The notes under the pieces were generated by a model. The model was not told where the DNA came from, searched no databases, and was given only the letters and a program-made list of their open reading frames with translations. Positions 1 to 60,071 of a stretch of 60,071 bases of DNA are shown one piece after another (positions within the stretch are counted from its first letter, which is position 1; the number at the start of each line of letters is the position of its first letter). The translations under genes and the position numbers were made by a program. This DNA is from Elusimicrobiota bacterium. Lineage in GTDB: Bacteria; Elusimicrobiota; Elusimicrobia; UBA1565; UBA9628. The DNA lies in assembly GCA_016212825.1 (NCBI GenBank), contig JACRDS010000113.1, positions 1-60,071 of the forward strand, read 5' to 3'.

Positions 1-95
1 AGGGCCGCTATGGCCTCGTTCTCGTCGCCGGCCTCGAGGTTGCCCGAGGTCGTCTCGCCCTTGCTGTCCTGGACAGTGTAATTGAAACGGCCCAT
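1..95 (-). CDS. Type IV pilus / T2SS platform protein (PilC/GspF family), 5' end only; continues off the left edge
   Basis: An ATG at 95 on the minus strand opens MGRFNYTVQDSKGETTSGNLEAGDENEAIAAL, a typical GspF/PilC N-terminus. It lies about 96 nt downstream of the ATPase gene in the same orientation. It is absent from the ORF track because there is no stop in the window. Confidence 0.55.
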   Translation of the reverse strand, partial: MGRFNYTVQDSKGETTSGNLEAGDENEAIAA

Positions 96-191
96 ATCAT
101 TTTAAGTGTAACAGGAGGGGTGGGGTTTGTCAATGAGGAGAATGTGAATTCAATATTCTCGCAGGCGCGCGAGCGAAACGGTGCGGAAGGC

Positions 192-1943
192 CTAGTCGCC
201 TTCGATGGTGACGCCCAGGATCTCTTCGAGGGAGGTGACGCCGGCGATGGCCTTGCGCCAGCCGCTGGCGCGCAGGGTCCACATCCCGGCCCGGGCCGCG
301 GCGTCCTTGAGCCGGGCCAGGTCGCCGCCGTACTTGTAGATGATCTCGCGCATCTCGGGAACGACCAGGAAGACCTCGTAGATGGCGGTCCGGCCGGAGT
401 AGCCGGTGCGCGCGCACTTGTCGCAGCCCCGGGGCTCGAAGAAGGTGAGCTTGGTGGGGTCCGGGGCCGGGTTGAGCTGGGACTCCCGGATGCACATCTC
501 CACGTCCTTGGGGTCCGGGGTGAAGACCTTCTTGCAGTGCGGGCAGAGCCGGCGCACCAGGCGCTGGGCGGCCACCACGCAGAGGCTGCTGGAGAGCAGG
601 AAGGGCTCGATGCCCAGGTCGATGAGGCGCACCACCGCGGAGAGGGCGTCGTTGGTGTGCAGGGTGGAGAGCACCAGGTGGCCGGTCAGGGCGGCGCGCA
701 GGCAGGTCTGCGCGGTCTCCTGGTCGCGGACCTCGCCGACGAGGATGACGTCCGGGTCCTGGCGCAGGAAGGAGCGCAGGGCCGCGGCGAAGGTCAGCCC
801 GATGGCGGAGCGCACCTGGACCTGGTTGAGCCCCTCCATCTTGATCTCGACGGGGTCCTCGATGGTCATGAAGTTGAGCTCGGGCGTCTTGATGGTGTTG
901 AGGACCGAGTAGAGGGTGGTGGTCTTGCCCGACCCCGTGGGGCCGGTCAGGAAGAGCAGGCCGTGGGGCCGGCGCGCCCCGACGAGGAAGTCCTCCTTCT
1001 GCCGGGGCTCGAAGCCGATCTTGTCGATGTTGAGCTCCACGGCGCCCTTGTCGAGGATGCGCATGACCACCTTCTCGCCGAACACGGTCGGGCAGATGGA
1101 GACGCGCAGGTCGATGTTGCGGTTCTGGACCTTGATGGAGAACGTGCCGTCCTGGGGCAGGCGGCGTTCCGCGATGTCGAGCTTGGAGAGGATCTTGATG
1201 CGGGAGACCACCCCGTTGAAGTCCTTCTTCAGGGGCGCCATGCGCTCGTAGAGGACCCCGTCGATGCGGAAGCGCAGCATGACGCGCTCGTCGTAGCTCT
1301 CCAGGTGGATGTCCGAGGCCCGCTCGTTGATGGCCTGCTTGAGGATGGCGTTGACCAGGGAGACGATCTGCACGCCCTCGGCGCCCTTGACCATCTGGTC
1401 CAGGTCCACCCGGGTGTCGCCCGCGTTCTCGACCTCCTGCACGTCGTCGACCGAGATGGCGGCCGAGGCCATGGACTTCTCGATCATGCCCTGGCCGCCG
1501 CTGGTGTAGAACTCGTCGATGGCCTTGAGGATCTGCGCGCGCGTGGACACGAAGGGCTGGATCTCCAGCCCCGAGGTCAGGAGCTTGAGGTTGTCGACGA
1601 GCATCATGTCCTCGGGGTTGGTCATGGCCACGGCCAGGACGCTCTCGTCGAGGAAGAGGGGCAGGACGCAGTGGTCCCGGGCGTAGGCCTCGGAGATGAT
1701 GCGCTCCAGGTTCTGCCCCTTCTCGACCTTGAGGATCTTGTTCTCGCGCGAGGCGTAGGGAACGCCCAGCTGCTTGGAGATGGCCACGGCGATGGCCTCG
1801 TCCGTGAGGAAGCCCAGCTTGACCGCGGCCTCGCCGAAGGAGGACTTCGAGGCCGCGGCCGCGCGGGCCGCCTTCTCCCGCTGCTCCGCGGTCAGGACGC
1901 CGCTGCTCAGGAGGATCTCGGGGAGTTCTGGCTTATCGCTCAT
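192..1943 (-). CDS. pilB: Type IV pilus assembly / T2SS ATPase (PilB/GspE family) with N-terminal T2SSE_N-type domain
   Basis: 583-aa ORF. Motifs seen: Walker A GPTGSGKTTT, RRLPQDG, Walker B/Asp box DPDVILVGEVRD, His box TGHLVLSTLHTN, tetracysteine CPHC...CDKC. The N-terminal region (LGFLTDEAIAVAISKQLGVPY) is typical of the GspE/PilB N-domain. Confidence 0.95.
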   Translation of the reverse strand: MSDKPELPEILLSSGVLTAEQREKAARAAAASKSSFGEAAVKLGFLTDEAIAVAISKQLGVPYASRENKILKVEKGQNLERIISEAYARDHCVLPLFLDESVLAVAMTNPEDMMLVDNLKLLTSGLEIQPFVSTRAQILKAIDEFYTSGGQGMIEKSMASAAISVDDVQEVENAGDTRVDLDQMVKGAEGVQIVSLVNAILKQAINERASDIHLESYDERVMLRFRIDGVLYERMAPLKKDFNGVVSRIKILSKLDIAERRLPQDGTFSIKVQNRNIDLRVSICPTVFGEKVVMRILDKGAVELNIDKIGFEPRQKEDFLVGARRPHGLLFLTGPTGSGKTTTLYSVLNTIKTPELNFMTIEDPVEIKMEGLNQVQVRSAIGLTFAAALRSFLRQDPDVILVGEVRDQETAQTCLRAALTGHLVLSTLHTNDALSAVVRLIDLGIEPFLLSSSLCVVAAQRLVRRLCPHCKKVFTPDPKDVEMCIRESQLNPAPDPTKLTFFEPRGCDKCARTGYSGRTAIYEVFLVVPEMREIIYKYGGDLARLKDAAARAGMWTLRASGWRKAIAGVTSLEEILGVTIEGD

Positions 1944-2039
1944 GACCGGGTAAGTATAGCGGACTGGACATAAATGTCAAGACTATGTCCAGGTGCCAGG
2001 CTTCAAGCGCGCCCAGCGCTCACTCGACAAGCCTGGCGC

Positions 2040-3773
2040 CTAGTCGGAGACTATGGTCGGGGTCAGGAAGATGACCAGGTCCGTGTTCTTGCGGATGGTG
2101 TCCGAGCTCGTGAAGAACCAGCCGATGAGCGGTATGTAGCCCAGCAGGGGCACCTTGCGCACGGTCTTGGACTCGGTCGACTGCAGCAGGCCGCCGATGA
2201 CCAGGGTCTGGCCGTTGCGCACGCGCACCAGCGTCGAGGCCGCGCGGCTGACCGGGTCCCAGACGGGGTTGACCTGCGTGGAGATGTTGGAGATCTGGGC
2301 GTCGGTGTAGCTGGGCTGCACGAGCATGGTGATGTAGCCTTCCTTGTTGACCTGGGGCGTCACCTTGAGGACGAGGCCCGTGGTCACGCGCTCGGCGGCA
2401 GCGGTCTGGTTGGTCACGCCCGTCCCTCCTCCGGACTGGGTGAGGTTCCGGCCCACGGCCTGGGACGAGGCGATCTGCATGAGCGCGGGCTTGTTGTTGA
2501 GCGTAAGGATCTTGGGCTTGCCCAGGAACCGGGCCTCGGAGCGCGCCACCAGTGCCCGGAGGGTGATCTGCAGGGAGGTCAGGTCGAGCAGCGAGGAGCG
2601 GATGTTGCTGACGACCGGCCTTATGCCCCACAGGACCTCGTCGGTCTGCGCCTGTCCCGCGTTCCCGCCGCCTCCCCCCGAACCGAGAGAGGTCATGAGG
2701 ATGGACTCACCGGGGACGAACGGGTCGAAGAAGCGCACCTTGGAGAGGTCGGACTGCAGGTTCATGGGGAAGCTGGTGTCGCGCTGGCCGGCCGTGAACT
2801 GGGCCAGCTGGCCGGTCTGGCTTCCCCATTCGAAGCCGATGTTGCGGGTGCGGTTGGAATCGATCTCCACGATCTGGGCCTCGATCATGACCTGCGGCGC
2901 CTTGCGGTCGAGCTCCGCGAGGATCTGCTCGACCTGCGGGAACACCTCGGGGACGTCGGTCACGACCAGGGAGTTGGTGCGCGGCTCCAGGGCCACGTGC
3001 CCGTTTTTCGGGGTCAGGACGCTCTTGAGGACATCCACGATGGCGACGTCGCCGCTGGTGGCCGCCGTCTTGGAGTCTCTGTCGCCCCCGCCGCCTCCTC
3101 CTCCGGCCGCCTGGCCCCCTCCGCTCACCGACAGGGCGGAGGTCTCCTCTGCGGAGCTCTGCAGCGGGATGAGCGGCACGTAGTTCAGGGTGTAGATGCG
3201 GGTGATGACGTTCTCCACGGTCTTGGAGCGCGGCGCCACGACGTAGGTGTTGCTGCGGCCGATCTGCTGGTAGGTCAGACCCTTGATCTCGAGCAGGACC
3301 TGCAGGGCCTCGCGCACGGAGACGTTCTGCAGGAAGGCCGTCACGCGCTTGGCTTCCAGCCCTTCGGTCACGATGAAGTTGACGTGGGCCTGGGCCTGGA
3401 TGGTGTCGAGGAAGGTCTCCAGCGGCGCGCCCTTGACGCGCACGGTGACCCGGGTCTCCAGGGGCGAGGTGGGCGCCGCCGGGGCCGGACGCGCGGCCCC
3501 GCCCGTCCCGATCTGCACGCCCTGCACGCTGCGCGGAGAGGGGGCCTCCACCTCGCGCACGGTCGGCGTCTCGGCGGTCGGGGTGCCGTCGATGGGGGCT
3601 CCGCCGGTCGCGGAGGACCCGCCGAGCTGCTGCTGGAACTGCGGGTTGGCCTCAGGTTCGCCGCGGCGCCGCTGCGCCTGCGCCGAGGGGACGGTCCCCG
3701 TCATGAGCGCGAGCGCCGCCGCGCCGGCCAGCGCGCGCTTCAGGAGTCCGGGTCTGCGTTGATGTCTGTTCAT
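2040..3773 (-). CDS. pilQ: Secretin (PilQ/GspD family outer-membrane channel)
   Basis: 577-aa ORF with a signal peptide. It has N-domains followed by a C-terminal secretin domain (IEAQIVEID...NIGFEWG, VTPQVNKEGYITM, VRVRNGQTLVIGGLL...VPLLGYIPLIGWFF...LVIFLTPTIV). Confidence 0.9.
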   Translation of the reverse strand: MNRHQRRPGLLKRALAGAAALALMTGTVPSAQAQRRRGEPEANPQFQQQLGGSSATGGAPIDGTPTAETPTVREVEAPSPRSVQGVQIGTGGAARPAPAAPTSPLETRVTVRVKGAPLETFLDTIQAQAHVNFIVTEGLEAKRVTAFLQNVSVREALQVLLEIKGLTYQQIGRSNTYVVAPRSKTVENVITRIYTLNYVPLIPLQSSAEETSALSVSGGGQAAGGGGGGGDRDSKTAATSGDVAIVDVLKSVLTPKNGHVALEPRTNSLVVTDVPEVFPQVEQILAELDRKAPQVMIEAQIVEIDSNRTRNIGFEWGSQTGQLAQFTAGQRDTSFPMNLQSDLSKVRFFDPFVPGESILMTSLGSGGGGGNAGQAQTDEVLWGIRPVVSNIRSSLLDLTSLQITLRALVARSEARFLGKPKILTLNNKPALMQIASSQAVGRNLTQSGGGTGVTNQTAAAERVTTGLVLKVTPQVNKEGYITMLVQPSYTDAQISNISTQVNPVWDPVSRAASTLVRVRNGQTLVIGGLLQSTESKTVRKVPLLGYIPLIGWFFTSSDTIRKNTDLVIFLTPTIVSD

Positions 3774-3788
3774 GTTGTCCCCCCACCG

Positions 3789-4523
3789 TCACCGGCTCAC
3801 CGACTTGTTAAATCTCTTGTCCTTGAACGCGAAGGCCACGCCCTGGGTCGTGATGCGCATGATCTTGACCGTTCCGGCCGAGGTCTTCACCAGGTCGCCC
3901 TCGCCCACCACCTCGTTGTTCACGATGGCCTTGTTGGTCCCGCCCGCGGAGACGATGCCCTGGAGGTCGATGAGCTTCTCGATCTGGACCTGCGGCTTGT
4001 GCGCGGGCTTGGCCCGCTGCTCGGCGGCCTCCTGCAGCTCCTGCAGCCGGATCTGCTTCTCCAGCTCCATCTGCTCCATGCGCACCTGGTCGTAGGGCGA
4101 GAGGGTCGGGTCCCGCCAGGCCAGGAAGGTGTTGATCAGGGAGCCTGTGGAGCCCGCCACCGCAGCGTCCGCGTCCGCCGCCTGGTCCGGCAGGCCCGGC
4201 GGGACGGAGGCTTCGGCCGGCGCGGCGTCCGGCGGCGGAGCCTCGCCGGGCGGGACGGCCGCGGCCGGGAGGCCGGCCGCGGGCGCGGAGGAGGACGACG
4301 CGGGCTGCGCCGTCGCGGGGGGCGCGGCCTGCGCGATGGGGTTGACCAGCTTGTCCTTCTTCGGGGAGTTCTGGAACAGCCCGGTCTCCGAGAGACGGAC
4401 CTTCATGCTCAGGGCCTTCTTCTTCTCCAGGTCGAGGTGCGTGTACCACTGGTAGAAGAGCACCCCGGGGACGGCCAGGGCGAAGGCCAGGATCAGCCAG
4501 CCGACAGAGCTCTTGGTCGCCAT
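3789..4523 (-). CDS. PilP/GspC-like pilus alignment protein (N-terminal TM, Ala/Pro-rich linker, C-terminal beta domain)
   Basis: 244 aa. TM helix WLILAFALAVPGVLFY, a P/A-rich spacer, and a C-terminal IDLQGIVSAGGTNKAIVNNEVVGEGDLV...VKIMRITTQGVAF resembling the PilP/GspB/GspC secretin-binding domain. It sits between the PilO-like and secretin genes. Confidence 0.6.
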   Translation of the reverse strand: MATKSSVGWLILAFALAVPGVLFYQWYTHLDLEKKKALSMKVRLSETGLFQNSPKKDKLVNPIAQAAPPATAQPASSSSAPAAGLPAAAVPPGEAPPPDAAPAEASVPPGLPDQAADADAAVAGSTGSLINTFLAWRDPTLSPYDQVRMEQMELEKQIRLQELQEAAEQRAKPAHKPQVQIEKLIDLQGIVSAGGTNKAIVNNEVVGEGDLVKTSAGTVKIMRITTQGVAFAFKDKRFNKSVSR

Positions 4524-4524
4524 T

Positions 4525-5106
4525 TCAGTGCCGCTCCGTCAAGATGATGGTGCTGAGCGTGCAGTTCGCTTCGTTGCTCCCGATCGGGGCCTGCTTCTTG
4601 GTGAGGTCGAGGACGCTGATGTGGATGGCCGGCTTGTTGGCCTCCAGCCGGGCCAGGAAGGCCAGGAGCTCCGGGAACTTGACGCGGATGTTGATGCCCA
4701 GGTTCTGGACGACGCCCCCCGTCATCTCCGTCTCGTTCGGGGGGTTGAAGCTCGTGGACACGATGCCTTCGCTGCGCAGGGCCTCCTTGACCGTCTCGAA
4801 GAGGAGGTCGGCGCGGTCCTGGGGCCGGGGCAGCAGGGCGTAAGTCTCGTCGAGGCGCTGCTTGAGCTCCTTGTAGGTGTCCGCGTGCTTGGCCGCGTTG
4901 CGGGACACCTGCAGCTCGCCGCCGACCTCGGCCAGCCGCTGCTCGGCCTTGGTGTAGACCATGAAGTAGGAGACGGCGGGCATGGCGATGGCGACGACCA
5001 GCATGCGGCCGAACCGGGAGGTGCCTTTGTCCTTGAGGGTGCCCATGACGAGCTTGAGCTCGTCCTGGATCTTCTGGATGACGGCGCTGAGATTGACCTT
5101 GACCAT
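4525..5106 (-). CDS. pilO: PilO/GspM-like pilus alignment protein
   Basis: 193 aa with a single TM (MLVVAIAMPAVSYFMVY), a coiled-coil segment and an alpha/beta C-terminal domain. There is a 1-nt gap to the downstream gene. Position matches pilMNOPQ order. Confidence 0.65.
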   Translation of the reverse strand: MVKVNLSAVIQKIQDELKLVMGTLKDKGTSRFGRMLVVAIAMPAVSYFMVYTKAEQRLAEVGGELQVSRNAAKHADTYKELKQRLDETYALLPRPQDRADLLFETVKEALRSEGIVSTSFNPPNETEMTGGVVQNLGINIRVKFPELLAFLARLEANKPAIHISVLDLTKKQAPIGSNEANCTLSTIILTERH

Positions 5107-5109
5107 GGC

Positions 5110-6741
5110 TCATCTCCCCTTGGTGCCGGTCAGGGTGAAGGTGGTGCGGTCCTCGATCTTGCGGATGTGCTCCTCGGAGTTGGCCGCGGCGCCCGTCTCC
5201 AGGCCGGCCGGGTCGGCCGCCTGCACGGTCATCTTGAGGTCGGGGAAGAGCTTCCCGGCCGCCGGGGTCTTGGCCAGCTGGTCCCGGAACCGGAAGCTCA
5301 GGTCCTGCTCGTTGGCCGTGTTCTCCCCGACCGCGTGGCCGGTGATGCTCAGGCTGGGGGCGTTGCCGACGCCGAAGGCCGCCGGCCGGTTCACGAGGAG
5401 CTTGAAGATGAACGACTTCTCGGGGAGCGTCTCCACCACGTCCTTGAGGATGTCGGTCATCCGAATCCGGTCCTGCCCGCAGAGGGTCAGCGTCAGTTCG
5501 TTCTGCGCCCGCATCTTGCGGAACATCTCCTGGATGTCGTTCTCGCTCTTGCCGCGGAAGACCTCCTCGACCTGTCGGTCGCGCTGCAGGGACCGGAACT
5601 CGCGGGCCTTGTAGATGTAGGCGGCGAACTTGAGGAGCCCCATGAGGAGGAGGCCCGCGGTGAAGAGCGCGCTGGCGGCGAGGAAGTCCCGGGCCACGGT
5701 CTTCTCGTCCTCGGTGACGCGCCCGATGGCTCCGAGGTCCAGGAAGACGGTGCTGGGGACCTGGAAGCGCAGGGAGGCCCCGATGGCCGAGTAGCCCCCC
5801 CAGTCGCCGCTCTTGATGCCCAGCAGGGCCGGGGTGTCCTGGACGGCGACCGGCAGGCCCAGCTCGCGGGAGAAGGCGTCCTTCCAGGCGGCGAGGTTGG
5901 CGGTGGAGCCGCTGACGGAGATCCCGCCCAGCGCGCCCACGGCCAGCTGCTTCTGGGAGAAGGTGATGCAGCCGCCCAGGTCGAGCTTGCGCTGGTCCGC
6001 CAGGTTGGCTTCCTCGCCGAGGAAGACCTCGCGGAAGAAGACCGGGAAACCCTTGTCCGCCACCAGGATGCGCACGTTGCCGCCGTCGAAATGGACATGG
6101 CAGTACGCAGCCCCGGAGGTCCCGGGGCTCAGGACCTGCCAGAGCTTGAGCGTCGAGCACGGGGCGACCTCCATGCCCGCGATGGAGAGGCCGAGCCCCT
6201 GCAGCATGGCCGAGATGTTGGCCAGGTTCTGCTTCTGGGTCACGGCGATCAGGGTGCCCTGGCGGGCCCGGTTGCTGGAGTCGTGCGGCAGGGGGATGCA
6301 TTGGTAGTCGTAGTTCAGGGCCTCGAAGGGGATGGGGATGTACTTCTTGGCCTCCACCGGCACGGCGGATTTCCAGAAGCGGCGCTCGATGGCCGGCATG
6401 GTGAAGTAGCGCAGCAGGCCCAGGTGATGGGAGAGCGTGACCATCACGTTCTTGCTGCTCCACTTGAACTGGGACATGGACTGCTGGATGAGCCCGCCCA
6501 GCTTCTGGTTCTCCGTGAGGAAGCTCGTGTTGAGGGTGCCCGTCATGGTCCCGGCGGACTTGCCTTCGGGGACCGGGACCGGGATGCGGACGAGGTGCTC
6601 CACGCGCAGCTTGCCGGACCGGTCCAGGCTGGTCTGGGCGATGTAGATGGTGTCGGGGCTCAGGTACATCCCCAGGCTCGAGCTGAGCTTGGGCGTCGTC
6701 TTGCCGAAGGCCACGCTCTCTATGAGGCCATCCCAGTTCAT
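5110..6741 (-). CDS. Fused PilM-PilN (GspL-like) pilus alignment protein
   Basis: 543 aa. The N-terminal ~330 aa is an actin-like PilM fold (IPIPFEALNYDY, GLSIAGMEVAPCSTLKL, HVHFDGGNVRILV). This is followed by a TM helix (FLAASALFTAGLLLMGLL) and a PilN-like periplasmic tail. Its ATGA overlaps the upstream gene at 6738-6741. Confidence 0.75.
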   Translation of the reverse strand: MNWDGLIESVAFGKTTPKLSSSLGMYLSPDTIYIAQTSLDRSGKLRVEHLVRIPVPVPEGKSAGTMTGTLNTSFLTENQKLGGLIQQSMSQFKWSSKNVMVTLSHHLGLLRYFTMPAIERRFWKSAVPVEAKKYIPIPFEALNYDYQCIPLPHDSSNRARQGTLIAVTQKQNLANISAMLQGLGLSIAGMEVAPCSTLKLWQVLSPGTSGAAYCHVHFDGGNVRILVADKGFPVFFREVFLGEEANLADQRKLDLGGCITFSQKQLAVGALGGISVSGSTANLAAWKDAFSRELGLPVAVQDTPALLGIKSGDWGGYSAIGASLRFQVPSTVFLDLGAIGRVTEDEKTVARDFLAASALFTAGLLLMGLLKFAAYIYKAREFRSLQRDRQVEEVFRGKSENDIQEMFRKMRAQNELTLTLCGQDRIRMTDILKDVVETLPEKSFIFKLLVNRPAAFGVGNAPSLSITGHAVGENTANEQDLSFRFRDQLAKTPAAGKLFPDLKMTVQAADPAGLETGAAANSEEHIRKIEDRTTFTLTGTKGR

Positions 6742-8699
6742 CTCTGCTCCTTGCCCGCCAGGCGCACCTCGACTTTGCGGGCGTCGACGTCCTCCGGGAC
6801 CTCGGAGCGCACCTGTATGCGCTTGGGCTCCAGCTGGTACTTGTTGATGAGCAGTCCCGCGACCATCTGGGCGCGCCGCTCGGCCAGCCGCGGGGCGTCG
6901 GCCTCCTGGGCGGAGGCGAATCCCAGGAGGTCTATCTCCTTCTTGGGATCGCCCGCCGCGGCGTCCGCGACCCGGGCCAGGACCTTCTCGCCTTCCGGAG
7001 TCATCTGATGCGTCCCGACCTTGAAAGGGATCACGGAGAGCCCCGGGAGGGCCGCCGCTTTCTCCGCCTTGGGAGCCGCCTCGGGCGCGTCCACGGGGGA
7101 CTCCGCGGCGGCCGGCTCGGCTTCCGGCTTGGGCGCGGGCGCGGCCTTGGCCGCCGGCTTGGCCTTGGCCGCCGGCTTGCCCTGGCGTCCTCTCTTGGGC
7201 CCCTTGCGCGCGGCGGCGCGCGGCGGCTTCTTGATCTGGACGGAGCGCACCGGGGTCTTCTCCTCTTTAAGGAGAGTCTCGCCCTGGCCCGGAAGCTCCA
7301 CGACCGGCTTGGCCGGGGCTGCGGGCTTGGCCGCGGCGGCAGGCTGGGCCGGGGGCGCCTCCTTCTTGGGCGCCGGCGCGCCGGCCGTAAGGGAGTCCGT
7401 CCGGCCGGCACCGGCGGAACCTCCGATACCGCCGGCGGCCGGACCCGGCGCCAGGACGTTGATCCAGCGGTGCAGGGTGCGGGTGCGGTTCTTGGCGTCG
7501 GTGGCCGAGAGGATGCACTCGTAGCGCCCTCCCGGCAGCACGGCTCCGAAGTAGTTCTGCCTGCCGTTCCAGTAGATCTGGTGGAAGGCCGGCCCTCCCG
7601 AAGTGACCTCCTGCAGGGGCGCCAGCTCGGTCCCGTCGGCGGAGGGCTGCAGGAGCTGGAAGCGCCAGGACACCAGGCCGGCGGGCGGGTCCGAGACGGA
7701 GAACTCGATGACCGCCCCCTCGCCGTCCTCGGTGCGGATGGCCTGCGGATACACGCCCAGGCTGATGGGCGGCCCGGCCTCCTCGCCCAGGGAGCTCTCC
7801 ACGACCAGCTCCAGGGGGCGGTTGTAGATGAAGATGAGGACGATGCCCTTGAAATCCTTCAGGGTCTTGGGCATGTCCACCTGGCTGCTGAGCAGGTTCA
7901 CCCGGACCCGCGGCACCGCGACCCCGGCGCCGAAGAGGTGGGCGCTGACGCCCATGCCGCGGCGCATGTCCAGGACCTTGGCGTCCCCCACGCCCGCGCC
8001 CTCGGGCAGGATCACCACCTGGGTGCTGCCCAGGCTGAAGACCAGGCGGGTCAGGGAGTCGAGCAGGGGGCCGGCGTCCTTGTTGAACGAGATCCCGGAT
8101 GTGAAGAACAGGGGCGAGGGGATGGCCACGGCCTGCGGGTCGCCGTTCTCGAGCATGGGCACGCGCACGCCCTCGAAGGACTTGAGCTCCTTGAGGCTGG
8201 TCTCCAGCAGGTGCCGGAGCTTGGCCCGGATCTCCTTCTTCATCAGGTCGCGGTTGGCCGTCGGCATCGGGGCGTCGGCGCGCACCAGGGGGCGCACCGC
8301 CGCCGCCGGCGCCGCGGCGGGGACCGCCGCGAGCTCCACGGCTGCGCCCTCGGGTTCGGGGGCGCGCGGCGCCGGCCTGACGGCGGGCGCCTTCTCCACG
8401 TCCTCGATCTGGGTGGCGGGCGGCGGGGACGGGCGCTTGAAATCCTTGGTGCCGACGTTCATGCGGTGCGTGATCAGGTTGAGGTATTCGTTGGCCATGG
8501 CCCGTTCCGCCGGGTCGCCCTTGACCAGGATGTCCATGAACCGGTCCATGGCCTGCATGTCGTCGCCGCGCTCATAGAACATGACGGCGGTCTTCATCGT
8601 CCGGCTCGTCCCCGCGTCGGAAGCCTCGTCGCTCTGGGCGAGCGCCGCGGCCGCGCAGAGCGCGGTGACGGGCAGGACCCAGAGTGCGCGAAATCTCAT
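6738..8699 (-). CDS. Secreted multidomain OmpA-family (peptidoglycan-binding) protein, first gene of the pilus operon
   Basis: 653 aa with a signal peptide (ALAQS). It has an internal OmpA-like segment (AIPSPLFFTSGISFNKDAGPLLDSL), an Ig-like segment (IYWNGRQNYFGAVLPGGRYECILSATD), a Lys/Ala/Pro-rich tract and a C-terminal OmpA domain (FKVGTHQMTPEGEKVL...LLGFAS...RLAERRAQMVAGLL). Confidence 0.75.
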   Translation of the reverse strand: MRFRALWVLPVTALCAAAALAQSDEASDAGTSRTMKTAVMFYERGDDMQAMDRFMDILVKGDPAERAMANEYLNLITHRMNVGTKDFKRPSPPPATQIEDVEKAPAVRPAPRAPEPEGAAVELAAVPAAAPAAAVRPLVRADAPMPTANRDLMKKEIRAKLRHLLETSLKELKSFEGVRVPMLENGDPQAVAIPSPLFFTSGISFNKDAGPLLDSLTRLVFSLGSTQVVILPEGAGVGDAKVLDMRRGMGVSAHLFGAGVAVPRVRVNLLSSQVDMPKTLKDFKGIVLIFIYNRPLELVVESSLGEEAGPPISLGVYPQAIRTEDGEGAVIEFSVSDPPAGLVSWRFQLLQPSADGTELAPLQEVTSGGPAFHQIYWNGRQNYFGAVLPGGRYECILSATDAKNRTRTLHRWINVLAPGPAAGGIGGSAGAGRTDSLTAGAPAPKKEAPPAQPAAAAKPAAPAKPVVELPGQGETLLKEEKTPVRSVQIKKPPRAAARKGPKRGRQGKPAAKAKPAAKAAPAPKPEAEPAAAESPVDAPEAAPKAEKAAALPGLSVIPFKVGTHQMTPEGEKVLARVADAAAGDPKKEIDLLGFASAQEADAPRLAERRAQMVAGLLINKYQLEPKRIQVRSEVPEDVDARKVEVRLAGKEQR

Positions 8700-8755
8700 G
8701 TAAATAGCGATGCAAGCCGCCTCTGGATAAATCTTAGTTAAAGGCCATTACTGAT

Positions 8756-11308
8756 TTATTTCAGGCCGAGGGCCTTGAGCCCCGCCGCCGCGGTCGCATT
8801 GGCGGGGTCGAGGGCGCGGGCTTCCCGGAACCGCGCGGCGGCTTCCCGGACCCGGCCCAGAGCCAGTTCCGCCTGGCCCAGGTTGGCCAGGGCGGCCGCG
8901 TTGCGCGGGTCGCGGGCGACCACCTGCTCGAGATGGCCGCGCGCAGCTCCGGCCTGGCCGTGGACGAGGAGCAGGCTGCCGGCCAGGAAGCGGGCCTTGG
9001 CCATGTCCGGGAAGCGCTCGGTCAGGCGCAGGGCGGCGTCCAGGCTGGCCCGGGAATAGTCCCCCCGCCTCAGGCGCGCGTCGAGCTCCTGGAGCCGGGC
9101 CACGGCCTCGACGACCGGCGGCGCGGGGCGGCCCGCGCGCGCCGCCGCGGCCAGCAGGCCGGCCTGGGAGGCCTTCATGTCCGGGGCCAGGGCCAGGGCG
9201 CGGGAATAGGCCGCGATGGCGTCGTCCCAGCGCTTGTCCAGGGCGCGGAGGAAGCCGAGGTTGTGCCAGTGCTGGGCGTTCTCCGGGAAGAAGTGCGTGG
9301 CCCGCTCCAAGACCTCCCGCGCCTCGGCCCCGTGGCGGGACGGGTCCTGCAGCAGGACCGCGCTGAGGCTGTTGTAGACCTCGGCGGAGAGCGGGTTGAT
9401 CCGCCAGGCCATGCGGTAGAAGTCCAGGGCGCGCTCGGGCTCCTTGAGCCTGGAGAGCTTGACGGTCGCGATGTTGAAGTAGATCTCGTCGTAGCCCGCG
9501 TTGGCCCGCAGGGCCTGGGCGTAGGTCCGGTCCGCGTCGGCGAACCTCTCGGCGCGCGCGTAGGCGTTGCCCAGCTCGTAGACCGCGTTGACCTCGCGCG
9601 GGCCCCAGGCGCGGGAGAGCTCGAGCTCCCGGATGGCGCCGGGCAGGTTGCCCTGGCGGATGAGCTTGAAGCCGGCGAAGTAGTGCGTCTCGCGCTCCCA
9701 GACCCGGAGCCAGTACCAGCCCGCGCCCAGGGCCAGGAGCACGGCGCCTACCGCGGCGGCCCGGGCCGCGGCCGGCCGGGACAGGGTCCGCCAGCGCCCG
9801 CCCTCGGACTCCTGCGCCCCCCTCCCCATGGCCAACCCGGCCATCCACCAGAACAGGAACCCCGGCACGGCGAAGTGCAGGGAGACGTTGAGCAGGTTGT
9901 CGAGGAGCACGCCGGCGACCCCGGCCACGGCCGCGGCCCAGAGGCCGGGCATGCGCGCCGTGCCGGCCCAGCGCTTCGCGGACCAGAAGAAAGCCGTCCA
10001 CATCCAGGCCACGGCGCCCAGGCCGAGGAGGCCGGTCTGGGCCCAGAACTCGAGGACCTCGTTGTGGGCGTTGTTGGCGTGGGTGCGCAGGAAGCTGAAG
10101 CTGTCGAAGCTGTTGAGGAGATGGCCCTGGTAGAACGGGTAGAAGAGCTCGAAGAGCCCCCAGCCCTTCCCGGTGAGCGGGTTCTCGGCCCCCATGAGCC
10201 AGGCGCAGCCCCAGATGAGCAGGCGCTGGTGGAGGGGGCTGTAGGGGTTGCCGGACTGCGCGGCCTGCCCGATCTCGGTGAGGCGGCTGATGACGCTGGG
10301 GGTGTAGCCCGCGGAGATGGAGCTCGCCGGCCACAGCAGCACGACGGCCAGGGCCGCGGCCCCGAGCATGCCGCAGGGCCTCGGAGAGGCCAGGGCGGCG
10401 CGGCGCAGGTCCGGGAAGAGCCCCAGCAGGGCGACCGCGGCCAGGGCGCCGGCCCAGGAGGAGCGGGTCATGGTGCAGAGCAGCGCGGCCTGCAGGATCA
10501 GGGCCGCGGCGCCGTAGATGAGGCGGCGCCCCGTCGAGCGGGCTGCCAGGAAGCAGGCCACCGCGGCCGGCAGCAGCAGCACGTTGAAGGTGGAGAGGAA
10601 GTTGGGGTTGCCGAAGGACGAGACGGAGCGGCCGCCGTAGGGGTTGAGCACGTTGGGCCAGATGAACTCGAAATTGAAGTACTGGCAGATGCCGTAGAGC
10701 GAGGCCAGCGTCCCCGCGGCCAGGGCCAGGTGCAGGAAGTCCAGGACCCGGGCCCGGCGGCAGAGCGCGTAGGCTGCGGCCAGGCCGGCGGCCCAGACCA
10801 GGACTCCGTAGGGGTCCCAGACCTGCTGCCAGACCCCGGCGAGCGGGCTGCTCGGCGTGCGCAGCTGCGGATAGCCCAGCCACAGGAAGCCCCAGGCCAG
10901 GGCGAAGAACGCCCACGCTCCGGGGGGCGGTCCGTCCCCCTCCCAGGAGAGGGACGCTGACAGGTAGAAGGGGACCAGGCAGTTGCCCAGCAGGAAGATG
11001 GAGTTGCGCGAACCCTCGCTGGCCATGGAGGGTCGGAAGAACGCGGCGTGTCCGAGGTAGGCGACGGTCCAGCTCACGGCGCATGCGGCCAGCAGGCCCA
11101 GCCAGGGACCGTCGAGGGGGGTGCGGGGCAGGCGCAGCCCGTCGCGCGACAGGACCCCGCGCAGGACGTAGGCCGCGGCCGCGGCGGCCAGGGCGATGTT
11201 GAGCAGGGAGATCTGCGTGATGTACGGATTGCGCGTCAGGTTGGTGAAGAAGAGCAGGGGCGAGACGAAGTGGGCGGCGACGAGGGCCAGCGTGAAGGCG
11301 ACGGTCAT
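8756..11308 (-). CDS. O-antigen ligase/polymerase-like (Wzy_C family) polytopic membrane protein with C-terminal TPR repeats
   Basis: 850 aa. The first ~520 aa contain many TM helices and a Wzy_C-like loop (RSSWAGALAAVALL, HANNAHNEVLEFWAQTGLLG). The C-terminal ~330 aa are TPR-like repeats (AVYELGNAYARAERFADADRTYAQALR, etc.). Confidence 0.8.
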   Translation of the reverse strand: MTVAFTLALVAAHFVSPLLFFTNLTRNPYITQISLLNIALAAAAAAYVLRGVLSRDGLRLPRTPLDGPWLGLLAACAVSWTVAYLGHAAFFRPSMASEGSRNSIFLLGNCLVPFYLSASLSWEGDGPPPGAWAFFALAWGFLWLGYPQLRTPSSPLAGVWQQVWDPYGVLVWAAGLAAAYALCRRARVLDFLHLALAAGTLASLYGICQYFNFEFIWPNVLNPYGGRSVSSFGNPNFLSTFNVLLLPAAVACFLAARSTGRRLIYGAAALILQAALLCTMTRSSWAGALAAVALLGLFPDLRRAALASPRPCGMLGAAALAVVLLWPASSISAGYTPSVISRLTEIGQAAQSGNPYSPLHQRLLIWGCAWLMGAENPLTGKGWGLFELFYPFYQGHLLNSFDSFSFLRTHANNAHNEVLEFWAQTGLLGLGAVAWMWTAFFWSAKRWAGTARMPGLWAAAVAGVAGVLLDNLLNVSLHFAVPGFLFWWMAGLAMGRGAQESEGGRWRTLSRPAAARAAAVGAVLLALGAGWYWLRVWERETHYFAGFKLIRQGNLPGAIRELELSRAWGPREVNAVYELGNAYARAERFADADRTYAQALRANAGYDEIYFNIATVKLSRLKEPERALDFYRMAWRINPLSAEVYNSLSAVLLQDPSRHGAEAREVLERATHFFPENAQHWHNLGFLRALDKRWDDAIAAYSRALALAPDMKASQAGLLAAAARAGRPAPPVVEAVARLQELDARLRRGDYSRASLDAALRLTERFPDMAKARFLAGSLLLVHGQAGAARGHLEQVVARDPRNAAALANLGQAELALGRVREAAARFREARALDPANATAAAGLKALGLK

Positions 11309-11330
11309 GTGGCCATGGGAGGAAGATCTG

Positions 11331-11402
11331 AGCCGGAGATGGGACTCGAACCCACAACCTATCGCTTACGAAGCGATTGCTCTACCATTGAGCTACCCCG
11401 GC
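11331..11402 (-). tRNA. tRNA-Thr (anticodon CGU)
   Basis: Minus-strand sequence GCCGGGGTAGCTCAATGGTAGAGCAATCGCTTCGTAAGCGATAGGTTGTGGGTTCGAGTCCCATCTCCGGCT. It folds as a cloverleaf: a 7-bp acceptor stem with one G-U pair, a D arm, an anticodon loop TTCGTAA (anticodon CGT) and a T arm GTGGG-TTCGAGT-CCCAT. CCA is not encoded. Confidence 0.9.
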
Positions 11403-11450
11403 GCGGACAGGATTCTATCATTGTGCGCGCGGGAAGGCAAAGGCCGGCAC

Positions 11451-12719
11451 CTACGGCACGACCGGGAAGGAGCGGTCCGCGCTGCGCGCTCGGGTCATGG
11501 CGATGCGCCGGCTCCGCACGTCGCCTTTCTCGTCGAAGCTCGTGACCCCCAGCAGGCCGGCATGGCGGGTGCGCCGGACGGCCTTCAGGACGCGCGCGCG
11601 TTCGGGACCTACGGCCTGCAGGGCCTCCAGGATGATGCGCGCGGCCTCGTAGCCGTAGTGGTCGAAGGGGCGCGGGCCTTCGTCCCCCCAGCGGGCCCGG
11701 TAGGCGCCGATGAAGTCCCTGGCCCCGGGCAGCGTCTCGACCGGAGCTCCGGCCGTGGTCAGGTAGGCGCCGTCGGCCGAGCCTCCCGCCACGTCGAAGA
11801 GCACGGGCGTGCGGGCCCCGTCGCCGGAGCAGAACAGGAGCCGCAGCCTCAGGCGCGAGAGGCCCCTGAGGATGAGCCCGGCCTCCGGATAGCGCCCCCC
11901 GAAGAAGACCCCCTGCAGGCCGGGGGCCTGGAGGCTCTCCAGCGCCGCGCTGATGTCGCGCGAGCCGACCTTCACGACGGCCTCGGCCAGGACCTTCCCG
12001 CCCAGACGCCGGAACGTGCGCCGGAACTCTTCCGCCAGCCCCTGCCCGTAGAGGGTGCCGTCGTGCAGGACGGCCATCCGCTCCTGGCGCAGGCGCCCGC
12101 GCAGGTATTCCGCCGCGAAGCTGCCCTGCAGGTCGTCCGTGGGCACCAGGCGGAACACCACCCGGGCTCCCGGCCAATCGGGCCGCAGCTGGCGGCGGGT
12201 GACCTCGGGGTTCGTCGAGGCCGGGGAGATCATGGCCAGCGGGGCCCGGGCGTAGACCTGCGAGGCGCTGGCGGAGCAGTCCGAACTGTAGTGCCCGACC
12301 ACCGCCACGATCCGAGGGTCGGCCACGACCAGGTTGGCGACGTTGCGGGCCTCTTCCGGGTCGGCCCGGTCGTCGAACGCGACGGCCTCCACCCGGAAGG
12401 GGAGCTTCCCGGAAGCGTTGGCCTCCTCGAGCGCCAGGTCCACGGCGCGCCGCAGGCCGGCCCCTTCGCTGCCCAGGTCGCCGGTCAGGGGCAGGGCCAC
12501 CGCGATGCGCACGGCCTGACGGCGAGAGACGCAGCCGGCCCAGCCCAGGGCCAGGGCCGACACGACCGCGCCGGCGGTAAGGAGGTGCGTCCCGCCGGCA
12601 CCTGCGGAATTTCCGATGCCGCAGGCGCCGGCCAGGAACGATCCCAGCCGGCGCCGCGGTCCGGTCAGCTCGACCTTAACGGACAAGGCGCACCAGTATA
12701 GCTGAATGCCCGGTTTCAT
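11451..12719 (-). CDS. Branched-chain amino acid type ABC substrate-binding lipoprotein (LivK/Peripla_BP_6-like), no partner permease genes nearby
   Basis: The ORF 11451..12803 is trimmed to the ATG at 12719. It has a lipobox LGWAGC. RIAVALPLTGDLGSEGAGLRRAVDLALEEANASG...VGHYSSDCSASASQVYA...ISPASTNP is typical of Leu/Ile/Val-binding proteins. Confidence 0.75.
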   Translation of the reverse strand: MKPGIQLYWCALSVKVELTGPRRRLGSFLAGACGIGNSAGAGGTHLLTAGAVVSALALGWAGCVSRRQAVRIAVALPLTGDLGSEGAGLRRAVDLALEEANASGKLPFRVEAVAFDDRADPEEARNVANLVVADPRIVAVVGHYSSDCSASASQVYARAPLAMISPASTNPEVTRRQLRPDWPGARVVFRLVPTDDLQGSFAAEYLRGRLRQERMAVLHDGTLYGQGLAEEFRRTFRRLGGKVLAEAVVKVGSRDISAALESLQAPGLQGVFFGGRYPEAGLILRGLSRLRLRLLFCSGDGARTPVLFDVAGGSADGAYLTTAGAPVETLPGARDFIGAYRARWGDEGPRPFDHYGYEAARIILEALQAVGPERARVLKAVRRTRHAGLLGVTSFDEKGDVRSRRIAMTRARSADRSFPVVP

Positions 12720-12756
12720 TGCAACCCGGGGAGGCCATTCGCTATAATCTCTGCTT

Positions 12757-14805
12757 ATGATAAAGCGAATCGTGCCTGAGTGGATGGTCCCCCGGGGCGG
12801 CACCTACAGGAAGCCCAAGGACTGGGCGGACAACCTCAAGCCCGATCCGGACGGCACACCCGCGCATCCCGAGACCCCGCACGATCTGCGCCAGGCCATC
12901 CGCAGGGCCCAGGAGGCGGTGCTGCGCTGCCAGGACAAGGGCCAGGGCTTCTGGTGCGCCGACCTCAAGGCCGACACGACCATCGACTCCGACACCATCA
13001 TGCTGTACAATTTCCTGGGCCGGGGCGGCTCGGTCAAGATCCGCAAGCTCGCCGCCCACATCCTCAGGGAGCAGCTCCCCTGCGGCGGCTGGCCCATCTA
13101 CCGCAACGGCCCGGCCGACATCTCGGCCACGGTCAAGGCCTACTGGGCCCTCAAGTTCTCCGGCTATCAGGCCACGGACGAGCGCCTGGCCAGGGCGCGG
13201 CGGCGCATCCGGGAGCTCGGCGGCATCCACAAGGTCAACACCTACACCAAATTCTACATGGCCATCTTCGGGCAGTACGATTGGCGCGGGGTGCCGACCA
13301 TCCCGCCCGAGCTCATGCTCTTCCCGAGCTGGTTCTACTTCAACATCTACGAGATGTCTTCTTGGACCCGCGCCATCGTGGTCCCCCTCTCCATCGTCTG
13401 GTCCTACCAGCCCGCCATCCCCTGCCCGCCGCACGCGTCGCTGGGCGAACTCTTCCCGGACTCCCGCCGGTACGTGCCGCTCAAGGAGGCCGTGGAGCCG
13501 CACGGGGTCCTGTCCTGGACCACCTTCTTCCTGCTCTGGGACCAGGGCCTCAAGGCCATGGAGGGCCGGGGCGGCCACTGGATCCGCCTCTGGGCCCTGC
13601 GCCTGGCCGAGGACTGGATGCTGGAGCGCCTGCAGAACTCCGACGGCCTGGGCGCCATCTACCCGGGCATCGTCAACACCATCATGGCCATGAAGTGCCT
13701 GGGCTACCCGGACACGGACCCGCGCCTGGTCGAACAGCTCGAGGAGCTCGACCGCCTGGAACTGCCCGACGCGGACGGCAACGCGACCCAGTGGCAGCCC
13801 TGCCGCTCCCCGGTCTGGGACACGGCCATCTCGGTCATCTCCCTGGCGGAATCCGGGATGGAACGGGGGCATCCGGCCTTGGTGCGGGCCGCGGACTGGC
13901 TGCTGACCAAGGAGATCCGGACCGCGGGGGACTGGAAGGTGACCAACCCGGCCGGGCCCGTGGGCGGCTGGGCCTTCGAGTTCGACAACGCCTTCTACCC
14001 GGACATCGACGATTCCGCCATGGTCATGCTGGCCCTGCGCCACGTGCACCTCGACGAGCACACCGCGCACCGGCGCGAGAAGGCCTGCCTGCGCGGCCTG
14101 AACTGGCTGCTCTCCATGCAGTCGCGCGCCGGCGGCTGGGCCGCGTTCGACAAGGACAACACCAAGGTCATCCTGACCAAGATCCCCTTCTCCGACCACA
14201 ACGCCATGATCGACCCGCCCTGGGCCGACATCACGGGCCGGGTGCTCGAGTTCCTCGGTTACATCGGCTACGACCAGGGCTACCCGGCCGCGGCCCGCGC
14301 GGTGCGCTTCCTGCGCCGCGAGCAGGAGGAGGACGGCTCCTGGTTCGGCCGCTGGGGCGTCAACTACATCTACGGCACCTGGCAGGTCCTGCGCGGCCTG
14401 GCCGCCATCGACGAGGACATGAGCCAGCCCTACGTCCGGCGCGCGGCCGAGTGGATCAGGTCCGTCCAACTGCCGGACGGCGGCTGGGGCGAGACCTGCG
14501 CCACCTACTCCGACCCGTCCCTCAAGGGCAAGGGCCCGGCCACGCCGTCCCAGACCGCCTGGGCGGTCATGGGCCTCATGGCCGCGGGGATCTACGACGA
14601 CTCGGTGCGCCGCGGCGTGGAATGGCTCATCCGCAACCAGCGGCCGGACGGCACCTGGGACGAGACCGAGTACACGGGGACGGGCTTCCCCAAGGTCTTC
14701 TACCTCGAGTACACCATGTACCGCAACTACTTCCCCCTCCACGCCCTGGGCGTCTACCAGTCGGCCCTGGGCGCGGTCCTCTCCGGCGAGGAAGAGGTCG
14801 TCTAG
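12757..14805 (+). CDS. shc: Squalene-hopene cyclase
   Basis: 682 aa with the DxDD catalytic motif (YPDIDDSAMV) and repeated QW motifs (e.g. QLPDGGWGE, QRPDGTWDE, QSRAGGWAAF). The genomic context is hpn genes. Confidence 0.95.
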   Translation: MIKRIVPEWMVPRGGTYRKPKDWADNLKPDPDGTPAHPETPHDLRQAIRRAQEAVLRCQDKGQGFWCADLKADTTIDSDTIMLYNFLGRGGSVKIRKLAAHILREQLPCGGWPIYRNGPADISATVKAYWALKFSGYQATDERLARARRRIRELGGIHKVNTYTKFYMAIFGQYDWRGVPTIPPELMLFPSWFYFNIYEMSSWTRAIVVPLSIVWSYQPAIPCPPHASLGELFPDSRRYVPLKEAVEPHGVLSWTTFFLLWDQGLKAMEGRGGHWIRLWALRLAEDWMLERLQNSDGLGAIYPGIVNTIMAMKCLGYPDTDPRLVEQLEELDRLELPDADGNATQWQPCRSPVWDTAISVISLAESGMERGHPALVRAADWLLTKEIRTAGDWKVTNPAGPVGGWAFEFDNAFYPDIDDSAMVMLALRHVHLDEHTAHRREKACLRGLNWLLSMQSRAGGWAAFDKDNTKVILTKIPFSDHNAMIDPPWADITGRVLEFLGYIGYDQGYPAAARAVRFLRREQEEDGSWFGRWGVNYIYGTWQVLRGLAAIDEDMSQPYVRRAAEWIRSVQLPDGGWGETCATYSDPSLKGKGPATPSQTAWAVMGLMAAGIYDDSVRRGVEWLIRNQRPDGTWDETEYTGTGFPKVFYLEYTMYRNYFPLHALGVYQSALGAVLSGEEEVV

Positions 14806-14811
14806 GCGGAC

Positions 14812-15864
14812 ATGCCCTCCCCCCTCTCCCTGCAGTTGGCGGTCTTCCGCTACATCCTGGGCCGCAAGCTCAAGGGCGACCAGCGCTTCCCCCTGGTGCT
14901 CATGCTCGAACCCCTCTTCGCCTGCAACCTGGAATGCGCGGGCTGCGGCAAGGTGCAGTTCCCCCCGGACGTCCTCAAGAAGCGCCTGAGCCCGGAGGCG
15001 TGCTGGGAGGCGGCCGAGGAATGCGGCGCCCCCGTGGTCTCGGTGGCGGGCGGCGAGCCCCTCATCCACCCCGACATCGACCGCATCGTCGACGGCCTGA
15101 CGCGCCGCGGCAAGTTCGTCTTCCTGTGCACCAACGCCCTGCTGCTGGAGAAGAACCTGCACCGCTTCAAGCCCTCCGCGCGCCTGATCCTCTCCGTGCA
15201 CCTCGACGGCCGCGAGCCGGTGCACGACCGCATCGTCTGCCGCCAGGGCGTGCACAAGACGGCGGTCTCGGCCATCCGGGCGGCCAAGGCCGCGGGCTTC
15301 CGGGTGATGACCAACTCCACCATCTTCCAGGGCCAGGACCCGGCCGAGTTCCGGCGCTTCTGCGAGGAGCTCGCCGGCCTGGGCACGGACGGCATCATGA
15401 TCGCGCCCGGCTTCGCCTACGAGAAGGCCAAGGGCCAGGAGATGTTCCTCAAGACGGACCAGACCAAGGCCTGGTTCCGTGAGGCCCTCAAGGACTGGCG
15501 CCGGATGGGCTGGGACTTCAACCACAGCCCCTTCTACCTCGATTTCCTCGAGGGCAAGCGGGACTACGACTGCACGCCCTGGGGCCTGCCCCTGCGCAAC
15601 GTGCTGGGCTGGCAGAGGCCCTGCTACCTCTTCGAGGAGGGCGGCTACGCCCGGACTTACAGGGAGCTGCTCGCCACCACGCGCTGGGACCAGTACGGCC
15701 GGGCCTCCGGGCACCCGGCCTGCGCCCACTGCATGTCGCACGTGGGCTTCGAGCCCTCCTCGGTCGTCGACGCCTTCTCCTCCCCCAAGCGCTTCCTGGA
15801 GCTGGTCTGGGACTACGCCACCATCCGCGGGCCGCGCAAGGCGCAGGCCGCCTACCCGCGCTGA
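14812..15864 (+). CDS. hpnH: Hopanoid biosynthesis radical SAM protein HpnH (adenosylhopane synthase)
   Basis: 350 aa. The N-terminus LQLAVFRYILGRKLKG and CNLECAGCG radical SAM cluster motif are typical of HpnH. It lies immediately downstream of shc. Confidence 0.9.
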   Translation: MPSPLSLQLAVFRYILGRKLKGDQRFPLVLMLEPLFACNLECAGCGKVQFPPDVLKKRLSPEACWEAAEECGAPVVSVAGGEPLIHPDIDRIVDGLTRRGKFVFLCTNALLLEKNLHRFKPSARLILSVHLDGREPVHDRIVCRQGVHKTAVSAIRAAKAAGFRVMTNSTIFQGQDPAEFRRFCEELAGLGTDGIMIAPGFAYEKAKGQEMFLKTDQTKAWFREALKDWRRMGWDFNHSPFYLDFLEGKRDYDCTPWGLPLRNVLGWQRPCYLFEEGGYARTYRELLATTRWDQYGRASGHPACAHCMSHVGFEPSSVVDAFSSPKRFLELVWDYATIRGPRKAQAAYPR

Positions 15865-16865
15865 TGGACACGGCCTTCGTCACCGGCGGCACGGGGTTCG
15901 TGGGCGCCAACCTGGTGCGCCTGCTCCTGGAGAAGGGCCTGAGGGTCAGGGCCCTGGTGCGCCAGGGCTCCGACCGCGCCAACCTCGACGGGCTGGACGT
16001 GGAGACCGTCAAGGGCGGAGTGCTCGACCAGGACGCCCTGCGCGCCGGCTGCGCCGGGGCGCGCTACGTCTTTCACGTGGCCGCGGACTACCGCATCTGG
16101 GTGCCGGACCCCGCCGAGATGCGCCGGGTCAACGTGGACGGCAGCGTCAACGTGGTCCGCGCCGCGGCCGCGGCCGGCGCCGAGCGCGTGGTCTACTGCT
16201 CCAGCGTGGCCGCGATCATGCCGCCCCACGGCCGCACGCCGGTCGACGAGACCTCCCGCTATCCGGGCGTGGACGCGGTGCCCGGGGACTACAAGAAGTC
16301 CAAGTACCTCGCGGAGCTGGCGGTGCTGGAGTTCGCCGCCCAGGGCGCCCCCGTGGTCGCGGTCAACCCGGCCGCTCCCATCGGGCCCTACGACCGCAAG
16401 CCCACCCCGACCGGGAAGATCCTGGTGGACTTCCTCAACGGCCGCATGCCCTCCTACATCGACACGGGCCTCAACGTGGTGCACGTGCGCGACGTGGCCC
16501 TGGGACACTGGCTGGCCGCGCAGAAAGGGCGCGTGGGCGAGCGCTACATCCTGGGCGGCGAGAACCTGACCTTCAAGGGGATACTGGACATCCTCTCCGA
16601 GGTGTCGGGACGGCCCGCGCCGCGCTTCAAGACCCCTTACGCCGTGGCCTACGGCTTCGCCGCGGTGGACACCGCCGTCTCGCGCCTGACCGGCTCGGAG
16701 CCGCGCGCCCCGCTCGACGCGGTGCGCATGGCCAAGCACTACATGTGGTACGATTCCGGCAAGGCCGCGCGCGAGCTGGGCTACGCCCCGGCGCCGGCGC
16801 GCCAGGCCCTGGCCGACGCGGTGGCTTGGTTCAAGGCCAACGGCTACGTGAGGGACGCCGCGTGA
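15864..16865 (+). CDS. hpnA: Hopanoid-associated NAD-dependent sugar epimerase/dehydratase family protein HpnA
   Basis: 333 aa with Rossmann motif VTGGTGFVGANLV and YxxxK (YKKSKYLAE). It sits inside the hpn cluster. Confidence 0.8.
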   Translation: MDTAFVTGGTGFVGANLVRLLLEKGLRVRALVRQGSDRANLDGLDVETVKGGVLDQDALRAGCAGARYVFHVAADYRIWVPDPAEMRRVNVDGSVNVVRAAAAAGAERVVYCSSVAAIMPPHGRTPVDETSRYPGVDAVPGDYKKSKYLAELAVLEFAAQGAPVVAVNPAAPIGPYDRKPTPTGKILVDFLNGRMPSYIDTGLNVVHVRDVALGHWLAAQKGRVGERYILGGENLTFKGILDILSEVSGRPAPRFKTPYAVAYGFAAVDTAVSRLTGSEPRAPLDAVRMAKHYMWYDSGKAARELGYAPAPARQALADAVAWFKANGYVRDAA

Positions 16866-17458
16866 GGAACGTCCTCGTGGCGGCGGCCACGCGCTGGGAG
16901 TCGGAGCCCATCCGCAGGGCGCTCTCCCGCCCGGCCCTCGTCCTGCGCACGGGCCTGGGGCCCGCGGCCGCCTCGGCGGCTCTGGCGCGGCTGGAGACGG
17001 AGCCCGCCCTGGTCGTGAGCGCCGGCTTCGCCGGCGCCCTGCAGCCGGACCTGCGCTGCGGCGACCTGGTCGCCTGCCAGCTCACCCCCTGCCCGCAGGC
17101 CGCCAAAGCCTTGGAGACCTCGGCCGTGGGCTTGGGCGTGGTCCCGCGCTTCGGCCGCATCCTGCACTCGGATTTCGTCCTGACCACGCCGGAGCAGAAG
17201 CGGGAAGCAGGCGAGCGCAGCGGCGCCCTGGCCGTGGACATGGAGTCCTCGGCCATCGCGGCCTGGGCCCGCGGGCGCGGGCTGCCCGCCCTCGCGGTGC
17301 GCGTGGTCTTCGACGAGCTCGACCGGCCCCTGCCCGCCGCGGGCTGGGCCATGCTCAACCCGTTCTTCTGGCCCCGGCTGGCCGCGTTCTGGCCCGTGCA
17401 GCGGCGCGCGGCCGCGGTCCTGTCTTCCGTCATGAGATCGTTCCTGGAGGCGCTGTGA
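16862..17458 (+). CDS. hpnG: Hopanoid-associated phosphorylase/nucleosidase HpnG (PNP_UDP_1 family)
   Basis: A GTG start at 16862 overlaps the hpnA stop (GTGA). It reads VRNVLVAAATRWESEPI...VVSAGFAGAL...ALAVDMESSAIAAWA, typical of MTA/SAH-nucleosidase-like HpnG. It is the 3' part of the long track ORF 15479..17458. Confidence 0.75.
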   Translation: MRNVLVAAATRWESEPIRRALSRPALVLRTGLGPAAASAALARLETEPALVVSAGFAGALQPDLRCGDLVACQLTPCPQAAKALETSAVGLGVVPRFGRILHSDFVLTTPEQKREAGERSGALAVDMESSAIAAWARGRGLPALAVRVVFDELDRPLPAAGWAMLNPFFWPRLAAFWPVQRRAAAVLSSVMRSFLEAL

Positions 17459-18366
17459 ACAGCCTGCTCAACCGCACTTTGGAGTCCGCCTCGCGCCGCG
17501 TGGAGGCGGTCCTCGGCCGCCTGCTCAAGGCCAAGCCCGAGGAGCCGGCGTCCATCCGCAAGGCCATGCGCTACTCCCTCTTCGCCGGCGGCAAGCGCCT
17601 GCGGCCCGCTTTGGTGGCCGCCGGCGCGGAGTGCTGCGGCGGCCGCGCCGCCCGCGTCCTCAAAGCCGGCGCGGCCCTGGAGATGATCCACACCTACTCG
17701 CTCATCCACGACGACCTGCCGGCCATGGACGACGACGACCTGCGCCGCGGCAAGCCCACCAGCCATAAGGTCTTCGGCGAGGCCCTGGCCATCCTGGCGG
17801 GCGACGGCCTGCTGACCTTGGCTTTCGAGACCGCGGCCGCCAACGCCAGGGAGTGCGGGCTGGGCGCCGCGGACACGTCCGAGTTCATCCGGGTCATCGC
17901 CGCGGGCGCGGGCACCTCGGGCATGGTGGGCGGCCAAGTCGCGGACCTGGGGGCTGAGAAGTGGAAGGGCCGGCTGTCCCGGGCCAAGGCCGGCCGCCTG
18001 CTCGAGTACATCCACCTGCACAAGACCGGCGCGCTCATCACGGCCAGCCTGGAGGCGGGCGCCATCCTGGCCAAGGCCTCCGCGGCCCAGCGCCGCGCCC
18101 TGCGCGCCTACGGCCGCGCCATCGGGCTCTCCTTTCAGATCGCCGACGACATCCTCGACTTGGTCGGGGATAAAGACAAGCTGGGCAAGCGGGGCTCCGA
18201 CGCGGCCAACCAGAAGCTGACCTACGTCTCGCTCTACGGCCTGGAGCGCGCCCGGGCGGAGGCGGCTTCATTGACCCGGCGCGCCCACCGAGCCCTGGCC
18301 CCCTTCGGGGCCCGGGCCGCGGTGCTGCACGAGCTGGCCGACTACATCGTCACGAGGGATAGATGA
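17455..18366 (+). CDS. ispA: Polyprenyl diphosphate synthase (farnesyl/geranylgeranyl diphosphate synthase, IspA-type)
   Basis: 303 aa with the first Asp-rich motif LIHDDLPAMDDDDLRRGKPT and the second, FQIADDILD. Confidence 0.9.
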   Translation: MNSLLNRTLESASRRVEAVLGRLLKAKPEEPASIRKAMRYSLFAGGKRLRPALVAAGAECCGGRAARVLKAGAALEMIHTYSLIHDDLPAMDDDDLRRGKPTSHKVFGEALAILAGDGLLTLAFETAAANARECGLGAADTSEFIRVIAAGAGTSGMVGGQVADLGAEKWKGRLSRAKAGRLLEYIHLHKTGALITASLEAGAILAKASAAQRRALRAYGRAIGLSFQIADDILDLVGDKDKLGKRGSDAANQKLTYVSLYGLERARAEAASLTRRAHRALAPFGARAAVLHELADYIVTRDR

Positions 18367-20276
18367 CCCAGGAACTGCTTTCCAAGATCCAGGACCCGGC
18401 GGACCTGCGCCGGCTCAAGCCGGAGCAGCTGCCCCAGGTCTGCGACGAGCTGCGCGAGACCATAATCGACACCATCTCCAAGAGCGGCGGGCACCTGGGC
18501 TCGAGCCTGGGGGCCACGGAGATCATCACCGCCCTGCACTACGTGTTCCAGACCCCGCGCGACAAGATCATCTTCGACACCGGGCACCAGAGCTACAGCC
18601 ACAAGCTCCTGACCGGGCGCCGCGAGAGGTTCGCGGGCATCCGGCAGTTCGGCGGCCTCTCGGGCTTCCCCAAGCGCTGCGAGTCCGAGTACGACACATT
18701 CGGAACGGGCCACGCCTCCACCGCGATCTCCGCGGCCCTGGGTATGGCCGCGGCGCGCGACCTCAAGGGCGAGGACTTCAAGGTCGTGGCCCTGGTGGCC
18801 GACGGCTGCATGACCGGCGGCGAGGCCTACGAGGGGCTGCAGAACGCGGGCATGCTGCAGTCGGACCTGCTGGTGATCCTCAACGACAACCAGATGTTCA
18901 TCTCCAAGCGCGTGGGCGCCTGGGGCACCTTCCTGACCAAGCTCCTGACCTTGGGCGCGGTGCGCGGAGCCGAGGACTCGGTCAAGAAGTTCCTGGCGCG
19001 CTTCCAGTTCTGGGGCTCGAGCATCCTGCGCGTGGCCAAGCGCGCGCGCGTCCTGCTCTTCCCGGGCATGCTCTTCGAGGAGATGGGCTTCGCCTACTTC
19101 GGCCCGGTGGACGGCCACGACGTGGTCCAGCTCGTGGAGGTGCTGCGCCACGTCAAGACCCTGCGCGGCCCGGCCCTGCTGCATTGCGTGACCAAGAAGG
19201 GCAAGGGCTACCCGCACGCGGAGAACGACGCCACGGCCTTCCACGGCCCCAGCCGCTTCGACGTGAGCACCGGGCAGTTCCTCAAGAACCCCACCCCCAA
19301 GGAGCCGCCGCCGAGCTACACGGCGGTCTTCGGCCAGGCGGTGGTGGAGGAGGCCCGGCGCGATCCGCGCGTGACCGCCATCACCGCGGCCATGCCCGAG
19401 GGCACGGGCCTGGACAAGTTTCGCGACGAGTTCCCCCGCCGCTTCTACGACGTGGGCCTCGCGGAGGCGCATGCGGTGACCTTCGCCGCGGGCCTGGCCG
19501 CGGAGGGCTACCGGCCGGTGGTGGCGCTCTACTCCAGCTTCCTGCAGCGCGGCTTCGACCAGGTGGCCCACGACGTCTGCCTGCAGAACCTGCCCGTGAC
19601 CTTCGCCATCGACCGCGGCGGCCTGGTGGGCGAGGACGGCCCCACTCATCACGGCGTGTTCGACCTGGGATTTTTGCGCCTGCTGCCCGACATCACGGTG
19701 ATGGCGCCGGCCGACGAGAACGAGCTGCGGCACATGCTGCGCACGGCATTGTCCTTGGGGACGCCGGCGGCCCTGCGCTACCCGCGCGGCCTGGGCGTGG
19801 GCGTGGCCCTGGACCCGGAGCCCCAGAGCCTGCCCGTGGGCAAGGGGGTGCGGCTCAAGGACGGCACGGCCGTGACCATCCTGGCCATCGGCGACCGCGT
19901 GCACCCCGCCCTGGCCGCGGCGCACCTGCTCGACGACATGGGCCTCTCCACGGGCGTGATCAACATGCGCTTCGTCAAGCCCCTCGACGAGGAGCTCGTG
20001 CGCCAGGCCGCGGCCGCCACGCCGCGGCTGGTGACCGTGGAGGACAACGCCCTGCCCGGCGGCTTCGGCAGCGCCGTGCTGGAGGTGGCCGCGGGCTCGG
20101 GCGCGCAGGTCCTGCGTCTGGGCATCCCGGACCGCTGGGTCGAGCACGGCTCGCTGAGCCAGCTCTACGACCTGACCGGCATCTCTTCCCAGAAGATCGC
20201 GCAGCGTACCGCCGAATGGCTGGGGCACCGGCCTCGCCCGGCCGCGGCGGCGATTCGTGCCCAGGAGGCGTCATGA
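18363..20276 (+). CDS. dxs: 1-deoxy-D-xylulose-5-phosphate synthase
   Basis: 637 aa. SGGHLGSSLGATEIITALHYVF, DTGHQSYSHKLLTGR and the TPP-binding region GDGCMTGGEAYEGLQNAG are present. An ATGA overlaps ispA. Confidence 0.95.
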   Translation: MTQELLSKIQDPADLRRLKPEQLPQVCDELRETIIDTISKSGGHLGSSLGATEIITALHYVFQTPRDKIIFDTGHQSYSHKLLTGRRERFAGIRQFGGLSGFPKRCESEYDTFGTGHASTAISAALGMAAARDLKGEDFKVVALVADGCMTGGEAYEGLQNAGMLQSDLLVILNDNQMFISKRVGAWGTFLTKLLTLGAVRGAEDSVKKFLARFQFWGSSILRVAKRARVLLFPGMLFEEMGFAYFGPVDGHDVVQLVEVLRHVKTLRGPALLHCVTKKGKGYPHAENDATAFHGPSRFDVSTGQFLKNPTPKEPPPSYTAVFGQAVVEEARRDPRVTAITAAMPEGTGLDKFRDEFPRRFYDVGLAEAHAVTFAAGLAAEGYRPVVALYSSFLQRGFDQVAHDVCLQNLPVTFAIDRGGLVGEDGPTHHGVFDLGFLRLLPDITVMAPADENELRHMLRTALSLGTPAALRYPRGLGVGVALDPEPQSLPVGKGVRLKDGTAVTILAIGDRVHPALAAAHLLDDMGLSTGVINMRFVKPLDEELVRQAAAATPRLVTVEDNALPGGFGSAVLEVAAGSGAQVLRLGIPDRWVEHGSLSQLYDLTGISSQKIAQRTAEWLGHRPRPAAAAIRAQEAS

Positions 20277-20467
20277 GAGAAGGCAGATGGCTCCAGCCGC
20301 GTCATGCCAGCCAGGAGGTCTTCGAGCGGGACTTCCCGCAGACCGACCTGTACGGACTCGATGTCTACTGCCCGGGCTGCAAGGCCCTGGTCAAGCTCTC
20401 CCGCAAGGCGGCCAACGGCCGCATCGGAGGCTGGTGCAAGAAGTGCCAGAGAGGTATCTGCCCATGA
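20273..20467 (+). CDS. Small zinc-ribbon protein (64 aa), function unknown
   Basis: The ATG at 20273 overlaps the dxs stop (ATGA). The translation MREGRWLQPRHASQEVFERDFPQTDLYGLDVYCPGCKALVKLSRKAANGRIGGWCKKCQRGICP has a CPGC...CKKC pair. Codon third positions are G/C-rich like real genes. It is the tail of track ORF 19184..20467. Confidence 0.5.
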   Translation: MREGRWLQPRHASQEVFERDFPQTDLYGLDVYCPGCKALVKLSRKAANGRIGGWCKKCQRGICP

Positions 20468-20766
20468 ACACGCTCGCCGAGACCGAGACCCTGACCAAGG
20501 AAGAGTTCGCCGTCGACGCCCCGATCGCCCCCCCCGCGGAGGAGACCGATCCGGAGAAGCTCAAGAAGAAGGCGCGCCGGCCCCCCAAGGACGGCCCCTG
20601 CAAGCGCTGCGGCCAGGACCGGCCCCTCAACCGCCTGATGTTGTGCTACCCCTGCTGGGTCAAGACCGAGCTGGAGAAGACGGGCTGGCGCGAGGGCATG
20701 CCGCACCCGGACTGGTGCCGCTGCGAGGGCATCAAGGACCACCAGCGCAAGTCCGACGGGAACTGA
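20464..20766 (+). CDS. Small Cys-rich protein (100 aa), function unknown
   Basis: The ATG at 20464 overlaps the previous stop (ATGA). The translation MNTLAETETLTKEEF...GPCKRCGQDRPLNRLMLCYPCWVKTELEKTGWREGMPHPDWCRCEG contains CxxC, CxxC and CxC. Its composition is non-repetitive, unlike the alternative frames. Confidence 0.5.
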   Translation: MNTLAETETLTKEEFAVDAPIAPPAEETDPEKLKKKARRPPKDGPCKRCGQDRPLNRLMLCYPCWVKTELEKTGWREGMPHPDWCRCEGIKDHQRKSDGN

Positions 20767-20773
20767 GGCGGCC

Positions 20774-22144
20774 ATGAGAGCCGTCCTGACCGCCCTGCTG
20801 CTGCTCCCCGTCCTGTCCGGCTGCGGCACGCCGCTGCTGCGCGCGGTCGATCGCAACGACTTCTACGCGGTGCGCGAGCAGCTGGACAAGGGCGCCGACA
20901 TCAACCGGCAGGTGACGTTCGGAGAGTGCCACCAAGCCCTGGACTGCGCCTTGTCCAAGGGGCACCGGACCATCGCCAAGCTGCTCATCGAGCGCGGCGC
21001 GGACGTCCACGGCCAGGGGCTCTACGTCCCCCCTATCGTCACGACCGCCAGGAGGAACGACCCGGAGCTGGTCCAGCTCCTGCTCGACCACGGCGCGCGC
21101 GTGGACTCCCGCGATTGGGAGGGCAACGACGCCCTGACCGTGGCCGCCTTCCACGGCTACTGGGAGCTCGTGGACCTGCTCCTGGCCCGGAGCGCGGAGA
21201 TAGACAATGCCGTGGCCCGGCTGGAGGTCTTCGCGCAGGAGACGGGGGTCTGGGCCAACCCGGCCGCGGCGCGCGGCGGCATCGCCAAGCTCCGCCGCCG
21301 TTCCGCCGGACGGACGGTCGAGGCCGCTCCCGCGTCCGAGCCGGTCCGGAAGGCGGCGCCGGCCCCTGATGTTGACGCGCCGTCCTACAGGCTCCCAGAG
21401 CGCGGCGCGGACTTCGCCGTCGTGGTGGGCATCGAGGACTACAGCGCCCTGCCGCCGGCCCGCTTCGCGGCGCGCGACGCGCAGGCCGTGGCCGCGCACC
21501 TCAAGGCCCTGGGGGTCCCGGAGCGCAATATCGCTTTGCTCACCGGCGTGCAGGCCACCAGGACCGGCCTGGCCAAGAACATAGAGGCCTGGCTGGCCAA
21601 CAACGTGGACGAGCGCTCCACGGTCTTCTTCTACTATTCCGGGCACGGCGCGCCCCAGCCGGAGACGGGCGAGGCCTTCCTGGTCCCCTTCGACGGCGAC
21701 CCGGAGTACCTGGCCGAGACCGGCTACCCGCTCAAGCGCCTCTACGAGAAACTGGGCGGCCTCAAGGCCAAGCGCGTCATCGCGGTCCTGGACTCCTGCT
21801 TCTCCGGCGCCGGCGGCCGCTCGGTGCTGGCCAAGGGCACCCGGCCGTTGGTCAACAAGATCGACGTGGGCGCTCCGACAGGGGCCAAGGTGGTGTCCTT
21901 GAGCGCCTCGCAGGCCAGCCAGGTCTCGGGCGCGGACGAGGAGGCCCGCCACGGGCTCTTCACCTACCACCTGCTCATGGGTCTCAACGGCGCGGCCCAG
22001 GACCGGGCCGGCGGGGTCACGGTGAAGTCCCTCTTCGACTATCTGGCGCCCAGGGTCGCCGACGGCGCCCGGCGTTCCAACCGCAGCCAGACCCCCCGGA
22101 TGCTGCCCGAAGCCGGGCCGGCGGGGCAGTGGCGGCTCAGGTAG
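20774..22144 (+). CDS. Lipoprotein with N-terminal ankyrin repeats and C-terminal caspase-like (peptidase C14) domain
   Basis: 456 aa with lipobox LLPVLSGC. ANK repeats: DKGADINRQ, GHRTIAKLLIERGADVH, NDPELVQLLLDHGARVDSRDWEGNDALTVAAFHGYWELVDLLL. Caspase p20-like: FAVVVGIEDY, His in FFYYSGHGAP, Cys in AVLDSCFSGAGG. Confidence 0.85.
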   Translation: MRAVLTALLLLPVLSGCGTPLLRAVDRNDFYAVREQLDKGADINRQVTFGECHQALDCALSKGHRTIAKLLIERGADVHGQGLYVPPIVTTARRNDPELVQLLLDHGARVDSRDWEGNDALTVAAFHGYWELVDLLLARSAEIDNAVARLEVFAQETGVWANPAAARGGIAKLRRRSAGRTVEAAPASEPVRKAAPAPDVDAPSYRLPERGADFAVVVGIEDYSALPPARFAARDAQAVAAHLKALGVPERNIALLTGVQATRTGLAKNIEAWLANNVDERSTVFFYYSGHGAPQPETGEAFLVPFDGDPEYLAETGYPLKRLYEKLGGLKAKRVIAVLDSCFSGAGGRSVLAKGTRPLVNKIDVGAPTGAKVVSLSASQASQVSGADEEARHGLFTYHLLMGLNGAAQDRAGGVTVKSLFDYLAPRVADGARRSNRSQTPRMLPEAGPAGQWRLR

Positions 22145-22150
22145 CGGCCG

Positions 22151-22693
22151 CTACTGCTTGAAGACCATCTTCCGGTAGAAGGCGAGCTCCGCGATGGACT
22201 CGCGCACGTCGGCCAAAGCCTCGTGCTGCTTGGCCTTGGTATATTGGAATTCCTTCCCGGGATACCACCGCTGGACCAGCTCCTTGACCGTGCTCACGTC
22301 GATGGAGCGGTAATGGAAGAACTCATGCAGGATGGGCATATAGCGCGCCAGGAAGCGGCGGTCCTGCCCGATGGTGTTGCCGCACAGCAGGGACTTGCCG
22401 GGCCGGCACCACTGGCCCAGGAACTCCAGGGTCCGGGCCTGGGCGTCGGCCAGGTTCACGGTGGAGCGGCGTACGCGCTCGGTCAGGCCCGACTGTCCGT
22501 GGTGCTCCACGCACCAGGGGTCCATCCGGGAGAGCGTCTCGTCGCTCTGGTGGATAGCCAAGCAGGGACCTTCGGCCAGTTCGCGCAGGGCGCTGTCCGT
22601 GACGATGGTGGCGATTTCCAGGATGGTGTCCCTCTCAGGGAACAGCCCGGTCATCTCCAGGTCCAGCCAGACCAGGTTCTTCTCGTCCCTCAT
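22151..22693 (-). CDS. orn: Oligoribonuclease
   Basis: 180 aa. [11 protein letters not shown] (DEDDh exonuclease motif I), [10 protein letters not shown] and [13 protein letters not shown] are present. Confidence 0.9.
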
Positions 22694-22729
22694 CGCGCCA
22701 TGAGCATAGCAAAATGCACCGCGCTCTTG

Positions 22730-22741
22730 TGACTTAAGTCA
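22730..22741. promoter_or_regulatory. Perfect 12-bp palindrome TGACTTAAGTCA in the orn / lipoprotein-operon divergent intergenic region (candidate operator)
   Basis: Read directly from the sequence. It is self-complementary and abuts the -35 element at 22744. Confidence 0.3.
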
Positions 22742-22743
22742 TC

Positions 22744-22773
22744 TTGACACCTGTTTATAGCTTCTGTTAGACT
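22744..22773 (+). promoter_or_regulatory. Sigma70-like promoter of the lipoprotein operon (TTGACA-18 nt-TAGACT)
   Basis: TTGACA at 22744-22749 and TAGACT at 22768-22773. A strong SD, AAAGGAGGA, lies at ~22812-22820, ahead of the ATG at 22828. Confidence 0.45.
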
Positions 22774-22827
22774 AGCTCCGCAGGTACGCCGAGCTCTTTA
22801 GGGCGCATCTCAAAGGAGGACTCAGGA

Positions 22828-23406
22828 ATGTATCGAAACGCCGCCAAGTTGGGCACGTTCGTGTTCGCCGCCGCTCTGGCCGCCGTCATGGGCTGCACCG
22901 GCCCGCAAAAGGCCAGCCCCATCGCCAGCAACGCGCCGGAATGGGTCAATAAGGGCTCGGGCGCCTTCAAGGACGCCGCCGGTGGAGCCGTGTTCTACGG
23001 CGTCGGCATCGCCCAAGGCATCCGCAACCGCGCCCTGCAGGTCACGGCCGCCGACGATCGCGGCCGCGCCGAGATCGCCAAGATCATGAACAGCTACGTC
23101 GTCGTCCTGACCAAGGACTACATGGCCTCCATCACGGCCGGCGACTTGAGCAAGTCCAGCGAAGAGCAGATGGTCTCCCAGACCATGAAGAACTTCGCCA
23201 AGTTCACCCTGCATGGCGCAATGCCGGTGGACCACTGGAAGGACCCGACCGACGGCACCCTCTTCGCCCTGGTCAAGCTCGACATGGCCGCGGTCAGGAA
23301 GAGCCTCGACGAGTCCAAGGAGCTCGACTCCAAGCTGCGCGACTACGTGAAGGCCAACGCGGAGAAGGCCTTCGACGAGCTCGCCGCCGAGGAAGCCAAG
23401 CACTGA
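22828..23406 (+). CDS. LPP20-family lipoprotein
   Basis: 192 aa with lipobox AAVMGC. VFYGVGIAQGIRNRALQVTAADDRGRAEIAKIMNSYVVVL matches the LPP20/FlgP-like core. Confidence 0.7.
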   Translation: MYRNAAKLGTFVFAAALAAVMGCTGPQKASPIASNAPEWVNKGSGAFKDAAGGAVFYGVGIAQGIRNRALQVTAADDRGRAEIAKIMNSYVVVLTKDYMASITAGDLSKSSEEQMVSQTMKNFAKFTLHGAMPVDHWKDPTDGTLFALVKLDMAAVRKSLDESKELDSKLRDYVKANAEKAFDELAAEEAKH

Positions 23407-23431
23407 GCCGACGATCGTCCTGAGGACCACT

Positions 23432-23461
23432 CCCGGCGGCAGGCTTGAGCCTGCCGCCGGG
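23432..23461 (+). other. Strong GC stem-loop (13-bp stem, TTGA loop) between the first and second lipoprotein genes
   Basis: CCCGGCGGCAGGC-TTGA-GCCTGCCGCCGGG read directly. No T-tract follows, so it is more likely an mRNA stability/processing element or attenuator than a canonical terminator. Confidence 0.4.
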
Positions 23462-23489
23462 AGGCCTCGACCACCCAGAAGGAGAGACC

Positions 23490-24098
23490 ATGCTGAAATC
23501 CATGCTTGCCCCCCTCTTCATCGCCGTCCTGCTGTTCCCCGCCATGACCGGCTGCGCCGGCACCCAGGTCCAGCGCATGGACGTGGGGGAAGTCAAAGAC
23601 ATCAGCGGCCGCTGGAACGACACCGATTCCCGCCTGGTCGCCGAGGAGATGATCAAGGACTGTCTCTCCCGCCCCTGGCTGGCCGCCGCGACGTCGAAGA
23701 AGGGCAACATGCCGACCGTCATCGTGGGCACCGTGCGCAACCAGTCCAGCGAACACATCGCCACCGACACCTTCACCGAGGACCTGCAGCGCGAGCTCCT
23801 CAACTCCGGCAAGGTGGAGTTCGTGGCCTCCAAGGGCGAGCGCGGCGATGTCCGCGACGAGCGCCTGGACCAGGACACCAACTCCTCGGAGGAGACCCGC
23901 AAGGAGCACGGCCAGGAGTCGGGCGCCGACTTCATGCTCAGCGGCATCATCAGCACCATCACGGACCAGGAAGGCGGCAAGTCGGTGGTCCTCTACCAGA
24001 CCAACCTCAAGCTGCTCAACATGAAGACCAACGTGATCGCCTGGAACGGCTCGAAGAAGATCAAGAAGTTCGTCCAGCGCGCCAAGGCCGGCTGGTAA
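23490..24098 (+). CDS. LpoB-family (penicillin-binding protein activator-like, COG3417-type) lipoprotein
   Basis: Track ORF 23445..24098 is trimmed to the ATG at 23490, which follows the SD GGAGAG. Lipobox AMTGC. VIVGTVRNQSSEHIATDTFTEDLQRELLNSGKVEFV...FMLSGIISTI...YQTNLKLLNMKTNVIAW resembles the LpoB fold pattern. Confidence 0.65.
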   Translation: MLKSMLAPLFIAVLLFPAMTGCAGTQVQRMDVGEVKDISGRWNDTDSRLVAEEMIKDCLSRPWLAAATSKKGNMPTVIVGTVRNQSSEHIATDTFTEDLQRELLNSGKVEFVASKGERGDVRDERLDQDTNSSEETRKEHGQESGADFMLSGIISTITDQEGGKSVVLYQTNLKLLNMKTNVIAWNGSKKIKKFVQRAKAGW

Positions 24099-24134
24099 GC
24101 CGTCCTATCCGAACCATCGCCGTCCGGAGAGAAA

Positions 24135-25568
24135 ATGATGAGAGTCCCTAGCAGGATCCCGATCCGGACGGCGGTGGCCGCCGTCCTCCTCCTCGCCGTC
24201 GCGGGCTGCAAATCCGGCCCCTCCGGCTCCTTCAAGAAGAAGCTCAACGTCTCCCTGGGCGCGCAGAACTACGCCCAGGCCTTGATGGACATCGACAAGG
24301 CCAAGGAAGGCCAGTACGGCAAGAAGAACATGGTGCTCTACTACCTGGACCGGGGCACGGTCCTGCACCATGACGGCAAGTACAAGGAGAGCGACGACGC
24401 CTTCAACAGCGCCGAGAACCGCATGGTGGAGCTCTACACCAAGAGCGTCACCAAGTCCGCAGGCATGCTGGTGCTCAACGACAACACGGTGGACTACGCG
24501 GGCGAGCCCTTCGAGCGGGCCCTGACCAACGTGTACCGGGCATTCAACTGGCTCTTCCAGGACAAGCTCGACGAGGCCCTGGTCGAGGTGCGCAAGGCGG
24601 GCCTGTTCCTCGAGGAGCTCAACACCATGCTGGAGGGCAAGGCCAAGTACAAGGACGACGCCTTCGCCCAGTACATCTCGGCCCTGCTCTACGCGGACGC
24701 GGGCAAGATGGACGACGCGCGCATCTCCATGGAGCGCGCCATGGACGCCTACGGCTGGTACCAGAGCGACTACGGCGTGGCCCCGCCCAAGTTCGACTTC
24801 CCCAAGCCGGATAAGAAGGAGCCGCGCGGCGAGCTGGTCTTCGTGCACTTCAACGGCGTGGCGCCCATCAAGGTCTCCAAGACCTTCCAGGTGGCCTGGG
24901 GCAACGCCCTGGCCATCGCCAAGGAGAACGACACCGAGGCCAGCGGCGCGCAGTTCCAGAACGCCCTGCGCGCGGGCATCACGGGCAACTCCATCACCGT
25001 GTCCTATCCCGAATACCAGCCCCAGCCCTTCCGCACCAAGTCCTCCGAGGTCTCGGTGGACGGCGGCGCGGCCCTGCCCACGACGCTGATGGAGGACGTG
25101 CAGGCCATCGCGGCCAAGACCCTGCAGGACCGCATGGCCATCATCAAGACCCGGGCCATCGCCCGGGCCACGGTCAAGTACATCCTGGCCCTGGCGGCGG
25201 CCAAGGCCGCGCAGAAAGGCTGCGACCAGATCGGCAACGCCTTCGCCAAGATCGCCTGCAAGGTGGCGGCGACGGCCATCGCCCAGGGCGCGGCCGCGGC
25301 CTCCGAGTTCGCGGACACCCGCTGCTGGGGCACCTTGCCCGCCGAGATCCGCATGGCGCGCATGAAGCTGCCGGTGGGCAAGCACAGCATCGCGGTGGCC
25401 TTCAAGGACGGGGCCGGCAACGTGGTCGGCACCAAGACCTACAACGACGTGGAGATCACCGAGAAGAAGCGCATCTACCTGAGCTACCGCACCGCGGACG
25501 CCGTCGAGCCGACGCCGCAGGGCGGCGGGGGCTCCGGAGGCGGTAAAATCAAAGCGGGAGCGAAATGA
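24135..25568 (+). CDS. Large lipoprotein with TPR-like N-terminal region, unknown function (family often found beside LpoB/LPP20-like genes, from memory)
   Basis: 477 aa with lipobox LAVAGC and helical repeat-like segments (YAQALMDIDKAKEG, ERALTNVYRAFNWLFQDKLDEALVEVRKA, AQYISALLYADAGKMDDARISMERAMDAY). The C-terminus is Gly-rich. Confidence 0.6.
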   Translation: MMRVPSRIPIRTAVAAVLLLAVAGCKSGPSGSFKKKLNVSLGAQNYAQALMDIDKAKEGQYGKKNMVLYYLDRGTVLHHDGKYKESDDAFNSAENRMVELYTKSVTKSAGMLVLNDNTVDYAGEPFERALTNVYRAFNWLFQDKLDEALVEVRKAGLFLEELNTMLEGKAKYKDDAFAQYISALLYADAGKMDDARISMERAMDAYGWYQSDYGVAPPKFDFPKPDKKEPRGELVFVHFNGVAPIKVSKTFQVAWGNALAIAKENDTEASGAQFQNALRAGITGNSITVSYPEYQPQPFRTKSSEVSVDGGAALPTTLMEDVQAIAAKTLQDRMAIIKTRAIARATVKYILALAAAKAAQKGCDQIGNAFAKIACKVAATAIAQGAAAASEFADTRCWGTLPAEIRMARMKLPVGKHSIAVAFKDGAGNVVGTKTYNDVEITEKKRIYLSYRTADAVEPTPQGGGGSGGGKIKAGAK

Positions 25569-26257
25569 TGAAGAAGATACTTCCTTTCCTGATGGTCCTG
25601 GCCTGCGCCTGCGCGGCCGCGTCTCCGGCCCAGGCCAAGCCGAAGCCGGACTGGGTGGACGGCGAGAGCCGGGAGTTCCGCCGCGACCAGTACCTGACCG
25701 GCGTGGGCAGCGCGGACGACCGCAACACGGCCTCGGAGCGGGCGCGCGGGGAGATCTCCAAGATCTTCACCTCGCAGATGAACGTGGTGTCCAACTCCAT
25801 GTCCGCCGAGTCCACGGTCCAGGTCACGGGCAAGAAGGACCAGAACTCCTTCTCCCAGTCCGTGGCGCTGAGCGTGGAGAACGTGTCCAAGAAGCTGCTG
25901 GAAGGCGTGGAGATCGAACAGACCTGGCAGGACGAAGCCTCGCGCGTCTGGTACGCGCTGGCGGTGCTGGACAAGTCCAAGGCGCTCTCCGCGGTGACGG
26001 ACAAGGTCGCGGACCTGGACGCCCAGGTCAAGCAGTACTACGCGCAGATGGTGCAGGCCGTAGACAAGCTGCCGCGCGTCAAGGCGGCCATGAAGCTGCT
26101 GGCCATCTTCAAGGCCCGCAAGGAACTGGAGGGCGACCTGCGCGTGCTCGACGGCAAGGGCATGCCCAACCCGGTGGACGAGGCGGCCGTGAAGGCGGCG
26201 GCGGCCAAGGCGCTGCAAGAGATCGAGATCGTCGTGGACATCAGCCAAGGAGCCTGA
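25565..26257 (+). CDS. LPP20-family lipoprotein/secreted protein (second copy)
   Basis: 230 aa with a signal peptide (ASPAQA). YLTGVGSADDRNTASERARGEISKIFTSQMNVV matches the LPP20 core. ATGA overlaps the upstream gene. Confidence 0.65.
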   Translation: MMKKILPFLMVLACACAAASPAQAKPKPDWVDGESREFRRDQYLTGVGSADDRNTASERARGEISKIFTSQMNVVSNSMSAESTVQVTGKKDQNSFSQSVALSVENVSKKLLEGVEIEQTWQDEASRVWYALAVLDKSKALSAVTDKVADLDAQVKQYYAQMVQAVDKLPRVKAAMKLLAIFKARKELEGDLRVLDGKGMPNPVDEAAVKAAAAKALQEIEIVVDISQGA

Positions 26258-26258
26258 C

Positions 26259-27209
26259 ATGAGAACCTTCCTCACTCTGGCCGTTCTGGCGCTGGCCGCG
26301 CCGCTATCTGCGCAGGACCATCCTCTGGTCCCCCCCCAGGCGGGGATGGAGTTGAAGGACCGGGACATCGTGCAGTTCGAGGAGATGAAGTTCCCGGTGG
26401 GCAAGATGTGGGAGCAGAAGTTCACCAAGGAACTGGACCTGGAGGGCAAGATATCCTCCTTGAAGTACAGCTACGACAAGGAGCTTTCGACCCTGCAACT
26501 CTTCCGCAACTACCAGAGCTACCTCAGCAAAGAGGGGTTCGAGGTGCTCTTCTCCTGCAGCAAGGAGGAGTGCGGCAGCGGCGACCGGAACACGGGGGAC
26601 TCGAACCACATCGGCATCGGGCACTTCGCCCCGCGCTACGACACGCGCTACATCGCGGCCAAGATCTCCAAGGGCGGCGGCGAGGCGCACGTGGCCATCA
26701 ACATCTCGGGCTACTACCACAGCATCTGGGTGACGGTGGTGGAGTCGAAGGGGATGAACTCGGCCAACCTGAAGGCGGGGGCGATGGACGCGGCCCCGGC
26801 TCGGGCCGCGGCGCAGAGCGAGCCGGCGGTGGTGTCGGTGACTCCGGCGCGCAGCGGTGCGAAGATCCCGACCAACCAGATCGAGACCGGGGTGATCCAG
26901 GGGCTCAACAGCTTCGGCCTGCAGGCCCGCGGGGGCACGGCCGGGGCGGCGACGGACATCCTGGTCGAGGGGAAGCTGGATGTGAACCCGGTCGAGGGGA
27001 CGGACCCGCGCTGGAAGTTCGCGCGGGCCTACGCGACGATCAGCTGCAAGGACGCCAAGACCGGCCGGGTGTTCCTGCAGTTCGACGTGGCGGAGAAGGG
27101 GTCGGCGGGCGACTACAACACGGCGGTGCGGCGCAGCCTGGCCAACCTGTCCAAGAAGGTGGCCGAGGCGGTCAAGAACGGCATCACCGAGTATTTCGAG
27201 AACCAGTAG
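26259..27209 (+). CDS. Secreted protein of unknown function, last gene of the lipoprotein module
   Basis: 316 aa with a signal peptide (PLSAQD). The start is 1 nt after the upstream stop, with SD AAGGAG inside the upstream gene. I could not assign a confident family. Confidence 0.55.
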   Translation: MRTFLTLAVLALAAPLSAQDHPLVPPQAGMELKDRDIVQFEEMKFPVGKMWEQKFTKELDLEGKISSLKYSYDKELSTLQLFRNYQSYLSKEGFEVLFSCSKEECGSGDRNTGDSNHIGIGHFAPRYDTRYIAAKISKGGGEAHVAINISGYYHSIWVTVVESKGMNSANLKAGAMDAAPARAAAQSEPAVVSVTPARSGAKIPTNQIETGVIQGLNSFGLQARGGTAGAATDILVEGKLDVNPVEGTDPRWKFARAYATISCKDAKTGRVFLQFDVAEKGSAGDYNTAVRRSLANLSKKVAEAVKNGITEYFENQ

Positions 27210-27257
27210 ACGGTAGCGAGACGGCCTCGCTCGACGCATGGGCGGGGCCGTTTTCTT

Positions 27258-30200
27258 TTACTGCCCGGCCGGCGCCGCCTCTTCCTGCTTCGGCTGCCGC
27301 TGGAACAGGTCCTTGATGAACTTCCCCACCTGGGTCTTGGTCACCGGCTTGTCGAAGGTCCCCGTCACCTTGATGTCCATCGGCGCCACCCGCCCCACCT
27401 GGGCCGTCACCGTCAGGTCCAGCTTCTCCGTCGGCAGGTTGATCATCCCCTGCGACTGCACCTGGGCCGCGTCGCTGTAAAGATGCGTGTCGCGCACCGT
27501 CATCACGCCCTGGTCGAACTTATAGTCCCCCCCGATCTCCGTGAACGTGATGTTGTTGAAGTCCGGGAAGATGCGCAAGCCACCGACCCCCCCGATCTTC
27601 TGGATGATCAGCAAGGGGAAGATCAGCACCTTCACGATCGGCGACTGCGTGGCCAGCTTGCCGATATTGTTGAAATTCCCTCCCGCCACCTGCAAGGTCG
27701 CGATCCCGTCCAGGGACTTCATGTCCGGCGTCAGGCCCGAAAGCTCCCAGAACGCCTTCACGTCCTTGGCGTTCACGTTCGGGTGGCGCAGCTCGCCCAC
27801 GTTGAAGCGGCCCCGCATGGCCAGCGGAGGAGCCGGCTTGGTCTTTTCGCCCGTCCTCGCCTCCTGCTTCGCGTCCTTTTCTTTCTGCTGCGCCGCCAAA
27901 GCCGCCTTCGCCGCCAGGTACTTGCCCAGGTCGAAGCGGTCCAAGGTCGCCATCAGGTCGACGTACGGCTGGGCCCGGTAGTTCTTCACGGTCAGGTCCA
28001 TCTCCAGCTTCCCGTCGCCGACCTTCCCAGTCAGGTTCGGGATGTCGATGCGCTTCTCGTCGAACGAGGCCGTGCCCGTGAACTCCGCCAGCGGCAGGCC
28101 CGCCACGGTCGCGCCGATGCCCTCGAACTTCATCTTTCCGCCCACCAGAAACTTGGAGGCCGGCCCGGAGAGGCTCAAGGCGAAGAAGCCCCTGCCCCCC
28201 AGTCGCATCTCCCGCGTCTCCGGCGAAATCGCCGTGATCTCGTCGAGCACGAACGAGCGGCATTTCAGGAGCAGGTCCAGGACCTGCTCCTTGGCGCGCA
28301 AGGACTTCACCTTGCCCGACACTTCCAGGTCGTTCTTGCCCACCACCAGGCGCAGGCGTGAGATGTCCACCGCGTCCAGACCGCCCGAGGCCGCCAATTC
28401 GACCTGCGCGGCCGGCACCTGCAGATCCGGCGGCACCTGAGGGAAAGGCAGGTCCGCGGACTTGAAGGCCGGCAAAGACAGCTTGGCGGTCACGGACAAC
28501 TCCGGGGCCGGCTTGTCCGAGAACGGCTTGCGCACCACGCCCCTGATCTCCGTCTCGCCCGAGGCGGTCTTGATCTTCAGCGAGTCCACGGTCAGGTCCT
28601 CGCCATCGGAGCGCAAGGCCGCGTCCACCTTGGCGGCCGGGACCAGCAGGCCCGCCGGGAGCTTGACCAGCGGCACTTCTTCGGCCTTGGTCGCCGGGAA
28701 ATCCAGCCGCGCCCTGGCCTTGAAGCCGCTGCCCTTGGGCTTGCCCATGAGGTCTGCGACCAGGCCCGAAGCCTCGATGTCCGCGCCCTGCGCCTTGATC
28801 TTCAAGGTCGTGATGTTCGCGTCCCAGCCTTTCAGGGCGATGTCCGCCTCCGCCGCGCAGGCCGGGATGACCAGTTCCGGCGGCAGCTTGGCGAAAGGCA
28901 CGGCCGAGCCCTTCATCCTGGGCAGTTCCACATTGGCCTTGATCTTCAGCTCGCCCGGCACGAGCTTGCCCATCAGGTCCTTGACCGAGCCCGAGACCGA
29001 GATGGAGGCGCCCTTGGCCTGCACCTGCAAAGCCTTGATGGCTGCGTCCCAGCCTTGCAAGGCCAACTCAGCCTGAACCTTGGCCGCGGGCACCACCAGC
29101 GCCGGCGGCAGCTTGGCGAAAGGCACGGCCGAGCCCTTGGTCTCCGGCAGATCCAAAGAGGCCTTGATCTTGAGCCCCTGCGGCTTGGGCATCGCGGCCA
29201 GAAGCTCGGCCACGCCGCCGGAGGCCTCCACCTGGGCCGCCGCGGTCTTCACGCGCAAGGAATCGAAGGTCGCGGTCCAGGACTGCAGCCTGAGGCTCGC
29301 ATCCACCGTGCCGGCCGGTATCACCAGGCCCGGCGGCAGCTTCACGCCCGGGATGGCCTTGGTCTCCGGCACGTCCAGGTGCACCACGGCCTTGAGGTCA
29401 GGCTCCGGCTTGGAGTAGAGCTTGGCCACCTTGCCCGTGGATTCCACGGTCCCCAGGCCCGTCTTGACCTTGAGCCCTTCGATCGCCAAGTCCTCGCCGG
29501 CCAGCTTGAAGCGGCCCTCCAGGTCAGCCTCGGGCACGAGCATCCCCTTGGGCAAGGGCAGGCTCGGCAGGGCCTTGAGCGCCGGCGCCTGCGGGTCGAA
29601 GCCCGGCGTGTGAACCTTCAGCGCCAGGTCTCCGGCGGGCTTCGGTCCAGTGCTGGTGATGGCGCCCTTGGCCTCCACGGAGGCCAGTTCCTTGCCGGAC
29701 AGGGAGAGCTTGGCCGTCAGGTCGAGCTTGGGCGCGGCCAGGTTGACCACCTTGCCGGTGAGGCGCAGTTCCCGGCCCGAGTCCTCCAGGCGCAGGGACT
29801 TGATCACCGCGGACATGCGCTCCGGCTTGCCGTCGCCCAGGTTCACCTTGCCCGAGAAGGCCAGCGAGGCGGCCAGAGGCTTGCCCGCTGCCTTGCCGTC
29901 GGCGCGCAGTTCCAGGTCCAAGTGGAACGGCCCGTCGAGCTGGAAGTCCGAGATTCTGGCTCCGGCCACGGTCACCTTGAGGTCCTGTCCCGCGGCCGCG
30001 TCCTTGTAGGAGAGCCTGGCGTTGTGCAGGGCCGCCTTCTTGACCAGCAAGGACAGGGCCAGGCCCGCGGGCGCGGCGCCGGAAGGGGCGGCGGTGGAGC
30101 CCGCGATGTCGGAGAAGTTGAAGGTGCCGTCGGCCCGCCGGACCACGGAGACCTTGAGCCCATCGGCCGAGACCTTGTCCACGGCCAGCCGGCCGCGCAG

Positions 30201-30506
30201 CAGCGGGAAGAAGGCCAGGCTCACGGAGAAGGAGTCCGCCTGCGCGAAGGTGCCCGCCTTGAAGTCCGGCCGTTCCGAGACCGCGAGCTTCTCCACCACC
30301 AGGCCCTGGACGATGCCCACGGAGATGTCGCCCAGGCTCACCTCGCGGTGCAGGTTCTTCTGCGCCTGGCTGATGATGAGCTCGCGGGCCTTCTCCGGGG
30401 TCAGGTAGCGCTTGAGCAGGATCGTGCCCGCGGCCAGGCCCAGCACGCCCAGGGCCGCCAGCACGGCGCAGATCTTGAGGATGGTCTTGAGGGGTGGTGT
30501 TTTCAT
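27258..30506 (-). CDS. AsmA-family / AsmA-like large envelope protein with internal tandem repeats
   Basis: 1082 aa. N-terminal TM anchor (ICAVLAALGVLGLAAGTILL), then an AsmA-like start (EVSLGDISVGIVQGLVVEKLAVSERPDF...LLRGRLAVDKVSADGLKVSVVRRADGTFNFSDI). The C-terminal AsmA_2-like region is MTVRDTHLYSDAAQVQSQGMINLPTEKLDL. Confidence 0.8.
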   Translation of the reverse strand: MKTPPLKTILKICAVLAALGVLGLAAGTILLKRYLTPEKARELIISQAQKNLHREVSLGDISVGIVQGLVVEKLAVSERPDFKAGTFAQADSFSVSLAFFPLLRGRLAVDKVSADGLKVSVVRRADGTFNFSDIAGSTAAPSGAAPAGLALSLLVKKAALHNARLSYKDAAAGQDLKVTVAGARISDFQLDGPFHLDLELRADGKAAGKPLAASLAFSGKVNLGDGKPERMSAVIKSLRLEDSGRELRLTGKVVNLAAPKLDLTAKLSLSGKELASVEAKGAITSTGPKPAGDLALKVHTPGFDPQAPALKALPSLPLPKGMLVPEADLEGRFKLAGEDLAIEGLKVKTGLGTVESTGKVAKLYSKPEPDLKAVVHLDVPETKAIPGVKLPPGLVIPAGTVDASLRLQSWTATFDSLRVKTAAAQVEASGGVAELLAAMPKPQGLKIKASLDLPETKGSAVPFAKLPPALVVPAAKVQAELALQGWDAAIKALQVQAKGASISVSGSVKDLMGKLVPGELKIKANVELPRMKGSAVPFAKLPPELVIPACAAEADIALKGWDANITTLKIKAQGADIEASGLVADLMGKPKGSGFKARARLDFPATKAEEVPLVKLPAGLLVPAAKVDAALRSDGEDLTVDSLKIKTASGETEIRGVVRKPFSDKPAPELSVTAKLSLPAFKSADLPFPQVPPDLQVPAAQVELAASGGLDAVDISRLRLVVGKNDLEVSGKVKSLRAKEQVLDLLLKCRSFVLDEITAISPETREMRLGGRGFFALSLSGPASKFLVGGKMKFEGIGATVAGLPLAEFTGTASFDEKRIDIPNLTGKVGDGKLEMDLTVKNYRAQPYVDLMATLDRFDLGKYLAAKAALAAQQKEKDAKQEARTGEKTKPAPPLAMRGRFNVGELRHPNVNAKDVKAFWELSGLTPDMKSLDGIATLQVAGGNFNNIGKLATQSPIVKVLIFPLLIIQKIGGVGGLRIFPDFNNITFTEIGGDYKFDQGVMTVRDTHLYSDAAQVQSQGMINLPTEKLDLTVTAQVGRVAPMDIKVTGTFDKPVTKTQVGKFIKDLFQRQPKQEEAAPAGQ
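28290..29610 (-). repeat. In-frame tandem repeats (~225 nt / ~75 aa, about 5-6 units) inside the AsmA-like gene
   Basis: An exact 37-nt duplicate, CCGGCGGCAGCTTGGCGAAAGGCACGGCCGAGCCCTT, occurs at 28877-28913 and 29102-29138, giving a period of 225. At protein level, units of the form LDxPxTKGSAVPFAKLPPxLVxPAxxxxAxxALxGWDAxIxxLxxxAxGAxIxxSGxVxDLMGK recur. The outer boundaries are approximate. Confidence 0.7.
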
Positions 30507-30561
30507 TGCCTTTGCCTTGGAACTCTTCGCGAGTGATTATAGCAAAGAGAGGCCGGAAGGC

Positions 30562-30590
30562 TTGCCCGTCTCTCCTTGAATTGGTATCTT
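30562..30590 (+). promoter_or_regulatory. Candidate promoter TTGCCC-17 nt-TATCTT ending 6 nt before the protease ATG (possible leaderless transcript)
   Basis: The hexamers were read directly. No SD lies between the -10 and the ATG at 30597. Confidence 0.3.
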
Positions 30591-30596
30591 CATGCT

Positions 30597-32501
30597 ATGA
30601 ACCACAAATCAGCCATCGCCGCCTTGCTGACCCTTTCCCTGGCCTGCCCAGCGGCCTTCGCGGCCCAGACCCAGAAGGCCAAGCCCGCCAAGACCAGGTC
30701 CTCCTTCTCCTCCTTGCTCAAGCGCATAACCGACTACATCAACTCCGAGCCCGTGCAGAGGGCCCGGGTCTCCGCGGCCGTGGCTGCGGTGCGCGGCGGC
30801 ATCCCCACGGAGCAGGGCGAGAACCTCGACGACCGCCTGCTCGACCGCACCCGCCAACTGCGCGCCCGGCTCCTGACCGGACCGGCCGCGGCCCACGAGA
30901 AGACCCTGCGCTCCATCTACCGGTCCTTGGCCGTCTCGCAGATGGTGCAGTCCGCGGAACTCTCCCCCCGGGCGGCCGTGGCGCAGGAGCTCGCCTCCTC
31001 GCTCAAGGACCTCTCCAAGGGCATGCCGGAGTCCCTGCGCGCCCTGCTCGGCGGGCCCCTGACGGCCCTCAACGACAAGGCCCTGGTGTCCGCGGGTTGG
31101 GGCCAGAACGTGCGCGACCTGACCCCCGCGCTCTCCGGAGAGGAACCCGCGGCGGGCGAGCTCGTGGCGGAGCCGGACACGGCCCGGCTCGACGAGTCGC
31201 TCAAGGGCTTGCAGGACTCCTGGTCGCGCAAGGCCCTCCCCAAGGAAGACGAGGCCGAGGCGCATTTCCTGGCCGCCCAGGTCTATCTCCAGCTCGCTTC
31301 CGCCAGGTACGCCGGCGTGGCCGCCCCCAAGTCAGCCGTCGCGGCGGCGCCCGCGGAGACCGTGGTGGTCCAGACCGCGCCCCGCGCGGCCGAGCCTTCC
31401 GAGGCCGCCGCCGGCCCCGAGTTCAGCGCCAAGACCGTCTACGCCAAGGCCTCTCCGGCCGTGGTGCTCATCATCTGCTCGGACAAGGACGGCACCGGAG
31501 AGCTGGGCTCGGGCAGCCTCCTCGACGCCTCGGGCCGCATCCTCACCAACGCCCACGTGGTCATCCGCGACTCCACGCGCAAGCCTTGGCCCGTCATCCG
31601 GGTCTACTACAAGCCGGCGAAGATGACCGGAGACCCCCAGCAGGACCTGGTCGACCCCTCCGAGGCCGAGGTCGCGGCCTTCGACAACAGCCTGGACCTG
31701 GCCCTCATCCGCGCCAAGACCCCGCCGGCGCGGCCCGCCACCCTGTCCCTGGGCGACCCGGACGACGTGTCCGTGGGCGACCGCGTGGCCGCCATCGGCC
31801 ACCCGGAGCAGGGCGGCATGTGGACCCTGACCACGGGCATCGTGAGCACGGTGATAGCGAATCTGGGCAATGTGAAGGGGAAGAAGGGCTTCCAGACCGA
31901 CGCCTCCATCAACCGGGGCAACTCCGGCGGCCCGCTGGTGGACGCCTCAGGCGATATCATCGGCGTCAACACCTTGATGTCGCGCAAAGCGGCCGACGGG
32001 CTGGCCATCACGGGCGTCAACTACGCGGTGCGAGCGGACGTGGCCAAGAAGTGGCTCGCGCAGAACGCGGGGCTGCAGCTGGCCTACGCGCCGTCCCTGG
32101 AGGGCAGCCGTTCTCCTCTCCCGCAAGGGACCGCCGTCGCCTCAGTCCCGGCCCAGCCTGCCCCGCTTCCACCTCCTGCCGCGCCGCCCATGGCCGCATC
32201 CAACGCGCGCGCCACGCCACAGCTGCCCATGGCCGACCGGACCATGCCCCCGCCGCCGCCCACCATGCGCGAGGGCGTGACCCAGGCCGGCCGCGTGGGC
32301 CGGACCGTGGCGCCCAAACCAGCTCCGGTCGCGGCTCCGGCTCCGCCGCCCGCTCCCGCGCCGGCCGAGCCCAAGCACCAGACCGTCACCGAGGGGCGGC
32401 CTTATGACCGCGACGCGGTCATCGAGGCCGAGATCAAGGAGATGGAGGACCTGGGCGAAGAGATGCACCAGGAGATCATGAAGCGCAAAGGGAGACAGTG
32501 A
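30597..32501 (+). CDS. Secreted trypsin-like serine protease (S1C/DegP-like catalytic domain, no obvious PDZ) with long N-terminal and Pro-rich C-terminal regions
   Basis: The track ORF starts at TTG 30576; the ATG at 30597 gives signal peptide MNHKSAIAALLTLSLACPAAFA. Catalytic triad context: ILTNAHVV (His), DLALIRAK (Asp), TDASINRGNSGGPLVD (Ser). Confidence 0.8.
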   Translation: MNHKSAIAALLTLSLACPAAFAAQTQKAKPAKTRSSFSSLLKRITDYINSEPVQRARVSAAVAAVRGGIPTEQGENLDDRLLDRTRQLRARLLTGPAAAHEKTLRSIYRSLAVSQMVQSAELSPRAAVAQELASSLKDLSKGMPESLRALLGGPLTALNDKALVSAGWGQNVRDLTPALSGEEPAAGELVAEPDTARLDESLKGLQDSWSRKALPKEDEAEAHFLAAQVYLQLASARYAGVAAPKSAVAAAPAETVVVQTAPRAAEPSEAAAGPEFSAKTVYAKASPAVVLIICSDKDGTGELGSGSLLDASGRILTNAHVVIRDSTRKPWPVIRVYYKPAKMTGDPQQDLVDPSEAEVAAFDNSLDLALIRAKTPPARPATLSLGDPDDVSVGDRVAAIGHPEQGGMWTLTTGIVSTVIANLGNVKGKKGFQTDASINRGNSGGPLVDASGDIIGVNTLMSRKAADGLAITGVNYAVRADVAKKWLAQNAGLQLAYAPSLEGSRSPLPQGTAVASVPAQPAPLPPPAAPPMAASNARATPQLPMADRTMPPPPPTMREGVTQAGRVGRTVAPKPAPVAAPAPPPAPAPAEPKHQTVTEGRPYDRDAVIEAEIKEMEDLGEEMHQEIMKRKGRQ

Positions 32502-32503
32502 CC

Positions 32504-33808
32504 ATGTCCAAGACCGCACGCGCCGTCCTGGCCCTCATCCTCCTCGCCGCCGCCGTCCCGGCCGCCGCCGAGACCAAACGGAACCTGCTGGAGTACATCA
32601 CCGCGAACCTGCGCAAGGACGGGGGACTGCCCACGGCCCAGCAGGCCCGCATCGTCAATTCCATCCGGACGCGCTTCGCGGACTACGCGCTCAAGGTGGT
32701 GCCGGCCAAGGACACCGCCAACGCCGACGTGGTGATGCGCATGATCATCGAGGGCGTGTTCGACCAGAGCCCGGAGGACCGCATCGCCGACGTCTCTTTC
32801 GCGGCCTGGCAGGCGCTGAGCCGGGGCGCGCCGGCGGAGGTGGTGGAGGGCATCGCGCTCTACGGCTACCGCAAGAAGATCCCGGGCGAGACCATCGCGG
32901 CCTGGGCCAGCGGCTACAAGAACCTGACCGACGCCCAGGTGCCGCCGGAGGTGGCCGCGGACCTCGTCCGCAACGCCATGGAGAAGGACTGGGACATCCG
33001 GACCTTCGACCTGTTCAAGCAGAACATGTACGCCGCGGCCAAGGCGCGCTTCGATATGAAGGACTACGCGACCTACCTCTTCGGCCACTATCTCGAGGGC
33101 AAGAAGATGCCGGGCGCGATGTCCGCCGACGCCATGGCCTACTTCAAGAAGTGCGCCGCGGCCAAGGTCCAGCCCAAGCTGCCGCCCTACCAGGGCGTGT
33201 TCTCGGCCAAGCCGTTCCAGGACATCGTCTACGAGGCCAAGCCCAAGGAGGCCGCCCCGGAGCCGGTTCAGCCGGCCGTGGAGCCTGCACGGCCGCAGCC
33301 TGAGCCGGCGGCGCCCACAGTCGAGCCCCCGCCGGAGCCGCTCAAGCCTGTTCCGGTCATGCCTGTCAAGCCGGCGGCCACCCCCAGGCCGGCGCCCGAG
33401 CCGACGCCGCAGTCCTTGGGCATCGCCATGGGGAGCGTGTGGCCGGGCCTCTACGCCTCGGCGCAGTCCTACCTGGGCACTCCCTACGTCTGGGGCGGGA
33501 CCACGCACCAGGGAATCGACTGCTCGGGCTTCACGCAGAACTCCTACGGCGAGAACAAGGTGCGCATCCCTAGGGTGAGCCGCGACCAGTGGAAGACGGG
33601 CGACCCGATCCAGTGGCAGGACCTGCGCAAGGGCGACCTGGTGTTCTTCAACACCATGGGCGCCGGGGTCTCGCACGTGGGGCTGGTCGTGGACGCCAAC
33701 GGCCCGAAATTCTACCATGCCTCCTCCTCGAAGGGCGTGACCGAGGCGGAGCTGAGCAAGAACTACTACAAGACGCGCTATCTGGGCGCGCGGCGCATCA
33801 TCCCTTAG
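32504..33808 (+). CDS. NlpC/P60 (C40) cell-wall peptidase with large N-terminal domain
   Basis: The ATG at 32504 is 2 nt after the protease stop; the track ORF begins at GTG 32498. There is a signal peptide. The C-terminal domain reads GTPYVWGGTTHQGIDCSGFTQNSY...GDLVFF...SHVGLVV...FYHASS, giving the Cys-His catalytic pattern. Confidence 0.85.
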   Translation: MSKTARAVLALILLAAAVPAAAETKRNLLEYITANLRKDGGLPTAQQARIVNSIRTRFADYALKVVPAKDTANADVVMRMIIEGVFDQSPEDRIADVSFAAWQALSRGAPAEVVEGIALYGYRKKIPGETIAAWASGYKNLTDAQVPPEVAADLVRNAMEKDWDIRTFDLFKQNMYAAAKARFDMKDYATYLFGHYLEGKKMPGAMSADAMAYFKKCAAAKVQPKLPPYQGVFSAKPFQDIVYEAKPKEAAPEPVQPAVEPARPQPEPAAPTVEPPPEPLKPVPVMPVKPAATPRPAPEPTPQSLGIAMGSVWPGLYASAQSYLGTPYVWGGTTHQGIDCSGFTQNSYGENKVRIPRVSRDQWKTGDPIQWQDLRKGDLVFFNTMGAGVSHVGLVVDANGPKFYHASSSKGVTEAELSKNYYKTRYLGARRIIP

Positions 33809-33813
33809 CGGGG

Positions 33814-34194
33814 TCAATCCCCGGCGGCGCGCCTCTTGATGGCCCTGACGGTGAGGATCACGTCAGGGCCGCTGCTTTCCCGCACCAGCGAGATGATCCC
33901 CGTGACGTCGACTCTCGCGTTGCGCAGGGCCTTGATGTCCTCGAAGATCCTCTTGCTGTGCGCGGCCAGCCGGAGCTCCCTGACGCCCTGGCGTTCGGCC
34001 CCGGAATGGGATTCCTTGACGCAGATGGGCTGGACCAAGGACAGGACCGGGACGCTGAGGAACCGGCTCCCGGGCTGCTCCGCGGCCCGGACCTCCTTGT
34101 TCATCCGCCTGCCCGCGAGCACCACGCTGGTGTTCTCCAGGAGGCACCCCGCGGCGAGGATGCCGGCCAAAGCGGTCCCCATTCTCATATTCAA
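33814..34194 (-). CDS. Small putative lipoprotein, unknown function
   Basis: 126 aa with lipobox ILAAGC. Its amino-acid composition is more protein-like than the overlapping plus-strand ORF 33836..34204 (Ser/Leu/Arg-rich). Confidence 0.4.
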   Translation of the reverse strand: MNMRMGTALAGILAAGCLLENTSVVLAGRRMNKEVRAAEQPGSRFLSVPVLSLVQPICVKESHSGAERQGVRELRLAAHSKRIFEDIKALRNARVDVTGIISLVRESSGPDVILTVRAIKRRAAGD

Positions 34195-34225
34195 GTACCG
34201 CTGATTCTATTCAAACGGGGCCGGC

Positions 34226-35455
34226 TTATGCAAGGGGCGTGCGCTCACCCGGCGCCTCGCCCAGGACCGCGGGCAGCAGCCACCAGCAGGAGAAGGTGCA
34301 TCCCGAGCCGATGAGGATGAGCACCGCCGCGGCGCAATACGCCGGGTCGGACGCGGAGGCGAAGACCAGCCGCATCCGGTCATAAAGGCATCCCCCGGCC
34401 ATGTTCGACGCCAGGGCCGCCAGGTTGAACACCGCCATGTACGCCGCGAAGGCCGTGGCCGCCGCCCCCTTCGGACAGGCCTGCGCCGCCATGTCCATCA
34501 AGGCCAGCCGGAACACCACGCCCAGGAAGCCGAACAGGACCGTCAGCAGGCCGGCGGATATCGGGCCCACGTAGAGGAGGTAGAGCAGGCTCGCCGCCCC
34601 CGAGACCAGCACGCCCGCGCGCAGGAAGCGCGCGGTCCCGACGCTCCGCACGGTCCAGCCGAAAAAGGCCGCTCCCGCTACGCCTGCGGCCCCCCCCATC
34701 GTGCTCAGGGCCCCGATATAGAGGGGGCCCAGCCTCAGCGCGTCGCTCTGGTAGTAGAACTGGGCCGAGCCCAGGAAAGGGTAGAAGCTCCACAGGAACA
34801 TCATGAGGCACAAGGCCCAGAAGCGCTTGCGCCGCGCCAGCCCCAGCAGGCTGCGCAGGCCCTCGCGCGCCGGTTCCCGCGCGGGCAGTTCCTCCACCCA
34901 GACCGCCGAGCCGGCGATCAGGAGCGGGAACAGCGCGGCCAGGATGAAGACCGTGCGCATGGAGGCGTGCGCGGAGAGCCAGCCCCCGCCCAGGCCGGTC
35001 AGCACCAGGGTCGCGTAGAGCGTGCCGATCTGCACCGCCTGATAGGTCCCGGTCTTGCCCGCGGTCTTGCCCACCTGCACCATCACCCCGTCGCAGACCA
35101 CGTCGCAGAACACCACCGAGAAGTTCACGGCCGTCAGGAGGAGCAGGAGCGGCGCGTAGCGGTGCGCCGGATGCAGGGCCAGGGCCAGCCAGCAGACCGA
35201 GCCCAAAAGCGCCCCCAGGACCAGGTGCGGCCGCCGCAGGCCCCCCGGCAGGCGCACCAGGTCCGTGAGCAGGCCGAAGAGCGGCTTGATGAGGAAAGGC
35301 GCCGTCATCCAGGCGACGAACCCTGCGGTCTCGCCCGCCGAGAGCTTGAGGCCGTCCTTGAGCAGGTAGTTCACCGGCTCATAGACGATGCCGGCCATGC
35401 CCTGGGCGAGATAGTTGACCGCGCAGAAGAGGTAGAGACGGTCGAAACCGGTCAT
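34226..35455 (-). CDS. MFS-type transporter (resembles the folate-biopterin transporter BT1 family)
   Basis: 409 aa with ~12 predicted TM helices. The N-terminus LYLFCAVNYLAQGMAGIVYEPVNYLLKDGLKLSAGETAGFVAWMTAPFLIKPLFGLLTD is reminiscent of BT1 family members. Confidence 0.6.
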   Translation of the reverse strand: MTGFDRLYLFCAVNYLAQGMAGIVYEPVNYLLKDGLKLSAGETAGFVAWMTAPFLIKPLFGLLTDLVRLPGGLRRPHLVLGALLGSVCWLALALHPAHRYAPLLLLLTAVNFSVVFCDVVCDGVMVQVGKTAGKTGTYQAVQIGTLYATLVLTGLGGGWLSAHASMRTVFILAALFPLLIAGSAVWVEELPAREPAREGLRSLLGLARRKRFWALCLMMFLWSFYPFLGSAQFYYQSDALRLGPLYIGALSTMGGAAGVAGAAFFGWTVRSVGTARFLRAGVLVSGAASLLYLLYVGPISAGLLTVLFGFLGVVFRLALMDMAAQACPKGAAATAFAAYMAVFNLAALASNMAGGCLYDRMRLVFASASDPAYCAAAVLILIGSGCTFSCWWLLPAVLGEAPGERTPLA

Positions 35456-35511
35456 GGGGAGGAAGAGGGCAGATTCTAGCAGTTTGCCTGGTTTCTATGT
35501 AGAATCACATC

Positions 35512-35958
35512 ATGCTGACGAAAGTCCTGCTCATCCTCTTCTGCGCCCTGGCCCAGGCCCAGGACGAGCCCGCTCAAGAGAAGGAGGCCTCGCCGGAGCC
35601 GATATACGCCGCGTCCATGAGCATAGACGACGCGCGCATGAACTTCGCCACCGTGGTGGAGAGCTTCATCGCGGCGCGCAGTCCGAAAGGCTACTGGCCC
35701 CTCAAGCAGAAGAGCTCCGCCCGGGTCCTCCACCTGAGGCTCGAGAAGGTCCTCCCCAAGACCGTGCGCAAGGCCGGGGGCGGGAACGTCTACACCGGCC
35801 GCGCGGCGCTGTGGGAAGTCGACGAGGACTTCGCGGTCCAGGCGGATTTCACCGTGGACCTCGGCGGCCGGCGCTGGGAGGTCAAGAGCATGCGCCTGGT
35901 CTCGACCCCTCCCGCGCGCGTCCCGCGCCGCAAGGCTCCGCCCGCGGGGAAGCCCTGA
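35512..35958 (+). CDS. Secreted hypothetical protein
   Basis: 148 aa with signal peptide MLTKVLLILFCALAQAQ. The composition is balanced. No family was recognised. Confidence 0.45.
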   Translation: MLTKVLLILFCALAQAQDEPAQEKEASPEPIYAASMSIDDARMNFATVVESFIAARSPKGYWPLKQKSSARVLHLRLEKVLPKTVRKAGGGNVYTGRAALWEVDEDFAVQADFTVDLGGRRWEVKSMRLVSTPPARVPRRKAPPAGKP

Positions 35959-36654
35959 TCAGCGCAGGACCAGCATCGTCAGCTCGAAGATCGCGACGCA
36001 GGGCACGGCCAGGGCCAGTTGGGAGACCAGATCCGGGCCAGGCGTGAGCACGGCGGCGAGCACGAAGGCTCCCAGGTAGACGAAGCGCCAGCGCTCGCGC
36101 AGGGCCCGCCGGGAGACCAGGCCCAGGCGGTTGAGTACCACCAGGCCGATGGGCACCTGGAAGACCCCGCCGAAGGCCAGGGCCAGGCTCGTCACGAAGC
36201 CCAGGTAGCCGCTCAAGGTCATCAGCGGCCGGATGTCCTCGCTGCCGAAGGCCAGCAGGAAGCGCATGGCGGCCGGCACCACCACGAACAGGGCCAGGGC
36301 CGCGCCCAGGGCGAAGAGCAGGTAGGACGCCGCGGCCAGGGCGGAGGCCAGGCGGCGCAAGGACGGGCTCAAGGCCCGGGCCACGAAGAGCCAGACCTGA
36401 TGGAAGATCAAGGGCAGGGCGGCCAGGAAGCCCAGGAAGGCCGCGGCCTTGAGGCGCACCGTGAAGGCCTCGGCGGGCATGGTGAACACCACGCCGCCCG
36501 CGCGCCGGGCCAGCCAGCCCAGCAGCCGGCCGGAGGATGAGTAGCACAGGGCCATGCCCGCGGCCCAGAAGAGCAGGCTGTAGATGAGCCGCAGGCGCAG
36601 CTCGACGAGGTGCGCGGTCAGCGGCTCGGCCGGGTCGTCCATCTTAGAAGACAT
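35959..36654 (-). CDS. tatC: Twin-arginine translocase subunit TatC
   Basis: 231 aa. LTAHLVELRLRLIYSLL..., six TM helices, and the FGSEDIRPLMTLSGYLGFV and PGPDLVSQ motifs are typical of TatC. The start may instead be the ATG at 36642. Confidence 0.9.
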   Translation of the reverse strand: MSSKMDDPAEPLTAHLVELRLRLIYSLLFWAAGMALCYSSSGRLLGWLARRAGGVVFTMPAEAFTVRLKAAAFLGFLAALPLIFHQVWLFVARALSPSLRRLASALAAASYLLFALGAALALFVVVPAAMRFLLAFGSEDIRPLMTLSGYLGFVTSLALAFGGVFQVPIGLVVLNRLGLVSRRALRERWRFVYLGAFVLAAVLTPGPDLVSQLALAVPCVAIFELTMLVLR

Positions 36655-37084
36655 ACTGGCAGGCGTGGTGCTCTTCCTTCCCAGGGCTCCAGGGCAGCAC
36701 CGTCACGCGCACCCCCAGTTCCCGGACGGCGGCCTCCGTGGCCGCGTCCGGCAGCCTCTGGTCGTAGCCCAGGGCCAGGATGTCCGGCCTCTCACGGCGC
36801 AGGCTCTCGGCGAAGCTCCCGGCCTCCCCCACCACCACCCTGTCGGCGACGCCCAGAGCCCGCAGACGGCGCAGGCGATCCCGGGCGGGAACGGCGTTGG
36901 GCTTGTGGTTGTGGCTGTCGTGGGCCAGGACCACGACGAGGCGCCCGCCCAGGGCCTGGGCCAGGCGCAGGGTGCGCAGATGGGCCTTGTGCACCCGATT
37001 GAAGCAGCCGGCCACGAAGACCGTGGCCCGACGGGCTCCGGCCTCAGGCTTGCGGGGTCTTCTTGGTGTCCTTCTCTTCTTCAA
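36644..37084 (-). CDS. Cytidylyltransferase-like nucleotidyltransferase (RibL/FAD-synthase-like fold), start uncertain
   Basis: 146 aa from a TTG start. [36 protein letters not shown]...[15 protein letters not shown]...[10 protein letters not shown] follows the (H/T)xGH-type nucleotidyltransferase layout, with HKAH in place of HxGH. It overlaps the tatA 3' end by 41 nt if the TTG is used. Confidence 0.5.
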
Positions 37085-37223
37085 GCCCCTCGCGCATGCC
37101 GTGCTTGAACTCCCGCACGGCCCGACCGCAGGCCTTGGCGAGCTCCGGGATCTTGTTCGGCCCGAAGAGCAGCAGGGCCACCAGGACGATCAGGAGGATT
37201 TCGCCGTAACCGAGATTGCCCAT
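37044..37223 (-). CDS. tatA: Twin-arginine translocase subunit TatA/E
   Basis: [42 protein letters not shown] is the canonical TatA TM plus amphipathic helix. The track ORF 37044..37238 is trimmed to the ATG at 37223. Confidence 0.9.
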
Positions 37224-37277
37224 TCCAGTGCACCTCACAGGCGGCCCGCGACGGCCGCCAGATCCATTCTACCATAA

Positions 37278-38267
37278 ATGATAAAATACCCCATGGCCGT
37301 GGACATGCGCTTCGTCCTGACCGGCGCCAAGAGGGTCTTCGACTCGCGGCCCATGTACGCCCAGCTCGTGGTCACGGACGACTGCAACCTGACCTGCGCC
37401 TACTGCGACGAGTACACGGCCAAAGCTCCCCTCCCGCCTTTGGACGAGCTCAAGCGCCGCGTGGACATCCTCGACCGTCTGGGCGTGCAGGTCTACGACC
37501 TGCTGGGCGGCGAGCCCCTCCTCCACCCGGGCCTGCCCGAGCTGGTGCGCCACGCCAAGTCCAAGCGCGGCGGCTCCAACCTGGTCACCATCATCAGCAA
37601 CGGCTTCCTGCTCACGGAGCGGATCGTCCGGGACCTCAACGCCGCGGGCCTGGACTTCATGCAGGTCTCCGTGGACTCCATAGAGCCCACGAGCCTCTCG
37701 CAGAAGGCGCTCAAGACCCTCATGCCCCGCCTGGAGATGCTTGCCAAGGAAGCCCGCTTCCAGGTCGAGGTGCAGACCGTGCTCAACGAGACCACGCGGG
37801 ATTCCTACGCGCAGTTCCGCGACATGCTCCAGGGCCTGCCCTTCGCCTTCGGCTTCTCCATCATGCACGGCCGCGGCGGCCGCATCGCCATCCAGGGTTC
37901 GGAGTACCTGTCTTTGCTCGAAAAGTACGGGGTCTTCGAAGGCGTGAACTTCTACGGCCAGCACCTGCGCGAGATGCTCAAAGGGGATTTCTCCCGCCCC
38001 TGGCGCTGCCTGGCCGGCTTGAAGTTCCTTTACGTGAATGGGAAAGGCGAGGCCCAGTGGTGCGGCCAGCAGAGGGACTGCCGGCGCAAGGTCGAGGACA
38101 TAGACCTGGCCTGGCTGCGCTCCAACCGCAGGCACAAGCCCTGCGAGCCCGGCTGCGCCTTGGGCTGCGTGCGCCTCATCTCCGCCACCTTGGGCGAGCC
38201 CTTCCAGACCATGGGCGCCAGCCTGTCTCTTGCCTTGGGCCTGGGCCGGAAAGCGGGCGGACGCTAG
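37278..38267 (+). CDS. Radical SAM enzyme with Cys-rich C-terminal extension, unknown substrate
   Basis: 329 aa. CNLTCAYC cluster motif, GGEPLLHP and ISNGFLL are present. The C-terminal cysteines are WRCLAG...WCGQQRDC...CEPGCALGC. The start could be the ATG at 37293. Confidence 0.8.
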   Translation: MIKYPMAVDMRFVLTGAKRVFDSRPMYAQLVVTDDCNLTCAYCDEYTAKAPLPPLDELKRRVDILDRLGVQVYDLLGGEPLLHPGLPELVRHAKSKRGGSNLVTIISNGFLLTERIVRDLNAAGLDFMQVSVDSIEPTSLSQKALKTLMPRLEMLAKEARFQVEVQTVLNETTRDSYAQFRDMLQGLPFAFGFSIMHGRGGRIAIQGSEYLSLLEKYGVFEGVNFYGQHLREMLKGDFSRPWRCLAGLKFLYVNGKGEAQWCGQQRDCRRKVEDIDLAWLRSNRRHKPCEPGCALGCVRLISATLGEPFQTMGASLSLALGLGRKAGGR

Positions 38268-38329
38268 GGCCTGGCGGCTCCGCCTGCGGGAGCCTTGACA
38301 GCACCAGGTATTAGCGCTACCCTTAGCGC

Positions 38330-39808
38330 ATGTCACATGCCCCCCGAGATCGGAAGGCGCCCGCGATCCGCCGGCTCATCCCTGCGGCGGCCGCCGCCCT
38401 TGCGCTGCTCATATCCGGCTGCGCCACACCGTCCCCATTCCTGCGCGTCGGACCGCCCCAGGCCGCAGACGCGGACAGCCCCTACGCGGGCGAGAACGTC
38501 TATTTGAGGTCCTTCGTGGTGAGGACGAAGGGGAAGGACCCGCGCGCCGAGGCCGCCATCCGCGCGGACTTCATCGACTACCTGACCAAGCTCGGGAAGT
38601 TCCAAAAGGTCGTCGACGCCACCCAGGGCGGGCTCGATATCCCCTCGGACGCGTTGAGCATCAACGTGGATCTGCGGCCTTCGCTCAGCGCGAATGACAA
38701 CGCCTTCGCGCAGTATTTCTCGATCTATGTCGCCACCTTGCTCTTCCCCCGGAAGGGCTCGGTCACGGTCAACGGCAATTCCACGGTCCTGCGCGGCCAG
38801 ACGGTGATCGGCAACATGTCCTGGACCTGCACCGAGAACTACGGGCTCCTCTTCCTCGGCTGGGCCCGCACGGGACCCATCGCGGAGGCGTACCGGTCCT
38901 GCTATGCCGAGACCTTCGCCCATATCGCGGTCCCGACCCGGGCCGAGGCGGGAGCGGGCATCTCCGCGGCCGCTCTGCAGAGCATGGTCGAGAAGAGCGT
39001 CCAGAAGGCCACCGCCAAGGAGGAGAAGGCCTACGACTCCGACGTGGACAAGCCCGGCTACCAGACCCCGGAGGACAAGGACAACTTCGCGCTGGTGATC
39101 GGGATCGAGAAATACCAGCAACTGCCTCAGGCCGATTTCGCGGAGAGGGATGCCCAGACCATCAAGGACCACCTGGTGGCCTTGGGCTATCCGCGGCGCA
39201 ACATCGTCCACTTGTCCGGCAGCCTGGCCACCCGGTCCAACATGGAGAAATACCTGGAGTCCTGGCTGCCCGCGCGCGTGGGCGCGGACTCCAAGCTGCT
39301 CGTCTATTTCTCGGGCCATGGCTCCCCGGGCATAGATTCCGGGCAAGCCTACCTGGTGCCCTGGGACGGGGACGTGAATTTCCTCGCGAAGACAGGCTAT
39401 CCGCTCAAGCGCCTATACGAGAACCTCAACGCCCTTGCGGCCAGGAGGGTGGTCGTCCTGTTGGACTCCTGCTTCTCAGGCGCCGGGGGCCGCTCCATCC
39501 TGCCCAAAGGGACCCGTCCCCTGGTCAGCAAAGTCGACGTGGGCGGCGGCACTCTGGGCAAGGTCGTGGTGCTCTCGGCCTCGGATTCCAGCGAGATCAC
39601 AGGCGCCGACGAGGCGCAAGGCCACGGCCTGTTCACCTATCATCTGCTCAAGGGGCTCAACGAGAAGAGGGGGCAGGCGACCTTGAAGGCTCTCTACGAC
39701 TATCTCCTGCCCCGGGTCCAGGACGCCGCCCGGCACCAGAACCGGGACCAGACCCCGCAATTGCTGTCCTCCGGCTCCGACGGCGAAGAGCTCTCATTGC
39801 GGGACTAG
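38330..39808 (+). CDS. Caspase-like (peptidase C14) lipoprotein, paralog of 20774..22144, with unrelated N-terminal domain
   Basis: 492 aa with signal IRRLIPAAAAALALLISGC (lipobox; RR motif). The caspase domain has FALVIGIEKY, VYFSGHGSP (His) and VLLDSCFSGAGG (Cys). It aligns by eye through most of the C-terminal 250 aa with the ANK-caspase protein. Confidence 0.85.
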   Translation: MSHAPRDRKAPAIRRLIPAAAAALALLISGCATPSPFLRVGPPQAADADSPYAGENVYLRSFVVRTKGKDPRAEAAIRADFIDYLTKLGKFQKVVDATQGGLDIPSDALSINVDLRPSLSANDNAFAQYFSIYVATLLFPRKGSVTVNGNSTVLRGQTVIGNMSWTCTENYGLLFLGWARTGPIAEAYRSCYAETFAHIAVPTRAEAGAGISAAALQSMVEKSVQKATAKEEKAYDSDVDKPGYQTPEDKDNFALVIGIEKYQQLPQADFAERDAQTIKDHLVALGYPRRNIVHLSGSLATRSNMEKYLESWLPARVGADSKLLVYFSGHGSPGIDSGQAYLVPWDGDVNFLAKTGYPLKRLYENLNALAARRVVVLLDSCFSGAGGRSILPKGTRPLVSKVDVGGGTLGKVVVLSASDSSEITGADEAQGHGLFTYHLLKGLNEKRGQATLKALYDYLLPRVQDAARHQNRDQTPQLLSSGSDGEELSLRD

Positions 39809-39810
39809 GC

Positions 39811-40209
39811 TCAACGCTTGAGGCGCCGGCCGATGCGGCCCAGGATCTCCTCCGAGGCTTTGCGGTCGCCGAAGACCCCCACCCGGATGCGTATCGTAGT
39901 GGTTCCCTCCGTCCCCGGGTCGAGTTTGAGCGTGACCTTGGTCTTGTCGGCGCGCTGCGCCTCCAGACGGCCGCCCAACCCGTTCTTCTTCTTGTCCGCG
40001 ACTTTGAGGGAAAGCTCCTGCACGGTTGCGATGGAAGCGCTCCACGCATCATCCAGGTCAGCCGGGTAGGTCCTGCTGAGCTCGCCCTTGACGTAGGAAT
40101 AGCCTCCCACCCCCGCTCCTGCCCCCAACGCCAGGAAGCAGCCGCTGCATAGCACGACGCAGAGAAGGGCGAGGATGGCCGCAGGGAGGTTTCTCATTGG
40201 ATCCGCCAA
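39811..40209 (-). CDS. Small lipoprotein (DUF3568-like)
   Basis: 132 aa with lipobox LCSGC. A Gly-rich segment GAGAGVGGYSYVKGEL is followed by a beta-rich body. The start may be the ATG at 40197. Confidence 0.6.
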   Translation of the reverse strand: MADPMRNLPAAILALLCVVLCSGCFLALGAGAGVGGYSYVKGELSRTYPADLDDAWSASIATVQELSLKVADKKKNGLGGRLEAQRADKTKVTLKLDPGTEGTTTIRIRVGVFGDRKASEEILGRIGRRLKR

Positions 40210-40277
40210 GCGTGGACGCTACCCCTCACGCCGGTTCAGCCGGCGTGGGGGGCGTCTGGCGTCAGACTGAAGGAGGC

Positions 40278-40562
40278 TTACTGGGTGTTGCTGACGACGG
40301 TCGGGGCCGGCTGCGCGTTCTGTGTGTGGCCAGGAGGATTCTTGCTGCTCCAGAACTCGATGGAATTGGCTATGACCAGGTCGTACAAACCCGTGCCGAT
40401 ATAGCCGATGCACTTCGGCAGGAAATACCCTTCCTTCGCCCACTTGTTGCTTGTATCGTCCTTCCAGCCAGAGAATTTCTTGCTGGCAGCGAACGTCCCG
40501 TAGCAACCGGAGAGACCGACCGAGAGGACCACCAGAGCCAACGGTAGCAGCTTCTTCATCAT
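40278..40562 (-). CDS. Small lipoprotein (DUF3332-like)
   Basis: 94 aa with lipobox GLSGC. LYDLVIANSIEFWSSKNP matches the INSIEFW motif I recall for DUF3332. A strong SD, AAGGAGGA, lies 8 nt upstream. Confidence 0.65.
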   Translation of the reverse strand: MMKKLLPLALVVLSVGLSGCYGTFAASKKFSGWKDDTSNKWAKEGYFLPKCIGYIGTGLYDLVIANSIEFWSSKNPPGHTQNAQPAPTVVSNTQ

Positions 40563-40603
40563 TATGAACTTCCTCCTTGCCTCAGACTGACGGCGTTGGT
40601 CAG

Positions 40604-40632
40604 AAGATACTTTAACGTGAAAGGGGTGTCAA
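40604..40632 (-). promoter_or_regulatory. Near-consensus sigma70 promoter (TTGACA-17 nt-TATCTT) for the DUF3332-like lipoprotein gene
   Basis: On the minus strand, TTGACA is at 40632-40627 and TATCTT at 40609-40604. They are followed by AAGGAGGA and the ATG at 40562. Confidence 0.5.
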
Positions 40633-40633
40633 C

Positions 40634-40663
40634 AAATATCCGGCACTCCTGTGCCGGATATTT
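40634..40663 (-). terminator. Perfect 13-bp inverted repeat AAATATCCGGCAC-N4-GTGCCGGATATTT downstream of the HAD-like gene (terminator-like hairpin)
   Basis: Read directly from the sequence. It lies 24 nt after the stop of the 40687..42462 gene. The A/T-rich stem ends could act in both directions. Confidence 0.5.
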
Positions 40664-40686
40664 AGCCTCGGTTTGACCTGCGAGGC

Positions 40687-42462
40687 TCAGAAGAAGTCGC
40701 TGAGGTTGCCGCCCGGGAAGGTCATGCGCGAGGCCGCCTCGTAGAATGCGCTCCAGAACACGTACCAAGAGTAGAAGATGCCCGCCGCCAGGAGCGCGAT
40801 CAGGAGCACGGCGCCGGCCAGCTTCCAGTGGCGCAGCGGGTCGGCCGCGTCCGCAGGCTTGGAAGCGACGGAGCGCAGGACCTCCAGGGAGGCCGCCGCG
40901 CCCTTGCCGGGCAGGACATAGGCGTCGGCCATGCGGGAGTCGGCCGTGCCGCCCACGCTCAGGGCCAGCATGCCGGGCAGGGCCTTCTCCATGTTGCGGT
41001 CCGTCTCGTTGCCGGTGAAGGGCAGGGGTCGGCCGGAGAGGCGCTCGGCGACGCGCTGGGCCAGGCGCGCCAGGCGGCCGGGTGTCTCCGGGCTGCGCGG
41101 CACGTACATGTTGTCGCCCAGGGCCAGGGCCTCCCAGGGCTCCAGGCCCAGGGCCTTGGCGATGGTGCCCACGGAGGCCGATTTGTCCACCACGGAGAAC
41201 TGGATGTAGGGCGGGTTGGCCGGGTCCTTGGGCACCCGCGCGTTGACGAACACGTCGAAGCCCCGCTTCTTGAGCTCCTCTTCGAATAGGCGCGCCGCCT
41301 TCTTGATGGCGGGCTCGGGCGTGCCCACGGCCAGCATCATGGCGTAGCTGTAGGGCTGCCAGCTCTCGGCCGGGTTCTTGGCGTCGCCGGGGTGCTGGGA
41401 GGTCCCGAGTCCCGGCAACTGGGCCTTGAGCGCGGCGATGGCCTCCTTTATGGGCTGGCGCCGGGACTCGTCGAGGGGCGGGTACTCCCAGGCCAAGACC
41501 GGCTCCCCCTTGTCGTCATAGCGGTAGACCTTGCCGCCGCTGACCGCGGCCACGTACATGCCGGCGCGCGCCTCGGCGGGGATGGTGGCCAGGGACTCGA
41601 AGGCGCTGAGCTGGTGCCCGCCCGCCTTGTCGGTGCGGTCCGTGATGACCGCGACCTGCTTGCCGGACTGCCGGACGGCGGCCAGGGCCGCGGCCATCTC
41701 CGGGGTGAGCACGGAGTTGTAGGGCCCCAGGGTGTCGTCGAAATCGCTGAACACCACGCGCTTGCGGCCCGCCTCGGCCACCACCGCGGCGGCCAGCTGC
41801 GGACCGGCCGGAGGCAGGCTCGCGCTCACGCCGAAGACTGAGGCCAGGGCCGCGAGCAGGCGGCGCTTGAGCCCGTAAGCGAAGCGGCCCTCCACGGGCT
41901 TGACCGCCTGCGCCGACGCAGGCGCCGAAGGCTTGGCCGCGCTCTTCTCCACGGACTTGCCGGGAGCCGCGGGCTGCAGACCGGAGGGGTTCGCTTCAGC
42001 CGGCGCGGCCAGAACGCCCACGGAGACCTCGCCGGAGCCGGAGACCGAACGCCGGCCCGTGATGATGTCCTCGATGCGCTGTCCGCCGGAGGACGCTGAC
42101 TCGGAGCCGATGTCGGGCTTCTGGAGCGCGGTGATCTCGGCGGAGACCTCCTGGGAGAGCTGGACCATCGGCGCCACAGGCTTCTCGGCCTGAGGGGCGG
42201 CGGCGAGCGGGACCTTGACCGAGGGAGCGGCGACCGACGGGGCCAGGGCGGAGGGAGCAGTGGTCAGCCCTGGAGCCGAAAGGGAGGCGGAGGGCGAGCC
42301 GAGCGCGGAGCGCCCGATGTTGATCCCGGCCGGCCCCTGGATGGGCGCGGCGCCGCCTTCCCCGACGGCCGTCTTCATGGCTCCGGCCGCGGCCGGCAGG
42401 GGAGAGAGCAGGAGCGTCAGGATCGAGAGGCTGGCGAGCCGTCGGATGGCCTTGATGGTCAT
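40687..42462 (-). CDS. HAD-IIB-like hydrolase with signal peptide, long Ala/Ser/Pro-rich region and C-terminal TM anchor
   Basis: Track ORF 40687..42786 is trimmed to the ATG at 42462 (MTIKAIRRLASLSILTLLLSPLPAAAGA). HAD motif I is VVFSDFDDTL. The later GDNMY region is probably motif IV. The C-terminal helix is WKLAGAVLLIALLAAGIFYSWYVFW. Confidence 0.65.
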   Translation of the reverse strand: MTIKAIRRLASLSILTLLLSPLPAAAGAMKTAVGEGGAAPIQGPAGINIGRSALGSPSASLSAPGLTTAPSALAPSVAAPSVKVPLAAAPQAEKPVAPMVQLSQEVSAEITALQKPDIGSESASSGGQRIEDIITGRRSVSGSGEVSVGVLAAPAEANPSGLQPAAPGKSVEKSAAKPSAPASAQAVKPVEGRFAYGLKRRLLAALASVFGVSASLPPAGPQLAAAVVAEAGRKRVVFSDFDDTLGPYNSVLTPEMAAALAAVRQSGKQVAVITDRTDKAGGHQLSAFESLATIPAEARAGMYVAAVSGGKVYRYDDKGEPVLAWEYPPLDESRRQPIKEAIAALKAQLPGLGTSQHPGDAKNPAESWQPYSYAMMLAVGTPEPAIKKAARLFEEELKKRGFDVFVNARVPKDPANPPYIQFSVVDKSASVGTIAKALGLEPWEALALGDNMYVPRSPETPGRLARLAQRVAERLSGRPLPFTGNETDRNMEKALPGMLALSVGGTADSRMADAYVLPGKGAAASLEVLRSVASKPADAADPLRHWKLAGAVLLIALLAAGIFYSWYVFWSAFYEAASRMTFPGGNLSDFF

Positions 42463-42535
42463 GCGGAGATTATAGCCTGGCTCGTCGGCGGAGGCCTGGG
42501 TCGATGGGGCAGGCGGCGCGGTTTTTTGGCCTAGG

Positions 42536-42586
42536 CCTTTGGGCCTATTCGTCTCTGGGCCCTCTGGCCCTTTTGGGGCCCAAAGG
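42536..42586. promoter_or_regulatory. 10-bp inverted repeat CCTTTGGGCC-N31-GGCCCAAAGG in the divergent intergenic region upstream of the S8 protease
   Basis: Read directly from the sequence. The right arm abuts a candidate -10, TATACT, at 42594-42599. The region also holds several GGGCC/GGCCC motifs. Confidence 0.3.
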
Positions 42587-42642
42587 ACCCAGATATACTG
42601 CCCGCAGGTCCTGACCAAACAACGCCGACAAGGAGAATCCGA

Positions 42643-43917
42643 ATGATCCGCGCCGAGAGACTCGCCTTGATCCTCGCCTTGGGCCTTCTGGCCCCTGCCG
42701 TCGCGGGCGCCAAGACCTGCCCGGTCGACACCGGCAAGCTGCGCCGCCATATCGTCTCCTGCCAGCCCGAGCAGAGCATGGCGCAATGCCGCAAGGCGGT
42801 GGAGTCCATCAGCTGCTCCATCACCCGCGAGCTCGCCCTCATCAACGCCGTGGTCATCACCGTCCCGGAGGACGAGCTGGAGGCCACGGAGACGAAGCTC
42901 GCCGCCACCCCCGAGGTCCGGGCTTATGAGGAAGACAAGTACGTCAAGTGGATCAAGGCCGAGGCGCCGGTCCTGCCGTCCTTCGGCTTCTCTTCAGTGC
43001 CGGCGTTCGTCCCCTCCGGCAAGAGCCGCAACCCAATCGACCCCCCCTCCGCCCATCCGACCCAGCCCAATGCCAACGGCCAGCTGCCCTGGGGCATCGC
43101 GCGGGTCAACGCCCCGGCCGCCTGGAAGACCAACATGGGCGCCGGCGTGAAGGTCGCGGTCGTGGACACCGGCATCGACTACAACCACGCCGCCCTCAAG
43201 GCCAACGTCAAGGGCGGCTTCAACGCCGTGGACGAGAAGAACCCGGACAACTTCATGGACGACCAGGGCCACGGCAGCCACGTCTCCGGCACCATCGCCG
43301 GGGCCTACAACAACGGGCAGGGAGCCGGCGGCTCGGGCGTCATCGGCGTGGCCCCCAAGGCCAGCCTCTACGGCGTCAAGGTCCTCGACGCGGACGGCGG
43401 CGGGAGCTACTCGACCATCATCGCCGGCATCGAGTGGGCCGTGAAGAACAAGATGCAGGTCGCCAACATGAGTCTGGGCGCCCCCGAGGGCACGGACGCC
43501 CTGCACCAGGCCATCATCGCGGCCAAGAAGGCCGGGCTGGTCATCCTCGCCGCGGCCGGCAACGACTCGGGCGGCCCGACGGGCTACCCGGCGGCCTACC
43601 CGGAGACCATCAGCATCACGGCCTCCAACGACAAGGACGAGTTCGCCTCCTTCTCCAGCAAGGGGCCGGAGACCAACTTCATCGCCCCCGGCGAGGACGT
43701 CCTCTCCGTCAAGCTGGGCGGCGGCTATATCGTCCACTCCGGCACGTCCATGGCCACCCCGCACATGACGGGCTTGGCGGCCCTCGCGGTGGCTAACGGA
43801 GCCAGGGGCTTCACGGGCGTGAAGAACGCGCTCATCAAGGCGGCGGCCAAACTGCCGGGGCTGACCGCGGAGGAGCAGGGCTACGGCCTGGTCAGCGCGG
43901 CCAAGCTCGCCAAGTAG
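42643..43917 (+). CDS. Secreted subtilisin-like serine protease (peptidase S8) with N-terminal I9-type propeptide
   Basis: 424 aa with a signal peptide. The catalytic triad contexts are VAVVDTGIDYNH (Asp), HGSHVSGTIAG (His) and SGTSMATPHMTG (Ser). Confidence 0.9.
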   Translation: MIRAERLALILALGLLAPAVAGAKTCPVDTGKLRRHIVSCQPEQSMAQCRKAVESISCSITRELALINAVVITVPEDELEATETKLAATPEVRAYEEDKYVKWIKAEAPVLPSFGFSSVPAFVPSGKSRNPIDPPSAHPTQPNANGQLPWGIARVNAPAAWKTNMGAGVKVAVVDTGIDYNHAALKANVKGGFNAVDEKNPDNFMDDQGHGSHVSGTIAGAYNNGQGAGGSGVIGVAPKASLYGVKVLDADGGGSYSTIIAGIEWAVKNKMQVANMSLGAPEGTDALHQAIIAAKKAGLVILAAAGNDSGGPTGYPAAYPETISITASNDKDEFASFSSKGPETNFIAPGEDVLSVKLGGGYIVHSGTSMATPHMTGLAALAVANGARGFTGVKNALIKAAAKLPGLTAEEQGYGLVSAAKLAK

Positions 43918-43926
43918 AATCCGACC

Positions 43927-43970
43927 AAAAAAAGGCCCGGCTGGGGATCCCCCGCCGGGCCTTTCGCTTT
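43927..43970. terminator. Bidirectional rho-independent terminator between convergent genes
   Basis: AAAAAAAGGCCCGGC-TGGGGATCCCCC-GCCGGGCCTTTCGCTTT: a GC-rich stem flanked by an A-run on one side and T-rich sequence on the other. It sits between the S8 stop (43917) and the minus-strand stop at 43979. Confidence 0.7.
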
Positions 43971-43978
43971 CCTGGTCC

Positions 43979-44545
43979 CTATTCGAAGAGTTTGCCCAGG
44001 CCCTTGCGCTTCTTCTTCCTGCCGTACTCGTCCAAGCCCAGCGACTTGCAGACGGCCTGCCACTGGGCCGCGTCGCGCAGGATCTCCACCTCGGAGACCG
44101 CGTCCGCCCTGAGCGTCACCCTGTAGCCGGGGAAGTCGGGCGTGACGCGGGCCGCGAAGGGCAGGAGGAACTGGGGCGTGTCCCGGCCGCCGCCCGCGCT
44201 GAGCACGACCTTCCAGGGGCCGTTGTAGCGGTCCACGGCGTAGGCCGAGGCGATGGGCGCGGCGAGGTCCTCGGTCTTGACCTTCTTCTTGGGGGCGGCC
44301 CGGCGGGCCTTGTCCAGGAGCGCGTCCCAGTCGATCTGGGGCGAGACGTCCATGCGGTCGAAGAGGGCGCAGGCCGCGCGAGGCTCGTCGGGGCCGCACC
44401 TGAGCGCGGTGAACTGCCCGATGCGCTCGAAGGCGAAGGTCCGGGTGGAGAGCCAGACGAGTTGGGTCTCCCCCCCCTCATCCTGGGCCGAGGCTGGGGC
44501 CGAGCAGAGGGCGAGCAGGCAGACGGCGAGGGCCGGGATTCTCAT
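43979..44545 (-). CDS. Secreted hypothetical protein
   Basis: The track ORF is trimmed to the ATG at 44545, giving signal peptide MRIPALAVCLLALCSAPASAQ. 188 aa with a Lys-rich C-terminus. No family was recognised. Confidence 0.5.
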   Translation of the reverse strand: MRIPALAVCLLALCSAPASAQDEGGETQLVWLSTRTFAFERIGQFTALRCGPDEPRAACALFDRMDVSPQIDWDALLDKARRAAPKKKVKTEDLAAPIASAYAVDRYNGPWKVVLSAGGGRDTPQFLLPFAARVTPDFPGYRVTLRADAVSEVEILRDAAQWQAVCKSLGLDEYGRKKKRKGLGKLFE

Positions 44546-44670
44546 GCGGGTATGATACAGAACGGGCGGCGTGGGGACAACCCCGACCTCAACGGCCCGG
44601 AATCTCGGGTATAAGAGACGCATCCCCGCGGCGCCTGGGCCTATGGGGAAGAAAGCAGTCGGCGATGGTC

Positions 44671-44793
44671 CTAGTAGGGCAGCAGGTCCGTCCCGATTAT
44701 CCCGACCAGGACCAGGACCAGCGCCATCCAGGCCCAGCGGCCCAGCCCGTCCCGCCGTTCCGGCTCCGTCAGATCGTGCCCATTCATCTTCAT
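44671..44793 (-). CDS. Candidate 40-aa single-TM small protein (below the ORF-track length cutoff)
   Basis: Manual translation gives MKMNGHDLTEPERRDGLGRWAWMALVLVLVGIIGTDLLPY. Codon third positions are G/C-rich. There is no clear SD. It lies in a 290-nt gap between two minus-strand genes. Confidence 0.3.
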   Translation of the reverse strand: MKMNGHDLTEPERRDGLGRWAWMALVLVLVGIIGTDLLPY

Positions 44794-44835
44794 AGCACGA
44801 CTATGATAGCCTGCTGAGGTAAAAAAAAGCTCAAC

Positions 44836-45711
44836 TCAAGGCTGGCGCGGCGCGCAGGCGTCGTAGATGATGTTCCCCTGGGTGTAGGGGGCCATGTCGC
44901 GGCAGTCTATGGAGTGCGCGTGGATGAGGCCCTTGACCTTGCCGGTCTTGAAGTCGCACACGTCCACGTCCGCGCAGATGTCGCAGGCCTCGGAGTAGTA
45001 GTAGGCCGCGTCCTGCGTGAGCAGGACCAAGGACACCGCCACGGTCTGGCTCTGGCCGTAGCCGGCCTCGTCGTAGCCCATGAAAGGCTTGCCGTCCCGG
45101 CCGCGGAGCACCGGTTTGAGGTACTGGCCGAACTGTCCTCCCATCGCCGCTTCGCAGGCCTTGAGCTGGGGGTAGTCCGGCCGGCCGCGCAGGCTGGCCG
45201 GGCTCTTGGCGCTGTCCATGCTGATGATGCTGCCGGCGTCGATCCAGCCGCCCGAGGCCAGCCGCGCGTTGGCGAGCTTGCCGAAATCCCCCACCCAGTC
45301 CTTGCCCTTGGAGACCAGGACCTGCGACTCGGCGGCGCCCTCGTCCGTGACCATGGTCAGGCCGTAGCCGCGCGGCCCCTTGTAGGAGCGCTCGGTGTAG
45401 GGAGGCAGATAATCGTTGCGGGGCTCGGTCCGGCAGCCCGCGTAGACGAACTCCATCCTGTAGCCGTCGGCCATGGCCGGCACCGACAGAGTGAAGGGGA
45501 TCTCCAGCTCCTGCGCGTCCGGACAGGATATGGCCGTCGCCGCGGGGGATTGCGGGCGACCGCCCAGGGCCTTGGGCAGGGAGCCTTCGGCCACCGTCTG
45601 GGATATCCCGGAAAGGGCGGCGTTGAAGGCGGCGTCCGGGTCCGTCTGGGCGGCGGCCGGAGCGGCGCACAGGGCGGCGAGGAGGGCCGAGAGGCAGAGT
45701 TCAGGTTCCAT
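44836..45711 (-). CDS. Secreted Cys-containing hypothetical protein
   Basis: 291 aa with signal peptide ALCAAPAAAQ. It has ten cysteines after the signal peptide, five of them clustered near the C-terminus (YSEACDICADVDVCDF...HSIDC...DAC). No family was recognised. Confidence 0.55.
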   Translation of the reverse strand: MEPELCLSALLAALCAAPAAAQTDPDAAFNAALSGISQTVAEGSLPKALGGRPQSPAATAISCPDAQELEIPFTLSVPAMADGYRMEFVYAGCRTEPRNDYLPPYTERSYKGPRGYGLTMVTDEGAAESQVLVSKGKDWVGDFGKLANARLASGGWIDAGSIISMDSAKSPASLRGRPDYPQLKACEAAMGGQFGQYLKPVLRGRDGKPFMGYDEAGYGQSQTVAVSLVLLTQDAAYYYSEACDICADVDVCDFKTGKVKGLIHAHSIDCRDMAPYTQGNIIYDACAPRQP

Positions 45712-45833
45712 GCAGAGATTGTACCGCGGATCGGCGCCTTCCCACCTGACGGAACGGTAAAAAAAGGTCCTTCACCGGCCGGCCCACGCGCCCTGGGTCT
45801 CAAGGCCCAGACGCGCCATATTGCCGGGCCTTT

Positions 45834-45841
45834 TGTATAAT
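45834..45841 (+). promoter_or_regulatory. TG-TATAAT (-10-like element) ending 8 nt upstream of the KAS III ATG
   Basis: TGTATAAT read directly at 45834-45841; the ATG is at 45850. No SD lies between them and no convincing -35 was found. Confidence 0.3.
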
Positions 45842-45849
45842 CATCCCGC

Positions 45850-46848
45850 ATGCTGAGCATACTGGGACTGGGCTGTTCTCTCGCCAAGACCGAGCTGGAC
45901 AACGACTTCCTCCATAAGGAGGTCGGCCTGGCCCTGGGCCCGGACTGGGTCAAGAACCGCCTGGGGATCTACAAGCGCTACACCATCCTCAGCAAGGACT
46001 ACATCAAGGACACCAAAAACGCCGACCCCAGGGCCGCGGTGGCTTTGGCCCGCAGCCAGGGCCAGACCCCGGTCACCCTCGGCGCCGAGGCCGCGCGCCG
46101 TGCCCTGGAGCACGCCGGGGTCAAGCCCGAGCAGATCGGCCTCCTGATCGCCAACAACGACACCCCCTTCGAGACCATCCCCAGCACCGCCAACCTCGTG
46201 GCCCAGGAGCTCGGCATCGGCTCCGGGCCGCACTTCGACGCCAACACCTCCTGCTCCAGCTTCGCGCGCCACATGCAGCTGCTCTGCGAGATGGAGCCCA
46301 GCCTGCCCGACTACGTCCTGGCCGTGCAGACCTCGGCCTACACCACCCGCACCGACTACACCAGCCGCTGCATGGACGGCTACATCTGGGGCGACGGGGC
46401 CGCGGCCCAGGTGCTCTGCGCGCGCCAGCCCGGCCGGCTCAAGGTCACGCCCGTGGACTTCGGCACCAAGCCCGACGGCGCCGACGATGTGGTCATCGAC
46501 ACCTGCGGCCATTTCAAGCAGAAGGGCGCCGCGGTCAAGGAGTTCGCCCTGGCCAAGACCTGCGAGCTCTACCAGGCCGCCGCCGCGCGCTGCGGCCTCG
46601 ACCTCAAGGCCGTCTACACCATCGCGCACCAGAACAACTTCGCCATGCAGAGCAAGATCCTCAAGACCCTGGACCTTCCCGAGGAACGCCACCTGCGCAA
46701 CGTGCAGGACCAGGGCAACACCGCGGCCGCGGGCGTCCCCTCGGTCCTGGCCCAGAACCTATCCCGCCTCAAGACCGGCGACCGCGTGGTCTACGCCGTG
46801 GTCGGCTCCGGCCTGGCCTGGGGCGCCGGCGTGCTGGAGGTCCTCTGA
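45850..46848 (+). CDS. 3-oxoacyl-ACP synthase III family (FabH-like KAS III) condensing enzyme
   Basis: 332 aa with the Cys-His-Asn triad contexts NTSCSSF, IAHQNNF and QGNTAAAGVP. Confidence 0.85.
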   Translation: MLSILGLGCSLAKTELDNDFLHKEVGLALGPDWVKNRLGIYKRYTILSKDYIKDTKNADPRAAVALARSQGQTPVTLGAEAARRALEHAGVKPEQIGLLIANNDTPFETIPSTANLVAQELGIGSGPHFDANTSCSSFARHMQLLCEMEPSLPDYVLAVQTSAYTTRTDYTSRCMDGYIWGDGAAAQVLCARQPGRLKVTPVDFGTKPDGADDVVIDTCGHFKQKGAAVKEFALAKTCELYQAAAARCGLDLKAVYTIAHQNNFAMQSKILKTLDLPEERHLRNVQDQGNTAAAGVPSVLAQNLSRLKTGDRVVYAVVGSGLAWGAGVLEVL

Positions 46849-47579
46849 GCGCGAAGGACGGCATCGCGGTCGTCACCGGCGCCTCCGGCGGCATCGGCCG
46901 CGCCGTGGCTCAATGCCTCCACGAGCGCTCGCGGGGCCGCCTGCGCCTGGCCCTGCACTGCCGGGCCGGCGTGAAGGAGGCCGCCGAACTCTCCCGGGAG
47001 ATCCCCGGCTCCTTCGTGGTGCAGACGGACCTCGTCAGCGCCGAAGGCCGCCAGACCCTCTTCGACAAGGTCCGCAAGGAGGGCGACGTCTCGGTCCTGG
47101 TCAACAGCGCTGGCATCGACAAGCCCTACGAGCCCTGCCTGCTCCTGCGCGAGGAGTCCTTCGACCGCATGCTGGCCGTGGACCTCAAGGCCCCCGTCTT
47201 CCTGATGAAGCTCTTCGGCAAGGCCATGGCCGGCTCCGGCGGCGGCTGCATCGTCAACGTCAGCTCGGCCCTGGCGCGACAGGCCCTGACCGGCTGCTGC
47301 GCCTACCGTGCCGCCAAGGCCGCCCTGGAGGCCTGCACCTTGCAGTTCGCCTCCGAGCTGGGGCGCAGCGGGGTGCGCGTCAACGCCGTGGCCCCCGGCT
47401 TCGTGGAGACCCCCATGACCGCGGACGTGCCCGAGACGGTCCGGGCCCAGATACGCTCCGGCACGGCTTTGGGCCGCTTCGCGGCGCCCGGTGACGTGGC
47501 CGAGGCGGTCTGGGCGCTGGTCGCCAACGATTCCATCACCGGCGCCGTGGTCCCCGTGGACGGCGGCATGGCCCTCTAG
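46845..47579 (+). CDS. Short-chain dehydrogenase/reductase (FabG-like ketoreductase); start codon non-canonical/uncertain
   Basis: The track ORF begins at GTG 46905, but the in-frame upstream sequence encodes the cofactor motif IAVVTGASGGIGRAV. There is no ATG/GTG/TTG upstream in frame; a CTG at 46845 overlaps the KAS III stop (CTGA). Catalytic NSAG and YRAAKAA (YxxxK) are present. Confidence 0.75.
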   Translation: MSAKDGIAVVTGASGGIGRAVAQCLHERSRGRLRLALHCRAGVKEAAELSREIPGSFVVQTDLVSAEGRQTLFDKVRKEGDVSVLVNSAGIDKPYEPCLLLREESFDRMLAVDLKAPVFLMKLFGKAMAGSGGGCIVNVSSALARQALTGCCAYRAAKAALEACTLQFASELGRSGVRVNAVAPGFVETPMTADVPETVRAQIRSGTALGRFAAPGDVAEAVWALVANDSITGAVVPVDGGMAL

Positions 47580-47592
47580 CGTCAGGAGACAT

Positions 47593-48543
47593 ATGAGCCC
47601 GAGATACTGCGTGATGTTCGCCGGACAGTCCGTGCAGGCTCAGGGCATGTGCCGGGACCTCTGGAGGATCCCGGCCGCCCGCGCGATCCTCGAGCGCCTC
47701 AAGCCGTCTTTGGGCGACGACCTGGAGCACATCACCACCGAGATGCCCGACCCGGAACTGGCCCGGACTTTCAACGCCCAGCGCGCCATCCACGTCCATC
47801 ACCTGGGCCACTGGCACGCTTACCTGGCCAGGAACCCGCAGACGGAGCTCAACGGCGCCATCGGACATTCCATGGGGGTCGTCGCGGCCCTGGTCGCGGC
47901 CGGCGCCATGAGCGTGGAGGACTCCGGCATCTTCATCCGGGCCCGGGCCCAGGCCTTCTCCGACGTCTGCAAGACCTTCGCCGAGCCCCAAGGCATGGCC
48001 GCGGTCATCACCAAGAATCTGCGCGAGTTCAAGGACAGGATATCCTCTTTCCCGGGCGTGTCTTTGGCCCTGCACAACACCATGGGCAAGGGCACCATCG
48101 GCGGGACGCTCGCCGACATCGAGGCCTTCGCGGCCCACGCGAAGAAGGAGGGCTGGCCCATGAAGGTGCTGGTCCTCAAGGTGGAGGGCCCTTACCACAC
48201 CGCGGCCTTCGCTCCCTGCCGGCCGGCCCTGCAGGCCGCGACGGAGAAGCTCAAGATCAGCGCCCCCCAGGTCCCCGTGTTCATGGGCACCTCGGGTCTG
48301 GCCGAGTTCGACCCGGCGCGCATCCGCTCCCTGCTGGTGGAGCAGGCCGACCGCCTGGAGCGGCACTTCGACGCGGTCTGGGCCGCCTACGAGCGGGGCT
48401 GCCGCGACTTCCTGGAGGTGGCGTACAAGCCCCAGCCGGTCACCTGGCTGGCCGACCAGTTGGTGGGCGAGGACGGCAAGCCGCTGGCCGACGCGCGCGG
48501 CGTGGCGGTCAAGACCGCCGAACTCGACGAAAAGGTAGAATAG
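47593..48543 (+). CDS. Acyltransferase of the malonyl-CoA:ACP transacylase (FabD-like) family
   Basis: The ATG at 47593 follows the SD AGGAG. Motifs: FAGQSVQAQGM, active-site GHSMG, an Arg in FIRARAQAF, and a His in GPYHTAAF. Confidence 0.8.
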   Translation: MSPRYCVMFAGQSVQAQGMCRDLWRIPAARAILERLKPSLGDDLEHITTEMPDPELARTFNAQRAIHVHHLGHWHAYLARNPQTELNGAIGHSMGVVAALVAAGAMSVEDSGIFIRARAQAFSDVCKTFAEPQGMAAVITKNLREFKDRISSFPGVSLALHNTMGKGTIGGTLADIEAFAAHAKKEGWPMKVLVLKVEGPYHTAAFAPCRPALQAATEKLKISAPQVPVFMGTSGLAEFDPARIRSLLVEQADRLERHFDAVWAAYERGCRDFLEVAYKPQPVTWLADQLVGEDGKPLADARGVAVKTAELDEKVE

Positions 48544-48554
48544 CCCCCGCGACC

Positions 48555-49910
48555 ATGCCCGCCGAGCACCGCTACCCCAACTCCCCGGTCTTCTACCGCA
48601 ACCTGCGCAAGAGCCTGCCCTGCATCGTGCGCGGCGAGGGCTGCTACCTCTACGACGAGAACGGCAAGCGCTACCTCGACGCCTCGGGCGGCGCCTTCGT
48701 GGCCAACGTGGGCCACGGCGTAGGTGAGCTCTCCCGCGCGCTGCTGGAGCAGGTCTCCCGCGTCGCCTACGTCAACGGCACGGCCTTCACCAACGAGCCT
48801 GTCGAGGAACTGGCGGCGGAGCTGGCCACCCTCTCTCCCGCCGGGATGGACAAGTCCTACTTCCTCTCCAGCGGCTCGGAGGCGGTGGAGGCGGCGCTCA
48901 AGCTCGCCCGCCAGTACTGGGTCGAGTCCGGCCTGCCGGGGAAGCACAAGATCGTCTCCCAGACCCCGGGCTACCACGGCAACACCCTGCTGGCCCTCTC
49001 CGCCTCGGCCCGCGAGCACTACAAGAAGCTCTACGGTTCCTGGCTGGTCAAGGTCCCCATGATCCCGGCGCCCTACCCGTACCGCTGCGGCTGCATGGGC
49101 GCCCCGGACTGCCCGGCCTGCACCGGCTCGGCGCTCGAGGAGGTCATCTTGCGCGAGGGCCCGGAGACCGTGGCCGCGGTGATCATGGAGCCTGTGGGGG
49201 GGTCCTCCACCGGCGCCAGCGTGCCGCGCCCCGACTACCACCGGCGCCTGCGCGAGATCTGCGACCGCTACCAGGTCCTGCTCATCGCCGACGAGGTGCT
49301 CACCGGCGCCGGCCGCACGGGCAAGTGGCTGGCCATGGAGTACTTCGGCGCCGCGCCCGACATCATCACCATGGGCAAGGGCATCAGCGGCGGCTACGTC
49401 CCCCTCTCCGCGGTCATCACCTCCGCGCGCATCATCGAGCCCATCGTCCGCGGCAGCGGCGCCTTCAAGCACGCCCAGACCTTCTCGCACGTCCCCTCCA
49501 TCTGCGCCGTGGGCCTGGCCGCGGTGCGCTACATCAAGTCCCGGCGGCTCGTGGAGGCCGCGGCCGCGACCGGGACCCTGCTGCAGAAGGCTCTGCGGTC
49601 CTTGGAGACCCTGCCGGCCGTGGGCGAGGCGCGCGGCATCGGGATGCTGGCCGGGGTGGAGTTCGTGGCGGACAAGAAGACCCGGGCGCCTTTCCCCCGC
49701 GCCCTGAAGTTCGCGGAGACCTTCACCGAGGCCGCCCAGGAGGCGGGGCTCGTGGTCTGGCCCAACGTGGGCCAGGCCGACGGCGAGAACGGCGACCTGG
49801 TCATGATCGCCCCGCCCTTCATCATCCGGCCGCCCGAGATCGATTCTTTGGTGTCCCTGTTCAAGACCGCGCTGGAGGCGACGCTGCGCAAGCTCGCCCC
49901 GAGGAGCTGA
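48555..49910 (+). CDS. Class III (BioA/omega-transaminase-like) PLP-dependent aminotransferase
   Basis: 451 aa from the ATG at 48555. Motifs: SSGSEAVEAALKLARQYW, ADEVLTGAGRTGKW, and the PLP-lysine context MGKGISGGYVPLSAV. Confidence 0.85.
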   Translation: MPAEHRYPNSPVFYRNLRKSLPCIVRGEGCYLYDENGKRYLDASGGAFVANVGHGVGELSRALLEQVSRVAYVNGTAFTNEPVEELAAELATLSPAGMDKSYFLSSGSEAVEAALKLARQYWVESGLPGKHKIVSQTPGYHGNTLLALSASAREHYKKLYGSWLVKVPMIPAPYPYRCGCMGAPDCPACTGSALEEVILREGPETVAAVIMEPVGGSSTGASVPRPDYHRRLREICDRYQVLLIADEVLTGAGRTGKWLAMEYFGAAPDIITMGKGISGGYVPLSAVITSARIIEPIVRGSGAFKHAQTFSHVPSICAVGLAAVRYIKSRRLVEAAAATGTLLQKALRSLETLPAVGEARGIGMLAGVEFVADKKTRAPFPRALKFAETFTEAAQEAGLVVWPNVGQADGENGDLVMIAPPFIIRPPEIDSLVSLFKTALEATLRKLAPRS

Positions 49911-49914
49911 CCCT

Positions 49915-51234
49915 ATGCCCGCCAAGACCTCGCCCGTGAAGCCCGATTATCCCCGCATCGTCTCCGTGCCTCCCGGCCCCAAGGCCCGCAAGGTCATCGC
50001 CCTGGATCGTGAGTGGACCTCCCCCTCCTACATCAAGGAGTATCCCCTGGTGGCGGCCGGCGGCAAGGGCGCCATGGTGGAGGACGTGGACGGCAACCGC
50101 TACATCGACTGGATGGCGGGCATCGCGGTCTCGGCCACGGGCTACAACCACCCGAAGGTGGTCAAGGCCATCCACGAGGCCGTCGACAAGTTCCTGCACA
50201 TCTGCGGCACGGACTTCTACTACGAGTCCATGGCCCGGCTCTGCGAGAAGCTGGCCAAGACCGCTCCGGGCCGGGACAAGCACCGGGTCTTCCTGACCAA
50301 CTCCGGGACCGAGGCCGTCGAGGGCGCGGTCAAGCTGGCGCGCTACCACACCAAGCGGCCGCACCTCATCGCCTTCGAGGGGGCCTTCCACGGCCGCTCC
50401 TACGCGGCCGTGACCTTGACCTGCAGCAAGGTCAAATACAAGGCCGGCTTCGGGCCCATGCTCCCGGAAGTCAGCCACCTCCCCTACGACAACCCTTACC
50501 GCGGCGGAGACCCGATGGCCGCGGCGCACCGGCTCTTCGAGAGCAAGGTCTCGCCCAAGGACGTGGCCGCGGTGTTCATGGAGCCGATCCAGGGCGAGGG
50601 CGGCTACATCATGCCGCGGCCGGAGTTCGTGAAGGCCTGGCGGCGCATCTGCGACGAGCACGGCATCCTGCTGGTCTTCGACGAGATCCAGTCCGGCGCG
50701 GGCCGCAGCGGCAAGATGTGGGCCTGCGAGCACTTCGGCGTGGAGCCCGACGTCCTGCTCACCGCCAAGGGCCTGGGCTCGGGGCTGCCCATCGGCGCGA
50801 TCGTGGCCAAGGAGAAGGTGATGACCTGGGGCCAGGGCACGCACGGCACGACCTTCGGCGGCAACCCGGTCTGCTGCGCGGCGGCCCTGGCGACCTTGGA
50901 TCTGGTCCAGGACGGGCTGGCCGACAACGCGGCCAGGATGGGTGCGCGGCTCATCGCGGGCCTGCGCCAGCTGCAGGAGAAGCATCCGTCCATCGGCGAC
51001 GTCCGCGGCACGGGCCTCATGATCGGCGTGGAGTTCGTCAAGGACCGCAAGACCAAGGAGCCGGCCGGGGAGCTGGTGGGCAAGCTGGAGCAGCTGGCCT
51101 TCCGCAAGGGGCTGCTGCTGCTCTCCTGCGGCAAGTCGGTCATCCGGGTGGCGCCGCCTTTGGTGCTCAACGAGCACGACGTGGACGCGGGCCTGGCCGT
51201 CCTCGACGAGTGCCTGGCCGAGCTGGGCGGCTGA
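49915..51234 (+). CDS. Class III aminotransferase (GabT / acetylornithine aminotransferase-like)
   Basis: 439 aa. Motifs: NSGTEAVEGAVKLARYHT, FDEIQSGAGRSGKMWA, and the PLP-lysine context TAKGLGSGLPIGA. Confidence 0.85.
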   Translation: MPAKTSPVKPDYPRIVSVPPGPKARKVIALDREWTSPSYIKEYPLVAAGGKGAMVEDVDGNRYIDWMAGIAVSATGYNHPKVVKAIHEAVDKFLHICGTDFYYESMARLCEKLAKTAPGRDKHRVFLTNSGTEAVEGAVKLARYHTKRPHLIAFEGAFHGRSYAAVTLTCSKVKYKAGFGPMLPEVSHLPYDNPYRGGDPMAAAHRLFESKVSPKDVAAVFMEPIQGEGGYIMPRPEFVKAWRRICDEHGILLVFDEIQSGAGRSGKMWACEHFGVEPDVLLTAKGLGSGLPIGAIVAKEKVMTWGQGTHGTTFGGNPVCCAAALATLDLVQDGLADNAARMGARLIAGLRQLQEKHPSIGDVRGTGLMIGVEFVKDRKTKEPAGELVGKLEQLAFRKGLLLLSCGKSVIRVAPPLVLNEHDVDAGLAVLDECLAELGG

Positions 51235-53319
51235 TCAGGCCGCCCGGGCGCCCAGCCCCTCGCGCGACGGCAAAGTGAAGTAGAAGGTCGAGCCTCGGCC
51301 GACCTCGCTCTCCACCCAGACCGTGCCGTCGTGCAGGCGGATGAACTCGCTGACCAGGGCCAGCCCCAGGCCGACGCCCGGCTGGGAGCCGTCGTTGTTG
51401 TCGGCCTGGGTGAACTTCTCGAAGAGCTTCTTGAGGCTCTCTTTTGGGATCCCGGCGCCCGTGTCGCGCACCGCGCAGACCACGTGCCCGTGCTTGTCCG
51501 GCTTGGGCGCGGCCGCCACCACGATCCGCCCGCCCTCGGGCGTGAACTTGATGGCGTTGGAGATGAGGTTGGTGAGCACCTGCACGATGCGCTGGTGGTC
51601 GGCCATCACCATCAGGTCCGGGACCGGGGGCCGATAGGAGAGGTCCAAGCCTTTGTTCCCGGCCCAGGGCCGCAGGCTCTCCACGGCCTCCTGGAGCATG
51701 CCGGTGACCGAGGTCGGGGTCGGACGGATCGACATCCTGCCCGCCTTCAGCTTGGAGAAGTCCAGGATCTCCCGGATCATGGAGCTGAGCTGCTGGCTGT
51801 TGCGCAGGCACACGTCGATGAAGCCGTTCTCGTCGGACCCCAGGCTCGGCGCGGCCCGCTCGCTGAGCAGTTCCAGGGCGCAGGTGATGGAGGACAGCGG
51901 GGCCTGCAGGTCGTGGGTCACGCGGGAGAGGAACTCCTCCTGCAGGCGCAGGGTCTCCTTGTACTTGACCACGTCCGGCAGCGCGGAGTAGGTGCCCACC
52001 ACCCGGCCGGAGGGGTCCTCGACCACGGCCACGGAGCGGCGCAGGGCCCGGCCCACCTCCTCGTCGGCCACCACCCGCACCTCGATCTTGCTGCCGGGGC
52101 TCAACCCCAGATCCTCGGCGAGCGCCACCATGTGCTCCCCCGAGGCGACGCCCTCCGTGATGTGCCGGCCGGCCAGTTCCAGGAGCCGCTTGCCGAGCAG
52201 TTCCTCGGCCGCCGGGTTCATCATGAGGACCTTCCCCTCCTTGTCCACCACCACCTTGCCGTAGGCCACGCTCTCGATAACCTTCTCGGTGCGCGCCTGC
52301 TCGCCGCGGATGCGCTCTTTCTCCTCGGTCAATCTCCGAGTGGCGTCCTCCACGCGTTCCGCTATGGAGTCCTTGACCAGGCGCGCCGCGTCCTCGAAGA
52401 GCTTGAGCCGCTCCGCCGGGTCCTGGACGGCAAACTCCACCAGGGACTTGAGCAGGACCCCGAAGCTCTTGCCGGCGGCTAAGGAGCCGCCGCCTCCCGT
52501 CGGCGCGGGCGCTTCCGGAGCCGGCGCGGGGAGCTCCGGGGCCTTCGCTTCCGGCCGCGCCTGCAGCTCCGGCAGCCAGGACCGGTCCTCCGGCGGATAG
52601 GGATAGCGGTCCACCGGCGGCTCAGGTGTGCGTTCTTTGGCGGCCGGCCCCTTGGGCGCCGCCCCCTCCGGGAAGGGGGGACGTCCGCCCTCCGGGGCCG
52701 GCGCCTCCCGAGGCGCCGGCCGCCAGTCCGGACCCAAGGGCCTGGGGATGCCTGACGAAGGTTGCCGGACGGCGGGACGGGGTTCCGGGAGCGCCGCGGC
52801 AGGCGCGGCCGGGGGCGCGGCGGTGGCGTCAGCCGCAGAGACGTAGCTGGCGAGCTCGACTGTGACATGCGCGACCCCTTTCCTGGCCAGGGCATCCCCC
52901 AGAGAGCCGGTGACTTCCGGACTCGGGGGGGCCGAGGCCGCCTCGCAGAAGATGGTCAGTTCCGCGGGCTGCAGGCCGCGCGCGAAGCCCAGGCTGCGCA
53001 GGCCCTGCTCCTTGAACAGGCGCCGGAGGATCTCCGTGCTCTGCGCTCCGGTCTGCACCAGCGTCCCCTCGCAGAACCAGCGCCCTTCCGCCATGGACAC
53101 GGAGATGCGCTCCCGGCGCCCGGTCACGAAGGCCATGTCCAGCAGGTTGAAGACGTCGCGTATGGAATCCGCGGCCATGGGGTGGCTGGCCCGGTAGAGG
53201 CCGGTGAGGCGCACGGCGCGGCCCAGGCTGCCCAGGAGTTCGCCGCAGACCGCGGCGAAGGACGGGGCGCCGGCCGGGATGCCCGCGGGCGTCTGGACCG
53301 CTCGTCGTTGGGGCTCCAT
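51235..53319 (-). CDS. Soluble sensor histidine kinase (unassigned N-terminal domain, Pro-rich linker, PAS, HisKA, HATPase_c)
   Basis: 694 aa with no TM helices seen. H-box FLSRVTHDLQAPLSSI, N-box LTNLISNAIKFTPEGG, G1 VRDTGAGIP, G2 GVGLGLALV. The PAS-like segment is VVVDKEGKVLMMNPAAEELLG. Confidence 0.85.
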   Translation of the reverse strand: MEPQRRAVQTPAGIPAGAPSFAAVCGELLGSLGRAVRLTGLYRASHPMAADSIRDVFNLLDMAFVTGRRERISVSMAEGRWFCEGTLVQTGAQSTEILRRLFKEQGLRSLGFARGLQPAELTIFCEAASAPPSPEVTGSLGDALARKGVAHVTVELASYVSAADATAAPPAAPAAALPEPRPAVRQPSSGIPRPLGPDWRPAPREAPAPEGGRPPFPEGAAPKGPAAKERTPEPPVDRYPYPPEDRSWLPELQARPEAKAPELPAPAPEAPAPTGGGGSLAAGKSFGVLLKSLVEFAVQDPAERLKLFEDAARLVKDSIAERVEDATRRLTEEKERIRGEQARTEKVIESVAYGKVVVDKEGKVLMMNPAAEELLGKRLLELAGRHITEGVASGEHMVALAEDLGLSPGSKIEVRVVADEEVGRALRRSVAVVEDPSGRVVGTYSALPDVVKYKETLRLQEEFLSRVTHDLQAPLSSITCALELLSERAAPSLGSDENGFIDVCLRNSQQLSSMIREILDFSKLKAGRMSIRPTPTSVTGMLQEAVESLRPWAGNKGLDLSYRPPVPDLMVMADHQRIVQVLTNLISNAIKFTPEGGRIVVAAAPKPDKHGHVVCAVRDTGAGIPKESLKKLFEKFTQADNNDGSQPGVGLGLALVSEFIRLHDGTVWVESEVGRGSTFYFTLPSREGLGARAA

Positions 53320-53320
53320 A

Positions 53321-55315
53321 TCATCCTCCCATCATGATCTTGAGGGCCTCGTCGACCGAGGTCTCCCCGGAGGCCACCACGCGCAGGGCGGCCTGGCGCA
53401 GGGTGGTCAGGCCCTCCTTTTCCGCCAGTTCCTGGAGCGCATTGGCCTGCTGGTTGTTGACGATGAGCTGGCGCAGGGCCAGGCTGTCCACCGGCATGAC
53501 CTCGAAGACCGACCTGCGGCCCATGTAGCCGGTCTGATGGCAGTACGCGCAGCCCGGGGCGCGGAACACGGTCTTGAGCGCCGCGATCTCGCGCTCCTCC
53601 AGGAACTTCTTGTCTGCGTCGGAAAGGGTCCCCGGGGCCTTGCAGCGCGGGCAGAGCTTGCGCACCAGGCGCTGGGCGATGATCAGGCGCACGCTCGCCG
53701 CCACCAGGTAGGGAGCCACGCCCATGTGGGTCAGCCGGATGATGCTCGCGGGAGCGCTGTTGGTGTGCAGGGTGGAGAACACCAGGTGCCCGGTGATGGA
53801 GGCCTTGACCGCGATCTCCGCGGTCTCCAGGTCGCGGATCTCGCCGATGAGCATGATGTCCGGGTCCTGGCGCAGGAAGGCGCGCAGGGCGGACTCGAAT
53901 GTAAGCCCGATGCTGGGCCGGACCTTGACCTGGGAGATGTTGGCCAGCTCGTATTCGACCGGGTCCTCGGCGGTCATGATGTTGACGTCCGGCCGGTTGA
54001 GCATGCTGATCATGGTGTAGAGTGTGGTGGTCTTGCCGCTGCCCGTGGGTCCGGTGACCAGGATGAGGCCGTGCGGCGCGTGCAGGGCTTTTTCGACGCA
54101 AGCCAGATCCCGGGGCGTGAGGTCGAGGCTCTTCAGGTCGCCCTTGAGCTTGCTCTGCCCGAGGACGCGCATGACGATCTTCTCCCCGCGCGTGCAGGGC
54201 AGGGTGCTGATGCGGAACTCGATCCGGGTGCCCTTGATCTGCGCCCGGAACTGCCCGTCCTGGGGCAGGCGCCGCTCCGTGATGGAGAGGTTGGACATGA
54301 TCTTGATTCGGGCCGTCAGCCGGGGGTGGATGTTGATGGGCAAAGTGCACAGGAGCTTGAGGGCCCCGTCCACCCGGACCCGGACGCTGACCTTCTGCTC
54401 CCCGGGCTCGATGTGGATGTCCGAGGCCCGCATCTCCACGGCCCGCATCAGGATGCGGTTGACCCGGTTGATGAGCGGCGAGTCCTGGGCCAGCTGCTGC
54501 TCGAGCCCGCGCAGGTCCGCCGTGTCCTCCTTCTTCTCTTCCGCCGCCTCCAGGGCGATATCCTCTTCCCCTGAGAGGTCCGCCAGGGATTCCTCGCCGA
54601 TGAGGGCTTCCGGCTCAGGCAGCTCCGGAGCGGCGGCCTCCGGCTCAGGGGCCTCCGGAGGAGGCGGAGCCTCGGGCTGCACCTCCAGCGCCGAAGGCGC
54701 CGGTGGTGCGGCTGGGGGGCTTACCCGAGGCTCCGCAGAACGATCCTCCGGAGGCGGAACGGTCTCTTCCTGCGCCGGTGCCGCGGGCAGGGCGGCGAGC
54801 GCCTTCTCGACGCTTTCCAGGAGACGCGCGTTGGTCACGGGCTTCTCCAGGAAATCGGATATCTCCAGGTTCAGGCTCTTGAGGTGCTGCCGGTTGGGCG
54901 CGCCCGTGAACATGATCACGGGCAGGCCGCGCAGCTCGAGCCGGCTGCGCAGCTCCTGGAGCACCTCGTAGCCGTTCATCCTCGGCATGTTGAAATCCAG
55001 GATGACAAGGTCGGGGCGGCGGCGCTCGACCTGCTCCAGGGCGCTGCGGCCGTCGCCGGCCTCCATGACCCGGTAGGAATGGCTGGTGAGCAGGACCTTC
55101 ACGAGAGAACGGTAATCCTTGTTGTCCTCCACGACCAGGACGGTCCGCCCCCCGGCGGGACAGCGCTCCTCCCGCACGCCCGCCAGCTGGGGCCTCGCCG
55201 GCTCCGGCGCCGCCCTGGCCGCGGACTCCTCCCGAGCCCAGACTCCCGGCTGCGCGCGCCCCTTGAGCAGGGCGTCCATCTTCTCGCTGAGTTCGGCTAG
55301 CGGATCGCGCTCCAT
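53321..55315 (-). CDS. Response-regulator receiver domain fused to a GspE/PilB-family secretion ATPase
   Basis: 664 aa. REC motifs: TVLVVEDNKD, DLVILDFNMPRMNG, VIMFTG, FLEKP. A P/A/E-rich linker follows. ATPase core: RRLPQDGQF, GPTGSGKTTT, DPDIMLIGEIRD, TGHLVFSTLHTN, CPRC...CAYC. A 1-nt gap separates it from the kinase gene. Confidence 0.9.
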   Translation of the reverse strand: MERDPLAELSEKMDALLKGRAQPGVWAREESAARAAPEPARPQLAGVREERCPAGGRTVLVVEDNKDYRSLVKVLLTSHSYRVMEAGDGRSALEQVERRRPDLVILDFNMPRMNGYEVLQELRSRLELRGLPVIMFTGAPNRQHLKSLNLEISDFLEKPVTNARLLESVEKALAALPAAPAQEETVPPPEDRSAEPRVSPPAAPPAPSALEVQPEAPPPPEAPEPEAAAPELPEPEALIGEESLADLSGEEDIALEAAEEKKEDTADLRGLEQQLAQDSPLINRVNRILMRAVEMRASDIHIEPGEQKVSVRVRVDGALKLLCTLPINIHPRLTARIKIMSNLSITERRLPQDGQFRAQIKGTRIEFRISTLPCTRGEKIVMRVLGQSKLKGDLKSLDLTPRDLACVEKALHAPHGLILVTGPTGSGKTTTLYTMISMLNRPDVNIMTAEDPVEYELANISQVKVRPSIGLTFESALRAFLRQDPDIMLIGEIRDLETAEIAVKASITGHLVFSTLHTNSAPASIIRLTHMGVAPYLVAASVRLIIAQRLVRKLCPRCKAPGTLSDADKKFLEEREIAALKTVFRAPGCAYCHQTGYMGRRSVFEVMPVDSLALRQLIVNNQQANALQELAEKEGLTTLRQAALRVVASGETSVDEALKIMMGG

Positions 55316-55376
55316 ATCCCCCCCAACCGCTTCGCAATCAGTTTAGCAGGGGGGCGTCAACAAAACGTCAAGCGCG

Positions 55377-56096
55377 CTAGATCTCGAAGCGGTAGCCGCT
55401 GCCCGGGACCGTCACGATGCGCCGGCTGAGCTTGGACCCCAGCTTGCGGCGCAGGGAGGAGAGGTGCACGGTCACGGTGTGGGGGTCGTTGTACTCGGCC
55501 AGGTCGTAGCCCCACACCGACTCGAGCAGGAACTGCGCGGAGAGGACATGCCCCCGCTTGCGCAGCAGCAGGGTGAGCAGGTCGAACTCCTTGCGGGTCA
55601 GGTCGACGCGCTTGCCGCCGTGGCTGACGGTCCGGGCCTGCACGTCCAGGCGCACGCCGTCGGCGCGCAGCACCTCGCAGACCTCGACCGCGGTGGCGTA
55701 GCGGCGCAGCACGGCCAAAGTCTTGGCCAGCAGGATCGGCGGCTCGAAGGGCTTGAGCACGTAGTCGTCGGCCCCGCGCGCGAAGCCCTCCAGTTGGTCG
55801 CGCTCCTCCTTGCTGGCGCCGGACATGAGCAGGACCGGGATGCCCGCGGTCTTGGCCTCGGCGCGCAAGCGGCGGCACAGTTCCAGCCCGTCCATGTCCG
55901 GCATCTGCACGTCCGAGATGACGATGTCCGGCTGCGAGTCCACCGCCGCCAGGAGGGCCTCCCGGCCTGAAGCCGCGTCGAGCACCGTGTGGCCGGCCTC
56001 GCGCAGGAAGGAGCGCAGCATCCTGCGGAAATCCTGCTCGTCGTCCACGAGCAGGATCTTGTAGCGCAGCGAGGAGCCTTCGGTCGTCTGGGACAT
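55377..56096 (-). CDS. OmpR/PhoB-family DNA-binding response regulator
   Basis: The track ORF is trimmed to the ATG at 56096 (MSQTTEGSSLRYKILLVDDEQDF). REC motifs: DIVISDVQMPDMDG, VLKPF. The winged-helix region is LTRKEFDLLTLLLRKRGHVLS...VTVHLSSLRRKL. Confidence 0.9.
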   Translation of the reverse strand: MSQTTEGSSLRYKILLVDDEQDFRRMLRSFLREAGHTVLDAASGREALLAAVDSQPDIVISDVQMPDMDGLELCRRLRAEAKTAGIPVLLMSGASKEERDQLEGFARGADDYVLKPFEPPILLAKTLAVLRRYATAVEVCEVLRADGVRLDVQARTVSHGGKRVDLTRKEFDLLTLLLRKRGHVLSAQFLLESVWGYDLAEYNDPHTVTVHLSSLRRKLGSKLSRRIVTVPGSGYRFEI

Positions 56097-56236
56097 AGCC
56101 AGGACGGCGGACGGCGGCCGCCGGGATTCCATTATAGCTCTATTCATGACCGAACGGGAGGCTTTTCTTAAGTCTACCTGAGCAATGTCAAAGTCCGGTC
56201 AAAGGCGGGGCCGTGAAACCCCTGGCGCGATTTAGG

Positions 56237-56242
56237 TAGAAT
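56237..56242 (+). promoter_or_regulatory. Candidate -10 element TAGAAT upstream of the CoA-transferase operon
   Basis: Read directly from the sequence. It overlaps the first in-frame ATG (56241), which argues that the SD-preceded ATG at 56268 is the real start. Confidence 0.3.
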
Positions 56243-56267
56243 GAGCCATCCCGAACAGGAGCCTGCC

Positions 56268-57173
56268 ATGAAAAGCAAGGTGGTCAGCATGAAGGAGGCC
56301 GTCGCCGGCCTGGTCAAGGACGGAGACACCGTGGTCATCGAGGGCTTCACGCACCTGATCTGCTTCGCCGCGGGCCACGAGATCATCCGCCAGGGCCGCA
56401 AGGGCCTGACCTTGGCCCGCCTGACCCCGGACCTCATCTACGACCAGATGATCGCGGCCGGCACGGCCAAGAAGCTGGTCTTCTCCTGGGCCGGCAACCC
56501 CGGCGTGGGCTCTTTGCACGCCTTCCGCCGGGCCGTCGAAGCCCAGCCGCCCAGGCTGGAGATCGAGGAGTACTCCCATTTCGGCATGGTGGCGCGCTTC
56601 TCCGCGGGCTGCGCCAACCTGCCCTTCTGGGTCATGCGCGACTACAAGGGTTCGGACATCCCGGGCGCCAATCCTCTCATCCGCAGCGTGAAGTGTCCCT
56701 ACACCGGCGAGGAGCTGGCCACGGTGCCGGCCCTGCGGCCGGACGTGACCGTCATCCACGCCCAGCGCGCGGACAAGGCGGGCAACACGCAGATCTGGGG
56801 CCTCATGGGAGTGCAGAAGGAGGCGGCCTTCGCGTCCAGGAAGGTCATCGTGGTCGCCGAGGAGATCGTGGACGAGTCGGTGGTGCGCTCCGATCCCAAC
56901 CGGACACTGATCCCGGGCTTCCAGGTGGACGCCGTGGTGCATGAGCCCTGGGGCGCGCATCCCTCCTTCGCCCAGGGCTACTACGACCGGGACAACGACT
57001 TCTACGTGAGCTGGGACAAGATCGCCCGCGACGAGGCGGGCCTAAAGAGGTACCTTGACGAGTTCGTCTGCGGCGTCAAGGGCCGGGCCGAGTATATGAA
57101 GAAACAGCCGGGCCTGGCCGAGCGCCTGGGCGCCAAGAACATGGTCTGCCAGGGGGTCAACTATGGCTACTGA
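56268..57173 (+). CDS. CoA-transferase family I, subunit A (glutaconate/3-oxoacid CoA-transferase-like)
   Basis: The track ORF 56241..57173 is trimmed to the ATG at 56268, which follows the SD AGGAG. MKSKVVSMKEAVAGLVKDGDTVVIEGF is a typical subunit A N-terminus. Confidence 0.8.
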   Translation: MKSKVVSMKEAVAGLVKDGDTVVIEGFTHLICFAAGHEIIRQGRKGLTLARLTPDLIYDQMIAAGTAKKLVFSWAGNPGVGSLHAFRRAVEAQPPRLEIEEYSHFGMVARFSAGCANLPFWVMRDYKGSDIPGANPLIRSVKCPYTGEELATVPALRPDVTVIHAQRADKAGNTQIWGLMGVQKEAAFASRKVIVVAEEIVDESVVRSDPNRTLIPGFQVDAVVHEPWGAHPSFAQGYYDRDNDFYVSWDKIARDEAGLKRYLDEFVCGVKGRAEYMKKQPGLAERLGAKNMVCQGVNYGY

Positions 57174-57948
57174 GACGAAGGCGGCGACGGACTACACCCT
57201 CAACGAGCTCATGACCGTGCTGGCGGCCCGCGAGATCCATGACGGGGACGTGGTCTTCGTGGGCATCGGCTTGCCCAACCTGGCCTGCAACCTGGCCCGC
57301 CACACCCACGCGCCCAACATGTGCCTGATCTACGAGTCCGGCGCCGTGGGCGCGGTGCCGGACCGGGTCCCCCCCTCCATCGGCGACCCGGCCCTGGTGA
57401 CGGGGTCCTTGATGGTGGCCAGCATGCAGGACATCTTCCAGGCCATGCTCCAGAACGGCAAGATACAGGTGGGCTTCTTGGGCGGCGCCCAGATCGACCG
57501 CTACGGCAACATCAACACCACCGTGGTGGGCGACTATGCCAAGCCCAAGGTGCGCCTGCCCGGCTCGGGCGGGGCCTGCGAGATCGCCATCCACGCCCAG
57601 CGCGTGCTGCTCATCGCCAAGCTCGACAAGCGCGCTTTCCCTGAGAAGGTGGACTTCATCACCAGCCCGGGCTCCTTCTCCAAAGGCAGGAAGCGCAAGG
57701 ACTGGGGCCACCCCGGACGCGGGCCGGTCAAGTGCATCACCAACATGGGAACCCTGGAGCCGGACGAGAGGACGGGCGAGTTGGTGCTGACCGCCATCTA
57801 CCCGGGCGTCACCATCGATGCTGTGCGCGCCAACGTGGGCTGGGCCCTGAAGGCCAAGGACCCGCTGGCCGGCGTGGCCCTGCCCACGGCCCAGGAGATC
57901 AAGCTCCTGCGCGAGAAGCTCGACCCCAAGAAGCTGCACATCAAGTAG
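57163..57948 (+). CDS. CoA-transferase family I, subunit B
   Basis: 261 aa. GIGLPNLA is present, and the catalytic glutamate context LIYESGAVG. It overlaps subunit A by 11 nt. Confidence 0.8.
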   Translation: MATETKAATDYTLNELMTVLAAREIHDGDVVFVGIGLPNLACNLARHTHAPNMCLIYESGAVGAVPDRVPPSIGDPALVTGSLMVASMQDIFQAMLQNGKIQVGFLGGAQIDRYGNINTTVVGDYAKPKVRLPGSGGACEIAIHAQRVLLIAKLDKRAFPEKVDFITSPGSFSKGRKRKDWGHPGRGPVKCITNMGTLEPDERTGELVLTAIYPGVTIDAVRANVGWALKAKDPLAGVALPTAQEIKLLREKLDPKKLHIK

Positions 57949-57951
57949 GCT

Positions 57952-59271
57952 ATGCGACTCAACGAGCGCCTCGACTCTCTGCCCCTGTCGCGCTTCCACT
58001 GGAACATCGTGGGCGCCTCGGGGCTGGGCTGGCTCTTCGACGCCTTCGACTCCGGGCTGGTCTCCTTCGTGCTGGCGGTGCTGGCCAAGGAATGGGCGCT
58101 CTCGCCCGCGCAGGTGGGCCGCATCGGCAGCATGGGTCTGGTCGGCATGTTCGCGGGCGCGGTGCTCGTCGGGCTGCTGGCGGACCGCTTCGGCCGCAAG
58201 CTGCTCTTCCAGACCACGCTCATCGTGTTCAGCGCCGCCACCGGCCTCTGCGGCCTGACCAACACCTACGGGGCGCTCCTGGCCATGCGCTTCTTGGTGG
58301 GCTTCGGCCTGGGCGGGGAACTGCCCGTGGCCAGCACCTTGGTCAGCGAGTTCGCTCCCAAGGCGCACCGGGGCAAGCTGATCGTGATCCTGGAGAGCTT
58401 CTGGGCTTTCGGCTGGGCCCTGGCCGCGGTCGTCGCCTTCCTCTTCATCCCGCGCTGGGGCTGGCGAGCGGCCTTCTTCCTGGGCAGCCTGCCCGCCCTT
58501 TACGTGCTCTACCTGCGCCGCTTCGTGCCGGAGTCGCCGCGCTTCCTGGAGGCCAGCGGCCGCTTCGAGGAGGCCGTCCTGGTGGTGCGCGAGGCGGAGC
58601 GGGCCTGCGGGGAGCCCCCCGCCGAGATGACGCGCACGCAGGAGCAGCCCGCCGAGAAGCCGGGCATGCGCGCCCTGTGGTCCTCGGAGATGGCGCAGCG
58701 CACGGCCATGCTGTGGATCCTCTGGTTCTCCATGATCTACTCCTACTACGGCATCTTCATCTGGCTGCCGTCCTTGCTCGTGGCCGCGGGCTTCAGCCTG
58801 GTGAAGTCCTTCTCCTACGTCCTGATCATCACCGCGGCCCAGATTCCCGGCTATTTCAGCGCGGCCTGGCTGGTGGACCGCTGGGGACGCAAGCCCACCT
58901 TGGTGGCCTTCCTGGCCGGCTGCGTGGTGAGCTCCTTCGTCTTCGGCAAGGTGGGCTCTCCTTCCGGAGTCATCCTCTGGGGCTGCCTGATCTCCTTCTT
59001 CAACCTGGGCGCCTGGGGCGTGGTCTATACCTACACGCCGGAGAGCTACCCCACGGCCCTGCGCGGCACGGGCTCGGGCTGGGCCTCGGGCATAGGCCGG
59101 GTGGGCGGCATACTGGCGCCGCTCGTGGTGGGCTGGATACTCGGCACCTTCCCGGGCCGCCAGGACCTGGTCTTCGCCCAGTTCGCCTTCGTGGTATTGA
59201 TAGGGCTCGTGGCCGTGGTCGCCCTCGGGCGGGAGACCAAGGGGCGCAGCCTCGAGGAGATAGCGGCATAA
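57952..59271 (+). CDS. MFS transporter (sugar-porter/metabolite:H+ symporter-like)
   Basis: 439 aa with 12 predicted TM helices. MFS signature [13 protein letters not shown], plus [16 protein letters not shown]. Confidence 0.8.
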
Positions 59272-59275
59272 CCCT

Positions 59276-60071
59276 ATGGCAAGCACGGTAGACAGCAAGC
59301 AGATCATCTATTCCATGATCGAGGTGGGCCGCATCCACCCGCCCAAGAAGCAGGTCCTCAAGGACATCTCGATCTCCTTCTACTACGGGGCCAAGATCGG
59401 AGTGCTGGGCGACAACGGCTCGGGCAAGTCCACCCTCCTGCGCATCATGGCAGGCCAGGACCCGGACTACATCGGGCAGATCACCCAATCCAAGGGCTAC
59501 ACCGTGGGCCTGCTGGAGCAGGAGCCGGCGCTCGACAAGGCCAAGACCGTCAAGGAGGTGGTCGAGGAGGGCGTGGCCGAGACCAAGAAGCTCCTCGACG
59601 ACTACAACGCCATCGGCGAGAAGCTGGCCGACCCCGCGCTGACGCCCGAGGACATGGAGAAGCTGATGGACAAGCAGGGCAAGCTCCAGGAGAAGATCGA
59701 GGTCTGCGGCGCCTGGGAGCTCGACAGCCGCCTGGACCTGGCCATGGACGCCCTGCGCTGTCCGCCCGCGGACCAGGTCGTGGGCAACCTCTCCGGCGGC
59801 GAGAAGCGCCGGGTGGCCCTGTGCCGGCTCATGCTGCAGGAGCCCGACATCCTGTTGCTGGATGAGCCCACCAACCACCTCGACGCCGAGTCCGTGGAGT
59901 GGCTGGAGCAGCACCTGCGCCAATATAAAGGGACGGTCATCGCGGTCACCCACGACCGCTATTTCCTCGACAACGTGGCGGGCTGGATCCTGGAACTCGA
60001 CCGAGGGGAAGGCATCCCCTGGAAGGGCAACTACGCCTCCTGGCTGGAGCAGAAGCAGAACCGCCTGGCCA
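59276..60071 (+). CDS. ettA: ABC-F ATPase, energy-dependent translational throttle EttA-like; 3' end beyond window
   Basis: Manual translation from the ATG at 59276 gives [60 protein letters not shown]...[32 protein letters not shown]. It is not in the ORF track because there is no stop in the window. Confidence 0.85.

Follow-up and report, generated by a model that had tools for sequence, protein, structure and literature searches.

The locus described here raises the question of why an ATPase of the type that extends type IV pili should carry a phosphorylation receiver and be encoded next to a soluble histidine kinase, outside any pil cluster. It lies in a window of 60,071 nt, the whole stretch of DNA analysed (contig JACRDS010000113.1 of an uncultivated Elusimicrobiota bacterium), and all features of the window given below are on the minus strand. 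The preliminary description had placed three genes here, and the open reading frames and Pfam matches agreed: an OmpR-type regulator gene (55377..56147, 256 aa), followed after 61 nt by a gene for a receiver (REC) domain fused to a PilB-type ATPase (53321..55315, 664 aa) and, 1 nt further on, by a PAS histidine kinase gene (51235..53319, 694 aa), the two gaps being exactly as first reported. The regulator starts at 56147 or, more likely, at 56096, the latter giving 239 aa, the length at which its syntenic orthologue in locus L081 is called. GC3 of the three ORFs is of the coding type (0.91-0.94). The flanks are occupied by genes for aminotransferases, CoA-transferase subunits and an MFS transporter, and annotation of the neighbouring genes at the window locus revealed, as had been noted, no pilin, platform or secretin gene.

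The answer proposed, with a probability of about 0.55, is that the locus encodes a conserved Elusimicrobiota signalling module in which a two-component system acts directly on a type IV pilus extension ATPase of the PilB type. The fusion is most likely a phosphorylation-gated pilus extension motor for a machine encoded elsewhere, for which we infer both phosphotransfer and gating. The analysis itself demonstrated the domain architecture, the intact catalytic and phospho-acceptor residues, the affinity to PilB, the near-invariant pairing of fusion and kinase and the promoter elements matched to the regulator.

The exchange of the N-terminal domain of the motor for REC, suggested earlier, was borne out by Pfam searches. 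The fusion has Response_reg at its N-terminus followed by T2SSE and no match to MshEN (N1D), which is present at residues 72-149, together with T2SSE, in the PilB encoded at 192..1943 of the window. The same architecture recurs in more than 100 independent homologues taken from different assemblies, which ruled out chance and an assembly or frameshift artefact. The family (PF00072 plus PF00437) comprises more than 100 sequence clusters, the named ones almost all from Elusimicrobiota assemblies, and the organisms of its members are all uncultivated and represented by metagenome-assembled genomes. The opposite of the artefact case was seen in L010, with receiver and core split over two overlapping frames (7878-8444 and 8339-9868).

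The receiver domain covers aa 59-169 of the fusion (54809..55141; Response_reg, E 6e-27) and contains the acidic pair E63-D64, the phospho-acceptor D107, T136 and K158. When 117 family members were aligned, 95 % or more of the sequences had D64, D107, T136 and K158, and the phospho-acceptor residues are kept in all three REC classes; the receiver, previously described as intact, is so family-wide. Pseudo-receivers usually lack the conserved D/D/T/K residues, and a degenerate pseudo-receiver was ruled out by the conservation observed. The linker that follows (aa 170-275; 54491..54808) is mostly Pro/Ala/Glu-rich and of low complexity, residues 172-262 consisting of 67 % Ala+Pro+Glu (23 % A, 23 % P and 21 % E). 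In the family alignment it shows little conservation and some gaps, and it differs in length among homologues, those with both domains having from 574 to 753 aa. The fusion contains no transmembrane-like segment (top 19-residue Kyte-Doolittle score 1.48).

The motor core (N2D and CTD; 53342..54490) was recognized by the Pfam T2SSE profile at aa 276-658 with 442 bits (E 1e-132), the match spanning positions 3-369 of the 370 in the profile. It carries Walker A (GPTGSGKTTT), the Asp box, Walker B, the His box and a tetracysteine zinc motif, the last being typical of assembly ATPases. Walker A, Walker B/Asp box, the His box and the four cysteines (C555, C558, C589 and C592) likewise occur in 95 % or more of the 117 aligned sequences. 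This core had initially been called GspE-type; it is indeed a complete motor core, but the PDB matches, NCBIfam scores and phylogeny make it PilB-like rather than generically GspE-like. In phmmer searches of the PDB the core scored 375-388 bits with PilB (best 3jc8, 388), 338-343 with GspE, 314-316 with PilF and 132 with PilT, the alignment to PilB beginning at about residue 145 of PilB, just past N1D. The NCBIfam score for PilB (519.7, profile positions 147-561 only) was below the TIGR02538 cut-off of 675.65, and that for GspE (501.8) below the TIGR02533 cut-off of 630.25, N1D being absent. Among 67 genomes of other phyla, the closest relatives without the fusion are PilB proteins of about 565 aa, mostly encoded beside a PilT-like gene and 45-52 % identical to the fusion core. 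In a neighbour-joining tree of ATPase cores the fusions form a separate monophyletic clade adjoining canonical PilB (30/30 bootstraps), showing a single origin; the tree was built without a GspE reference, so the placement between PilB and GspE rests on the HMM and PDB scores. A recent duplication of the window's own PilB was rejected on the basis of 41 % identity between the cores and the separate fusion clade.

The genome already has a canonical MshEN PilB beside secretin and platform genes. Together with this pilB, the type IV pilus-like cluster at 1..8699 comprises genes for a PilQ-type secretin (2040..3773), GspM/PilO-like (4525..5106) and PilM-like (5110..6741) proteins and an OmpA-domain protein (6738..8699), as well as a partial ORF at the left window edge, pilC-like in appearance. 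The cluster is canonical and a candidate client machine for the fusion. Since it possesses its own ATPase, the fusion might instead be the phospho-regulated motor of another machine of the type IV filament class, such as a T2SS-like pseudopilus, a competence pilus or another pilus encoded outside the window. The GspE score only slightly lower than that for PilB and the closer similarity of the fusion core to PilB of other phyla than to the window PilB point in the same direction, as does L088, where another REC-T2SSE family is found within an exopolysaccharide (Wzz/Wzy) cluster, 6 kb from genes for pilin and prepilin peptidase. Such a client is nevertheless considered unlikely. PilB consistently ranks over GspE in both PDB and genome matches, and no gsp or com genes were found near the fusion in any examined locus. 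Moreover, the gene overlapping the fusion start in L086 is pilT (447 bits versus the PilT/PilU family cut-off of 319), and PilT-like genes abut the fusion in the same position in L011 and L008, pilT being specific to retractile T4aP. These neighbours link the fusion to pili in the preferred reading as well; in the window and at most other loci no pil gene lies beside it.

The survey of gene neighbourhoods identified the kinase as the conserved partner of the fusion, since 18 of 19 informative loci encode, downstream of it, a kinase of the same family with the same N-terminal domain. The distance between the two genes is -4 to +17 nt, the stop codon of the first often overlapping the start codon of the second, unless one TPR gene lies between them. 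One locus (L009/L085) has the fusion without a kinase. Pilin, PilC, PilM or secretin genes did not adjoin the fusion in any of the 20 loci. The almost constant association of the fusion with its own soluble kinase suggests direct two-component control of the pilus motor. The TPR protein is present in six loci; its identification as a PilF/PilW/Tgl-type pilotin lipoprotein was ruled out, as it lacks both a signal peptide and a lipobox and scores far below the NCBIfam cut-off.

The kinase consists of an N-terminal domain, a Pro/Ala-rich linker, a coiled coil, PAS (aa 343-444), HisKA (aa 460-527, 47 bits) and HATPase_c (aa 574-686, 108 bits), the three Pfam domains lying at 51262..52293. It belongs to the HisKA (PhoR/WalK-like) class. 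In the alignment of 17 orthologues H469 is invariant, and so are N584, N588, D619, G621, G623, G648, G650 and G652, which form parts of the N and G boxes. The protein has no transmembrane segment, in line with its first description as soluble (top 19-residue Kyte-Doolittle score 1.32). Its N-terminal domain of about 145 aa (aa 17-160; 52840..53271) is present at every locus that has this kinase downstream of the fusion, and L41, Y42, H46, P47, F102, E120 and E126 are invariant in it. Left without assignment in the preliminary description, it matched nothing in Pfam even at E<=10, and a homology search with this domain alone found no sequence relatives. The AlphaFold2 model (pLDDT 90.7, pTM 0.85) had no fold match in the PDB according to Foldseek (best E 0.78, TM<0.35). 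The possibility that the domain is a displaced MshEN/N1D or a mimic of N2D was considered and found to be unsupported: besides the lack of a Pfam match at the above threshold, hhalign against the fusion family gave a probability of 0.2 %, and the GspE/PilB chains retrieved by Foldseek (E 1.8-7, TM ~0.25) represent noise.

The regulator has Response_reg (31-141) and winged-helix Trans_reg_C (178-254) domains, both above the Pfam cut-offs, and its receiver retains the DD/D/S/K residues. The best NCBIfam match is PhoB, below the cut-off; no equivalog cut-off was reached, hence no specific orthology is claimed. The OmpR-type regulator proposed as part of the operon is present here but is not a constant component: an AraC-type response regulator takes this place in 9 of the 20 loci and some loci have none. 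The three genes had been regarded as co-operonic, and they are indeed adjacent and on the same strand; the 61-nt gap before the fusion gene, however, holds a conserved promoter-like element (55340..55371). It consists of the direct repeat TTGACGTTTTGTTGAC (55356..55371) and TAAACT (55340..55345), the second TTGACG hexamer being separated by 9 nt from TAAACT. The repeat with a TAnACT -10-like hexamer is kept before the fusion gene in L081, L082 and L001, and the hexamer only in L012. Fusion and kinase therefore look like an operon of their own. A different conserved element precedes the fusion gene in loci with the AraC-type regulator, and this change of the element with the type of regulator indicates that the two genes probably have their own regulator-dependent promoter. 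A direct repeat of the same kind, TTGACCGGACTTTGAC (TTGAY-N6-TTGAY, 11-bp period), is present upstream of the regulator gene at 56187..56202 as a candidate binding site, and a similar one precedes the regulator gene in L081. Over the whole 60-kb window TTGAY-N6-TTGAY occurs just twice, once at each promoter of the locus, against 0.01 expected by chance. With a candidate site before both promoters and a DNA-binding response regulator directly upstream of the fusion in 14 of 20 loci, the branched output suggested at first, to transcription and to the motor, is plausible.

The same boxes could be taken to mean that the adjacent kinase signals to the DNA-binding regulator only, the receiver of the fusion being served by another kinase or acting as a structural or dimerisation module independent of phosphorylation. 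HisKA (PhoR/WalK-like) kinases classically pair with OmpR-family regulators, and L009 demonstrates that the fusion may occur without the kinase. This explanation is regarded as highly improbable, as the regulator switches between the OmpR and AraC families or vanishes while the fusion-kinase pair persists, and the D/D/T/K residues of the receiver are conserved throughout the family.

Another possibility is that the fusion is not a productive motor at all but a regulatory paralogue, a brake or competitor at the platform, or a phosphate sink tuning the pathway from the kinase to the transcription factor. The N1D of canonical PilB/GspE is a regulatory and docking domain that binds c-di-GMP and contacts PilM/GspL. 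The loss of N1D removes this presumed docking domain, so productive docking is not guaranteed, and the fusion is an orphan as to structural genes. A precedent comes from Acinetobacter baylyi, for which two extension ATPases and a motor inhibitor on one pilus are outlined in a preprint (bioRxiv 10.1101/2020.09.28.317149). A non-motor role is nonetheless rather improbable, since the catalytic motifs and the zinc site are strongly conserved at 50-88 % family identity, none of which a pure sink would need, and the kinase stays with the fusion in L007, L011 and L084, in which no transcription factor adjoins.

According to the preferred reading, with the fusion as a phosphorylation-gated extension motor, the soluble kinase would sense an intracellular cue via PAS and/or its N-terminal domain and autophosphorylate H469. 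The phosphoryl group would then be passed to D107 of the receiver that replaces MshEN/N1D. Since N1D both regulates and docks, a phosphorylated substitute receiver would control the assembly of the hexamer and/or its docking to the platform, and phosphorylation may thus switch filament extension either on or off. The platform would be encoded elsewhere, the 1..8699 cluster being one candidate. The kinase probably also phosphorylates the upstream DNA-binding regulator (OmpR-type here), which might bind the TTGAC-N6-TTGAC repeats before its own gene and before the fusion-kinase operon, the candidate sites suggesting autoregulation.

The fusion shares with PilB of Myxococcus xanthus (3jc8) and Geobacter metallireducens (5tsg/5tsh) the N2D and CTD core with Walker A/B, Asp and His boxes and the zinc tetracysteine; in this comparison the identity of its core to PilB of other phyla was put at about 48-52 %. 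It differs in having the receiver and the Pro/Ala/Glu-rich linker in place of GSPII/MshEN (N1D), in its location outside any pil cluster, in belonging to a separate clade and in scoring below the family cut-off. The MshE/PilB/GspE ATPases are controlled by c-di-GMP via N-terminal MshEN (PMC4624772, PMC5013675). The fusion likewise has a signalling domain N-terminal to the same motor core, and control of the extension or secretion ATPase would be post-translational in both cases, but the fusion has no MshEN and would respond to phosphorylation by a kinase of its own instead of binding a second messenger. Response regulators acting on PilB in trans have been described as PATAN-REC in Synechocystis (bioRxiv 10.1101/2021.06.11.447907), PilG/PilH in P. 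aeruginosa (PMC10519157) and DrdR in Xanthomonas (PMC13507683). In these systems, as proposed here, motor activity or localisation is linked to two-component or chemosensory phosphorylation, whereas the receiver of the fusion is covalently joined to the motor and a classical histidine kinase takes the place of a CheA-type system. In NtrC-type receiver-AAA+ ATPases an N-terminal receiver governs the assembly or activity of a ring ATPase, and by functional analogy the fusion may work likewise; it is not an NtrC-family member, having an unrelated ATPase fold and output and no sigma-54 interaction or DNA-binding domain. In TadZ/CpaE, too, a receiver-like domain is joined to an ATPase that serves a type IV filament system, but they are pilus-localisation ATPases of the MinD/ParA type, not motors, and their atypical N-terminal receiver lacks phospho-acceptor chemistry.

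The receiver::PilB combination is not rare: the best 150 representatives include at least 37 clusters (50 % identity) with an N-terminal REC and at least 46 with a C-terminal one. The C-terminal-REC type (MshEN-T2SSE-REC), found in Planctomycetota, Omnitrophota and Mariprofundaceae, combines the same two domain families on a PilB/GspE-type core; it differs from the Elusimicrobiota fusion in the position of the receiver and in keeping MshEN, and at L089, the single locus looked at, no kinase adjoins it. The supposition that no REC-PilB/GspE fusion has been characterised agreed with a literature search, Galperin's 2006 response-regulator census lying outside it, which found neither such a protein nor experimental work on any member of the fusion family. 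The REC-PilB design is common in metagenomes and databases yet unstudied.

Control of the pilus extension motor is known to operate via c-di-GMP at N1D, adaptors (PilZ/FimX, SgmX), trans-acting response regulators and transcription. A wider generalization, put forward tentatively and with the odds against it, is that a fused receiver may act, on phosphorylation, as the direct switch of an entire class of type IV filament motors, with neither second messenger nor adaptor. In Elusimicrobiota a single dedicated cytoplasmic kinase, with an N-terminal sensor fold not represented in the PDB, would signal to this motor and to an autoregulatory transcription factor alike, and the receiver would stand in for N1D in docking. 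If the receiver substitutes functionally for N1D, the motor would engage the platform only when phosphorylated. The N-terminal sensor domain of the kinase is a second question raised by the locus, and one kinase with one substrate would offer a handy biochemical system for studying the N-terminal gating of PilB-type hexamers. If the main reading is true, a receiver covalently joined to the motor and served by a kinase of its own would link a signal to pilus dynamics by the shortest route possible and, as the fusion family is large, with two topologies and several phyla, this mechanism may be common in uncultivated bacteria.

The preliminary description of three minus-strand genes separated by gaps of 61 and 1 nt was borne out, ORF and Pfam analysis being in agreement. 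The first gene (55377..56147) encodes an OmpR-type regulator with Response_reg and Trans_reg_C domains, the second (53321..55315) a 664-aa fusion protein and the third (51235..53319) a 694-aa histidine kinase with PAS, HisKA and HATPase_c domains. The HMM check confirmed the receiver (REC)-T2SSE architecture proposed for the fusion: Response_reg was found at residues 59-169 (E 6e-27) and T2SSE at 276-658 (E 1e-132). Ala, Pro and Glu make up 67 % of the fusion linker, and transmembrane-like segments are absent from both the fusion and the kinase. A perfect TATAAT at 56131..56136 (-) falls inside the opening 17 codons of the longest ORF for the regulator and is kept in a related locus (L081), so the downstream start at 56096 is favoured; the product would then have 239 aa, as does the gene call of the L081 orthologue. 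The GC3 of the three ORFs is 0.91-0.94 and the window GC about 69 %. The flanking genes encode aminotransferases, CoA-transferase subunits and an MFS transporter. The kinase gene and an aminotransferase gene (49915..51234, +) are convergent, their stop codons abutting at 51232..51237 with zero intergenic bases, and no terminator-like hairpin was found between them.

Among 5.8 billion proteins searched, more than 100 clusters (90 % identity) carry both domains and are 50-88 % identical to the fusion, which excludes an assembly artefact. Those with a named source come almost all from Elusimicrobia/Elusimicrobiota assemblies, and for this reason the window is assigned to that phylum. In an alignment of 117 sequences the receiver residues D64, D107 (the phospho-acceptor), T136 and K158 are at least 95 % conserved; the receiver is therefore intact, as had been proposed, and a degenerate one is excluded. 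The same level of conservation applies to Walker A, the Asp box/Walker B, the His box and the cysteines C555, C558, C589 and C592. With the catalytic motifs and the zinc-site cysteines maintained across the family, a role of the fusion as a non-productive competitor or phosphate sink is considered improbable.

The best PDB match of the ATPase core was PilB of M. xanthus (3jc8, 388 bits), followed by three other PilB structures (5zfr, 6olj and 5tsg, 374-383 bits), with lower scores for GspE (338-343), PilF (314-316), BfpD (138) and PilT (132 bits). The PDB alignment begins at PilB residue ~145, immediately past the N-terminal GSPII/MshEN domain (N1D) of canonical PilB. In NCBIfam the PilB score (519.7) slightly exceeded that of GspE (501.8), both falling under the cut-off because the N-terminus is missing. 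In GTDB, with one genome per species, the full fusion occurred in 13 loci, all from Elusimicrobiota; the next-best 67 loci (Nitrospirota, Zixibacteria, Fibrobacterota and other phyla) encode a canonical PilB of ~565 aa without a receiver, in most cases adjoined by a PilT-like gene. In a neighbour-joining tree 20 fusion cores grouped together as a single clade in all 30 bootstraps, sister to a canonical PilB set that includes the window PilB (192..1943, -). The latter has an MshEN domain and shares only 41 % identity with the fusion core. The fusion is therefore an old PilB paralogue of single origin, with a receiver in place of N1D.

The gene neighbourhood was compared in 20 loci, comprising the window and 19 related Elusimicrobiota loci. 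The linkage to an adjacent kinase proved to be conserved: a kinase of the same family lies 3' of the fusion in 18 of the 19 informative loci, the contig of L001 ending too early to show its presence or absence and L009/L085 being the sole exception. The two genes usually overlap or lie a few nucleotides apart. In six loci (L001, L007, L008, L011, L082 and L084; e.g. L084 11859..12608), but not in the window, a conserved cytoplasmic TPR protein of ~250 aa, which may be an adaptor, is encoded between them. At L087 the gene directly after the kinase (12337..13326) encodes a putative c-di-GMP phosphodiesterase of receiver-HD-GYP architecture, a hint that the module is connected with c-di-GMP signalling.

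The kinases share an N-terminal domain of ~145 aa, followed by a Pro/Ala-rich linker that varies in length, a coiled coil and the PAS, HisKA and HATPase_c domains. For residues 17-160 no Pfam match was found even at E<=10, and a domain-only search gave no homologues. Seven of its positions, including L41, Y42, H46 and P47, are invariant in 17 orthologues. AlphaFold2 (15-sequence alignment; pLDDT 90.7, pTM 0.85) predicted a pair of long helices with a small alpha/beta unit after them, a model for which the best Foldseek match in the PDB reached only E 0.78 and TM 0.33; a profile comparison with the fusion family was negative. This unassigned domain may sense the signal or contact the motor.

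In 14 of the 20 loci the gene immediately upstream, in the same orientation, encodes a DNA-binding response regulator. It is of OmpR type in the window, L001, L012, L081 and L082 and of AraC type in L002-L006, L010, L013, L083 and L087. At L086 an OmpR-type regulator gene is divergently oriented, and the gene overlapping the fusion start scored 447 bits against a PilT/PilU family cut-off of 319; PilT-like genes occupy the same position at L011 and L008. The 61-nt gap between the regulator and fusion genes contains TTGACGTTTTGTTGAC, and TAAACT follows 9 nt after the second TTGACG hexamer. The pattern TTGAY-N6-TTGAY has exactly two matches in the 60-kb window versus 0.01 expected by chance, one in this gap and the other upstream of the regulator gene. 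Such an arrangement, a direct repeat of 11-bp period whose end lies about 10 bp before the -10 hexamer, is reminiscent of the geometry of PhoB boxes. Of the four other OmpR-type loci, three retain both the repeat and a TAnACT hexamer in front of the fusion gene, and L012 shows the hexamer only. Seven of the nine AraC-type loci have a different conserved element, GTGGAAAAAAGTCA...GCCAATTG-N~21-TATACT, which was not found at L002 or L010. The promoter element thus co-varies with the regulator type. Fusion and kinase are probably transcribed from a promoter of their own that depends on the neighbouring regulator, and this regulator would also control its own gene. A kinase that signals to the transcription factor only is regarded, given the conserved phospho-acceptor of the fusion and its pairing with the kinase, as very improbable.

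No pilin, PilC, PilM or secretin genes adjoin the fusion in any of the 20 loci. A candidate client in the window is the canonical type IV pilus-like cluster at 1..8699 (-), which encodes, besides PilB, a PilQ-type secretin (2040..3773), a GspM/PilO-like protein (4525..5106), a long PilM-like protein (5110..6741) and an OmpA-domain protein (6738..8699), all on the minus strand. At the left edge an incomplete ORF (1..~100, -), beginning MGRFNYTVQDSKGETTSG, presumably represents the N-terminus of a PilC/GspF-like platform protein. The gene adjoining the cluster (8756..11308, -) encodes an 850-aa protein that combines an O-antigen-ligase (Wzy_C) domain with TPR repeats; Wzy_C enzymes encoded next to pil genes are sometimes pilin O-glycosyltransferases. 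The fusion could also be the motor of another type IV filament machine, a rather unlikely alternative in view of the PilB affinity of its core. Elsewhere in the window lie an apparent hopanoid/isoprenoid cluster (12757..20276, +), with genes for a squalene-hopene cyclase (12757..14805), a radical-SAM protein with DUF3463 (14812..15864), an NAD-dependent epimerase (15864..16865), a polyprenyl synthetase (17455..18366) and a DXP synthase (18363..20276), all on the plus strand, and genes for two caspase-domain (Peptidase_C14) proteins, one an ankyrin-repeat fusion (20774..22144, +) and the other at 38330..39808 (+).

With the full fusion as query, 1.84 billion representatives were scanned exhaustively with HMMER. 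Because such a query raises the scores of proteins that contain a receiver, the best 150 matches are biased towards them. Among these 150, 37 clusters have an N-terminal receiver, 46 a C-terminal one (ordered MshEN-T2SSE-REC in the checked examples; named members from Planctomycetota, Omnitrophota and Mariprofundaceae), 14 are ~1000-aa proteins with two tandem T2SSE cores (one named Parcubacteria) and 53 are canonical. One of the two-core set P0149-P0168, P0149, also has T2SSF (platform) matches at its N-terminus, and motor and platform may therefore be fused in it. A member of another N-terminal-REC family (L088 7001..8818) lies inside a Wzz/Wzy/glycosyltransferase exopolysaccharide cluster; genes for pilin and prepilin peptidase follow about 6 kb further downstream. 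No kinase gene adjoins it, and none was found near a C-terminal-REC example either (one locus examined). JGI automatically annotated one REC-T2SSE protein as "PilB-like protein/CheY-like". A review from 2024 on how PilB is regulated (PMC11656802) treats c-di-GMP, PilZ/FimX, Pil-Chp and phage inhibitors without mention of a receiver-fused PilB, the MshEN papers note MshEN-REC combinations but not REC joined to the ATPase core, and targeted searches found no characterised REC-PilB fusion within the literature covered; the class is therefore regarded as known to databases and uncharacterised.

The best-supported reading, to which a probability of about 0.55 is given, is that the fusion serves as an extension motor of PilB type gated by phosphorylation, with a kinase dedicated to it and a branch of transcriptional feedback. 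The preliminary description stood as an observation of the locus, its interpretation being supported in part only. The kinase would transfer phosphate to the fusion and, by analogy with N1D function and NtrC-type receiver-ATPases, phosphorylation might affect hexamerisation or docking; the module would respond to a signal and act on a client machine. The REC-T2SSE combination is common and the hosts are uncultivated. The fusion extends two known kinds of protein, PilB-family motors under regulation and response regulators whose output is enzymatic, and its pairing with a kinase bearing a novel sensor domain makes a clean, testable system.
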